Part shown: piece after piece, positions 1 through 64,000 of the stretch | Layout: each line of letters opens with the position of its first letter | Position numbering within the stretch: the stretch's first letter is position 1 | Assembly: GCF_039654945.1 (NCBI RefSeq) | Contig: NW_027361675.1 | Coordinates: forward strand, 25,854,001-25,918,000 | Source: Dendrobates tinctorius | Lineage: Eukaryota | Reading direction: 5' to 3' | Length of the DNA stretch: 64,000 nt | Notes under the pieces: generated by a model | Told to the model about the DNA's origin: nothing | The model's input: the letters and a program-made list of their open reading frames with translations, nothing else | The model's database searches: none | Program-made: the position numbers and the translations under genes

Positions 1-273
1 GTTTCTAACAACATTTATTGCAGATCCTATGTGCATTTGCCGAATACTGGCCCTCGACCTATGCCCTTTTGTTCCAATAAGTCTATCAGAAGCTCCTGAC
101 TTTTGCATGCAGTCTATAAGTCATGTCGCTAAGAATCTACATTCACGATCTGCTTGCCTCTTCACTAGTAAAAGAGCCAAGTGTCGACAGAATTCGAGAA
201 GCCATTATAGTGGATGCAGGAACCAAAGGCGGCCTGAGATCAGTAGTCTACACAATGAGACATAGAAGGTTAA

Positions 274-549
274 AGGGGTTGTCTGCTACTTTAATATTGA
301 TAGCGTAACCTTAGGTCATCAACACCAGATTGGTGGGGGTGCGACACCCGGCATTCCCAACCGATGTGACCAGTTGTGTAGCAGAGAAGCACAGCTCCAT
401 CAACTGCATAGTGGCCGCAGCGGGGTACTGCAGATCCACCCCTGACTACATACGGCCGGCACAAGGAACAGCGTCGGCTCCCTCGTCAATCTGGTATTGA
501 TGACCTATCCTAAGAATAGCCATCCATATTAAAGTACCGGACAACCCCT
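274..549. mobile_element. T2/Kolobok-type MITE
   Basis: TIRs aggggttgtc...gacaacccct with TTAA-like flanks. Confidence 0.75.
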
Positions 550-1339
550 TTTAATGAAGTAACAAGCAGATTTCCCCTGTACGATGCCTTTCTGTGAGGG
601 TAGTATAATTACCTAGCTCTGTGTGCTCATTTTGGGTGGAGGTAGCTTTTGGTCATTGATGGAACTTATGAGCTTTGACTCTGAGTAACCAGTATCAGTG
701 TCTTCTTGTTATTGTCCACCTCCTCATCATATGCTACAGATGTATGCTCCTACATACATAGGTATCTAAGCCTTGTGACCTCCACTTTGGGTGAAAGCAT
801 TGGTTATACTAGAAGCTGCAGCGACAGCCAGCAGGCGTGCGAATATATAGACGGCTGCACATGAGCATTACTCTCCTTTATCTTAGGAAATGTTTAGTGA
901 CAAGTTTGCAGAATTCAGGTTCAAAATGTCAAGTTTTGTTTGTTCCCCTTACATAGTAGTTAAATGCTCATGAGTTATCTCCTACTGGATCATTATTTTA
1001 CTACTTAGAGGGGTTGTCCTACTAGGACCACCCCTTCTCAATCTGAGTGTTTGCCCCCATTAAAATAAAAACAATTCTACTCCTCTCTGGTATCACTCCA
1101 GCGTTGTCGACACTCTCTCTGGGGCTCACGTAGTTTTAAGTGTCTTCCTCCAGTAAGTGTATACTCCCGAAAATGATGCACGACCGAGCACATGTTCACT
1201 CTGTCGGCGCACACGCCCGAATCCTGTTTTGCTGGGGGGTTCGGATGTAAACCCTGACGAGGCCAAGGAACGTATGACGAGACGCAATGTGAAAGCAGCC
1301 TACACAGCAGAGCTGTGCGTGTTCATCTGCAGCAGAGTT

Positions 1340-3225
1340 GTGTGTATTTACTGTGAATGCTGCAGAGCTGAGTGTGTTATGAATGCTGCAGAGCTGAGTG
1401 TGCATTTACTGTGCATTCAGCAGTGTTGTGAATGCTGCAGAGCTGAGTGTGCATCTACAGTGCATTCAGCAGTGTTGTGAATGCTGCAAAGCTGAGTGTG
1501 CATCTACAGTGCATTCAGCAGTGTTGTGAATGCTTCAGAGCTGAGTGTGCATGTACGGTGCATTCAGCAGTGTTGTGAATGCTGCAGAGCTGAGTGTGCA
1601 TCTACGGTGCATTCAGCAGTGTTGTGAATGCTGCAGAGCTGAGTGTGCATCTACGGTGCATTCAGCAGTGTTGTGAATTCTGCAGAGCTGAGTGTGCATC
1701 TACGGTGCATTCAGCAGTGTTGTGAATGCTGCAGAGCTGAGTGTGCATCTACCGTGCATTCAGCAGTGTTGTGAATTCTGCAGAGCTGAGTGTGCATCTA
1801 CGGTGCATTCAGCAGTGTTGTGAATTCTGCAGAGCTGAGTGTGCATCTACGGTGCATTCAGCAGTGTTGTGAATGCTGCAGAGCTGAGTGTGCATGTACG
1901 GTGCATTCAGCAGTGATGTGAATGCTGCAGAGCTGAGTGTGCATCCACGGTGCATTCAGCAGTGTTGTAAATGCTGTAGAACTGAGTGTGTATTTACAGT
2001 GCATTCAGCATTGTTGTGAATGCTGCAGAGCTGAGTGTGCATTTACTGTGCATTCAGCAGTGTTGTGAATACTGCTCTGCGGCCTCCCCTCAAACACTCT
2101 CGCACCCCTCCAATCTATTCTAAACTCTGCTGCCCGACTAATCCACCTGTCCCCCCGCTATTCCCCAGCTTCTCCCCTCTGTCAATCCCTTCACTGGCTC
2201 CCAATTGCCCAGAGACTCCATTACAAAACCCTAACCATGACATACAAAGCCATCCACAACTTGTCTCCTCCATACATCTGTGACCTCGTCTCCCGGTACT
2301 TTCCTGCACGCAACCTCCGATCCTCACAAGATCTCCTTCTCTACTCCCCTCTTATCTCCTCTTCCCACAATCGCATACAAGATTTCTCTCGCGCATCTCC
2401 CCTACTCTGGAACTCTCTACCACAACATATCAGACTCTCACCTACCATCGAAACCTTCAAAAAGAGCCTGAAGACCCACCTCTTCCGACAAGCCTATAAC
2501 CTGCAGTAACCACCGATCGACCAAACCGCTGCACGACCAGCTCTACCCTCGCCTACTGTATTATCACCCATCCCTTGAAGATTGTGAGCCCTCGCGGGCA
2601 GGGTCCTCTCTCCTCCTGTACCAGTTATGACTTGTATTGTTTAAGACTATTGTACTTGTTTTTATGTATACCCCCCTCACATGTAAAGCGCCATGGAATA
2701 AATGGCGCTATAACAATAAATAATAATAATAATAATAATAATAATACTGTAGAGCTGAGTGTGCATCTACAGTGCATTCAGCAGTGCTGTGAATACTGTA
2801 GAGCTGAGTGTGTATCTATGGTGCATTCAGCAGTGTTGTGAATGCTGCAGAGCTGAGTGTGCATCTACAGTGCATTCAGCAGTTTTGTGAATGCTGCAGA
2901 GATGAGTGTTCATCTACGGTGCATTCAGCAGTGTTGTGAATGTTGCAGAACTGAGTGCATTTACTGTGCATTCAGCAGTGTTGTGAATGCTGTAGAGCTG
3001 AGTGTGCATTTACTGTGCATTCAGCAGTGTTGTGAATGCTGCAGAGCTGAGTGTGCATTTACTGTACATTCAGCAGTGTTGTGAATGCTGCAGAGATGAG
3101 TGTGCATCTACGGTGCATTCAGCAGTGTTGCGAATGTTGCAGAGCTGAGTGTGCATCTATGGTGCATTCAGCAGTGTTGTGAATGCTGCAGAGCTGAGTG
3201 TGCATTTACTGTGCATGCAGCAGTG
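1340..3225 (+). repeat. 49-bp minisatellite (gaatgctgcagagctgagtgtgcatctacggtgcattcagcagtgttgt)n, interrupted by an L2
   Basis: About 24 head-to-tail near-identical units, no spacers. Confidence 0.95.
2075..2742 (+). mobile_element. 5'-truncated L2-clade LINE
   Basis: RT C-terminus (LHWLP...FKKSLKTHLF), 3'UTR, (AAT)n tail, flanking duplication aatactg. Confidence 0.9.
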
Positions 3226-3733
3226 TCGTGGCTTTCAAAGGGTTGTGAGAGTAATGGGAATTCTGCTGGGAAACACAAACAGGAGCTTGACTATTGCCTG
3301 CCTTGTAGAGATGGACTCGTTGGGCCACGTTCACATTATCAGTATTTGGTCCGTATTTTACCTCAGTATCTGTAAGCCAAACCAGGAGAGGAACAATCAG
3401 AGGAAAAGTATAATAGAAACACGTCACCACGTCTGGATTTATCACCCACTCCTGGTTTTGGCTTACAAATACTGGGGTAAAATACTGAACGTGTGACTGT
3501 GGCCTTGGAGTACTTTACTGACCTCGGGTGATGTTGACCTTGATGCTTATATACGCTGCCAAATACATTTTAATTAGTAAGAAATCTATTTTCCCATTTT
3601 CTGATGTTTTAAACTGGGGTGTGTCTTATAGTAAGGTGCGTCCTATAGCCCCAAAAATCTGGTATGTTGGTGTTTTATTATACTCTATCTTGTTTTTGGT
3701 ATTCCATTATTTGCTACTTCTTACAATCTGTAA

Positions 3734-3892
<159 letters not shown>

Positions 3893-3907
3893 TAAGTTGG
3901 TCGAATA

Positions 3908-4391
<484 letters not shown>

Positions 4392-6885
4392 TGAATATGG
4401 CCCATGCTGGATTGTAGATGTTGTGGTCATATGTTGGCCATTTCGTCAGTATCTTCATATACTTGTGCAAAAACAGGAATTTTGACCCTGTTGACGTTCC
4501 GTTTGTGTCACAAGTTCTTCTGGGGTTCAGTCTCATCCTCTGAAAAATGAGTCATGTTTGATCCCAACAGAGCCCTGCACTATAATGTGGCAGAAGGGTC
4601 ACTTTGATCTCCATTCTCCCGGAATCCCATGTTTTTAGACTGACACAAAAACACAGTCTGTCATGTTATTGTGTCCGCCTAATAAAAGGTGGACACCATC
4701 AGAACGGAAGTTAGATCACATACAAAGTGATGGTCGGCCTCATTATAGTGAAGGGCTCTAGGCAACTTTCTGATGCTGAACGCAGGAGGTTCAGATGTTT
4801 GCAAGGAAGCTGACAACCAGAGTCTGTGCAAACTGGCGTAAGTAAGTGGCTTTGCCTTTCATAACATGAAAAATGGGTTGTATGCAGAAGAACTACCTGC
4901 AACTCTGGACAAAAAAAATCTACAAGATATGACACATGCCATAATAGCTTTTCAAAGAGGTTATCATAAAACCACGCAATGCGAAGCTAGAACTCCTTTG
5001 CTTCTTCTTCTGGACTTGGATCAGAATAGGATCCAACCCTCCTAGTAGCTGTAACCTCAGTATGTTCAATTCTTCGTTGCCTGTGCTGCATTTCTTGTTA
5101 ATGCACATTCATCATCAGAAAAGGACTTATTGTTTAAATCAGGTTTTGGTGTTGCATGTATTTTTTAACACGTGTTGGCCCGTTTTTTTTCTTTTTCAAT
5201 TTATGATCTTTGTTACAAAAACAAATGAAATGAGCTTGCAATTTTCATACGGGTCACAGGATGCTTCCTATCAGGAAGTGTTTTCAGCAGGCTCCTTATC
5301 AGCAGAGGCACGATTACAATGCCAGGTAACATTTCTATACACAGCTGATAACACCGGATCCACCAATCACAATAGATGTCACATCTAACCCTGCTACCGC
5401 TCTTCACATTGACCCTTGCGCAGACTCATTAGACAATTCAATGTAAAAGATAGGGTTGGGATCTGACTGTTGTGGCTATATACACACGTGTTGTTTCCTG
5501 AAACAATAGGAGTCGTCTAAAATTATCTTAGTGGACAGTGAAAATGGCAAGGTTTCTATGCTATATTTTTAATACAGATTGTGGTATGGGATAAAAAAAA
5601 CATTAAAAAAAAATAAATATGAACACAAAAACTCAATTTAAACAATAGATCATTTTTTGATGATTTTACTCTGTCGCCTAATTGGGGGACACAGAACCTT
5701 GGGTGTTATGCTGCTGTCCACTAGGAGGCGACACTATGCATAATCTGAAAAAAGATTAACTTTGGCTCCTCCTCTGCAGTATACACCCCTGGACGGCGTC
5801 AGCCTTCTCCAGTTTTTGCTTAGTGTCGCAAGGAGGCACACCTTTTTTCTTCCGTTTTTTTCCTTTTTTCACGGGAATACAGATGAAGAAAAGTGGGTCT
5901 CCAGCGAGACTCCCGGCATGGCTCCCTCCTCGGTCCCCTATTAGGGGTACCCGGTTGAGGTTGAGGTGGTTTTTTTCCCCATGTCGCTCCCTCCCCAGTC
6001 CCTCGGGTCCTGGTTCGAGGTCGAGACCCCCCTCCTTCCCCAACACCCTTAAGGGGTCTGGGTTGAGGTCGAGGCGAGGATGAAGACCCCCTGACGGTGA
6101 CAGACGCACCCTCCCTAATCCCCCGCAGGGGGTATTAGGTTGAGACGCCTCAGGTAGGGTCGGAGATCAGGCAGCATTCCGCAGCTTCCAGGGACCCCAG
6201 GCCGGCTGAGGGATCCTGTGGGGGCCGGGGGAGGGTGCGGACTGGATGGCACAGCAGAAACAGGGCTTTTGCTGCGTCCCTGTCTCTGCAGCAGCAGCGG
6301 CTCCATAGCCCTTCAGGGGCCCCCCATACAAAAACCGCTACCCCTGCTACCCCCACCGCTATCCAGTCGACCGTTCTGGGGGGGTCTGGTACAAATCCGC
6401 CCCCCCCCCCCCCGGACTACCGCGCCGCTCTGGAGCCCTCCTGGGCATCAGGCTTCAAATTTAGACCGCGGCTTCGGCCTAGCTGAAGCCGCCGCCTTTT
6501 CCCCGCCCCCCGGCCCGCCCCCCCCCCCCCCGGATGACCAAAATGACACACTGGAGTGTCATAGAAGGGGCGGATTGAGGCAGAAAGGGCGCGTTTTTAC
6601 ACAGCCCAGCGCGCCCTTTTCAGCTCTCCGCCCCCTCCTCCCTCTCCTCAGAGCCCCGGTGGCCATTTTTTCTGGATGAGATCCAGGAGAGAAGCATCAC
6701 AGCGGTCTCCGGGGGGCACAGAACTTGGATCTGTCGGCGCTGGACCTAGGGGCACACCGGTGGGGTAAGCTCACAGCTGGGTTCTCATTACTCAGCTGTG
6801 AATCTATACTTCCTATAAGGCTTTCTGTGGGTTCCCTCTGCGTAGCCACCCCTGTACGATCCCTTATAGCCAGCCTCTGTGCACT

Positions 6886-8457
6886 ATGCCGGGCTCAAGG
6901 AAGAGAACCAGGCAGGAATGTTTCTATGCATTCTGCACAGCCTGCAAAGCCACGCTCCCTAGTGGCAGCACGTATCCGCACTGCCGGGTCTGCATCCAGA
7001 ACTCTGGGTCAGAACCCCAGGGAGTCCCTACTGACGCTTCAGTGTCACAGGCCACGCCGGAATGGGCAACTCAGATGTCTCAGTCTATGTCACAGTCCAT
7101 AGACAACCTAACTGCTACATTGCTGCAAGCTCTGCAGAGTCGGACCCCGGCTATGGACGGTACACAGCAAACGGACAGCTTGTCTCAGGAACATGCTGCT
7201 TCTGACTCTCACAGACGTAAGCGGACTCACAGGTCTCGATCACCTGAGTCGCACTATAGCACAAGGTCGTTCCCCTCTAGGGAGAGACAGCGTCATTCCA
7301 GGTCTCCTGGGCAGTCCCCTGCCACAGACAGACAGTGCAATTTACCACAGGGATCCCCCACCACAGAAGACCCCCGCCCCAGGTCGCCCTCCAGGGATCA
7401 CCTTAGTGAGGCACAGGATTCGGAGGGCATCTGTGACTCCGACTCAGATAATGAAACGGTCAGGTCCGTGGTACCTTCTCCCCCTAGCAATACAGCGCTA
7501 GTTGAGGACATAATTTCTTCTATTCATCGGGTGCTAAAAATTCCAGAGTCGCCCCCGGAAGTCCCAAAACATAGGATTTGCTTCGAAAGTGTTCAAAAAC
7601 CACCTAAGGTCTTCCCTAATCACGATGAGTTTGAGAAAATACTTACCAAACAGTTTGCGCAGCCTGACAAAAAATTCGCTAATCGCAAATATCTGGAAGC
7701 GAAGTACCCTTTCCCACAGGAAGACACCAAACAATGGGCAGATCCACCTGAAGTGGACCCTCCGGTTTCTAGGCTAGCAGCGCAGACTTTACTCTCTCTG
7801 CCGGATAGCTCAACCCTCAGGGACGCAGCAGACCGGCAAGTAGAACGCATGGCTCGTTCTATTTTCGAAGCGGCAGGCGCCTCTCTGGGCCCTGCGTTTG
7901 CTTCAGTTTGGGCAGCCAAGGCCATCCTAGCTTGGGCCAAAAGACTACAGGAGGGTCTTCAGGCTTCAAATCCTGAACTCTCGGACCAAGCGGTCCAGAT
8001 GGCAGTGGTAGCAGACTACATGATTCATGCAGCCCTGGATTCCGCCAGAGGTGTAGCGGGAATAGCATCAAACGCCATCACGATCCGACGCATCCTCTGG
8101 CTGCAAGAATGGAAAGCGGATGCGGCCTCAAAGAAGTCCCTCACGCGACTTCCGTATTCTACTGGTAGACTTTTCGGCGAAAAGTTGGACACCATGATAG
8201 CCAATGCCACCGGGGGTAAGAGTACCTCTCTCCCTCAACTAAAACCGAAACGCACGTTCAAACGAAGAAACCAGACGCGATTCCGATCCTTTCGGAATTC
8301 CTCGGGCTGGTCCGTTTCGCGCCCAGTGCAAAACCGCAACCGTTCTCCACGCAGAGACAACCCACGGACGCAGCAGCGACCGGACAGGGCTTGGCAGTCG
8401 AAAGCAGGCCAAGCGAAACCCAAGGGAGGAAAACCTCAGAACTTCACTTCATCATGA
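6886..8457 (+). CDS. DIRS element 1 ORF1, gag-like, 523 aa
   Basis: Intact ORF; N-terminal CxxC-x12-CxxC; resembles ORF1 remnants in the other three DIRS copies. Confidence 0.88.
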   Translation: MPGSRKRTRQECFYAFCTACKATLPSGSTYPHCRVCIQNSGSEPQGVPTDASVSQATPEWATQMSQSMSQSIDNLTATLLQALQSRTPAMDGTQQTDSLSQEHAASDSHRRKRTHRSRSPESHYSTRSFPSRERQRHSRSPGQSPATDRQCNLPQGSPTTEDPRPRSPSRDHLSEAQDSEGICDSDSDNETVRSVVPSPPSNTALVEDIISSIHRVLKIPESPPEVPKHRICFESVQKPPKVFPNHDEFEKILTKQFAQPDKKFANRKYLEAKYPFPQEDTKQWADPPEVDPPVSRLAAQTLLSLPDSSTLRDAADRQVERMARSIFEAAGASLGPAFASVWAAKAILAWAKRLQEGLQASNPELSDQAVQMAVVADYMIHAALDSARGVAGIASNAITIRRILWLQEWKADAASKKSLTRLPYSTGRLFGEKLDTMIANATGGKSTSLPQLKPKRTFKRRNQTRFRSFRNSSGWSVSRPVQNRNRSPRRDNPRTQQRPDRAWQSKAGQAKPKGGKPQNFTSS

Positions 8458-8458
8458 C

Positions 8459-10362
8459 TTGAGACCTCCGGAAGACACCCCACCAGTAGGCGGCCGACTT
8501 TTACTCTTTCAGCAAGTCTGGCTGCCTATTACAGAAGACAGGTGGGTCAGGGAAATAGTGTCTTCCGGATACAAGATAGAGTTCACTTCCGTTCCACCGA
8601 ACCGGTTCTTCCTTTCTGTTCCTCCAACACCACCAGAAAAGGCTCGTGTCTTCCACCAAGCGGTTTCCTCTCTCCTTCAATCAGGAGTTGTGGTGCCGGT
8701 TCCCGCGAACGAGAGATTCCGAGGATTCTACTCAAATTTGTTTGTAGTCCCCAAGAAAGGAGGCGGCGTCCGACCCATACTGGACCTAAAACAGCTCAAC
8801 AATTACGTACGGGTCCGTCATTTCCGCATGGAGTCCCTCCGGTCCATCGTTGCATCCATGGAGCAGGGAGAATTCCTCGCCTCCATAGACATACAGGATG
8901 CGTATCTCCACATACCAATTGCTCCCGCCCACCAAAGGTTTCTCAGGTTCGCGGTCAACCAAAACCACTACCAGTTTGTCGCCCTTCCGTTCGGACTCGC
9001 CACGGCTCCAAGAACGTTCACCAAAGTCATGGCGGCCACCATGGACGTCCTGCACTCAAGAGGCATTCTAGTCGTCCCGTACCTGGACGACCTCCTCGTC
9101 AAGTCTCCCACTTTCAAAGACTGCGAGGTCAGTGTCTCAATCACTCTAGACACTCTGAGTCGCCTGGGATGGCTAGTCAACCTACAGAAATCGTCGACCA
9201 TCCCAACTCGGACTCTAACATTCCTGGGAATGGTATTCGACACCACCAGGGGCCTGGTGCTCCTTCCCAAGGACAAGACACTGGCCATCCGTCTGGGAGT
9301 TCGCACACTCCTTCGCAGTCCTCCTCGATCTCTCCGGTTTGCCATGAGAATCCTCGGCAGGATGGCAGCAGCAATAGAGGCAGTGCCATTTGCCCAGTTT
9401 CACCTCAGGGTCCTTCAGCTAGCCATACTCAGATCTTGGGACAGGAACCCCTTCTCCCTCGACAGGGAGTTCAGGTTGATGTCATCGACCAGGAGGTCCC
9501 TGCACTGGTGGCTCAAACCAACCTCGCTTACACGAGGGAAGCCATTCCTCTCAGGACAATGGAAGATCCTGACTACCGATGCAAGCCTGACAGGCTGGGG
9601 GGCGGTACACCTACATCACAGGGCACAGGGCAAGTGGTCACCGAGGGAAGTGACATTGCCCATCAATGTTCTGGAAATCAGGGCCATTCTCTTGGCACTG
9701 AGAGCCTTTCATCACTTGCTTGCAGCCTCGCACATTACGGATACAGTCGGACAATGCCACGGCTGTGGCATACGTGAATCACCAAGGCGGGACCCGCAGC
9801 GCCCAGGCAATGAGAGAAGTGGCTCATATCCTCCGCTGGGCGGAAGACACAAGGTTGGTTCTTTCTGCGGTACACATTCCGGGTGTAGAAAACTGGGAAG
9901 CCGACTTCCTCAGCAGGCAAGGAATGGACTCGGGGGAGTGGTCTCTCCATCCCGAGATTTTTTACCAGATCTGTCAACGATGGGGAACCCCGGATGTGGA
10001 CCTAATGGCATCCCATCTCAATGCCAAGGTTCCCAATTTCATGGCCAGGACACACGACCCGCGGTCGCTCGGAGCGGATGCCCTGGTCCAGGACTGGTCC
10101 CAGTTCCGACTCCTGTACATTTTTCCACCCCTCCCCCTAATAGCCAGGGTCGTGAGGAAGGTCAAGCAAGAGGGAGTTCCGACCATCCTCATCGCGCCAG
10201 ACTGGCCCAGACGTACTTGGTACGCCGACATCGTCCCAACTTACGGCAGACGCCCCCTGGCGTCTACCCGACCGCCACGACCTTCTGTCTCAAGGTCCGT
10301 TCTTCCACCAGAATTCAGGGGCCCTCAATTTGACGGCATGGCCCTTGAAACCTGGATTCTAA
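8459..10362 (+). pseudogene. DIRS element 1 ORF2: reverse transcriptase, RNase H, adenine-methyltransferase-like; two +1 frameshifts (about 9735 and 10236)
   Basis: LPFGL, YLDD, TTDAS, INVLE, SDN, ADFLSR, DLMAS and YIFPP motifs distributed over three frames. Confidence 0.9.
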
Positions 10363-11381
10363 CCCAGGCAGGTTTTTCACCGGCAGTCATTGCAACTATG
10401 ATCAGGGCAAGGAAGCCTGCCTCTGCCAAGCTCTATTATCGTACCTGGAGAGCCTTCTTTTCTTGGTGCGAATCTCATGGACAAGTCCCACTCCCTTATT
10501 ACCTCCCGAAGGTACTAGGTTTTCTTCAATCGGGCCTAGATGCCAAGCTATCCTTAAGTTCGCTTAAGAGTCAGGTGTCGGCGCTTTCAGTCCTTTTTCA
10601 AAAGCGCATTGCTATTAAACCGCAAGTAAGGACTTTCATCCAGGGAGTTTCCCGATTGGTTCCTCCCTACAAACGTCCGATGGATACGTGGGACCTCAAT
10701 CTGGTCCTGACAGCATTGCAAGCTCCACCCTTCGAACCTCTTAGAGAAGTTCCACTCTCCATTCTGTCTCAGAAAGTGTTTTTTCTAGTGGCTATCACCT
10801 CGTTACGCAGAGTGTCGGAATTGTCAGCACTTTCCTGCAGACGACCTTTCCTAGCCTTTCACCAGGACAAGGTGGTTCTCCGCACGGTACCATCCTTCCT
10901 TCCGAAAGTTGTGTCCAACTTTCACCTTAACGAAGAGATTTCACTGCCTTCCCTTTGCCCGGTTCCGGTACATAGAGTGGAGAAGGCTCTGCATACGCTT
11001 GACCTAGTCAGGGCATTGCAGATTTACGTGTCCAGGACTGCACCTTTCCGGAAATCCGATTCCCTCTTCATTCTTACGGAAGGTAGTCGCAAGGGGTTGC
11101 CGGCTTCCAAGGCTACCCTTGCCAGGTGGATCAAGTCCACCATACATGAGGCCTACCGACTTAACAGTTCCCCTCTTCCGGCCGGTATCACGGCACACTC
11201 TACACGGGCAGTAGGGGCCTCCTGGGCCATTCGGCATCAGGCTTCGGCACAACAAGTGTGCAAGGCGGCCACTTGGACTAGCCTACACACGTTTACGAAA
11301 CACTACAGTGTTCATACCCAGTCCTCAGCGGATGCGAGCCTGGGTAGACTGGTTCTGCAGGCGGCAGTACCCCAAGTCTAG
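10338..11381 (+). CDS. DIRS element 1 tyrosine recombinase domain (C-terminal part of ORF3)
   Basis: LRRVSEL...AHSTR...AATW...FTKHY catalytic R-HxxR-W-Y signature in an open frame. Confidence 0.92.
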   Translation: MALETWILTQAGFSPAVIATMIRARKPASAKLYYRTWRAFFSWCESHGQVPLPYYLPKVLGFLQSGLDAKLSLSSLKSQVSALSVLFQKRIAIKPQVRTFIQGVSRLVPPYKRPMDTWDLNLVLTALQAPPFEPLREVPLSILSQKVFFLVAITSLRRVSELSALSCRRPFLAFHQDKVVLRTVPSFLPKVVSNFHLNEEISLPSLCPVPVHRVEKALHTLDLVRALQIYVSRTAPFRKSDSLFILTEGSRKGLPASKATLARWIKSTIHEAYRLNSSPLPAGITAHSTRAVGASWAIRHQASAQQVCKAATWTSLHTFTKHYSVHTQSSADASLGRLVLQAAVPQV

Positions 11382-12004
11382 GGGACTGTCGGCACAATAT
11401 TCGTCCACTGCTTCCCACCCAGGGACTGCTTTGGGACGTCCCAAGGTTCTGTGTCCCCCAATTAGGCGACAGAGTAAAGGAGATTTTTGTGTACTCACCG
11501 TAAAATCTCTTTCTCTTAGCCTTTAATTGGGGGACACAGCTCCCACCCTGTTGCCCTTACGGGCCGTTGTTTCCTGTTGAGTTCTCATATTGTTCTTGAG
11601 CTCGTACATAGTAGCCTTCTTACAGGCATGGTTATGTTATTTGGTTACGTTCCTCCTTATGCTTTGGCACAAAACTGGAGAAGGCTGACGCCGTCCAGGG
11701 GTGTATACTGCAGAGGAGGAGCCAAAGTTAATCTTTTTTCAGATTATGCATAGTGTCGCCTCCTAGTGGACAGCAGCATAACACCCAAGGTTCTGTGTCC
11801 CCCAATTAAAGGCTAAGAGAAAGAGATTTTACGGTGAGTACACAAAAATCTCCTTTTTTTTTCCTTTAAGGCTTATTTATTTGATATCTTTTGTAAACTT
11901 ACCAGGCTAAGTGGACTCTAAGCTGTAAATAAAATCTTTTGAAATAAATTGTAAAATTATTTTCAATTCTGAATACCTATTAGTTTTTACTTTGCTTCTT
12001 TTAA

Positions 12005-12337
<333 letters not shown>

Positions 12338-13134
12338 TAGTAGTTTGTTCTGGGCAAATAAGATGCCACGAACAAAAACAAACACTTCCTGATCTCATTT
12401 CACAGTAAACTTTCGCCGTACCCCCACACTGACTGCTGGGAGATGAGATATGTAAGTGTTTGTAATGATACATAGCTCAGCTTTGCTGTATCTTCACACT
12501 ATAGATATAGAGATCAGTGAGAAGACGAGGGCATGTTCTTTTCTGTCCTGCACACTGCTTCCACCCTCACTGAAATATATGTCTGGTAACACCTAGACTT
12601 AGTTGAAGTGTAACATAACTTATACCCTATAAACAAAATACTGTTTTACTTATCTTTGCAGCCAGTATTTCATGATGTGGCCAGTTTAAAGGGGTTGGGA
12701 CAACCTTCTCAATTCCTATGTTGGCCCCTTGTATAATAATTCCGCTTATACTCGCCTTCGGTGGCAGCTCTGTTCCAGCAGTGTCGACACTGGCTCTCCC
12801 AGGGATCGCTTAACATTGCTTTATCACGCGATCTCTTTGGCAAATCAGCAGCAGCTCTCACTTGCATCCGGAGTGTGAAATGCTGCTGATTGGCCGCAGG
12901 GATCATGTGACATAACAATGTTACGCGATCCATGGGAGAAACACCTACCACACTGGGTGGGTGTGAATAGTGTCCCCCAATTGCCGAAACGAATGGAGAG
13001 AAGTGCTCAGCTGAACTCTGTGCCCCCTTGCTTTCATTTGGCTATATTAAGAGAGTGGAGCCTTCGATGCACAGATTTTCTAGGAAGTCCATAGACTGTT
13101 GTTGGTCCGCTATGTAATTGCTAACCCTGTGTAA

Positions 13135-13296
<162 letters not shown>

Positions 13297-13419
13297 TAAT
13301 ACTATGTCGTCCCATATGCAATGGGTAAATTAGATTTGCTATAGAAGGTTGCTGAAAAAAGTGCTGTACGATACCATATTGCATGTTCTCACCTTTTTGG
13401 TTTCCATCTTTTCTCTTAG

Positions 13420-13531
13420 TGATGTGTATTTATCGTCACGGGACAGACAGATACTTGACTGGCATTTTGCAAATTTAGAGTTTGCTAATGCAACCCCCCT
13501 TTCTACACTTTCTCTCAAGCATTGGGATCAG
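13420..13531 (+). CDS. KDM1A: KDM1A exon ([38 protein letters not shown])
   Basis: ctcttag acceptor, gtaatt donor; LSD1 sequence. Confidence 0.97.
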
Positions 13532-13612
13532 GTAATTTGTATAGCGGTTTTGTCCTACCTTGTATTAGTTCCGTACATTTCCTTCTGTAACAGTGTTACT
13601 CCTGTATGGCAG

Positions 13613-13745
13613 GATGATGACTTTGAATTCACCGGCAGCCATTTGACTGTTCGGAACGGTTATTCCTGTGTCCCCGTGGCTTTAGCAGAGGGTCTCGATA
13701 TCAAGCTTAATACGGCCGTCCGACAAGTGCGCTACACAGCTTCTG
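13613..13745 (+). CDS. KDM1A: KDM1A exon ([45 protein letters not shown])
   Basis: ggcag acceptor, gtaagt donor; LSD1 sequence. Confidence 0.97.
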
Positions 13746-14044
13746 GTAAGTCCTATGCAAATCTGGGCTCTGTACACTAGTGTTGGGCGATTCAGCATCA
13801 CGCTGGATGTGGAACGTTGTACTCTTCTTACTTCCCCATCATTCTTCCTAGTGCTGCACACGACAGCGTAAACAAGGGCAATTATCAGGGAAAAAACATA
13901 TTAATTGGGGTGAACCCCTTAGTGACTGACCCTATTTTGACATTAATGACAGCTGCATTTCTCAGCACTGACATGTCACTTTATGTGGTGATAAAGCAGG
14001 AAGGCTGCTATATGCATCAGTTGTTTTTCGTGACACTTTGAACT

Positions 14045-15331
14045 TTGTTCTAGGCCCCCTCCTCTTCTCCTTGTACACTGCCCCTATTGGTCAAACAATC
14101 AGTAGATTTGGTTTCCAGAATCATCTCTATGCTGATGACACCCAATTATACACTTCTTCTCCTGACAATACGCCAGCCTTTCTAGAAAACACCGGCGATT
14201 GTCTAAACGCTGTGTCTAACATTATGTCCTCACTATATCTGAAACTGAACCTGTCAAAGACTGAACTCCTTGTGTTTCCTCCCGCTACTAATGTACCTAT
14301 ACCCGACATTGCCATTTCTGTGTGTGGCTCCACTATTACTCCCCAGCAACATGCCCGCCGTCTTGGGGTCATACTTGACTCCGAGCTTTCCTTTGCCCCC
14401 CCACATTCGATCACTGGCTCGCTCTTGTCATCTGCACCTCAAAAACATTTCTAGCATTCGACCTTTTCTTACTTTTGACTCTGCCAAAACTCTTACTGTT
14501 TCTCTTATTCATTCTCGTCTCGACTATTGTAACTCTCTTCTAATAGGTCTCCCTCTTACCAAACTCTCCCCTCTCCAATCTGTCTTGAATGCTGCAGCCA
14601 GGATCATATTCCTCACCAATCGTTACACCGACGCCTCTACCTTGTGCCAGTCATTACACTGGCTACCCATCCACTCCAGAATTCAGTATAAACTTATTAC
14701 CCTCACCCACAAAGCCCTCCATGGCTCAGCAGCACCCTACATCTCCTCCCTTGTTTCAGTATACCACCCTACGTACGCCCTCCATTCTGCTGATGACCTG
14801 AGGTTAGCATCCTCAATAATCAGAACCTCCCACTCCCGTCTCCAACACTTTACACATGCTGCGCCAATTCTTTGGAATGCACTTCCCAGGTCAATACGAT
14901 TAGTCCCCAATCCCCGCAATTTTAAGCGTGCCCTGAAAACGCATTTATTCAGACTGGCCTACCGCCTCAACACATTAACCTAATCTATCCCTGTGTGGCA
15001 CAGCCAAACGTTTTACCATAACCAGGTTCCCCGCATCATGTTCCCACATGCTTTATGCATCCATTAGCCCTCTTTGTCTCTACTGTTACACACTTAACAT
15101 TATGGCTGGTCCATACAATCAGGGCAACTGTTACCATCCACCTTTCGTGTCTCCCCTTTTTTCCTCATAGACTGTAAGCTTGCGAGCAGGGCCCTCATTC
15201 CTCTTGGTATTTGTTATACTCTATGTGATTATTGTTATGCTGTAATGTCTATTGTCTGTACAAATCCCCTCTGAAATGTAAAGTGCTGCAGAATATGTCG
15301 GCGCTATAGAAATAAAATTTATTATTATTAT
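14045..15331 (+). mobile_element. 5'-truncated L2 LINE
   Basis: [20 protein letters not shown]; 3'UTR ending in stem-loop and (ATT)n tail; one frameshift near 14400. Confidence 0.92.
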
Positions 15332-18300
15332 TTGTTCGCTGTAAATTTAGATTGACGTTTTGCATTTATTTATGAAATTATTTGTACCTTGATGAAAATT
15401 CTAAAAAATCAGCAATTTTTTACACTTTGAATGTGTAGTCCCCCAAAACACAGAGTAATGCCTCACAAATAAAAAATAATAAACATTTGCCGTATGTGTA
15501 CTTTGTCATGTTCCCATGTCTACGTCGCGTAATGTTTCAAATGTCCTTTTAGATGTTTGGAGGGTTAAGGGTTTAGCAGCAATGTTTGGGGTTTTTTTCC
15601 CCAATAAAATTCACAAAATATTTTTTCTTTGTCGCTTCATTGGGGCACACATGTAAAAATGGGATGTATGCTGCTGTCGCTAGGAGGCTGACACTAAGCT
15701 AGAAAAGGAAAATAGCTCCTCCTCAGCAGTATACACCCACCAACAGGCACCAAGTACTTCAGTTTAAGCTTAGTGTCTGTAGGAGGCGGACCTGGATCTA
15801 ACCCCAAATTCGCATTTTCCTTTTCAGGTTTCTTGTGTTTTTATTAATCTTTTCTCTTTGTCTGTCAGGTTCTTCTTCCTTAGGGCAACAGGGTCTAATT
15901 TCTCACCCTGTTTTCCCGTACCTATGCGACCAAGAGAGCAGTATGGTGTTACCCACATCGCCAACTCACAAACCCGCAGGCTGGACCTAATCCCCTGTCA
16001 CCTTTTACGGGTGTTTCAAGGTGATTCCCTGTGGCCTATTCTAGCCTTTTCCCCTCCCTACCCCTCTCCTCGGAGATGGCTGGGAGGAAGACAGTGGTCA
16101 CCCTTTCTTGTAAGGGGTTGATGCCGTCTTCTGCACCATCTGGAGACGGTGCGGGAAGGAGGATTTATCATACCAGGACCCCCATCCATCTGAGGGCTCC
16201 TGAAGGCATCCTCATCGGTGAAGAGGAACCGTGGACCCACCTTGCAGGTATGTATTTTCCCTTCTCCGTAGCGGCGCACGCAATTTTTGTCCTATTCAGA
16301 CCACATGGGACAGGGCGGCTTTAGTGCAGCAATTCCTAGACAGCCGTGGCCATTTCTTCCTGGTCGGTTCCAGTCTTTGGGGCCAGCCCCCTTTCTTTCC
16401 TGGCTGTGTATCTTCATCGGCTTCCCGGCCACTCACCATCGCACGTTTGAATTGCGCGCTCTTTTAGACCAATAGAAGGTCTTGCTGGGTCAAAGATTCT
16501 CCTGCTCTGACCTGGCCACCCCCACCCCCCACGCTTCGGGTATCCTTGGCACGTTTTTTGCTCCTATCATGGAGCTTCCTCTCCCTGCCAGCACGTGCCC
16601 CCGGCGTTTCAACCAATCGGTGGGACGCTTTCTATCTCTCACCGGCCGGCAGATCTTCCTTGCTGTTCACGCCCTCCGGCGTGTCAGCCAATCAGAAGGA
16701 TACTTTCTCTTTGACCGGCCGCCGTTTCATCGCACTGCATTGTGCTTGCTGTGTGACACAGCACAGCCGATGCTACATCGGAACTTGTGCCTCAGTAGAT
16801 TGTAATCCTATCTGACACACTGCTTTTATCTGCACTTTTCCTGCGCCCTCGGCATCAGACCTCTCTGCATCTAATCTGCGGACATCTGTCTCAGGGGTAC
16901 ACGGCTAACCTCACAGTCATCTGCTGACCGTTGCTGACATCAGATAGGCTCTGCCGTCTCTCTCTCCTTCATTTCTTCTGTCCCCCTATATAGCCCTTCT
17001 CAGCAGTATTACTAAGGCTCGAGTTATGCCCAACCCTGCAGAGGCTTCTCTTTGCCCCTCTAAGCCTACTGTGATTCATTACGCCTGTCCCCTCTGCCCG
17101 TCCTGCAGTTGTTCCACCATGTCTGCCCCACAGGAGCACCCTAATGCCTGGGAGAAGAGCACACCACTCCCTCTGGAGTGGGCTATTGCCATGTCAGTCG
17201 GTCTCTGACCTGACAAAAGTATCACAGTCCCTGGTCCGGGTCTTGGAGCATCTTCCACATTTGTCTACCGCCACCAGTGCTCCAAACGCCTCTCATGGTG
17301 ATTCACTCACACCTGATCATGGCCTTCCCAGGGACAGATCGGGTACAAAGCAAAGGAAGCGGGCTCTTTCCAGTTCCTCCTCCAGGTCTCTCTACTCTCC
17401 TCTCCCCATGCCCCCTCCTCGGAGGCTGCTTTTGGGTCGGATGCGGGTTCCCAGTCTGAGTGTGATATGGACCAGGTCTCAAAAATGCAGAATATGGTCA
17501 ATAGCCTTATCTTGGCAAGTACCCAAACTCTTAACGTAAAGGACGATGATGCACCTGCTCAGGTGCACTCTGTTTCCTTCAAACGGGTAAAACGCCCTTC
17601 CCGGACTTTTCACAATCACAAGGAATTTGAAGCGATTATGGCTAAACATTTGGAACATCCTGAAAAATGCTTCCTGGGAAAGAAGCAGCTAGACATTCTT
17701 TATCCCTTTAGCCCAGACCTCTTAGGTGGATGGGCAGAGTCCCCTAATGTAGACCAGCCGGTTTTTCGTCTGTCTTTCAAGACAGTCTTGTCTCTGCCGG
17801 ACGGTGCATCTCTTAAGGACGCTACGGATAGGCAGATTGAGTTCTTGGCTAAATCAGCCTTTGAAGCAGCTGGCACCTCCCTCTGTCCCATCGTCACCCC
17901 CACCTGGGTGGCAAAGTCCATGTCTGCCTGGGCAAGAATGCTTTGCCAGGGTATCCTAGCGGCAGCACCTCCGGATGAGATGGCAGATTTGGCAGACCAG
18001 TTTGCCCATGCCAGCAAATATCTTCTGACCGCCTCCTTGGATGCGCCCAGTTGTTCCACCAGGGCAAACATCAACATCATTGCTATACGCCGCATTCTCT
18101 GTTTGAAAGCATGAAATGCAGATCCACCCTCAAAAAGTCTCTCACTAACCTTGCCTTTCGGGTCCAAACTGGATCAGATGATTTCAGATGCTACCGGCAG
18201 GAAAAGCACCTCTCTTCCCCTGTCCAGGCCTAAACGTCCTTTCAACATGAAAAGGTCGCTTCATTTTTGTTCCTATCGGCCCTTCTCTTCTTCAGGGACT

Positions 18301-19324
18301 TCCTCCCGGCAGGACCACTCTTCTGCCCAAGGGGAACGGAAGAAGCTGTCCTTTAAACCGGCACCTCACTGGCGGCCTTGGTTGCTCCGCCAAGCCCTCT
18401 GGATCTCTCCAGGGTGGGAAGCTGGCTTCTTCTCTTCCAGGAAGCATGGTCGACGATGCCTGGGTCAAAGAGATAGTGGCGCCCGGTTACAAAATCGACT
18501 CTAACCCCCCCCCCCCCCCCATTCCTTCTTCCCCGGAGAACATTTCTTTTTGTCTCGCCTGCTAAGACTCCCGTCTCAGGCCCCAGAGATTCTTCAGGCC
18601 GTCTCTTCCCTACTACGCACAGGAGTAATTGTACCCAGTTTTAAGGGTTCTACTCCAATCTTTTCGTAGTCCCGAAGAAAGATGGATCGCTATGTCCAAT
18701 TTTGGACCCCAAGCAACTGAACCGTTAAGTTAGGATCCGTCATTACAGGATGGAGTCCCTACGTTCGGTAATCGCGTACATGGAACCAGGAGAATTTCTT
18801 TGCTCTGTAGACATTCAGGATGCTTATTTTCACATTCCTGTTTGTGTTCAGGATCAGAGATTCCTACGATTTGCGATCCAGGAGGACCACTAACAGTTTA
18901 CGGCTCTTCCCTTCGACCTGGCCTCTGCCCCCAGAGTATTCATGAAGGTCATGGCAGCGGTCATGGCTATCCTTAGTTCCAAGGGGATTCTCATAATCCC
19001 TTACTTGGACGATCTTCTGGTCAAGGGGCTGTCCCGCCAAGACTGCGACCTGAGTCTTCAGATCGCGTTGGACACTCTGGTCCATCTCGGTTAGATTGTC
19101 AACAGAGAGAAGTCCTCCCTGACCCCAGCTCAGCACCTGGTGTTTCTCGGCAGGAGGTTCGACACGGCCCAAGCCAGTGTCTTCCTACCAAGGGAAAAGT
19201 TTCTAACAGGGGATCCGCATTCTGAAGCGGCCAACTCCTCTCCCCCTACAGCCCTGCATCAGCGTTCTGGGGAAGATGATTGCTGCCATGGAGGCTGTGC
19301 CTTTTGCCCAGTTCCATACCCCGT

Positions 19325-20395
19325 TGTTGTGAACACTTTTGACCTGACTTATGAGTTTGGGCTCCTTCTGGTGGTTGCTGCGGGTAATGGAGCTGGTCGG
19401 GTTGACACAAGTCAATCACCTGAAGAGGATGCCTGGAGGTCAGGTGTTACAGAGTGGGAAGATTTAAGTCAGCAAGTTTCCCTCCGTTGTTGCTGGTGAT
19501 TTGGTTTTGATTCTGTTATGATTAGGTCACTTAGGAGGATAGCAGGGAATAAGCTAGGCAACCAGAACACCAGAAAGGTTGGTAACTAAGCGGATTGCAG
19601 ACCCCTAAAACTAACAACACAACCAGAATTAGCCGTGGGACGTACCTACGATGCCCTAGACGCCTCGGCACAGCCAAAGAGTTAACTAAGCCTAAAGCAA
19701 GAAAGGGCAAAGCTAAACTGCCCCGGAGTAGAGCCCCAAAGGAATAGATAGCCCCCAAACATATATTGCTAGTGAGACAAGATGAGGCACAAACACAGGC
19801 GGAAAATAGAGTAAGCAAATGATGGGGCCCAAACTGTCTAGATAGGACAGGAAAGATACTGTCTGCAATCAAGCAAAAAACCCTAAAAAAAATCCAACAC
19901 GTCTGATATGCAAAAATGCTGAGGCCACACAACCTCTCCCCCACTAGATCAGAATGCTGGAGTGAACTGGAAGCAAAATAAAAGATACTGATATAACAGG
20001 GGACTAGCAATACTGAACACACTGGCATAAGCTGTATCATATGGAACGGGGTCCAGCACTGGTCCCAGCAGGGAACAATGCTGAATCCACACAGCAAAGC
20101 AGAGAAAGGCAAAAACTGGATCAAATGCAAAAACATTCCAGCAAACAAATAACTTATCTGAACGATGCAGGACCAAGCAGGGGGCAAGCAGACTTCAAAA
20201 TGCACAGACAGAAAACCAAATCACCAGCAACAACTGAGGGAAGCTTGCTGACTTAAATCTTCCCAGTCTGCAACACCTGACCGCCAATCATCCTCTTCAG
20301 GTGATTGACTTCTGTCAACCTGACCAGCTCCATTACCCGCAGCAACCACCAGAGGGAGCCCAAACTCAGAAGTCGGGTCAAAACTGTTCACAACA
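19325..20395 (-). mobile_element. Solo LTR (19514-20395, minus strand, probably Gypsy-type) preceded by an inverted copy of its own 5' end
   Basis: Minus-strand tgttgtgaa...tcataaca LTR ends; 19325-19508 is an inverted copy of 20212-20395; flanks ccccgt and ccccat. Confidence 0.75.
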
Positions 20396-21369
20396 CCCCA
20401 TCCTCTTCAGCTTGCCCTCTTGTCTGCCTGGGACAAGAGGACCATCTCTCTGGACCGGCCGTGGTCTTGCCCCTCAAGGCAATCCCTAACCTGGTGGACA
20501 CTATCCACCTCAGTCCTGCGTGGGAAGTTCTTCCTCCCTCTCTGTGGCAGGTCATCACTACTGATGCCAGTCTCCTCATTTGGGGAGCAGTCTTCTTCAT
20601 CACACAGCGCAGGGTCTCTGGAACTTCCAAGAAGCCGCTCTCCCCATCAATCTTCTGGAAATCAGGGGAATTTTTCGTGCCCTACGCCATTGGCAGTCCC
20701 TCCTCTCAGGCCAGCCGATTCGCATCAATCGGACAACGCCACTGCCATGGCTTACATAAACCATCAAGGAGGGACTCTTAGCAAAGTGGTGATGGCAGAG
20801 GTAACAAGGATTCTGCGATGGGAGGAGCGCCATGTTCCCGCCTGATCAGCCGTTCACATTTGGGGGGTGGAAAATTGGGCTGCTGATTTTCTGAGTCGCC
20901 AGGGTCTCACATCGGGCGAATGGTTTCTCAATCCCGCCATTTTCAACCAAATATGCCGGAGATGGGGCACACCAGACGTCGACCTGATGGCATCTCGGAT
21001 GAACCACAAGGTTCCTCAGTTCGTAGCCAGGTCCTGGGATCTGCTAGCCATCGGTTGCGATGCCCATTGGTTGCATGGTCCCAATTCCAGCTGCCTTATC
21101 TTTTTCCGCTTCTCCCCTTGATTCCGAGTAGTGAAAATGATAAAGGCGGAAGGAATTCCCTTAATCCTGGTAGATTCAGACTGGCCAAGAAAGGCCTGGT
21201 GCGCGGAGCTAGTGAACATGCTCCCTGGAGGCTTCCAGATCTTCTCTCACAAAACCCCCTCTTCCACCAAAGTTCACAGTCTGAGTTTAACAGCATGGCC
21301 GTTGGGGCCGCAGTCCTGAGGGAGACCGTTTTTTCCCATTAGGTCATTCAGACCATGATTAGGGCAAAA

Positions 21370-21780
21370 GAAACAGCATCTCGCGAGCGTGACGTCATTG
21401 CAAGTACTTTGCGCAAAGCAGTACTGGGACCGGAAGATGCCGGGAGCGTGGTGAGAGGCGGGAAGGAGATCGGGGGCTGTCGGAAGGTGAGAATAACAAT
21501 ATTTTTTGTATTATTTTTTACATCCTATCTTTTACTACTGATGCTGCATAGGCAGCCTCAATAGTAAAAAGTTGGTCACACTTGTCAAACACTGTTTGAC
21601 GAGTGTGACCAACCTGTCAATCAGTTTTCCAAGCGATGCTACAGATCACTTGGAAAACGCTAGCATTCTGCAAGCTAATTACGCTTGCAAAACGCTAGTG
21701 TTTAGCTGGAAATACGCGGGGTTTCTCGCGCATTTCCCATGGCATAGAATTGCGGAATTCCCGCAGGAATTTCAGACAGG
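21370..21780 (-). mobile_element. Fragment of the Harbinger-type MITE family seen at 47549-48410, replacing part of the DIRS 2 recombinase gene
   Basis: Reverse complement of about 47570-47990 (gcaagctaattacgcttgcaaa, ggtcacact...gtcaaaca). Confidence 0.7.
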
Positions 21781-22571
21781 TGCACATAGCCTTAGAGTCT
21801 ACCTCTCGAGGACTGCTTCCTATAACCTCTCTGATGCCCTATTTGTCATCTCTGAAGGTCGTCGTAAGGCGCTTCCAGCTTCCAAATCAACCATTGCCCG
21901 TTGGATTCGTTCACCAATATTGGAGGCATACCACCTTCAGGACAAACAACCTCCTCCGGGGGTAAAGGCTCACTCCACAAGGGCAGTGGGAGCTTTCTGG
22001 GCAGTTCGTCACCAGGCTTCGGCTTTACAGCTTTGTAATGCCACGACCTGGTCATCTTTGCACACTTTTGCGAGGTTTTACAGGGTTCATACCCATGTCT
22101 TCTCTGATGCAGGCCTGAGGAGGAAGGTGCTGCAGGCGGCGGTAATGCACCAGCCGACCTAAGTCTGTTTCTTTGCATTCTTTCTGTTTCCCACCCTTGG
22201 GACTGCTTTGGGATGTCCCATGGTTATCTGTGTCCCCCAGTGAAGCGATAAAGCTGACCGCTATCTAATGTGTATGGCCAAATTTATGTCAGACAACAGC
22301 AACCGCGCACAAAACGTGCGAGGCTGTGCCCCTGAAACAGCCATATACTCCTCAAAAAATGCCAGCAAGAGTATTTTTGTCCCACTGTAAAATATGTAGC
22401 GCGACCTCTGATTATTGCTGTAAACTGCAACATTTAATTATATTTTAACGCCATTTCCAATTTTGTTGACACTTCTGCTTTTAGTAGAATATTCATATGT
22501 TTTGGGGGTTTTTGTGCAGTATATTTTAGTCTAATTTTTCCTTCTATCAATAATATATATATATTTTATAA

Positions 22572-22889
<318 letters not shown>

Positions 22890-23299
22890 TGACAGCAAGC
22901 TATGGCTGTATGTAGGCAAGACCTAGGTAATAACCTATGTGGCTGGCATGTAGATCATTCCATGAAGCCTGGCCTATGGCTCGACTTTATTGAAAACATC
23001 ATTTTGGCTATACTACATTATACTATACACTACAAGCAATAAAATGACTGCATGTTTGAGAGCCCCAAGTCAGGTAAAAAAAGTAAAAATCAAAAAATGT
23101 AGTGTTTTTTTAATTAAATTTTTTTTTTTTTTAATCGCTTAAGTTACTGCCCCCTTTCCTGGTGACAAACTAAAATTATATTTGGCATTGTTGTAGCAAT
23201 AACGCAATAGACAAGCCCTCAAATGGCTGCTTTTCTAGAAAACTAGTAATAAGTCTCCAAAAAAAAAACAAAAAATGACCCAAATCACTTAAATATTAT

Positions 23300-24452
23300 C
23301 CCCTTCCCCACCTTGGGATTTTTCATTTTCGCGTTTCCGTTTTTTGCTCCCAATGTTGTAAGTCGTACTTTTGATTGACTCCAGAAATTTTACCATATCG
23401 CGTACTGGAAAACAGGGAAAAAAATTCCAAGTGCGGTGAGATTGCTAAAAAGTGCAATTCTACAATTATTTTTTTTTTTTTTTTTAATTTAGCATGGTCA
23501 GTAAATTTTAAAACTGACCTGGCAATATGATTTTCTAGGTCCGTACGAGTTCACAGATACCCAACATGTGTAAGTTGTTTTTTATTTAAGAGGAGAAAAA
23601 AATTTCAAAAGTTTGTAAGAAAAAAAAATTGCTTATGTCACCATTTTCCAAGACCCGTAGCCTCTCCATTTTTCATGATCTAGGGCTGGGTGGGGGCTTA
23701 TTTTTTGCGTCCCTAGAATTATGTATTTAGTAATACCATTTTGGGATAGATACAAATTTTGATAGCCTGTTATTACATTATATTACAATATTGCGGCTGC
23801 AAAAAAACCCGACAATTTTGGTGTTTAGATTTTTTTTTTTTTTCTCCTTATGCCGTTTGCCGAACGGATTAATTTACTTTATATTTTGATAGAGCGGACA
23901 TTTCTGAACCTAGCAATACACAAATATTTTTATTTTTAATTATTGTAGAATGGGTCAAAAAGGGGGGATGATTTGAACTTTGCTTTTTTTTTTTTTTTAA
24001 CTTTTTACTGGCTTCAAGTGAGACTTGAAGCTGTGATGATCCAATCGCCTGCCATAGCAGGGCTTCAGAGCTGCTTTGTGTAGCAGAAGATACCGATCTC
24101 CTATAGACATCAGCGTTCATAGGACCTTCACAATGACAGGCACAGGGGTCTTCTGCAGACCCTTGGCTATCATGGCAACCCATCAGCGCCCTGTGATCAC
24201 GTGACTGATGGGCAGGTCTTTTGAAGCACTTCCTCCCAGTGCATGTTAAATGCCGCTGTCAGTGATTGACAGCTTCATTTATCTGGTTAACAGCCGTAGG
24301 TGGATCTCTGTGCCATTCAAAACTACAACTCTCTCCTTTTTGGAAAAATAAGACCTCATTTGGGTATGTCAATAGAAAAGTAGGAGTTATCGCTCTTGGA
24401 AGAAGAGTAGAAAAAAAAATCCTGCAAAAATGGAAAATTGGTCATGATGGGG
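23300..24452. mobile_element. Non-autonomous TTAA-type DNA transposon (piggyBac-like ends)
   Basis: cccttc...ggggttaa ends; homologous to 39301-40481. Confidence 0.65.
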
Positions 24453-24561
24453 TTAAGCAATCAGTGATATATTTATTCCGGGGTACTTAAAGCAGCAAAA
24501 TTCCCACCTTTGCATGGAGAAATTAAATTTGATGTGTTTTTGGTTTTTTTTTTCGTTTTAG

Positions 24562-24804
<243 letters not shown>

Positions 24805-24881
24805 TAATATTTTAAATGCAATTAATGGACACTAATAAGTTAATTTAATATTATTTTTCTTTTTAATATACTCCATAACAG

Positions 24882-25009
24882 CACCGATACTGCTGGCCCT
24901 AGTGGCAGGAGAAGCTGCAGGAATCATGGAAAACATCAGTGATGATGTTATAGTTGGGCGATGTTTAGCCATTCTGAAAGGGATATTTGGAAGCGGTGCC
25001 GTACCACAG
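24882..25009 (+). CDS. KDM1A: KDM1A exon ([43 protein letters not shown])
   Basis: ataacag acceptor, gtaagg donor; read manually, absent from the ORF track. Confidence 0.96.
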
Positions 25010-25487
25010 GTAAGGGGTCATTCCACCACCACCATTGACGCCTGGCTTGAGTCACATAAAATGGAATAGGAACCAGCCTACAAGTGTGTTATACACAGAT
25101 TTTGTGGCGGAAATAGACATCGATTCTACTGTCCGCTTGTTATGAAATGTGTGGTTAAAATCTGCGGCATATCTGTTACAGATTGGGCATTGCTGTGGTT
25201 GGAAAAATTCTCCGGATGCCTAAAATCTGCTTGTACTACAAAATTTATGGTGTGGATGATTCAATTTAAATTCCGCAACAAATAAGTATTGTTTTTGTCA
25301 CGCCTTGCAGCTAGGTATTGGCCTTTTACCCTTGCATAATCTACTGCTAGATTCTCTGTATCTGTGTACACAGATTCAGAGATCTGTTGTACTATTTTAG
25401 TTTCACTGTTGACCTCTAGTATTGTGATATATAATGACATATCTAGATCCAGTCCAGTAATCTGTGGCTAGTAGACAATAGCCCTGA

Positions 25488-25979
<492 letters not shown>

Positions 25980-27037
25980 TGATGTTGCGATACTAGATGC
26001 TTGCGTATGTTCCATGTGGCTAGCCAGTGGTGGTGATGTGCACTGCAGCTGGTCAGGAGCTTTCATCGCATGTTTGTTGCAATCAAATTATCAGTTATCA
26101 AAATGATCTTGTGTTGTGTCATGTGTTAAAAGATCTCACCAGTGAAATTACCATCTTGAAACTACCTCTGATATTCAGTATAAAAGGAACAGCATGAAGC
26201 TATTAGGGCTCGATATCAAAGGCTTTATTGTGTAGCCAGAACTTTTAGCCCAGGGGTCCCCAACTTGTGGCTCTTGGCGGCTTGGTATCCTGGTGCTTTA
26301 GCTTCGGGTTTAGCAGAAAATAGAACTTCTTTTAATGACGTGCATGGAAAGACAATTCAGTGTTCACAAAGACTGTGTTCATTCCCGCAGTATCGGCTCT
26401 CATCACTCCTGGTCAGTTCTAGTCTGTCTGCTTCCCATTACTTGCTCTTCACTCCCCAGTTAGTATGTGTAAACTACGCAATGTACAAATGTTTAGAACT
26501 CCCCTATAGCTCCCTACCTCCATGAGAATATGGTAGGGAGTAAAGATGGGCATTTTCCATAACCATTGTAAAAAGCTAGAAATATAACTTTATTAAAGGT
26601 CTATTCCGTTTGGACAGTTCCTTAACAGCCAATGACTGATGTATGTCATTGCTCGCATCCATATGTGTAGAAAGCACTCAAAAGTTGAGCACTCCCCATA
26701 CATAGTGGACGCCAGCTGGGTTTTCACAGTTGGCACCCATAGTCAGCTGCTGAAACCAAAGATGGTTCTGATTTGGGAAAAAAACATGCAGTGCCAGACT
26801 CTACACTGAACTATCAAGTTTGCTGTTTTCAAGTACTATAAACTGCTTTCTTAGGAACCATTTCCTGATTTCTATTGGTTTTATGGCTGCTACAATTTAT
26901 GTATGTAACCAAGTAGCAGCGCTTGTGTGGCTCTCAAAGGTAAGGAAGGTTGGAGACCATTGATGTAACCGGTCTCTTTTCTTTCTCGCTTCCGAATTAT
27001 AGAAATTTTACAGTATTCTTTTAATCACCTAAATTAA

Positions 27038-27316
<279 letters not shown>

Positions 27317-27654
27317 AAAGCACATTAGACGGATAAACTTTGAAATGGTTTTACAGTACTGAACTCTATACTTCTGACTGCTGAGCATTCGCATAAGAGT
27401 GACTATCGTATTCCATGGATTGGTTTCTTCCATTTTGTTTTTCTCTATCAAGACATTAAGTCCGGTGTCGAGCTGTTGTTGGGTAGATCGTAATTGCTAT
27501 TCTCTAGTACTACTAGATACATTTTTGCGTCATGAGTTTTGCCACCTAATAATAATATAAACATTGCAATGGCATTAATTAATTTTATTTTTTTGTTCAT
27601 GTTTTTTTAAATGTATGCTATTAAAGGTATGTTTCGTTATGTATTTTTTTATTA

Positions 27655-27660
27655 AATAAA
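27655..27660 (+). terminator. KDM1A polyadenylation signal (3'UTR about 27317-27680)
   Basis: AATAAA after a U-rich 3'UTR; ATTAAA variants just upstream. Confidence 0.75.
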
Positions 27661-28754
27661 TATGTGAAAATCAGCACAGATCTTTTGTCATCTGAATTAA
27701 GTAGCCTAAATAAACTCTGAAGTGATCCATGTGACATTCACCCTACATAGCTACCTTAATAGTCAGTACCTGGAGAAAATCCAAGAAGCTACATGGTACC
27801 AATTGGGTCAATAATGGTGGTAATCATTCAATGTTTTTTGGCTCCTTCTTGGTGCTGTCAGTCCATCAGTGATTTCATAGTTCACCATGCTGTGCATGCA
27901 ATGTAGAAATTTGTCACGATATTACTGTATTTTTCGGACTATAAGACGCACTTTTTTCCTCCCAAAATGAGGGGGGAATGCGTCTTATAGTCTGGATGTA
28001 CTGGATCTGGCTGTGGTGTGGGAGCGGTTTCGGCGGAGCAGCGGGTCACACAGAGGCAGGAGCCGGCGGCTGCAGCTAACTTCTGTGCCCGCTGCTAAAG
28101 GGAAATGAATATTCATTGCATTTCATACCCATGGGCATTTCTTTTTGGCATCCTGGTATGCATGTCCCCATCCCTTTCCTGGTATGATTAGCCCCATCAG
28201 AAAAGATTAATAGGAAAAAAAAAAATTACACTTACCTTCCTCCGCTACCTCGCAGCTTCCTGCTCCGATGCCAGCAACTGCTTTATGCTTGTAAGCAGCG
28301 CATGGCAGGGACGTCATGTGCTTCTCACAAGCAGAGCACAGCTGCCGGAATACTCACCGGGACTGTTCATCGCAGAGAGCAGTGAGGACTCATTGCTCTT
28401 CAGTAGCACGCAGTGTCAGCCAGAGCCTTCCTGCTGCTGCTGGCGGTCATGAGTGCCAATACATAAGAATCTTAATTTCTCTTAAATATTGGCACACGTG
28501 ACCGCCAGCAGCAGCAGGAAGGCTCCGGCTGACACTGCACACTACTGAAGAGCAATGAATACTCACTGGTCTCTGCGTGCACAGTCCCGGCGAGTATTCT
28601 GGCAGCTGTGCTCTGTGAGCAGCGCTGATGTCCCTATCATGCGCTGCTTACAAGCGTAAAGCAGTTGGTGGCACTGATGCAGGAAAGTGTAATAGTTAGG
28701 TTTTTTTTTTAATCTTTTCTGATGGGGCTATGCATACGAGGAATGGGATGGGAC

Positions 28755-29048
28755 TAGTGCTGAGTGAGTATACTTATTGCTCAGGTTTTCCTGAGCATGC
28801 TCGGGTGGGTGGTGTCCGAGTATTTTGGTGTGCTCGGAGATTTAGTTTTCGTCTCTAATCTGCATGATTTGCGACTTGTAGACAGCCTAAATACATGTGG
28901 GAATTCCCTAACAAACAGGCATTCCTCACATGTATTCAAGCTGTCTAGCAGTCGCAAATAATGTATCTGAGGCGACGAAAACTAAATCTCCAAGCACGCC
29001 AAAATAATCGGAGGACACCCGAGCAACGAGTATACTCGCTTTTCACTA
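28755..29048. mobile_element. hAT-type MITE with 8-bp TSD
   Basis: TIRs tagtg...gagtatact / agtatactc...cacta; TSD gatgggac on both sides. Confidence 0.85.
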
Positions 29049-29059
29049 GATGGGACCAA

Positions 29060-29575
29060 TCATACCAGGATAAGGATGGGGCCATGCATGCCAGGAACGG
29101 GATGGGGTCAATCATACCAGGATAAGGATGGGACCATGCATACCAGGACTGGGATGGGGCCCTGCATACCAGGATAAGGATGAGGCCCTGCATACCAGGA
29201 CTGGGATGGGGGCCCTGCATACCAGGACTGGGATGGGGGCCCTGCATACCAGGACTGGGATGGGGGCCCTGCATACCAGGACTGGGATGGGGCCCTGCAT
29301 ACCAGGACTGGAATGGGGCCCTGCATACCAGGACTGGGATGGGGCCCTGCATACCAGGACTGGGATGGGGCCCTGCATACCAGGACGATGAGGGGGGCCA
29401 TGCCTACCAGGATAGGGATGAGGGGGGGGCCATGCCTACCAGGATGGGGATGAGGGCCATGCATTTTAGGATAGGGATAAGGGAGCGATGCATACCAGGA
29501 TAGGGATGAAGGAGCCATGCATACTAGGATAGGGATGAGGAACCATGTGTATCAGGATGGGGATTAGGGGACCAT
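29060..29575 (+). repeat. 26-27-bp minisatellite (gggccctgcataccaggactgggatgg)n
   Basis: About 19 tandem units. Confidence 0.93.
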
Positions 29576-32333
29576 ATATAAATGTATTTTGTATTTCCGT
29601 CTTTGATTATACCTGTTGCTGTATTTAATAGAATGAGATAAATGTGAACAGCATGTTCTCATGTTTTATCCATTGCATGTATTGAATATGGTGTAGCGAT
29701 ATACGGCCAGTTTGTCCACTGGCTGCAGTATAAATGGATGGGTAGAGAATACCGGGAGAGATATGGTGCATGCCCCTCCCAAAAAGTGGAATTAACCTAT
29801 CATATGCAGGTAGAATTTTACATTACTGGTTCACATGAGTGGTTTGTTCATCCAAGGTTATGATACTTACCTATTGGAGAGCAGTGATAAAATCCTATGT
29901 GTGAAAACTGTTGACTTGGATAGAAAAAACAGCAACTGTGAATTTCTCCAGTCACCTACCACGACAGTCACCTTGGAGGTTGTCACCTTGCCCTAATGGG
30001 GGACAGGAAACACAAAGAGGTTAAATAACCCTCCCCTTCCTGCTACCTCTAGTGTTTTTCCTGTCCCCCAGTGGGGCATGAAGAGGTTACAAGAGGGGCT
30101 GCAGTGGCCAGCGAGCGGAGCGCCTACAAACTCACAAGCTGGGCAGCCGAGGTCGGGGGGTTCGCCTCTCCTCCTCCATGCCGCTGCTCCCGTCTCCACC
30201 TCCCGGTATGAATTGGGACTTGTCCGCCCCTCCAGCGCCCTCCGGGATAAAGTGGGGCGGTATAGTGCTGGCCAGGGTCCTCCAGTTAGTTCCCCGGCTC
30301 CCTCCTTCCTCACCACGCTGCTGGCCACACGCGCGTAGGAGGGGGCGGGCTCCCGACCGGATGTGACGTCGGAATGTAGCTTCCACTTGCGTCGCCAGAT
30401 CATTGTTCTGGCTTCGTACGTTAGAGGAACACCTCCTAGGGGGTACTCCCAGAGAAGAAATCTTAGATTCCCTTTCCCTCCTCCAAAAAGCAACAGGCTT
30501 TTTGGCCAATGCTTCGGGAGAAACGGTACGGGTAGCAGCAAGGGCCCTAGTCCTTTCAAATTCGGCTAGAAGGGCCCTTTGGCTGAAGTCATGGGGCGGC
30601 GACATCACCTCTAAGACAAAACTCTGTGCCATCCCCTTCCAAGGGCACCACGTGTTCGGACCAGTCTTGGATGACATCCTCAAAAAGGCTTCCGACAAAA
30701 AGAAATTGCTACCCGAGTAGAGCGCCGCCAAAAGACGATTTTTTCGTCCCCCACGAGAGCAGTCCTCCCAGAAGGAGTTCGGAGGGAAAGGCAAGACGGG
30801 ACGATGGAGCTACCCGAAGCGGGGTAGAGGGAAGAGCATCCTTGTCCCTCAGCAACAGCAACCCCCGGACAAACTGATTCCCCGGTGGGGGGTCGACTCA
30901 CTCAGTTTCTCGCCCAATGGTAGGCCACGACCTCGAACTAGTGGATCCTGCATACTATACAATTTGGGCTGAAACTGGAGTTCGAACACCTCACTGTTTA
31001 AGAGTCACCCCTGCACAGTCCCCAAATCGCTAAAAAGTTCTACTTCAGATAGAAGATCTATTACGCGAAGGCGTAATCTCGTATGTACCTCAACAGGAAA
31101 TAGGCAGAGGACATTACTCCCGCCTATTCTTGGTGAAAAAGCCCTCCGGAAAGCACAGGCTTATCATAAACCTGAAACCCCTGAATCGCTTCATCAGATA
31201 CCGGAGGTTCAAGATGGAGTCAGTAAAATTGGCAATCCCTCTTATTGGGCAGGGCTGGCTGATGGCTACAATAGACCTAAGGGACGCTTATTACCACGTC
31301 CCAATTCATCCGGATCACCGGAAGTTCCTGAGGTTCGTGGTCTCCCACGACCAGGGGATCAGCCATCTCCAGTTCAACGCCCTCCCGTTTGGCATATCCC
31401 CGGCACCAAGGGTATTTACGAAAATTATGAGGGAAGCAGTAGTTTCTATCCGTCTTCAGGGAATATGCATTGTTCCATATTTAGACGATCTGCTCATTGT
31501 TACTCCATCGGTATCCCGGCTGAGCCAGGATGTATCAAAGACCCTGCAGATGCTCGAATCCCTAGGTTGGATACCGAATCTCCAGAAGTCGGACCTTCAT
31601 CCTTCCCCAAGGAAAAAATTCCTGGGGATCCTCTTAGATTCGGAAGAGAGGGCGTCCTTTCTTCCCAAGGATCGTCAATCAGACTTTTGTCAGAGAATAA
31701 TCCGGTTCAGAGACCAAAGCGCACCAACTCTGAGGGACGCCATGTCTATCCTGGGTTCCCTGACATCGTGTATCCAGGCGGTATCCTGGGCACAGGCACA
31801 TACGCGAGTCCTCCAGTCATACGTCCTGATAAACACAAGGAAGTATCAGAACAATCTGTCAAAAAGGATTCCACTTCCAGGACACGTAAAATCGGCCCTC
31901 TTGTGGTGGCTGAGTTACCGGAACTTGAGACGAGGAATAAGCTGGGACCAGCTTCCTCTGAAAATACTGTGTACCGATGCCAGTCTGAGAGGTTGGGGAG
32001 CCATGGTGGACAAGTCGTACTTCCAGGGACAATGGTCCCAGAGCATAAAAACCAGATCCTCAAATCTAAGGGAATTGAAGGCAGTGGAAGAAGCACTAAA
32101 AGCCGCTTCATCCCTTGTCCAGAACCATCACGTTCGGATATACGCCGACAACGTAACCACGGTAGCATATCTCAGACACCAGGGGGCACGATGCACGCCA
32201 GTTTGAAGGCCGTGGCAGCAAGAATCTTCCTCTGGGCAGAAAAGCACCTATTATCCATCTCTGCGGTACACCTGAAGGGGTCGGAAAACATCCAGGCGGA
32301 CTTCCTAAGCAGGAAGGACGTCCATCCGGGAGA

Positions 32334-33764
32334 GTGGTGTCTGAATCAGGAGGTCTTCCAGTTTCTGACCTCGAGATGGGGAGACCCAGAAGTCGACCTG
32401 TTTGCGAATGCGCAAAACGCAAAAACGACAACCTATTTCTCCCTCAGTCCAACGTACGGAGCCCGGGGGACGGATGCGGTCGCCCATCTGTGGGTCTTCA
32501 GACTGGCCTACGCTTTTCCACCAATCCCTATGCTGGCAAAGACGCTGCAGAAGATCAGATCAGACAAGTTCATGACAATCCTGGTGGCTCCAATGTGGCC
32601 AGGACGGAGCTGGTACAGTTCCCTATTGGACATAGCCCTGGAAGGTCCCTTGCTTCTACCCCAAAAGACCGACCTCCTTTTCCAGGGTCCCTTACTGCAC
32701 CCAAACCCCAGCAAACTGAGTCTAGCAGCTTGGTTATTGAGGCCAACATTCTGAAGGCCAAAGGGCTATCGGATGAAGTAATCCGGACCCTTCAAAAAAG
32801 TAGAAAGCCGATAACAAATGCCATATACGGCAAAATATGGAAGAAATTCTCTTCCTGGTGTCTTCCTGAGGTCCTTGACCCCTTCCATCCCAATATTGCC
32901 CAGGTCCTAGATTTTCTGCAGAAAGGGTTAGAGCTAGGACTTACTCCAAGCACGCTAAGGGTACAGGTGTCTGCCCTTAGTTCCTTTTTTGACCAGGACC
33001 TGGCCAGGCACCGTTGGGTTAAACGATTCATGACCGCTGCAAACAGAATACGGCCTACACTCCCTACCCGGGTTCCCCCCTGGTATCTTAATATAGTGCT
33101 GAATAGCCTAACACAGGCCCCATTTGAGCCCCTGTCGGAAATTTCATTGAGAATGCTCACACTCAAAACAGTTTTTCTTGTAGCAATCACCACTGCTAGG
33201 CGAGTAGGGGAACTACAGGCCCTATCGGTACAGGAACCAAACCTCCTGCTCAACTCGGACAGTATAGTACTGCGCCTAGACGCCTCCATTATGCCCAAAG
33301 TGGTGTCAGACTTTCATAGAGGTCAGGATATCGTGTTGCCCTCATTTTGCCCAAATCCTTCCAATACGAAGGAAGAAAAGTTCCACACCCTGGATGTCCG
33401 CAGGGTGGTTCTCCATTATCTTGAACTAACCAAGGACTGGAGAATCGACCAGAACCTCTTCATTCAATATTCAGGACGGAACAGGGGAAAGAAGGCGACA
33501 AAAAACACGATAGCAAGCTGGATCAAGCAGTCCATCTCCCTGGCATATTCATCAAGAGATCTCTCTCCTCCCGAGATTCTGAAGGCCCACTCCAATCGAT
33601 CAGTCGCTACATCATGGGCAGCAAGAGGGAACGCATCTTCGGAGCAGATATGCAGAGCTGCCACCTGGTCCTCTGTACACACCTTTACCAGACACTACAG
33701 ACTGAATTTTAATAGGGATCTAATATTTGGCAGACGCGCTCTGCAAGCCGTGGTCCCTCCCTAA
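32334..33764 (+). CDS. DIRS element 3 ORF3 with tyrosine recombinase domain
   Basis: ARRVGEL...AHSNR...AATW...FTRHY in an open frame. Confidence 0.85.
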   Translation: MVSESGGLPVSDLEMGRPRSRPVCECAKRKNDNLFLPQSNVRSPGDGCGRPSVGLQTGLRFSTNPYAGKDAAEDQIRQVHDNPGGSNVARTELVQFPIGHSPGRSLASTPKDRPPFPGSLTAPKPQQTESSSLVIEANILKAKGLSDEVIRTLQKSRKPITNAIYGKIWKKFSSWCLPEVLDPFHPNIAQVLDFLQKGLELGLTPSTLRVQVSALSSFFDQDLARHRWVKRFMTAANRIRPTLPTRVPPWYLNIVLNSLTQAPFEPLSEISLRMLTLKTVFLVAITTARRVGELQALSVQEPNLLLNSDSIVLRLDASIMPKVVSDFHRGQDIVLPSFCPNPSNTKEEKFHTLDVRRVVLHYLELTKDWRIDQNLFIQYSGRNRGKKATKNTIASWIKQSISLAYSSRDLSPPEILKAHSNRSVATSWAARGNASSEQICRAATWSSVHTFTRHYRLNFNRDLIFGRRALQAVVPP

Positions 33765-33834
33765 AAAATTAGTGTTGGTATAACTCCAAGGTGACTGTCG
33801 TGGAAGGTGACTGGAGAAAATAGAATTAGACTAA

Positions 33835-34930
33835 GGCCGGGGTCACACTAACCGACGCAAAATACGGTCAGTATTTTACAAGGTGTGGTCGCGTATTTTG
33901 CGCATGTAAGCATCCGTATGTAATCCGTATGGCATCCGTATGGCGAGATTTTCTCGCAGGCTTGCAAAATGGACATATAATGGAGCCCTATGACAGGGTT
34001 TCTAACAGAAACCAAAGAATAGATATAGACACATAGAATGCATATATATATATACATATATATATATATGTATTATATGTGAATATATCTATTCTTTCAT
34101 TTCTTTATTAAACCTGTCAGTGTGAGTTTACTGTATAGCGCACTGAATTGCCGGCTTTGCTAAAAGACACCGGGTGTGTATTTCTCGCAAGTCACATGTG
34201 TGGTCCGTGTGTAAGGCCGGTTTCACATTAGCGCATTTTATGCGCACGCACGGCCGGGGGTAGCTCCGCCCCCGATCCGGCTCTCTGCCCGGCGTGCCCG
34301 CCCCTTGCCTGTAGCGCCGCCTCCTAGCGGACGGCGGCGCCTGCGATCGGCGCACCCTATCTTTAGCATAGGGTGCGCCGATCGTGCGCAGGTCGTGCGC
34401 TAGTTGCGCTTTGACCTGCGCTGCGCACTTATGACGGTGCGCCGTGCGCGCCAAAATCCGAAAAGTTGGATTTTGGCGCGCACGGCGCACCGTCAAAAGT
34501 GCGCAGCGCAGGTCAAAGCGCAACTAGCGCACGACCTGCGCACGATCGGCGCACCCTATGCTAAAGATAGGGTGCGCCGATCGCAGGCGCCGCTGTCCGC
34601 TAGGAGGCGGCGCTACAAGGAAGGGGCGGGCACGCCGGGCAGAGAGCCGGCTCGGGGGCGGAGCTACCCCCGGCCGTGCGCGCGCTGAAAATGCGCTAAT
34701 GTGAAACCGGCCTAATCCGTATTTTTTGCGCACCCATAGACTTGCATTGGCGTATTACGGCCGTAGTACGCTGACAATCGCAGCATGCTGCGATTGGCAC
34801 GGACCGTAGAATACGGATGAGAAATATACGGCTGGTGCGAGGGACCCCATAGAGAATCATTGGTCCGTGTCTAATGCGTGCTTTTAGCGCCTCTCACTCG
34901 GCCGTATTCCTCGCCAGTGTGACCCCGGCC
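33835..34930. mobile_element. Harbinger/PIF-type MITE inserted in the DIRS 3 ICR
   Basis: TIRs ggccggggtcacac / gtgtgaccccggcc; taa and tta flanks. Confidence 0.85.
34215..34712. mobile_element. Nested GC-rich foldback Harbinger-type MITE
   Basis: ggccggtttcacattagcg / cgctaatgtgaaaccggcc; TAA TSD; largely palindromic. Confidence 0.88.
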
Positions 34931-35407
34931 TTACTGGTAATTCGGTTTCTAGGAACCTTCCACGACAGCACTAATATTCCCTCCCTACTTAATACCTTTA
35001 CCGGATGATTCCTGCTCTACTGGCGGTAACTATTCATGCTAGTATGTCCAGAAAAAACACTGGAGGTAGCAGGAAGGGGAGGGTTATTTAACCTCTTTGT
35101 GTTTCCTGTCCCCCATTAGGGCAAGGAGACAACCTCCAAGATGACTGTCGTGGAAGGTTCCTAGAAACCGAATTACCGGTAAGTCTAATTCTATTTTCTA
35201 ATTTCTATAGACACAGAGAGATCTTGTGATCACACTATACTATAATTTCAGATTTGTTGACCATTGATGTAAAATTGTTGATGGTGATTTGTATGGTGGT
35301 GCTCTGCATTTTTTCTTCATTTGCACTGTTTGTATTTGCACGTTTGAACTTTTAATAATTATTAATAGAAAAAATAAACGTTATATTTTGTCGACCCAGA
35401 TCGCTAA

Positions 35408-35845
35408 GGCTGGTTTCACATTAGCGTTTTTCCTCCATGCGCATGCGTCATGCGTGCCTATGTTTAACATGGCGTGCGCATGGTCTTGCGTTTGCACACG
35501 TTCGTATGCTTTTTTGTGCACATGCGTTTTTTTCGTCGTGTGCGCCTAAGTGCGAAAGAGGCAACCTGTTGCATTTTTGGGTCCGCCGAAAGGCGTCAAA
35601 AAAACGCTTGCGCACAGAATGCGACAAAATAACGCATTACAGTCTATGGGAACGCAGGCGTGCGCATGGACATGCTTTCGTCTGCGTTTCCATGCGCATG
35701 CGTTTTTGGCGTAAATATGTGTAGACACTGGTTTTAACCCCTAGAGAACGAATGCGCATAAAAAACGCAAACGCACGCAAAAACGCATGATGCGTTTTTT
35801 GCATGCGTTTGTATTGCGCAAAAAAACGCTAATGTGAAATTAGCC
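35408..35845. mobile_element. Harbinger-type MITE
   Basis: ggctggtttcacattagcg / cgctaatgtgaaattagcc; TAA TSD. Confidence 0.82.
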
Positions 35846-36699
35846 TAAGAAGGATCTATATTGTTTTGGGTATAGCACGGCCCCGACTTTGAGCGCTGAG
35901 AATAATACATACTTGGGATTCCTTTTTATGTAAGAGGTTTCAATAACTCGTACTTGGGATCAATTTGTATGTTAAGAGATTTTTCACATTTCCACCATGT
36001 TAAATTGCAGAATACACCATCCTGGGGCAACGTATGCACAGAATGTCTGGCCCTTTGGTGAGCATGCAGGTACATTATACCAAGGGACTGTTTTGGTGGG
36101 TGTGGGTGCCATTGGCTTGATGTACTAATACCCCAGTTGATGAAAGTTTTTGGGTACAGTAACGTCCCGTGCTGTGACGGGTCTGATAGGGCCAGTCTGG
36201 GAGAGCCGACATTGAGCGCCATCTGCGTGTTGTGTAGGGTGCAACCTCTGCGGTAAGGCAGGGACACTAGTGATTATCGTTCCTATGAATTTGTTTATTG
36301 GGGGCTTCCAGACAAACATTTATGTATTCGCCAGAGTTATTTGTTTTGAATCCAATTTTGGGAGTTTTTAGAGGTTTAAAATAAAATTGATGTTTTACCA
36401 CAATTCTCTTAATGGACTTTACTATACCCAGAAAATGGCAGAAAAACCCGCAAAGGGATAGGCCAAAATGTCAGAGAGGAGTTTCTTGAAATGTTGAAAC
36501 GTTTTCTGCTCGAAAAATGGCAGAAAAACTGCGCACCATAAGAGTCCAACATGGTCACTCCGACACTGGTGGATTCTCTGCTCTACTGTGGACGCCAGGT
36601 CCAAAGTCCAGTGCTGTTGCCACAAGGAGTAAATGGCAGAAGCATGGCTCTGCTCAGCAGGCTGTTTACAATTACGTAATCAACCTTGTCAGGGCAGAG

Positions 36700-36940
36700 C
36701 CATCACGTCAGCCATTTACTCCTTGTGGGGCCTCGTGACATCACCACACGAGGATAATGTACAAGGATTTACCCGCGAATTTTACCTAGAACTACAAATC
36801 CCATGAATCATTGCGCTTTCTGTACTATATCCCATCAAACATTGCGCTAATGCGCTTTTATTCCCTACCAATCAGAGGGTTCGGTATGTCAGCCAGAGCC
36901 CTATAAAAGGCTGACTCACGCTCCCTTCGCTCTCTTTCTG
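36700..36940 (+). promoter_or_regulatory. Pol II promoter of the snoRNA host: CRE-like sites, two ZNF143/Staf-type motifs, CCAAT, TATA and TCT/5'TOP initiator
   Basis: actacaaatcccatga at 36791 and actatatcccatca at 36824; ccaat 36868; tataaaa 36902; ctctctttc about 30 nt downstream; CpG-rich downstream. Confidence 0.85.
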
Positions 36941-37092
36941 CCGTGCTGTCTATCATGATGGTCGGTCTGTTCGGGTGTTACAAGGGCCCGGCCGGCCGCC
37001 ACACCTGTACCATGGCGCTGCCCGTCCCGCAGTCTCCACATAGCTTTACATGGAGGTGACCAGGTGAGGATGAGCCGGCTTCCTTCAGCGTA

Positions 37093-37228
37093 CAGGCCCT
37101 GATCGAAGCTGCGGTAGAACTCAACGTGTCTAACGCGGTCAAACAGAGGCCGACATGAATGTTTCCTTCCGACGGTCGCTGCTCTGGCTCCTGTGCCGGT
37201 GATGGCAACATTATGGGGGAATACAGCT
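37093..37228 (+). ncRNA. SNORA16: H/ACA snoRNA, SNORA16 homologue
   Basis: ggccctgatcgaagctgc...ggtcaaa, H box acatga 37153, gacggtcgc...gcaacatt, ACA at 37223 plus 3 nt; matches recalled human SNORA16. Confidence 0.88.
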
Positions 37229-37247
37229 GTTACTACTGCTCGGTGTG

Positions 37248-37548
37248 CGGTACCGGGGAGGGCGGGCGCAGGGCGCGCGGCGGTAGTGAGCGCGGTACCG
37301 GGGAGGGCGGGCGCAGGGCGCGCGGCGGTAGTGAGCGCGGTACCGGGGAGGGCGGGCGCAGGGCGCGCGGCGGTAGTGAGCGCGGTACCGGGGAGGGCGG
37401 GTGCAGGGCGGCAGTGAGCGCGGTACCGGGGAGGGCGGGCGCAGGGCGCGCGGCGGTAGTGAGCGCGGTACCGGGGAGGGCGCGCGGCGGTAGTGAGCGC
37501 GGTACCGGGGAGGGCGGGTGCAGGGCGGCAGTGAGCGCGGTACCGGGG
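37248..37548 (+). repeat. GC-rich 45-bp minisatellite (gcggtaccggggagggcgggcgcagggcgcgcggcggtagtgagc)n
   Basis: About 7 units, some shortened. Confidence 0.93.
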
Positions 37549-38262
37549 CTGGTAAGCTTGTTGGTGCAGATGAACGGCGGCTCTGCTCTATGGTGGGAAA
37601 TGCAAGCGGTGTGTTGTCCTGCTGGGCCCTAGTAATGCTCTGTGTTAGGTGTAGCGGCACCATGCCCGGGCTTGTAGCCTATTACTGGCATCCAGAATAG
37701 ACGAGGTGTAACCCACCACACTACCGAGCCTGGCATGGGGTATCTCGCTGAAGTATCCATGCCTCCTTGGCATTTAACACAGGCTTGGGTACCTACAGCT
37801 CTACACTAAAGATGAGGGGGTAATTGATTATACTACTATACACTGGTGAAAATGCTTTCTGGTGTCCTCCAGAGCTGCTGCTTTTGGGGGTGAGTTGTGC
37901 ACATATTGTAAGGTCACCATCTGCCCGTCTGGTTAGAGAAGCCCATGTGCACAATGCCAGCTCACACTAGTAGCATTGTCACCCCTGGACACTGCTGGGA
38001 ACTAATGCCTGCAGCATGGGTAATGCGGGCTAATCTGCTATCAGCCCTGTACTTCTCCTTGTAATTTAGAACTTGGTACTTAATGTCTGTTTTTTGTTTT
38101 TTTTCTAGATGAAGTTCCATGTGGAGATGAAGCTGTCCTTTAAAGGTAATTGTTATTTCTCAATAGACATAATCACACACATGGCGGTCCTTCATAGCTT
38201 GGCTTGACATGGTGGGTGTATCATCGCTGTGAGCCCCATCGGGGACAATCTAAATTCCCTAT

Positions 38263-38952
38263 GGCTATGTGCACACGGTGCGTTTCTGCTGTATATAGTC
38301 AGCGGATTTGGCCCTGCGTATATGCAGCAGAACTGCATGTGATGTACAGTACCATTGTAGGCTATGTAAAACACAATCTGCTGTGCACATGCAGTTTTTT
38401 TTTCTGCGTGGATTTGGTGCAGAATGAGAAAAGCAACATGTCATTTCTCTTGGTGCAGATTTCTACCTGCTCGATTCTAGAAAACCTCAGGGGAAACTGC
38501 ACAAAACGATGCAGTGAGGCTATGTGCACACGATGCAGATTTGCTGTGGATCCGCAGTGGACTTTTCCGCACAGAAACGCTGCAGATCTGCGCTGTGATT
38601 TACAGTGCAATGTAAATCAATGGAAAAAAAGCTGCAGAAAAATCAGTGTGGAATTGCTGCAGACTTAAAAGTGCATGTCACTTTTGTGCTGATCTGCAGT
38701 GTTTCTGGACCCCTCCATGATAGAAATCCGCAGTGGCAAAAACTGCAGAAAATCCACATAAAACCAGTGGCAAATCTGCGGCTCCGGATTCTGCCAGGAG
38801 ATGCTGATTTTGTGCAGAAAATTCTGCACCACTTTTCCTACGTGTGCGCACAGCCTAAAACCACACAAAATATGCAGGTCATTTGACCTGCAGACTTCGT
38901 GAAATCGGCGCAGAAAATTCCAAAGTAAAATATGCACTGTGTGCACATACCC
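38263..38952. mobile_element. Harbinger-type MITE with a related MITE nested at 38518-38855, inside a degenerate SINE
   Basis: ggctatgtgcacac / gtgtgcacataccc ends; flanking sequence matches the SINE at 53962. Confidence 0.75.
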
Positions 38953-39300
38953 TAACAGTATGTCTTTTGGAATGTGGGAAGAAACCCACGCAAACAGTGT
39001 CTGAGCTATATGAAAAGCCAATCGGTGGTCATTACCAGGATTATTTGGCAGGCAGACATCTTGTATTATCGGCTGCCCACCATGGGGGGGAAGTGCTGTT
39101 ACAATTTTACATGTGCATAAAGAGATCATAGCACAATAGATTTGCTTGTTCACTGGGTCAGTGTTAACATGTTAAGAGGGTAGAGGCAATTGGGACCTTG
39201 GTCCCACTGATCAGTGTCTTAAAGTTTAGATACTTCCATCTTTGGAAGTTTCCTGCTGATCTGAGGTCTATAGCAGGGTTTACTAGACTGGATCTGTTAA

Positions 39301-39832
39301 CCACTTAATGACCAGAGCTTTTTTCAGGGGTTTTTTGTTTTCGCTCCACTTCTTCCCAGAATCATAACTTTTTTATTTTTCCATCAATATGGCCATGTGA
39401 GGACTTGTTTTCAAGTGCGGTGAAATTGCAAAAAAAAGTGCAATCCCACACTTTTTTTTTTTTTTTTTTTTTTTTGGCTTTTTTTTTTACTAGGTTCACT
39501 AAATAATAAAACTGACCTGCCATTATGATTCTCCAGGTCATGGAGTGGGTTTTTTTTTTTTTTTTTTTAAATCTAGGTGGTGAGAATTCCAAAATTGGCT
39601 AAAAAAATTATGCGCCACTTTCCAATACCTGTAGCGTCCCCATTTTTCGTGATCTCTGGTTGGGTGAGGGCTTAATTTTTTGTGTGCCGAGCTGACGTTT
39701 TTAATACCATTTTGGTGCAGATATGATCTTTTGATCGCCCGTTATAGCATTTTAATGCAATGTTGCGGTGACCAAAAAAGTGCTTCTGACTATCTTTTTC
39801 CTGCTATATCGTTTAGCAATCGGATTAATCCT

Positions 39833-39875
<43 letters not shown>

Positions 39876-40481
39876 ATCGGGCAATTCTAAACGCGATACC
39901 TAATGGTTTTTTGTTTTTTTTTTTGGAAGGGGGGGTAACTTAAACTTTTATAGTCTATTTTTTTTCATATCTTTTTTTTTTTTTAAAAAAAACTTTTTTA
40001 TTTTGGCATTCTTCAATAGCCTCCATGGGAGGCTAGAAGCATGCACAATTTGATCGGCTCTGCTACATAAAGGCAATGAGCAGATCACCACCTATGTAGC
40101 AGAATTACAGCATTGCTATGAGCACTGACCACTGGGTGGCACTCAGATCAATCTGGCATCAACAGCCATATAGGTCTCAAGGAGACCTCTGGTTGTCATG
40201 CCAACGCATTGCTAACCCACAATCACATGACAGGGGTTGGCGATGCGTGTATTTCCAGGCTGGAAGCGCTGGTTAAATGCCGCTGTCTGCATTTGACAGC
40301 AGCATGTAACGTGTTAATAGGCGCCGGTAGATCGTGATTCCACCTGTGCCTATTGTGGGCACATGTCAGCTGTTCAAAAAAGCTGACATGTCCTGGCTTT
40401 GATGCAGGCTCACCGCCAGAGCCTTCATCAAAGTGGGGATCTGACCTTGGATGAACTATTGTGTCTAAGGTCAGAAAGGGG
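39301..40481. mobile_element. Non-autonomous TTAA-type DNA transposon
   Basis: ttaa-ccacttaatgacc ... ggtcagaaagggg-ttaa. Confidence 0.75.
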
Positions 40482-40542
40482 TTAAACTACAGTAATGTAG
40501 CCACTGTTTAGGTTGATTCACAATGGTTGCTTTTGTTGACTG

Positions 40543-40675
40543 ACGCATGTTTACCGAGGGCTGCAGCTAGTATGTAGCAGCAGCTTTTCCAACGACATGC
40601 AAGATAAACGGTGGGGCTTTGACAGGTTGGGTCTTAATCTGGTGCCTGAAGCTGTCACTCTACCCACCTACAAAG
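40543..40675 (+). ncRNA. SNORA44: H/ACA snoRNA, SNORA44 homologue
   Basis: gcatgttt..agggctg...ccaac..catgc, H box agataa 40602, ctttgacag...gctgtcactc, ACA at 40670; about 85 nt upstream of acceptor 40759. Confidence 0.88.
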
Positions 40676-41047
40676 TTCTGACAGTTACCATCACTGTCCT
40701 AATCTTATTTAATCTTTCACCCTTTGCAATGATTAATCTTCTGTGACCTTTATTTTCAGGTGTGCTGCTAGAAGCATTATTACCCAAAGGCTATAGATCA
40801 CTTGAGTGGTAAGTGCTTTTCAAATTAAAAGGGTTAAACAAAAGTAATAAGCGAGTGTGCACTCGCTGACTGGAACTGACAGCTGTGCATTAAATCCAGT
40901 GAAGTGAATGGACTAATGGTCCCACTTGCACACCTCTGCTCTAGCCATGTGGCCTTGAAGACCATTGTTGGGAGTATTGGTCCCAGTGGTGTGATCTCTG
41001 CAGTCACTGCTTTGCATAGTTAACATCTATATGATGGTGGGTTTTGT

Positions 41048-41115
41048 CTGGTCTGTGATGACCAATTACTTTGGAGACTGTTGGATGACTCCTGCGGATA
41101 TGGGACTGAGGCCGG
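41048..41115 (+). ncRNA. SNORD99: C/D snoRNA, SNORD99 homologue
   Basis: Box C gtgatga 41055, guide tgcggatatggga, box D ctga 41106, terminal stem ctggtct/ggccgg. Confidence 0.9.
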
Positions 41116-41790
41116 CAATGTCCACCAATAACATGTTGATGATCTGTGAACTATAATTTGTGGTTTTCACAACTTGGCGATTGAGGATGGCTTGTGGTGT
41201 GATTTGTGGTTCTCCAAGAATATAAGGAATTACGGATGTCTTTCAATTGGCATATTGATGTCTACATAGGTAATTGTTGTAGGAGTGTGCAGTGTTCAAT
41301 TTTTAAGCTTGCTAAAAACAAGCTGTTTTTCAGTACAAATGCAGCCAACATGGTTATAAAGTACATGGCTGTTTCTTTATAATGTAGAGGTTCAATACCC
41401 TAGCTTATCAAATATAAAGGAAGAATGCAACTCCTTGCTGACTTTTTTTTTTTTTTTTTTTCTTTCAACCTTTCAGGTAAACTTGATACTCACAGCTTTC
41501 AACATGGATGGTGAGTTACAAAATTACTTCTGTATGCCTTCCACTAAATGAAATGCTATATCCAGCAGACTGATGCATAAATTTGTACATTGGTCAATGA
41601 TGTCTTGTTTTTTATGCTTATCCTGCAGCATTCAGTTGTGGCTTAAAGTGAACCTGTCAGCAGGATTGTGCTCAGTAAACTATAGTCAGGTTGGTGCTGT
41701 AAGGCTGAGTTCACACTAGGTGTTCTTCCTGCATTTTTCTGCAGTAAAGGAGCTGTGGCAAAAAAACACAGGACTTGGTGCGTTGCATGC

Positions 41791-41831
<41 letters not shown>

Positions 41832-42109
41832 TCAGTTCTGTAAATAACTCTGACAGTAACATGCTCTGTCCAAAAAACCATGCAAAGCACAAAATACTGA
41901 TGACAAACCAAGCTGTGTGCGTGAGATCTCTGAAGTTGTCTCATAGGCTTTTGCTGGTACCATAAAATGCAACTGAAAATTGGCATAAATGCCCAGTGTG
42001 AACTTCGCCTTGTACTAATTAGTGATACCTTGGTTGATATTCTTCTTGTGGTGGTTGTGTAATCTTCAGTTAGATTCATGTGCTCCGGGTCAGCATGTGG
42101 GGCGGCTTT

Positions 42110-43068
42110 ACATTACACTGGCTGCCCATTCATTATAGGATCCAATTCAAAGTACTTGTTCTCTTCCACAAAGCTGTCCACGGTGCGGCACCCCCTTACA
42201 TATTCCTCCATTTCTGTCTATCAGCCTAGCCGATCGCTGCACTCTGCAAACGACTTTCGACTAACCTCTGCACTAATCCGAACCTCCCACTCCCGAATCC
42301 AAGACTTCTCCCGTGCTGCTCCTATCCTCTAGAATGCTCTACCTCAAGAAATTAGGACTAACCACAATTTGCATAGCTTTAGGCGCTCCCTCAAAATACA
42401 TTTGTTCAGAGCGGATTATCACTTTCATTAATCAGTCATTCTGTGTAAGGGTACCGTTACACCTAGCGATGTACCAGCGATCCTGACGAGCGATATGATG
42501 CGGTCAGGATCGCTGGTGCATCGCTAGTGAGCTGCCACACAGGCAGATCTCACCAGCGACATCGCTGGGGACGGGGATCGCTACTTACCTGTCAGACGCG
42601 GCGATCCTGACGTCCTCCTGCCCGGCTCCACGCGTCGCAGGAAGTGACCAACAAGGAATGGTCCAGGAGCTTCTCGCGCGACCAGCGATAATCAGCGGGG
42701 GAGCCGGTCGGAGGTAAATATCACATGCAGCAATATCGCTGCTACGTCACAAAATCGGTGACTTTACAGCGATATTGCTAGCGATATCGCAGTGTGTAAC
42801 GGGGGCTTTAGTGTGTGTCGCCCATTCACTATCTCATCAATCCTTCACTCCCTCAAGATGGCTGGACCATCAATGTAAATACACACCTGTACTTTGTATC
42901 TCCCTCACCTCATTGTAGATTGTAAGCTCTCATGAGCAGGGTCGTCTTATTTCGTCTTTTGCTTTAATTATTGTATTGTTAACGATGTTACTTTTATGAC
43001 TTGTGTTTTGAAACTGTTAAACTGAAGTGCTGTGGAATATGTTGGTGCGATATAAATAAAGATTATAT
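42110..43068 (+). mobile_element. L2 LINE 3' fragment with a Harbinger-type MITE inserted at 42449-42807
   Basis: cactggctgccc, SHSRIQDFSRA, L2 3' tail; MITE ends gggtaccgttacac / gtgtaacgggggct. Confidence 0.8.
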
Positions 43069-44490
43069 TCATCTGTACAGGCTTATGACAGATCCTTCAG
43101 TCACCTGCCCCTATTTTACATACTGCATGTTCTATGTTAATTTAAATAAAAAAAAAAATCTCTGAGCATAATGGTGGTGGCACCTGCACAGTAATGTGTA
43201 GCATTATGCCTCAGATATTGCTGTTAAATTAACCATTAAATTGGCAGCTGCTACAATGCATGCACAATAACGCCTGTCATGTTCTGATGGATGATGCTAC
43301 ATCAGTGCCATTATACTGAAGCCCAGTTTCTTTTTTTCTTCTCTATAAAAAATGGCAGTAGCATATATCAGAATGTGATAGCTGCTACTGCACATGTGCC
43401 TTTGCTGGCACCTTTTTAATGTAGGTGTTCTTACGCAGTAATGGAGGCATAATGCTATACATGCTTACTGCATAGGTTCACTATTCTGCTCAAAGGAAAC
43501 TTGTTTCATATTTGCAGTAACTGGTGACCTGTCAGAAACCATACAAATGAATATGTAAGCAGAGCACCACACAGACCTCTCCCCCTACACAGGCTGCCCC
43601 GGAGCACAAGAAGCTCTTAAAATGAGAACAAAGATTAAACCACCACAGGATGGAAATCATCAAATGGCTCCCCCATAGCCTGGAAGAGGTCATCTATGCA
43701 AAGTGATAAAATGATTTCTCAACAAGACATCTGATATGAGGCATACAGTGACTTTCTTCCAGCATTCTATAACTTGTATGCCTATATGAAAAGTTAAAAG
43801 AAAATCAAATATTGGGAGATTCCCTTTAACAATGACAAGGTCAGACTGCTGTAAGAACTCATTGTAAATTGTTCACAAAGTTAATAGCTTTTATCACTTG
43901 GCTAATGGCACATCCTGTTGCATGGTTTATACAAGGGTGTTTACTTTATGACCACCCAAAGGAAAGTCTAACCAAGTTTGGTCTTTCCTTTCTGAGGGCA
44001 GATCCTAGGGCAATCTGGTACTCTAGACCTAACAATGTCCTGTTCATTGGCAGAAAGCTGACAACTATCAATGGTTGTGTGCATGGAGGCCACAGTTTTT
44101 GAATATTAAACATAGCAGGAGCTTGTTGTGAGGATTAAGAGCTGCAGCTGACTGTTCTCAAAACTACAGCAGGAAGCTCAGAATGTGACATACTGCTGAA
44201 ATTGGTGATTCAGCCTTATATTACAGATTTACTGTATAATCGTCAGTTTAACACTGCCTACCTAGCCTTACTGACTGCTCCAGTGTCTCTTCAGCAGTTA
44301 GTCTGGGTGGTTGTAGTAAATGCTCTTGTGAGCTGTCATTTTATTGCTGGACTCATAAAATTCTCAATATGCGAGCTATCAATTGTCTGAGATAGAAGTA
44401 AAATGTCAGGTCTAAGATTTAATTAGTGATGTATGTAGTCTTCTATTGTCAGACATGCTTTGACTTCTTGCTGTAAGGATGTGGACAACT

Positions 44491-44563
44491 GATACATGAT
44501 GAAAACAAAACAATAGCTGGAATTACCGGCAGAAACTTCTTGTTGATAACTGTTTTCTGACTG
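44491..44563 (+). ncRNA. SNORD65: C/D snoRNA, SNORD65 homologue (18S Um627 guide)
   Basis: Box C atgatga 44496; guide aatagctggaattaccg complementary to 18S CGGTAATTCCAGCT; box D 44557; about 80 nt upstream of acceptor. Confidence 0.9.
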
Positions 44564-44733
44564 TCCTGTTTGTCTTATTATGATGTGGTGTAATTACAAA
44601 CCTGCCCAACTAACCTGCTTCATTATTTCACTTCTCCAGGGACATGCATTGGATGGAAGTCAGATGTTCTATAAGATCAGGTATGTTATTACTATTCCAC
44701 CTGATGAATGGGTGGTGAGAGTGCTACAAAAGA

Positions 44734-44808
44734 CTGATATGATGAGACTCTGGAATAGGAAGTGCCGTCAGATGCGATAACTGACGATGATTTTCCACTC
44801 TGACTTGC
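44734..44808 (+). ncRNA. SNORD49: C/D snoRNA, SNORD49 homologue
   Basis: Box C atgatga 44739; aataggaagtgccgtcaga..cgataactgacga matches recalled U49; box D 44800; external stem aaagactg/cagtcttt. Confidence 0.9.
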
Positions 44809-45742
44809 AGTCTTTAATTATACTGGTCATTTGCGCAAGGCTTGGACATGTCTGTCCATCTAGAGAACTCTTCACCAGCTAGGCTTAAGGAGGACATGTA
44901 TACAATTAGTCATACAACTATTAATCACCAGACTTGCTTAAAGGTCTAAGTGCTAGATCTCAAATTCTACATCAACATGGCTTAAAGAGGTTTTGCTTCA
45001 ATTTTACAATGACCTATCAGTCTCCTCTTTCCCTCAACCAGCTATCTGTAGCATTGGCTGCCAGCATGAAGTGCTCACCTGCTGAGCTGACCATCTACTC
45101 ATAGTGGCTGGGGCTTGGTACTGCACATCTGCCTCCTATTCAAATCAATAAGAGGCAGATGTGGTGGCCACAGGGTACTGCACACAAGTGAATGGAGCAG
45201 CTCAGCGGGGGTACTTCTGGCCAACTCCAGAACAGCTGATCAGCAGAGGTGGCTGGGTGTTGGACCTTGGCTGATCAGACATTGATTACCTATCTGCAGG
45301 ATAGGTAATGTAAAAGTGGTGGACAACCTCTATCTAGATGTTAATATTACAGATTGTACACTTAAAGGGGTTCTCTGAGAATTGTTATACTTTTTCTAAC
45401 TGCTTTTAGCTAAAAGATTTGTTCTCTTTATCTTATGCACTGTTGAGATTGTAATGGTGGCAGCTTCCATAAATGTGTAAGAACATCCGCTTGAGACATC
45501 AGGTCAGAGCAGCATCTTGCCAGGCATCATGAATTTGCATCCCTCTTTTGTCAACTTGACAGACTTTAGCTAACACAATGAACATCCATCTTGCAGTGCA
45601 GGGAGTACCTGTGTCTCCATGAAGCCCATTCTAGGATGGCTGCACAATGCTGGCTGAAAGCTGCCATCTTTAAAATCCTTTCAAAATGCACTACAAATTT
45701 TGCAAGTTTTTGCTAAATAAAGGTATTTGGAAAAATGTTTAA

Positions 45743-46294
45743 AGGGGTTGTCCAGATCAGTCTGCATACTGGCTGGCAGTATGTCTAAGGCCGGTTTCAC
45801 ATTTGCGTTAAAGGCCGCAGTGTCGGCCTGCGCACAGCCGCCACTAAGCCCTGCCGCGCCTCCGCCGGTAGCTCCGCCTCCGGGCGCATGACGCTGCATG
45901 TGTCCCCTATCTTTATCACTGAGGATGCAGGCCGTGCGCAGAATGCGTTTGGCGGCGCCTGTGTTCTTTTGACGGTGCGCCGAGCGCAACCAAACTGCAA
46001 CAGGTTGCCTTTGGCTCCGGTCAGCACACCGTCAAAAGGACGCAGGCACCGCCAAAACGCATACTGTGCACGGCCTGCATCCTCAGTGATAAAGATAGGG
46101 GATGCAGCGTCATGCGCCCGGAGGCACGGCAGGGGCGGGGCTTGGCGGTGGCCGTGTGCAGGCCGCTGCTGCCTTTAACGCAAATGTGAAACTGGCCTTA
46201 CTCGTACATGAATCCCTGCAGTGCATGCACTGGGGGAATTCAGAAGTCTGCAGTCGGTGACTGCAGACTTAATGGTTTGGACTGCACAACCCCT
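45743..46294. mobile_element. T2/Kolobok-type MITE with nested foldback Harbinger MITE (45789-46197)
   Basis: ttaa-aggggttg...caacccct-ttaa; inner ggccggtttcacatttgcg / cgcaaatgtgaaactggcc. Confidence 0.8.
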
Positions 46295-47184
46295 TTAAGG
46301 GTGATGTCTCTCAAACCCTTAATTGCAATTTACAGTTGATGGTGACAAGTAGGTTGCTGGCTGACTTCCCCAAATGATGCAGTGTGGATGTTCATACATG
46401 TCTTTAATGTCTGCTACAAAGTAATTTAAAATATGATTTATATTTTTTTTTTTTTCTTGTACAGGTTTGATACCAAAGGACATCTGAGATGGAAGCTGTT
46501 AAACTCGTCAATGATAACCTTCTAACTGGTGGACCTACTAAATGAGATTCAGATACAGGACTAGGCCTCAGTCTTTGCCTTTACATGTACTTGATTCTTG
46601 GAAATAACTTGTTTGATTTTCATAGTATACATGTTAGATCTGAGGCTCCAGCACATGGTGGTCTACAAAAGAGAAGCTGAAGTTTGACACTAATGAGGAT
46701 TTTATAATAAACCTGAATTTCTGAAAACTCTTGTTAGTGGTGGTCTCCTCTATATTCACTAATACATTTTTCTTAAGTGCATACTGTTTTTGCCCTTCTT
46801 CTATACCTTAGTGCCACTGTTTATAGAGTGAGATGTAGATTATTCATTCACTTGTAAAATGTGTACCCCCATCTGGCTTTATTTGCTCCTGAATCAACCA
46901 TAAGAAGCAGTCTGTAAAGGGTGTGTTGGCAGTTCATGGTTTCTGCATCTCTTCCTGTAACTTGCTAATTTGGGTATTAACCCCTTCCTGACATGCACTG
47001 TACATATTCTGCTCTGCAGGAGCTGCATACCCATAAACTGCAGTATAGGTAGTGGAGTGATCACATGGCCTCGTGCTGAGCGCAGTGACGATTGGTTGCG
47101 GGTGTGAACTGACACCCTGCAGCAACGGCTACAATCGTTGCTAGCACCAGTCACTGGTGTTTAACCCTCCTGATGCTGCAGTTA

Positions 47185-49372
47185 ATAAAAAACTTTATTT
47201 CTATAGCGCTGACATATTCTGCAGCACTTTACATTTCAGAGGGGACTTGTACAGACAATAGATATTACAGCATAACAATAGTCAACATAGATCATAACAG
47301 ATACCAAGAGGGATGAGGGCCCTGCTCGCAAGCTTACAATCTGAGGAAAAAAGGTAGACACGAAAGGTGGATGGTAACAATTACCCTGATTGTGTGGACC
47401 AGCCAAAACGTTAAGTGTGTAACAGTACAAACACAGGGCTAATAGATGCATAAAGCATGTGGGAACATGATGCAGGGAACCTGGCTATGGTAAAACTTTT
47501 GACTGTGCCACACGGGGATAGTTAGGTTAATGTGTTGAGGCGAAATAAGGCTGGGTTCACACGTAGCGGAACTATCGTGGAAATTACCGAGAATTTCAAA
47601 TTCCATTTCGTGGGAAAATCGCATTTTAAATTCCTGAGATTTTCCTGCCAAAAAACTAGCCTTTTGCAAGCGTAATTAGCTTGCAGAATTGCTAGCGTTT
47701 TCCAAACAATCTGTAGCATTGCTTGGAGAACTGATTGACAGGTTGGTCACACTCGTCAAACATAGCGTTTGAGTGACCAACTTTTTACTATTGAGGCTGC
47801 CTATGCGGCATCAATAGTAAAAGATTGTAAAAAAAAATTATTTAAAAAAATTGTTCTCACCTTCCGACATCCCGCACAGCTTTCCTGCCTCTCAACGCTC
47901 CCGGTCCCAGAAATCCTTTGTGACAATTACCGCGATGACGTCCGTTCTCGCGGGATTGCGACGACTGAGACTTCGCGATCCCGCAAGAACGGACGTCATC
48001 GCTTGCAAAGGCTTACTGGTACCAGGAGCATGGAGAGAGGATGTCGGAAGGTGAGAATAACAATATTTTTTATTTTAAATTCTATGTTTTACAGTGATAT
48101 GGTACCCAAAGCCCAGAGGACAGTCTCCTCTCCGGACAGTGGGTACCATCCGCAAATGTTCTGCTTACTTTTTGCATGGTGTGCACAGCCACATGCGGAA
48201 AGTAAGCAGAACAATGCATTCCTATGGGTGCAGGATCGCCACGATTCTGCAAAATTAATGAGCATGCTGCGTTTCTTACCGCGAAGCGATGCTACCGCAG
48301 CATTGCGGAATCCAATAGGAATGCATGGGATGCTTATTTTTCACGGCAAAATCGCGTGGTTAAAACTGCCATGGAAAAGCCAAAAAAAAATGCTACTTGT
48401 GAACTCAGCCTAAAAGTTTTCAGGGCATGCTTAAAATTGAGAGGATTGGGGACTAATTGTATTGACCTGGAAAGTGCATTCCAGAGAATTGGCACTGCAC
48501 GTGTATAGTCTTGGAGACTGGAGTGGGAGGTTCTGATTATTGAGGATGATAACCTCAGGTCATCAGCAGAACGGAAGGCACGGGTAGGGTGGTAGACTGA
48601 AACGAGGGAGGAGATATAGGATGGTGCTGATCCATGGAGAGCTTTGTGGGTGAGGGTAATAAGTTTGTACTGGATTCTGGAGTGGATGGGTAGCCAGTGT
48701 AATGACTGGCACAAGGTAGAGGCATTGGTGTAACAATTTGCGAGGATTATGATCCTGGCTGCAGCATTCAAGACAGATTGGAGGTGGGAGTTTGGTAAGA
48801 GGGAGACCGATTAAGAGAGTTGCAATAGCCCTGATGAGAATGAATAAGAGAAACCGTAAGTTTTTGTGGAATCAAAAGTAAAAAAAATTGAATGCTAGAA
48901 ATGTTTGAGGTGCAGATAACAAGAGCGAGCCAGTGATCGGATGTGGGGGGGCAAAGGAAAGCTCGGAGTTCAGTATGACCCCCAAGACAGCGGACATGTG
49001 CTGGGGAGTAATAGTAGAACCACACACAAACAAGCGGGAGGAAACAAGTTCAGTCTTTGACAGGTTCAGTTTCATAGTGAGGACATGATAGACACAGCGT
49101 TTAGACAATCACAGGTGTTTTCTAACAAGGCAGGCGTGATATCCGGAGAAGTGTATAATTGGGTATTGTCAGCATAGAGATGGTACTGGAAACCAAATCT
49201 ATGGATTGTTTGACCAATAGGGGCAGTATATGAAGCGAAGGGGGCATAGGACTGATCTTTGAGGAACCCCAACAGTAAGGGGAAGATGAGTAGGAGGAAC
49301 CAGCAAAAGATACAGTAAAGGAGCGGTCAGAGAGCTAGGAGGAAAACCAGGAGTTAGTATTGACTGCAACAT
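47185..49372 (-). mobile_element. 5'-truncated L2 LINE (same family as 14045-15331) interrupted by a Harbinger-type MITE at 47549-48410
   Basis: Minus-strand YADNTQLY and LHWLP; 3'UTR matches the 14-15 kb copy; MITE ends ggctgggttcacac / gtgaactcagcc. Confidence 0.88.
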
Positions 49373-49805
49373 TGAGGAGATTGCACATAGGAAGGGGGCT
49401 CCCTGTGTTCCATATGAACAACTCTATGTAATTGCGTTCTGATGGTCTCCATGGAGACCCCTGGCCCCAAGATGGCCACTGGGTCCTGCAGGGAAAGTGG
49501 TTTGAGAGTGCCTGTTGAGAGGAGGCATGGACTTTCCTCCTTCCCTGCCCATCAGATGCTGATTGATACTTGGCAGTGCAGAAGCATTGCAGAGTATCAA
49601 TCCGCAATCTTGGTGATGTCAAATAATGCGATACGTTACACTATTGATCCCGAGGGAAATTATGGTATCACAGCAGCGTTACAACAGTATTACAAACAAA
49701 ACATGAACAGCATTATATAGAGTAATTACTAGACACAGATTTTGCACATGACTAACCACAATACGTAACAAACAAAGGTGCACAAATCTCCGATCATTTC
49801 CCTTA

Positions 49806-50167
49806 GGGTACCGTGACACTTAGCGATGCACCAGCGATCCCGACCACGATATGACGCGGTCAGGATTGCTGGTGCATCGCTAAGTGGTTGCTAGTGAGCT
49901 GCCACACAGGCAGATCTCACCAGCGACATAGCAGCGGTCGCTACTTACCTGTCAGATGCGGGATCCTGACATCCATCCACGCGTCGCTCGTCATCACAGC
50001 AGGAAGTGGCCGACGAGAATCGACCCAGGACATTCTCGCGCGATCAGCGATAACCAGCGGGGGAGCCGGTCGGAGGTAAGTATCACACAGCGATATCGCT
50101 GCTGCGTCACAAAACTAGTGACGTTATATTGATATTGCTAGCGATATCGCTTAGTGTAACGGGCCCT
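49806..50167. mobile_element. Harbinger-type MITE (family of 42449-42807)
   Basis: gggtaccgtgacact / agtgtaacgggccct; TTA flanks. Confidence 0.8.
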
Positions 50168-50921
50168 TTAGTGCGCTAGCCCTAGGTCGTAGCCATCTTT
50201 CACCCTTAGTGAATTATACATCCCCATAGCAGTTGGCACAAATTATTTCCTGAATTTCTCCTTGCACCTTAATAGGATTAGACAGCTGCTGAATGTGCTC
50301 TTCTGATTCAAGAACAGTTTGTATAGTGGGTGTGTAGTATTGTTCATTATAGCCCAGCACTTTTGAGCCCTATCCTCTACTACCTCCTCAAAAGAGACAA
50401 GATGGAGGCCAACAGCCACACTTTCTTGATAAGTTTGTTGAGCTTATTAGCGTCAGCTACTCACACACTGCTGCCCCAGCAAATGATAGCACAAAAGATG
50501 GCGCTTGCTACAATGGACTGGTAGAACATTTCCAGCATTTTACTGCACACATTGAACGACCTGAGCTTCTGCAGAAAGTACAGTCTGCTCATTCCCTTCT
50601 TGTGAACCTTCTCTGTATGACACCTCCAGTCGAGTTTACTGTCAAGGTGAACCCCCAAATATTTGTAGCTCTCAACCATCTCCTCCTGGCCAGCAATAGT
50701 GATCGGTAAGTACTCATCCTTTTTCCTTCTATGGGTGTGTGCACACGCTGCGGATTCTGCTGTGGAATTTGCTAAATCCGCAGGTCAAAAGACATGCGGC
50801 TTAGCATGCGGTTTGACACCTCTACAATGGAGCAGGTGGGAAACTGCTGCGGATTCCGCACAAAGAAGTGCCTTGCTGCGGTTTTGAAACCGCAGAAAAT
50901 TCCACACAGTGTGCACTGCGG

Positions 50922-53900
50922 TTTTCTCTCTCACCCATGACAGCACCACGGAAAGGGCATCTGCCCTTCAGGGTCAGGAACCTACAGATAAAAAGGGCGG
51001 TACCTCTCCTCCGCCTTCAGTTGGGTTCCTGTCCCTGACGGGTGACCCACAGGACGGCGTTACCTGCGTGCTCCTGGAGTCCGGATCCGTGGCCGACCTG
51101 TCTGAATGATGGCAGCGGGGAGGCCCCTGTCACGGCGGGTGCGGTGCCCGATGTGGGCTGCCAGGTGAGCGGGGGGGGGGGAGAAGTCGGAGCCGTCGCT
51201 CCGGAAAGGAGGTCGGGGATCGCGCGGACCTGGAAAACATGCAGGCAGCGCCATGGTACAGAGTTGTACCAAAATGGCCGCTGCCCTGGAAATAGAAACC
51301 GGGAACCGGTGCATAGGCAGGAGCGCTCTCCCAGACAGACGCGGTGCAGAATGGGAGCGGTGACGTCACTCGCCGGGAAATTTAAAATGGTGGGGCTGGA
51401 AACACTCCTGGTTGGAAGCGGTCCTGAGCAATGGGGGATAGCGACCAGCAACAGGAGCAGCAAGCCAAGCAGCACCATCGCCAAAAGGAACGGAACAGAA
51501 GAAATGGCCGTTCCAGCAGCCACTCCACGCAGCCCAGCACGTCCGCTGCAAGGAGCAAATCGCCACCGGGAGATCAGCCTGTACAGGACCTGACTCCATC
51601 TCCCGAATTGGTACCTGCAGCCATGTACTTTTGGGTGAGTGATCTTCGTGAATATTCACCATTGTAATAGAATTCCTTTCCCTTATTAGGGAAAGAAGAA
51701 GGGGAAAAAGAAGAACAGGGAATGTCCCACTTGTACTAGACCCCCTACCTATATCTTGGGAGAAATAACTCTGTGAATCTTGTACGAAAGAAGTCCTCTG
51801 TCAGGAAACCCCGGATTTCGCCTCTGACCTAAGAACCGTGATCAAACCGGAGGTTCAGAGTGCCCTTATATTCCTTAAGCACAGGGACAAAACAAAAAAG
51901 AAAGATACGATAGTGTCTTCCCAGTCGGATTCTTCGACGTTGGGAGAAATCACCTCTAAAACCTCGGAATCCGGCTCCTCATCCTCAGACGAGGAAACGG
52001 GGGGCGTCACTGTAGACAAGCTAGTGAAAGCTGTAAGGTCTACCATGGGGGTATTGGACCCTAGGCCTGATAAAACAGTCCAGGACATAATGTTCGGGGG
52101 ACTAGGCCAGAAAAAGCGGAGAGTCTTCCCGCTAAATGAAAATGTTCAGGGGCTAATCAAAAAAGAACGGGACAAAACGGACAGGAAAAACACCACCGTC
52201 CCTTCCCTTAAAAGAAAATATCCCTTTGATGGAGAGGCGTTCACTTCTTGGGTAAGGCCCCGAAGCTCAACGTAGCCGTCGCAAAGGCCTCAAAAAAATT
52301 CACTCTCCCCTTCGAGGACATGGGCACCCTCAGGGATCCCCTAGATAAAAAGGCAGATACTTTCCTTAAAAGGGCATGGGAGTCAGCAGGGGGTAATCTC
52401 AGACCAGCCATAGCGGCGACATGTACCTCAATAGCCCTAATGGTATGGGTGGACCAACTTGATAAGCAACTAAGGGAAGGGACGCCAAGGGATAAGAGCC
52501 TATATTCTATCCCAGTAATAAGGGGAGCAGACTCATCGGCCGATTCAGTCCGATTATCGTCCAAAGCAGCAGCGCTCTCAAATGCAGCCCGAAGAACACT
52601 ATGGCTCAAACGTTGGCCAGGGGACTTACAGACAAAAATGAAATTGTGTTCAATCCCCTGTGAAGGGAAATTCCTTTTTGGGGAGACATTAGATGACATC
52701 CTACAGAAAGCTGGGGACAAGAAGAAAGGGTTCCCAAATTTGGGGCCTGTAACGTTTAAGAGGCCATTTCGGAATAGAAAGTTTTTTCAGAGGAGACAAA
52801 AGTGGGATGACAGAAGCAAAGATAGAGGGTTCCTCTTTGGTAACTCGGCCCGAGACAAAAAGCCCTCTAAGTGACAGTTTGCCCAGGGTGGAGGGAAGGC
52901 TAACCCTTTTCCTTCCAGCCTGGAAGAAAATCTCAAACAACCTGTGGATAATAAACCTAATCCAGGAGGGCCTAAAAATGGACTTTCTCTCTTTCCCACC
53001 TCAAAAGTACGTAATAACTCCGCTAAGATCCAGTACGCAGGAGCAGGAAGCCCTAGAAAACGAGGTCCTAAACCTGGTAAAAAAAGGAGTCCTCCAGGAG
53101 GTTCCCCTGCAGGAAATGGGCAGAGGGTTCTACTCCCCTCTTTTCCTGGTGACCAAACCAGACGGCACTTTCTGGACGATCATAAACTTAAAAAATTAAA
53201 CATACGTCAGGAATCAAAGTTTCAAAATGGAGTCGATCAGGTCCACCACCAAAATCCTGTTCCCGAACTGCTTCATGACGCTATTAGATCTCAGCGACGC
53301 CTATTATCACGTCCCCATTCACAAAAACTCCAGAAAATATCTCAGGTTAGCTGTCTCAATAAAGGGCTAGGTAAAAGAATTCCAGTACAGAGCCTTGCCA
53401 TTCGGAATATCTGTAGCCCCACGGGTGTTTACCAAAATAGTAGCGGAAATGACGGCCCATATAAGGGAGCAAGACATAATAATAGTCCCGTATGTGGACG
53501 ATTTTTTAATAGCAAGCAGCTCGGCCCGAAAATGCCAGGAACAGAAGGACAGGGTGATGGACACTCTACAAGGCCTAGGCTGGCTCCTAAATCTGAAAAA
53601 AATCAAGATTGGAGCCCAGCAGAGTACAGGAATTCTTGGGTCTAACAATGGACTCAAAACATTCAAGAGTGCCGTCTCCCAGACTGCAAGAAAGAGAAAA
53701 TCACTCAAATTATAACAAGAGCAATCCAAAATCCCTCCATGACGTTAAGGAAAACTATGTCACTGCTGGGTTCACTATCCTCCTGCCTGCCAGCAGTCCA
53801 ATGGGCTCAGTTACACACTAGAGAGCTCCAGTGGGACGTATTAGCTAACCAGTCAGCTGTAGGGGGACACCAAGAGGGTCGTATTACCCTACATTCAAAG

Positions 53901-56387
53901 ACTATTCATTCCCTAGCCTGGTGGGGAAACCAAGACAATCTTTCCAAAGGGATTCCCTGGGTAATAATAATAATCTTTATTTTTACATAGCGCTAACATA
54001 TTCCGCAGCGCTTTACAATTTGCACACATTATCATCACTGTCCCTGATGGGGCTCACAATCTAAATTCCCTATCAGTATGTCTTTGGAATGTGGGAGGAA
54101 ACCGGAGGAAACCCACGCAAACACAGGGAGAACATAAAAACTCCTTGCAGATGTTGTCCTTGGTGGGATTCGAACCCAGGACTCCAGCGCTAACAAAAAA
54201 TAACACACATAGTTACCACGGACGCCAGTCCCACGGGATGGGGAGCACACATGAACAACAAGGTGGCTCAGGGTGCGTGGGGTCGTCAAGAACTAGAAGC
54301 CTCCTCAAACCAGAAAGAGCTCTTAGCAGTGGGCTACGCGTTAACACACTTCCTACCCCTGCTCCAGAATCATCATGTCCGCATATTTTCGGACAATCAA
54401 GTCACAGTGGCCTATATAAATCATCAGGGGGGAACCAGGTCCCGGGCCCTAATGGACACATCCTCCAGAGTCCTCAAGCTAGCAGAGACAAATCTGCTAT
54501 CCCTGTCAGCACTACATATCCAAGGAACGGAGAATCAAAGGGGAGACTTCCTGAGCCGCTCCCAATTATGGCAGGGGGAATGGGTCCTAAAGCGGTCCGT
54601 TTTTCGGCAGATTGTAAAAAGGTGAGGGGCCCCGGACATAGATCTGTTTGCCAACTTCAGAAACAAAAAAGTGGAAACGGTCTGCTCCCTAGACCCCAGG
54701 GAGAATTCTGTAGCTCTGGACGCATTTATGCTTACATGGACGCAGAGTCTAACATACGCTTTTCCCCCGGCAGTGCTAAGAAAAGTCAGAGAGGACGGGG
54801 CAAGAATGATATTAATAGCCCCCTTCTGGCCGAAAAGAACCTGGTTCTCCTGGCTAAGAATGCTTTCGGTAACCGACCCATGGATCCTACCGGATCTCCA
54901 AGACCTGCTATCGCAGGGCCCAGTGTTACACCCTCAGACAGGGAACCTCCATTTAGCAGCATGGAATTTGAGAGGGTGCTGATGAGGGTCAGAGAATTTT
55001 CAGAGAACCTGATAACTACATTACAAAAAAGTAGAAAACCGGTTACGATGAGAGCATATGGAAGAACATGGAAAAAATTCTTATCCACTTCTGGGGTAAA
55101 GGTTCAGGACGGGGTTCAGATCGATAAGATCCTAGAATTTCTACAAAAGGGCCTAGAACAGGGTCTGGCGGTCAACACATTAAAGGTCCAAGTAGCAGCC
55201 TTAGGCGCTCTTTATAACCATGATGTGGCGGGTAACCCTTGGGTGGCACGATTTATTAAGGCCGCAACCAGATCCAGGCCAATAGCTAGTCAAAGGATTC
55301 CGTCATGGGACCTGAATCTTGTACTGTCCACACTGACAGGCCCTCCGTTCGAACCCATTCACTCGGCATCCCTTAGAACCCTGTCATTTAAAACGGTGCT
55401 TCTGGTGGCACTAACATCAGCTCGCAGGGTGAGCGATATTCAAGCTTTATCAGCAGGACCACCTTTCACAAAAATTCTAGAGGATAGAGTCATTTTAAAA
55501 CCTGACCCGGCCTATCTACCAAAAGTGTCATCACATTTTCATAGGTCCCAAGAGGTAGTCCTTCCTTCCTTCTGCCCAAATCCTAAAAATAAGGGGGAAG
55601 AAATATTTCACATCTTAGATGTCAAGAGGTGCTTAGTACAATATCTAGAGGCCACAAAAAAATATAGGAAGGAAGGCTCTCTCTTTTTGTGTTTCCAGGG
55701 ACCTCGGAAGGGACTCAAACCATCTAAGAGTACCCTGGCAAGGTAGATTAGGGATGCGATTGCCCTTTCATATTCATCCAGTTGAAATACCATCCCGGAA
55801 GGCTTGAGAGCCCATTCCACAAGAGTGATGGCGACCTTATGGGCTGAAAGATCTGAGGTATCGATAGAACAAATCTGTAAGGCAGCCACCTGGTCATCAC
55901 CTTCGACCTTTTTCAGGCACTATAGATTAGATCTAGCCTCTACGTCTGACCTGACCTTCGGGAGAAGGGTCCTTCAGGCGGTGGTCCCTCCCTAAGCTAC
56001 CAATCTCTGTAATTCTCTCCGTGGTGCTGTCATGGGTGAGAGAGAATAGCTTAGTTACTCACCGATAACGGTGTTTCTCGGAACCCATGACAGCACCCGC
56101 TTATTCCTCTCCCCTTCACGAGTGTGGTGAGCATGTTTACTATTTGTAGAGTGTTTCCGTTTAGGCATGGTGTTTATGATAAATAAGCAATATTATAATG
56201 CTGTGTATATATTTCTGTTGTCTAACTAACCTGGAGACCCTCTGATGCTCTGTAACCAACTGAAGGCGGAGGAGAGGTACCGCCCTTTTTATCTGTAGGT
56301 TCCTGTCCCTGAAGGACGGATCCCCTCTCCGTGGTGCTGTCATGGGTTCCGAGAAACACCGTTATCGGTGAGTAACTAAGCTATTTT
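50922..56387 (+). mobile_element. Full-length but mutated DIRS element 4
   Basis: ITRs about 50933-51023 and 56256-56346; ICR about 56014-56097; gag 51431-52874, RT (YVDD)/RNaseH/MT, YR (ARRVSDI, AHSTR, FRHY) to 55995, with stops and frameshifts. Confidence 0.93.
53962..54191 (-). mobile_element. tRNA-derived V-SINE-like element with L2 tail, inserted in DIRS 4
   Basis: Minus-strand B box ggttcgaatcc, core tttgcgtgggtttcctccgg, L2-like 3' stem and (ATT)n tail. Confidence 0.85.
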
Positions 56388-57678
56388 GTTTTCCATTGAA
56401 AATAAAGGTACTGTACAACGCAGCAAAAACTGCTGCAGATCCGCAGGGCCAATCCGCTGCGGATCCGCAGCGTGTGTACACACCCTTAAACTCACCATCA
56501 TCTCCTTGGTTTTCTTTACATTTAGTTCTAGACAGTTAGTCTGGCACCAATCTACAAAGTCAGAAGCCACCCTTCTATATTCCTCCTCACCCCGGTCCCC
56601 CTACAATTCCCCCTACAATCACTGAGTCATCTCTGAGAATTTTTGGAGGTGAGAGATCGGATTTATACTGAAAGTCAGCTGTATACAATGTGAAGAGGAA
56701 GGGCGAAAGCACTGTACCATGAGGAGCTCCCACACTGCTCCGTACACTGCCAGATACCACCTCTCCCATCCTTACAAACTGTGGCCTGTCCGTCAGGTAG
56801 TCGCTTATCCAGTTCACCATCTCCTCATCCACTGAGATATCAGTCAACTTATTTCATAATAAGAGCGGCTGTAAGGTATTGAAAGCGCTAGAGAAGTCAA
56901 AGAACATGGCGCACACTGCAGTTCCATTATTGTCCAAGAATGAATGTACTGTATGTAGCAGAGGCACTACAGCATCATCCACCCCCAATCTCTGCTGGTA
57001 CGCAAACTGTAGGGGGTCAGTGTAGGTCTTCACCCTCAGGCACAAGTAGGCAACTACTATTCTCTCCAACGACTTCATAGCATGCAATGTTAAGGCCACT
57101 GGACGATAGTCATGTAGGGAAGTTGGAAAGGTGATCTTGGGAACTGGCGCCAGGCAGGTGGTCTTCCACAGCACTGATATTCTCTGAGATTGTAGGCTCC
57201 TGTTAAACAGGAGCTGAAAGACATTACACAGTTGGTTTGCACACTTTTAGGACACATGGACTGAGGCCAAAGTGAAAAAATTAAAGTGTAAAATTTTTAA
57301 ATTCCCAAAAATTACACATTTTTCCAATAAATACCTTTATGTAAAATAAAGTGAAAGTACACGTTTGGTATTGCCACGTCCATAATGACCTGCTCTATAA
57401 AACTGTACCACTCGCTAGCCCCTTCGGTGAACACTAAAAAATGAGGCAAACAATGCTTTATCATACCTGTGATAGAAAATATTAACCCTTGAGGTCCCTC
57501 ATTCCCCTCCACTCTCCTTTTCCTTTCATCCAGCATTTGTCATGAGAAGATGGGAGATGGCATTTTACATAGACAGGTTTGAATGCCAAGTACAGCTTTT
57601 TGAAGTAGATTAATTAAAATGCAAAGATTTGTCAGGTGACTGAAGAGTGTCTATTGTCTAAAGACAGGAAAACCCTTA

Positions 57679-58031
57679 GGGTGTGTGCACACGCTGCGGA
57701 ATCTGCTGCGGATTGATCCGCGTGGATTTTCAAAATCCGCAGATAAATCCGCAGGTCAAAAGACCTGCGATTTATCTGCGGATTAGCCTGTGGTTTTGCC
57801 CTGCGGTTTTACCACCTCCACAATGGAGGAGATGGTAAACCGCTGTGGAATCCGCAGAAAGAATTGACATGTCAATTCTTTCTGCGGTTTAGAAACCGCA
57901 GAAAATCCGCGCAGAAAATTCCGCAGCATCTGCACAGCGGTTTCCATTTCCCATAGGGAATAATGGTACTGTACACCGCAGCAGAAATTGCTGCAGATCC
58001 ACAGCAGAATGCACAGCGTGTGCGCACACCC
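57679..58031. mobile_element. Harbinger-type MITE
   Basis: gggtgtgtgcacacgctg / cagcgtgtgcgcacaccc; TTA TSD. Confidence 0.85.
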
Positions 58032-58477
58032 TTAGGGTCTGATAAAAGATCAACCCAAATTATCAGTGTTCGTGCAGAGAGCTACATATCATCTATGTAT
58101 GCAGGGGCTCTGCTTATTGATAGCCAAACCGACGCGCTCTCCTTCGGCTAAACTGACTCATCTCTGCGACTGGTGTAGTAAATTATGTTAATCCTCTTTA
58201 TTTTATGTAACGGTTTATGTTGTATTTTGTCCCACTTGTAAAATCTTTCGTTTTTCACTGCCTCCCTTTTGATTAAATATAAAAATTAGTTCTGTTCTAT
58301 AAACTACACCTCAAAGCCACAAGCTGCCTTTTAAATGGTGTCCATTTGACTGAATAAGCTGTGGTGGCAGCGAGTAGTCTGGGGTTATTGGAACGTTAGC
58401 TGTGACTGTTTCGGGGTGTGTACACATATTCCATGTGTTGGAATCTGAAGATGTATATGCTGTAGACTCATCCTTAA

Positions 58478-59251
58478 AGGGAACCTGTCACCCCCTCCAG
58501 GCGTTTTTAGCTAAAAGAGCCACCTTGTGCAGCACTAATGCTGCATTCTGTCAAGGTGGCTCTTTTATTTGGCGTCCCTTCCACCGCAGAAAGAAGAGTT
58601 TTTAAAATTTGTCACTCATACCTGAAGTTTGTCCGCGGGCAGATCTTTCCCCCCCGGACACAGACACCTCACATCCATCAGTAATTTCCTCTTGGCGCCG
58701 CCCCCGCAGTGTTTATTTATTTTCCTGGCACCTGCGCTGTTATTTTTTTTTCTTGGGCATGCGCAGTTAGCACTGCCCGTCCACTGACATCACATTATGT
58801 CTTCCTTATCGCGCCTGCGTGGACGCGTGGCCCGAGATCCCGCCCTGCAGTGTGAATAAATCAGAAGAGACTGCGGTGCGGGATCTCGGGCCGCGCGTCC
58901 ACGCAGGCGCGATAAGGAAGACATCATGTGATCTCAGTGGACGGCCAGCGCTAACTGCGCATGCCCAAGAAAAAAAAATAACAGCGCAGGCGCCAGGAAA
59001 ATAAATGAACGCTGCGGTGGCGGCGCCAAGAGGAAATGACTGATGGATGTGAGGCGTCTGTGTCCAGGGGGAAAGACCTGCCCCCCTGCCCCCCGGACAA
59101 ACTTCAGGTATGAGTGACAAATTTTAAAAACGCTTCTTTCTGCGGTGGAAGGGATGCCAAATAAAAGAGCCACCTTGACAGAATGCAGCATTAGTGTTGC
59201 ACAAGGTGACTCTTTTAGTTAAAACCGCCTGGAGGGGATGACAGGTTCCCT
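58478..59251. mobile_element. Foldback T2/Kolobok-type MITE, about 770-bp near-palindrome
   Basis: ttaa-agggaacctgtca ... tgacaggttccct; arms complementary almost to the centre (about 58865). Confidence 0.88.
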
Positions 59252-59602
59252 TTACGCTCTCAATATATGGTGATGTGAAACTTTTATTTTTCCCAAATAA
59301 AAAGCGTCTTTCAGTGTGTGATAGTAGTCAAACATAAAAACCAGATATAAATCTGGTATTGCTGTAATCGCACCGACCTGAAGAATAGTCGTCCAATTAT
59401 ACCTCACAAGGAATGGCGTAAAAATAAATTAAACATATTTTCCACATGCTGTTGCTCTTCATTCTTTCTCCCAAAGATCGCAGTAAGTCTCAGTGCACAT
59501 TTTTTCTGCGTTTCTGTGTAAATCTCTGAAATACGTGATTCAGATCTCTGGCGGAAGATTCCCTATAATGAGGCAGATGGAGGCACTGTGGACGCAGTCT
59601 AA

Positions 59603-60447
59603 GGTCTGTTTCACACATACGTTTTTACCTGTCAGTTGCCATCCGCCAAAAAAGCGGAGGACTGATCCGTGTCCGTCAAGACACCAACGGGTGCCACCGG
59701 ACCGTTGATATGACTGGTTCCGCCGATCTAGGAATGTAAAAGGAACCGCGCTTAAAAAAAAAAAAAAAAAAAGGACAGCCGATGTGCCGGGGGAACCGCG
59801 AGAAGAGAGCGGGGTCGCGGGAAGGCATGTGCCGGGGGGAGCTCGTGATGTCACGGGAAGACATGTGCCGGGGGGAGCTCGTGATGTCACGGGAAGACAT
59901 GTGCCGGGGGGAGCTCGCGATGTCGCGGGAGGTCGGAGCTCGCGATGTCGCGGGAGGTCGGAGCTCGTGATGTCGCGGGAGGTCGGAGCTCGAGTGAGGA
60001 GACGGCGGGAGCGATGGTAGGAGCTCGGGTGAGGAGACGGCGGGAGCGATGGTCGGAGCTCGGGTGAGGAGACGGCGGGAGCGATGGTCGGAGCTCGGGT
60101 GAGGAGACGGCGGGAGCGATGGTGAGAGAGAGATTTTAGCGGCTCCCGGGATGGCAGTAACGGGTTAAAATGCTTCCCGGGGCTATGATTCCGGGCATGC
60201 GCGGTTCAAACTGACGGTCCGTCAGAGACAAAAAACGTTGCAGGGTCCGTCTCATCCGCCCGGGAGCCGCTAAAATCTTGGCGGATCCGTACAAAAATGG
60301 GTAGGACGGACGACTGTCAGTCAAGATCCGCCAATAATGTAAGTCTATGGGGAAAAAAGCGGATCTGCCCCTTTTTTGGCGGATCCGTTTTTTTTAAAAA
60401 TTGGCGGATTTTGACTGATGGCAAATAACGGATGTGTGAAACAGGCC
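59603..60447. mobile_element. Harbinger-type MITE with internal GC-rich minisatellites
   Basis: ggtctgtttcacacat / atgtgtgaaacaggcc; TAA TSD; tandem units 59780-60125. Confidence 0.8.
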
Positions 60448-60546
60448 TAACCTGTGATCCAGCGGTGTCTGTCTTTTTTGGATTGCATAAAAGTGCCAGT
60501 TTTATGCTCTTCTGAAAAGGACACCGCTAAACGGAGTCCAGAGTAA

Positions 60547-60839
60547 AGGCCCCATCACACATTGCGATCTCGCTAGCGAGATCGCTGCTGAGTCACAAAT
60601 TTGTGACTAAGTTTTGTGACTTAGATACCCGATGTGTACGTTAGTTACCAGCTCCCTGCATCAGCGCGCTGGTAACTAACAAACACAGCGACGCCGCGCA
60701 CTGGGCGTCGCTGTGCTGATCGCTGGTGAAGCTGTCTGCTTGACAGCTCACCAGTGATCATATAGCGACTTTCCAGCGATCCTGACACGTTGATATCGTT
60801 GTCGGGATCGCTGGTGAGTCGTTATGTGTGACGGGGCCT
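60547..60839. mobile_element. Harbinger-type MITE
   Basis: aggccccatcacaca / tgtgtgacggggcct; TAA flanks. Confidence 0.78.
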
Positions 60840-61758
60840 TAACTCTACTGCCTCACTATAGTGAATGGATCCCACGGGGGTTTCATCTGTCACGCCCCTC
60901 AGATTTAGATGGAAACCACAAAGTGCTCAGCGTAGAGCGTCAGATAACTGTGATCCCAAACGTTATGTGAACTTCCCAATAAAAGCTTCAACTCAATCCA
61001 AAAAAAAAGCAAGTCCACTCAGGTCTGTCCACGAAATATAGGGGGCTTCCACGTTACTGGTACAATCACTGTTGCCAAATGGAATGTGAGTGTTAACACA
61101 CATCTGGACATGAATGTGTTTCAACATCAAGTATTGAAAGCAAAAATGGTGGGGCAAACTGCCTTTTACTATTCTGTTGGTATGATTGGCACTTCATGTG
61201 TAGTAATGATGAGTATATGAAACCTCATTGTGATTGACCTTAATCAGACTAATGCAGTGTGTATAATGGCCTGACTCTCCCATAGCTCATGTGAAACTTG
61301 CACTAGCATATAATATACAATTGAGTGGCACACACTATAATGTGAAAGCAAAGCACCACAGATAATTTCTTTATGCAAAGATCTTATGTCTAGTGTCTAA
61401 TAGTGATGAGTGAACGAGCTCTAATATGTTTGCAGCCACTTGCCATGACAATTCACAGCCAAAGCCTCTGCCAACGATTGAGTCCTGCTCAGAAGTCCGC
61501 AACATTTAGCTAACAAACTTTTCTTTCCTGTCATACTATTTGCATTAATTCCTGGAAAGCACAAGAAAAGTTGAACGACCTGAGAGCAGTTTTTAATCTA
61601 GTTTAACTATTAGTGGTTTTCCAATTATACAGTTCTTCCAAAGATACTAAAAAATTGAATAGGTCCCTAAAATAAGGTTTGTACATTTTCTTGAACTACT
61701 GCTGCAACTTTAAAACCATTTAACAGCCTAACAATTTTTTTTTATAGATAGTGCTGAA

Positions 61759-64000
61759 TAGTGTTGAGCGATACCATCCGATACCCCAAAATATCGGATC
61801 GGATGGTGTCAGCCCGATACAAAAAAAGTATCGAGTATCGCCGATTCCGATACCGGAAGTCCCATTCAAGTCTATGGGACTTCCGGTATCGGAATAAGAA
61901 AAACCCTTTTCTGTCCTTGTACAGCCTCTCGGGGGGGTGTACGGACCTTCCGGGGGTCTGTGCCGACTGCCCGGGGGTCTGTGCGGACTGCCGGGGGTCT
62001 GTGCCGGCCTGCCGGTGGCCTGTACCGACTGTCCGGGGGTCTGTGCAGGCTGCGGTGGGCTGTGCCGGCCTGCCGGTGGTCTGTACCGACTGTCCGGGGG
62101 TCTGTGCAGGCTGCGGTGGGCTGTGCCGGCCTGCCGGTGGTCTGTACCGGCCTGCCGGGGGGCTGTGCCGGCCTGCCGGGGGGCTGTGCCGACTGTCCGG
62201 GGCTCTGTGCAGGCTGCGGGGGTCTGTGCAGGATCGTCCGATGGGACTACAAGTCCCATCGGGCGATGCCTGCTACCATGACGGTGATTGACACATTAGC
62301 CAATGATGGGACAGTAGTAGTCCCATCATCCGGCTAATGTGTTGAATGTACAAAAAAAAAAATACATACTACATACATACTACATACATCCTACATACAT
62401 ACTACATGCTACATACATACTACATACATGCTATATACATACTACATATATACTACATGCATGCAACATACATACATACTACATATATACCACATATATA
62501 CTACATGCATGCAACATACATATGTACTACATGCAACATACATACTACATATATACTACATGCATGCAACATACATACTACATATATACCACATATATAC
62601 TACATGCATGCAACATACATATATACTACATGCAACATGCATACAACATATATACTACATGCATGGAACATATATACTACATGCATGCAACATGCATACT
62701 ACATATATACCACATATATACCACATTCATGCAACATACATATATACTACATGCAACATGCATACTACATATATACTACATGCATGGAACATACATACAT
62801 ACATACTACATATATACCACATGCAACATGCATACTACATATATACCACATATATACTACATGCATGCAACATACATATATACTACATATATACTACATG
62901 CAACATGCATACTACATATATACCACATGCATGCAACATGCATACATACTACTAGTGTTGAGCATTCCGATACTGCAAATATCAGGTATCGGCCGATATT
63001 CGCTGTATAGGAATTCCGATACCGAGTACCGATATTTTTTCAATATCGGATATCGGAATCGGAAGTTCCCATAATGCAAAGAGCCACTGCTGTGGCTCTG
63101 ATTGGCTGCCGAAATGACGTCATCATGAAGCGCGGTCTGTGCGCATCATGATGCGCCGTCAGTTCGGGCTTTCCGGGGGGGTCTATGCCGACTGCCCGGG
63201 GGTCTGTGCCGACTGCCCGGGGCTCTGTACCGGCCTGCCGGGGGTCTGTGCCGACTGCCTGGGGGTCTGTGCCGACTGCCCGGGGGTCTGTACCGGCCTG
63301 CCGGTGGTCTGTACTGACAGTCCGGGCGTCTGTGCAGGCTGCGGGGGTCTGTGCCGACTGTCCGGGGGTCTGAGCAGACTGCCGGTGGTCTGTACCGGCC
63401 TGCCGGGGGGCTGTGCCGACTGTCCGGGGGTCTGTGCAGGCTGCGGGGGTCTGTACCGGCCTGCCGAGGGGCTGTGCCGGCCTGCCGGGGGGCTGTGCCG
63501 GCCTGCCGGTGGTCTATCCCGACTGTCCGGGGGTCTGAGCAGGCTGCGGGGGTCTGTACCGGCCTGCCGGGGGGGGCTGTGCCGGCCTGCCGGTGGTCTG
63601 TACCGACTGTCCGGGGGTCTGAGCGGACTGCCGGGGGTCTGTACCGACTGTCCAGGGGTCTGAGCGGACTGCCGTGGGTCTGTACTGACTGTCCGGGGGT
63701 CTGTACTGGCCTGCCGGGGGGCTGTGTCGGCCTGCCGGTGGTCTGTACCGACTGTCTGGGGGTCTGTGCAGGCTGCGGGGGTCTGTACCGGCCTGCCGGG
63801 GGGTTGTGCCGGCCTGCCGGTGGTCTATACCGACTGCCCCGGGGTCTGAGCAGGCTGCGGGGGTCTGTGCAGGATCGTCCGATGGGACTACAAGTCCCAT
63901 CGGGCGATGCCTGCTACCATGACGGTGATTGACACATTAGCCAATGATGGGACAGTAGTAGTCCCATCATCCGGCTAATGTGTTGAATGTACAAAAAAAA
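61759..64000 (+). repeat. hAT-like elements (ends tagtgttgagc at 61759 and 62953) with GC-rich minisatellite arrays (61940-62230, 63170-63870) and a TACATA-type low-complexity tract (62362-62952)
   Basis: Two related left termini; repeated gggggtctgtgccgactg/ggcctgcc units; shared about 140-bp block at 62219-62360 and 63860-64000. Confidence 0.75.

Follow-up and report, generated by a model that had tools for sequence, protein, structure and literature searches.

A probable single snoRNA host gene in the frog Dendrobates tinctorius carries cargo that amniotes divide between SNHG12 and SNHG29

Little is documented about how non-coding snoRNA host genes originate, fuse and disappear, and such genes are defined by their cargo and promoter only. 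Human SNHG12 hosts SNORA16A, SNORA44, SNORA61 and SNORD99, in that intron order (PMC5223416; PMC2653536 suppl. 5), and human SNHG29, at 17p11.2, hosts SNORD49A/B and SNORD65 (PMC9622897). The cargo is also split in chicken, between chr23 and chr19 (PMC2653536 suppl. 3 and 5). A preliminary description of a 64,000-nucleotide stretch of the D. tinctorius genome (hereafter, the window) had assigned to one host gene the snoRNA sets that human splits between these two genes, a split with which the published data agree (PMC5223416; PMC2653536; PMC9622897). Here we ask whether the frog locus is indeed one gene, to which amniote host it corresponds, and how its cargo came together.

The whole window was scanned with Rfam at the gathering score, and a permissive pass (E ≤ 1) was made over positions 34000–50000. 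The scan returned the same five families that had been named earlier, on one strand and all above the gathering score:

37092–37228, + strand: SNORA16 (box H/ACA), intron 1; Rfam RF00190, 69.4 bits against a gathering score of 35, E 2e-11
40543–40675, + strand: SNORA44 (box H/ACA), intron 2; Rfam RF00405, 66.1 bits against a gathering score of 55
41047–41117, + strand: SNORD99 (box C/D), intron 3; Rfam RF00608, 64.3 bits against a gathering score of 60
44494–44562, + strand: SNORD65 (box C/D), intron 4; Rfam RF00571, 45.5 bits against a gathering score of 41, E 4e-6
44735–44805, + strand: SNORD49 (box C/D), intron 5; Rfam RF00277, 71.9 bits against a gathering score of 37, E 3e-14

Comparison of these matches with the exon map given below places one sense-strand snoRNA in each of five introns, the bounds of introns 2–5 coming from spliced contigs and those of intron 1 from sequence. 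According to the folds and Rfam, SNORA16 and SNORA44 both display the hairpin–H box (ANANNA)–hairpin–ACA architecture of box H/ACA RNAs with the ACA 3 nt from the 3′ end. The minimum-free-energy fold of SNORA16, which begins 28 nt past the 5′ splice site of intron 1, contains the H box ACAUGA, and the canonical fold of SNORA44, which is separated from the 3′ splice site of intron 2 by 84 nt, contains the H box AGAUAA and the terminal ACA. The other three have the boxes and (in the folds) the stems of box C/D RNAs, and their guides are identical to the consensus and end 1 nt before box D or D′. In SNORD99 (box C GUGAUGA, box D CUGA) it is the D-guide that is identical to the family consensus in the Rfam alignment, and in SNORD65 (D′ CAGA) the D′-guide.

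Hirose and Steitz reportedly distinguished two modes of assembly for intronic C/D snoRNPs, and the spacing of the frog C/D snoRNAs fits both. SNORD65 lies 77 nt from the 3′ splice site of intron 4. SNORD99 (359 nt from the 3′ splice site of intron 3) and SNORD49 (54 nt past the 5′ splice site of intron 5 and 1659 nt short of its 3′ splice site) are badly placed, and both have long external stems, that of SNORD49 comprising 8 bp in the fold (44729–36 paired with 44808–15).

SNORA61 (RF00420-type) has no match in the window at the gathering score, nor at E ≤ 1 in 34000–50000, and no second SNORA16-like copy of the kind present in Xenopus and no second SNORD49 were found at E ≤ 1 in the same interval. 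Two other matches from the permissive scan of that interval, a SNORD50-like one inside exon 6 (23 bits) and a ceN106 one on the minus strand, are at chance level.

The exon map was derived from sequencing runs of the same species (X1 and X2) and of a related species (X5), which we presume to be RNA because their spliced joints and an A-tail argue so. They are available as assembled contigs, none of which is a single exon 1–6 molecule. These contigs define the following exons:

38109–38145, + strand: exon 2, 37 nt; loose end of spliced contigs entering exon 3 (X2, X5), flanked by AG and GT
40760–40808, + strand: exon 3, 49 nt; joined from exon 2 (X2, X5) and to exon 4 (X5), donor GTAAGT
41477–41510, + strand: exon 4, 34 nt; last exon of the SNHG12-like half, joined from 41510 to 44640
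44640–44680, + strand: exon 5, 41 nt; joined from 41510 to 44640 and from 44680 to 46465
46465–46729, + strand: exon 6, 265 nt; joined from 44680 to 46465, with AATAAA at 46706–46711 and a poly(A) site at about 46729

The host transcript is thus spliced and polyadenylated, as seen from GT..AG joints in three runs from two frog species, an A-tail and AATAAA. The chain runs from exon 2 to exon 6, and the second species shows the same spliced form. Both the 41510/44640 joint and the 44680/46465 joint are present in X1, X2 and X5, the former also being matched by a 13-letter loose end in a further run (X13), and the A-tail follows 46729 in the run of the related species. It is the 41510/44640 joint, linking the last SNHG12-like exon to the first exon beyond SNORD65, that supports the earlier claim of one host for both snoRNA sets. 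The exon bounds of the preliminary description needed adjustment at the end of exon 3 (now 40808) and at the ends of exons 4 and 5 (now 41510 and 44680); its poly(A) site held, at 46729/46730. A further possible exon, 41186–41269, is bounded by an AG acceptor, 69 nt past SNORD99, and a GT donor, but exon 3 is spliced straight to exon 4 in a contig of the related species, and we therefore do not count it among the main exons.

Because amniotes have two genes (PMC2653536, PMC9622897), the joint could be an occasional read-through, that is, a conjoined transcript of two adjacent hosts, an SNHG12-like one ending after exon 4 and an SNHG29-like one starting between 41.5 and 44.5 kb. At 3.1 kb, intron 4 exceeds the other introns in length; it is filled with repeats, and transcript starts and ends are invisible in contigs. 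Nevertheless, we consider such a pair of genes very unlikely. Although contig depth reflects abundance poorly, the exon 4–5 joint is about as deep in all three runs (2637, 1889 and 646) as the exon 5–6 joint (2913, 1802 and 800), so that nearly all exon 5–6 RNA appears to enter via exon 4. With depths so similar, a second promoter or an earlier poly(A) site at 41.5–44.5 kb is unlikely. Furthermore, the internal exon 4, of 34 nt, has a strong donor (GTGAGT) and no adjacent poly(A) signal, and coverage of intron 4 is at the pre-mRNA level only (about 20 versus 2000–2900).

The beginning of the gene was predicted from sequence:

36868–36909, + strand: predicted core promoter, with CCAAT at 36868–36872 (about −64) and the TATA element TATAAAAG at 36902–36909 (about −30)
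36932–37063, + strand: putative exon 1, 132 nt, with the putative start and the 5′ splice site CAG/GTGAGG

The putative start comprises C36932 and seven pyrimidines, a 5′TOP-like arrangement 30 nt past TATAAAAG. A CpG island at 37000–37750 (CpG o/e 1.1, GC 0.7) lies just downstream of the core promoter. The sequence is consistent with a TOP promoter that would initiate at 36932. On the RNA side, an X2 contig carries 138 letters upstream of exon 3, about 35 of which are exon 2 and about 103 of which extend further.

Upstream of the host and on the same strand lies KDM1A, whose coding exons were identified by phmmer against PDB, human LSD1 being the match:

3734–3892, + strand: earlier exon of KDM1A, LSD1 residues 370–417
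22572–22763, + strand: earlier exon of KDM1A, LSD1 residues 599–661
27128–27313, + strand: last coding exon of KDM1A, LSD1 residues 789–850, E 1.2e-30

The end of KDM1A coding sequence and the host start are 9.6 kb apart; downstream of the host, from 46.7 to 64 kb, we found repeat-like open reading frames only. As the host lies on the same strand 9.6 kb past the KDM1A stop codon and its start is predicted from sequence only, its RNA might be a spliced 3′ extension of KDM1A read-through rather than the product of an independent gene. This explanation is highly improbable, given (i) the coincidence of CCAAT, TATA, a TOP-type start and a CpG island precisely at the beginning of exon 1, (ii) the strong exon 1 donor, and (iii) the location of SNORA16, 28 nt past the donor of the predicted exon 1, which is sensible only if exon 1 is used.

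We conclude, with a probability of about 0.85, that positions 36932–46729 of the + strand constitute a single non-coding RNA polymerase II snoRNA host gene of the UHG/GAS5/SNHG type with six short exons. The GT..AG ends and polypyrimidine tracts are canonical in all five introns. In the exon model, the spliced RNA is about 558 nt long, its longest ATG open reading frame encodes 34 amino acids, and the first ATG open reading frame terminates within exon 1. Protein-based annotation would miss such a gene. Since this first reading frame stops far upstream of the last exon junction, the RNA has a configuration expected to trigger nonsense-mediated decay, and its exonic part is probably discarded. 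Exon 6 differs from that of the related species in about 5% of letters and the neighbouring introns differ in 3–5%. Such divergence, no lower in the exon than in the introns, is expected if the product of a host lies outside its exons.

After splicing, the intron lariats would be debranched, and exonucleases would then trim them to the core that the snoRNP protects. This processing would release SNORA16 and SNORA44 as pseudouridylation guides as well as SNORD99, SNORD65 and SNORD49, whose guide elements match 28S-Am2774, 18S-Um627 and 28S-Cm4426 (human numbering), their predicted targets. With one promoter (CCAAT, TATA and a 5′TOP-like start), these five rRNA-modification guides, for both 18S and 28S, would be co-regulated in the frog lineage.

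The host gene is ordinary in kind. It does not differ in principle from 5′TOP hosts in general: like UHG/SNHG1, GAS5, U17HG and U19HG, it has tiny, poorly conserved exons with one snoRNA per intron, and it shares with them, as far as can be predicted, a TATA/CCAAT promoter, a start consisting of a C plus pyrimidines, and short upstream open reading frames expected to trigger nonsense-mediated decay. It is the cargo that is unusual.

SNHG12 of human, mouse, chicken (EST CK986810) and Xenopus (Deryusheva et al. 2019, PMC6984369) is, as in frog, a non-coding multi-snoRNA host. SNORA16, SNORA44 and SNORD99 occur in both in identical 5′-to-3′ order, one per intron (PMC2653536 suppl. 5). The linkage group is of the human-1p type, with KDM1A adjoining in frog. 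The frog host differs from SNHG12 in that it is without SNORA61, which in SNHG12 lies between SNORA44 and SNORD99, has two extra introns containing SNORD65 and SNORD49, and adjoins KDM1A instead of the human neighbours. The frog locus has one SNORA16, whereas Xenopus SNHG12 has a second, retargeted copy (PMC6984369).

The 3′ half of the gene resembles SNHG29 (in chicken, mRNA CR391615, chr19), a spliced, polyadenylated non-coding RNA with SNORD49 and SNORD65 in neighbouring introns (PMC9622897; PMC2653536). In frog, however, the pair is part of a larger gene rather than an independent one, its own promoter is not evident, and the chromosomal context is different. SNORD49 is present in a single copy at the frog locus, whereas human SNHG29 has A and B within one intron. 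Chicken SNHG29 has SNORD49 in intron 2 and SNORD65 in intron 4 (PMC2653536). The frog order is SNORD65 followed by SNORD49, so the sameness of order noted in the preliminary description extends to the SNHG12 part only; for this pair, chicken has the opposite order (PMC2653536 suppl. 3 and 5). This reversal is a new detail of the present analysis. Human presumably shares the order of SNORD49 followed by SNORD65.

The cargo order SNORA16, SNORA44, SNORD99 and the linkage to KDM1A, which belongs to human 1p, favour identifying the host as SNHG12 of the frog, with SNORD65 and SNORD49 as additional cargo. The adjacency to KDM1A, which had been noted previously, is correct, KDM1A being the upstream neighbour. 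Its difference from the human arrangement is a local one: we take KDM1A and SNHG12 both to be on human 1p without being immediate neighbours, and the difference can thus be ascribed to rearrangement inside one linkage group with no change of chromosome.

How the two cargoes came to share a host in frog, or to part in amniotes, can be read in two ways, which are here weighed on frog and amniote arrangements. As both chicken and human are split, the split predates the divergence of birds and mammals. At about even odds, we place the reading in which separate hosts are ancestral and SNORD65/49 moved or were copied into the 3′ part of SNHG12 in the amphibian or anuran line, with the old host lost or persisting elsewhere. 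Through KDM1A, the locus retains 1p-type linkage, so that SNHG12 looks like the resident and SNORD65/49 like the incomers. Furthermore, orthologous hosts vary among taxa in snoRNA order, intron position and family content (discussion section of PMC6984369; PMC2653536), and Xenopus SNHG12 has already gained an extra SNORA16-like guide, as stated in the legend of Fig. 6 of PMC6984369. On the other hand, a simple fusion would give SNORD49 followed by SNORD65, and neither SNORD65 nor SNORD49 is flanked by retroposition scars: the A-tails and target duplications that we looked for in the adjoining sequence are not visible. A literature search on Xenopus and fish hosts of SNORD49/65 gave only the legend of Fig. 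6B in PMC6984369.

The second reading, in which the joint gene is ancestral and its SNORD49/65 part moved to another chromosome in the amniote stem and gained a promoter to become SNHG29, is possible but rather doubtful. The two unrelated snoRNA families, SNORD49 and SNORD65, are co-hosted in every species examined, which suggests that they travel jointly at the DNA level. The split common to chicken (chr23/chr19) and human (chr1/chr17) would require no more than one event in the amniote stem (PMC2653536 suppl. 3 and 5; PMC9622897). Against this, plain fission does not yield the amniote gene, the order of SNORD65 and SNORD49 being reversed, and it takes more to create a new host than to join one that already exists. 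As for the promoter, SNHG29 presumably lies head-to-head with LRRC75A in human, a neighbourhood that offers a ready-made bidirectional promoter for capture; that the two genes adjoin has been reported (10.64898/2026.02.07.704501). We entertain only tentatively an ancestral tetrapod host of the SNHG12 type with all six guide families, from which SNHG29 was born in the amniote stem by relocation and promoter capture. If the ancestral joint state is true, the locus represents a dated and traceable example of the origin of a non-coding host gene.

As snoRNA switching between introns and hosts is well described among vertebrate classes (PMC2653536, PMC6984369), the frog locus is instructive rather than surprising. 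It is a case, validated at the transcript level, of one predicted promoter serving the cargo of two amniote hosts located on different chromosomes, and it offers a concrete site for tracing the birth or fusion of host genes. Simple one-step fission or fusion does not fit the SNORD65-to-SNORD49 order, the reverse of that in chicken; differential loss from a SNORD49–SNORD65–SNORD49 intermediate could account for both the frog order and that of amniotes.

Contigs from four public sequencing runs were aligned to the 40745-46744 part of the host gene: X1 and X2, which are RNA-like and come from the same organism, X13, whose kind is not stated, and X5, which is RNA-like and comes from a related organism. 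X1, X2 and X5 are presumed to be RNA data, in line with their spliced joints and with an A-tail in X5. The joint 41510|44640 skips 3129 nt and the joint 44680|46465 skips 1784 nt, both with GT..AG ends; with one depth figure for each assembled contig, the former has a depth of 2637, 1889 and 646 and the latter of 2913, 1802 and 800 in X1, X2 and X5, respectively. In X13, the final 13 letters of exon 4 form a loose end ahead of 44640. Exon 2 sequence precedes exon 3 in X2 and X5 contigs, with about 100 more letters further upstream, and an X5 contig joins exon 3 directly to exon 4. The A-tail follows 46729 in X5, 18 nt past AATAAA (46706-46711). Intron coverage is only about 20, as opposed to about 2000-2900 for the spliced contigs, and the chain from exon 2 to exon 6 was pieced together from several of these contigs.

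Exons of the host gene and the snoRNAs matched by Rfam
36932-37063, +, exon 1, 132 nt, from the putative start
37092-37228, +, SNORA16, 69.4 bits
38109-38145, +, exon 2, 37 nt
40543-40675, +, SNORA44, 66.1 bits
40760-40808, +, exon 3, 49 nt
41047-41117, +, SNORD99, 64.3 bits
41477-41510, +, exon 4, 34 nt
44494-44562, +, SNORD65, 45.5 bits
44640-44680, +, exon 5, 41 nt
44735-44805, +, SNORD49, 71.9 bits
46465-46729, +, exon 6, 265 nt

As the depth of the exon 4-5 joint is close to that of the exon 5-6 joint in every run, essentially all RNA with exons 5 and 6 appears to pass via exon 4. The joint 41510|44640 being as deep as 44680|46465 is at odds with a promoter or poly(A) site within 41510-44490, which would have refuted the single-host reading. 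The exon flanking SNORD99 is spliced to the exons flanking SNORD65 and SNORD49, and the main reading of the preliminary description, a single host for both snoRNA sets, is confirmed: one genuine non-coding host gene is expressed from this locus.

All introns of this gene have GT..AG ends and pyrimidine tracts. When joined in a local script, solely for length and open reading frames (ORFs), the exons total 558 nt, with a longest ATG ORF of 34 amino acids and a first ATG ORF that ends within exon 1. Non-coding hosts with a spliced RNA that undergoes nonsense-mediated decay usually have this layout. Exon 6 differs from that of the related species (X5) in 14 of 268 letters and the adjacent introns in 3-5%, so that exon 6 is no better conserved than they are, in agreement with the exons not being the product of this gene. 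A possible cassette exon lies at 41186-41269, with an AG acceptor 69 nt past SNORD99 and a GTAATT donor; the first base past the acceptor, 41186, is A, not G, in unspliced X1 and X2 contigs, and the candidate is skipped in the X5 contig, from the related species, in which exon 3 is joined to exon 4.

An Rfam scan of the entire window at gathering thresholds returned exactly five matches, all on the + strand and all within the reported interval, and assigned each to the family that had been claimed for it. Chance matches are excluded by the E-values (4e-6 to 3e-14). A permissive Rfam scan of 34-50 kb (E<=1) gave no match to SNORA61, and each of the five occurred only once. SNORA16 and SNORA44 both fold into two hairpins separated by an H box, and their ACA lies 3 nt before the end. 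In the Rfam alignments, SNORD99, SNORD65 and SNORD49 have boxes C and D and a guide stretch identical to the family consensus. Their predicted targets, five nucleotides up from box D/D', are A, U and C, respectively, and the predicted sites agree with those that PMC2653536 (additional file 1) lists for the orthologous chicken snoRNAs.

The distance to the 3' splice site is 77 nt for SNORD65 and 84 nt for SNORA44. It is 359 nt for SNORD99 and 1659 nt for SNORD49, which starts only 54 nt past the donor; these two are badly placed for splicing-coupled assembly. Among the three C/D RNAs, exactly these two fold with long external stems, of about 17 paired positions in SNORD99 and an uninterrupted 8 bp in SNORD49 (44729-44736 with 44808-44815), and SNORD65 has a short stem only. 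Intronic C/D snoRNPs reportedly have two assembly modes (Hirose and Steitz). The match of placement and stems to these modes lends circumstantial support to all three C/D snoRNAs being functional where they are located.

Putative promoter features, from the sequence
36868-36872, +, CCAAT
36902-36909, +, TATAAAAG
36932, +, putative start C, followed by seven pyrimidines
37000-37750, CpG island, observed/expected 1.1 and GC 0.7 (window, 0.6 and 0.47)

Considering (i) these motifs, (ii) the CpG island, (iii) the strong donor of exon 1, and (iv) the start of SNORA16 28 nt into predicted intron 1, the region is best read as a putative 5'TOP promoter at 36932. Directly 3' of SNORA16, intron 1 contains a GC-rich minisatellite (37247-37548) with about 6.6 copies of a 45-nt unit at 85% matches, to which the CpG island owes much of its signal. 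Close to the promoter, on its 5' side, an inverted repeat with arms of about 20 nt (36590-36730) carries a mir-1269-like match below threshold (30 bits, gathering score 100) and looks like a small transposon remnant.

The claimed adjacency to KDM1A holds, as three + strand exons upstream of the host gene match human LSD1:

3734-3892, +, KDM1A exon, LSD1 residues 370-417, E 2e-25
22572-22763, +, KDM1A exon, residues 599-661, E 1e-38
27128-27313, +, KDM1A last coding exon, residues 789-850 of 852, E 1.2e-30

KDM1A occupies the + strand of the window up to about 27 kb, and the host gene starts 9.6 kb past its stop codon. From the first to the last of the KDM1A exons is a distance of over 23 kb (3734-27313), with transposon-filled introns, and the C-terminal tail differs slightly from the human one past the conserved FLG motif. 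KDM1A and SNHG12 both lie on human 1p. In chicken, SNORD99 shares chr23 with PUM1, which is also a gene of human 1p (PMC2653536, table). On the basis of this linkage we regard the frog gene as the counterpart of SNHG12 that bears additional cargo.

Human SNHG12 carries SNORA44, SNORA61, SNORA16A and SNORD99 (PMC5223416), in the intron order ACA16, ACA44, ACA61, HBII-420 (PMC2653536, additional file 5), and human SNHG29, at 17p11.2, carries SNORD65 and, together in intron 2, SNORD49A and SNORD49B (PMC9622897; 10.64898/2026.02.07.704501), in agreement with the split that had been described. In chicken, ACA61 and HBII-420 are within an EST on chr23 (2.86 Mb), and U49 (SNORD49; intron 2) and HBII-135 (SNORD65; intron 4) within mRNA CR391615 on chr19 (5.11 Mb) (PMC2653536, tables, additional files 3 and 5). 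The "same order" of the preliminary description stands for the SNHG12 part, which follows that of amniotes without SNORA61, and applies to that part only: SNORD65 precedes SNORD49 in the frog, whereas SNORD49 precedes SNORD65 in chicken. The order in human SNHG29 is presumably also opposite to that of the frog.

Since chicken and human are both split, the two-gene state is at least as old as the amniote ancestor. A gain of the SNORD65/49 cargo on the amphibian side has, in our estimate, a probability of about 0.5. An ancestral joint gene that was split in amniotes is a more doubtful reading. Owing to the reversed SNORD65/49 order, neither plain fission of a gene like that of the frog nor plain head-to-tail fusion of genes like those of amniotes yields the other state. 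The change must have included one or more additional steps, for example a duplication within the gene and a subsequent loss; steps of this type are described as common in connection with the "type 2" clusters of PMC2653536 and in the discussion of PMC6984369. More complex histories, including a second host still existing in Dendrobates tinctorius, take up what these two readings leave. For the Xenopus SNHG12 cluster, the legend of Fig. 6B of Deryusheva et al. gives an extra SNORA16-like guide (PMC6984369). Expectations for a cargo difference such as that of the frog are set by a statement in the same paper that orthologous hosts of different taxa always vary somewhat in snoRNA order, intron and family content. 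Genes of this kind are well known; the cargo combination and the reversed internal order make it a variant worth recording.

The interval 42145-42944 of intron 4 is a very high-copy repeat (X13 contigs reach a depth of about 300,000) with internal palindromes and many aberrant joints, probably a transposon family that explains the large size of this intron. Intron 5 contains a large, nearly perfect inverted repeat (45770-46200) with a minus-strand mir-130-like match at its centre (45951-46053; 32.5 bits, gathering score 40.6); X13 contig depth in the thousands indicates a repeated element, not a unique hairpin gene. At 34014-34097, an AT-rich palindrome has matches, on one strand or on both, to seven miRNA families; their scores fall far short of gathering, and the palindrome is a low-complexity artefact. 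Past 46.7 kb of the window, only repeat-type ORFs were seen. Long retroelement-type ORFs are located at 6886-11381, 31130-33764 and 52230-55746, one of them within a KDM1A intron; near 53.4 kb, a stretch resembling reverse transcriptase includes a YVDD motif, and the ORF at 54-55.7 kb is 590 amino acids long from stop to stop.
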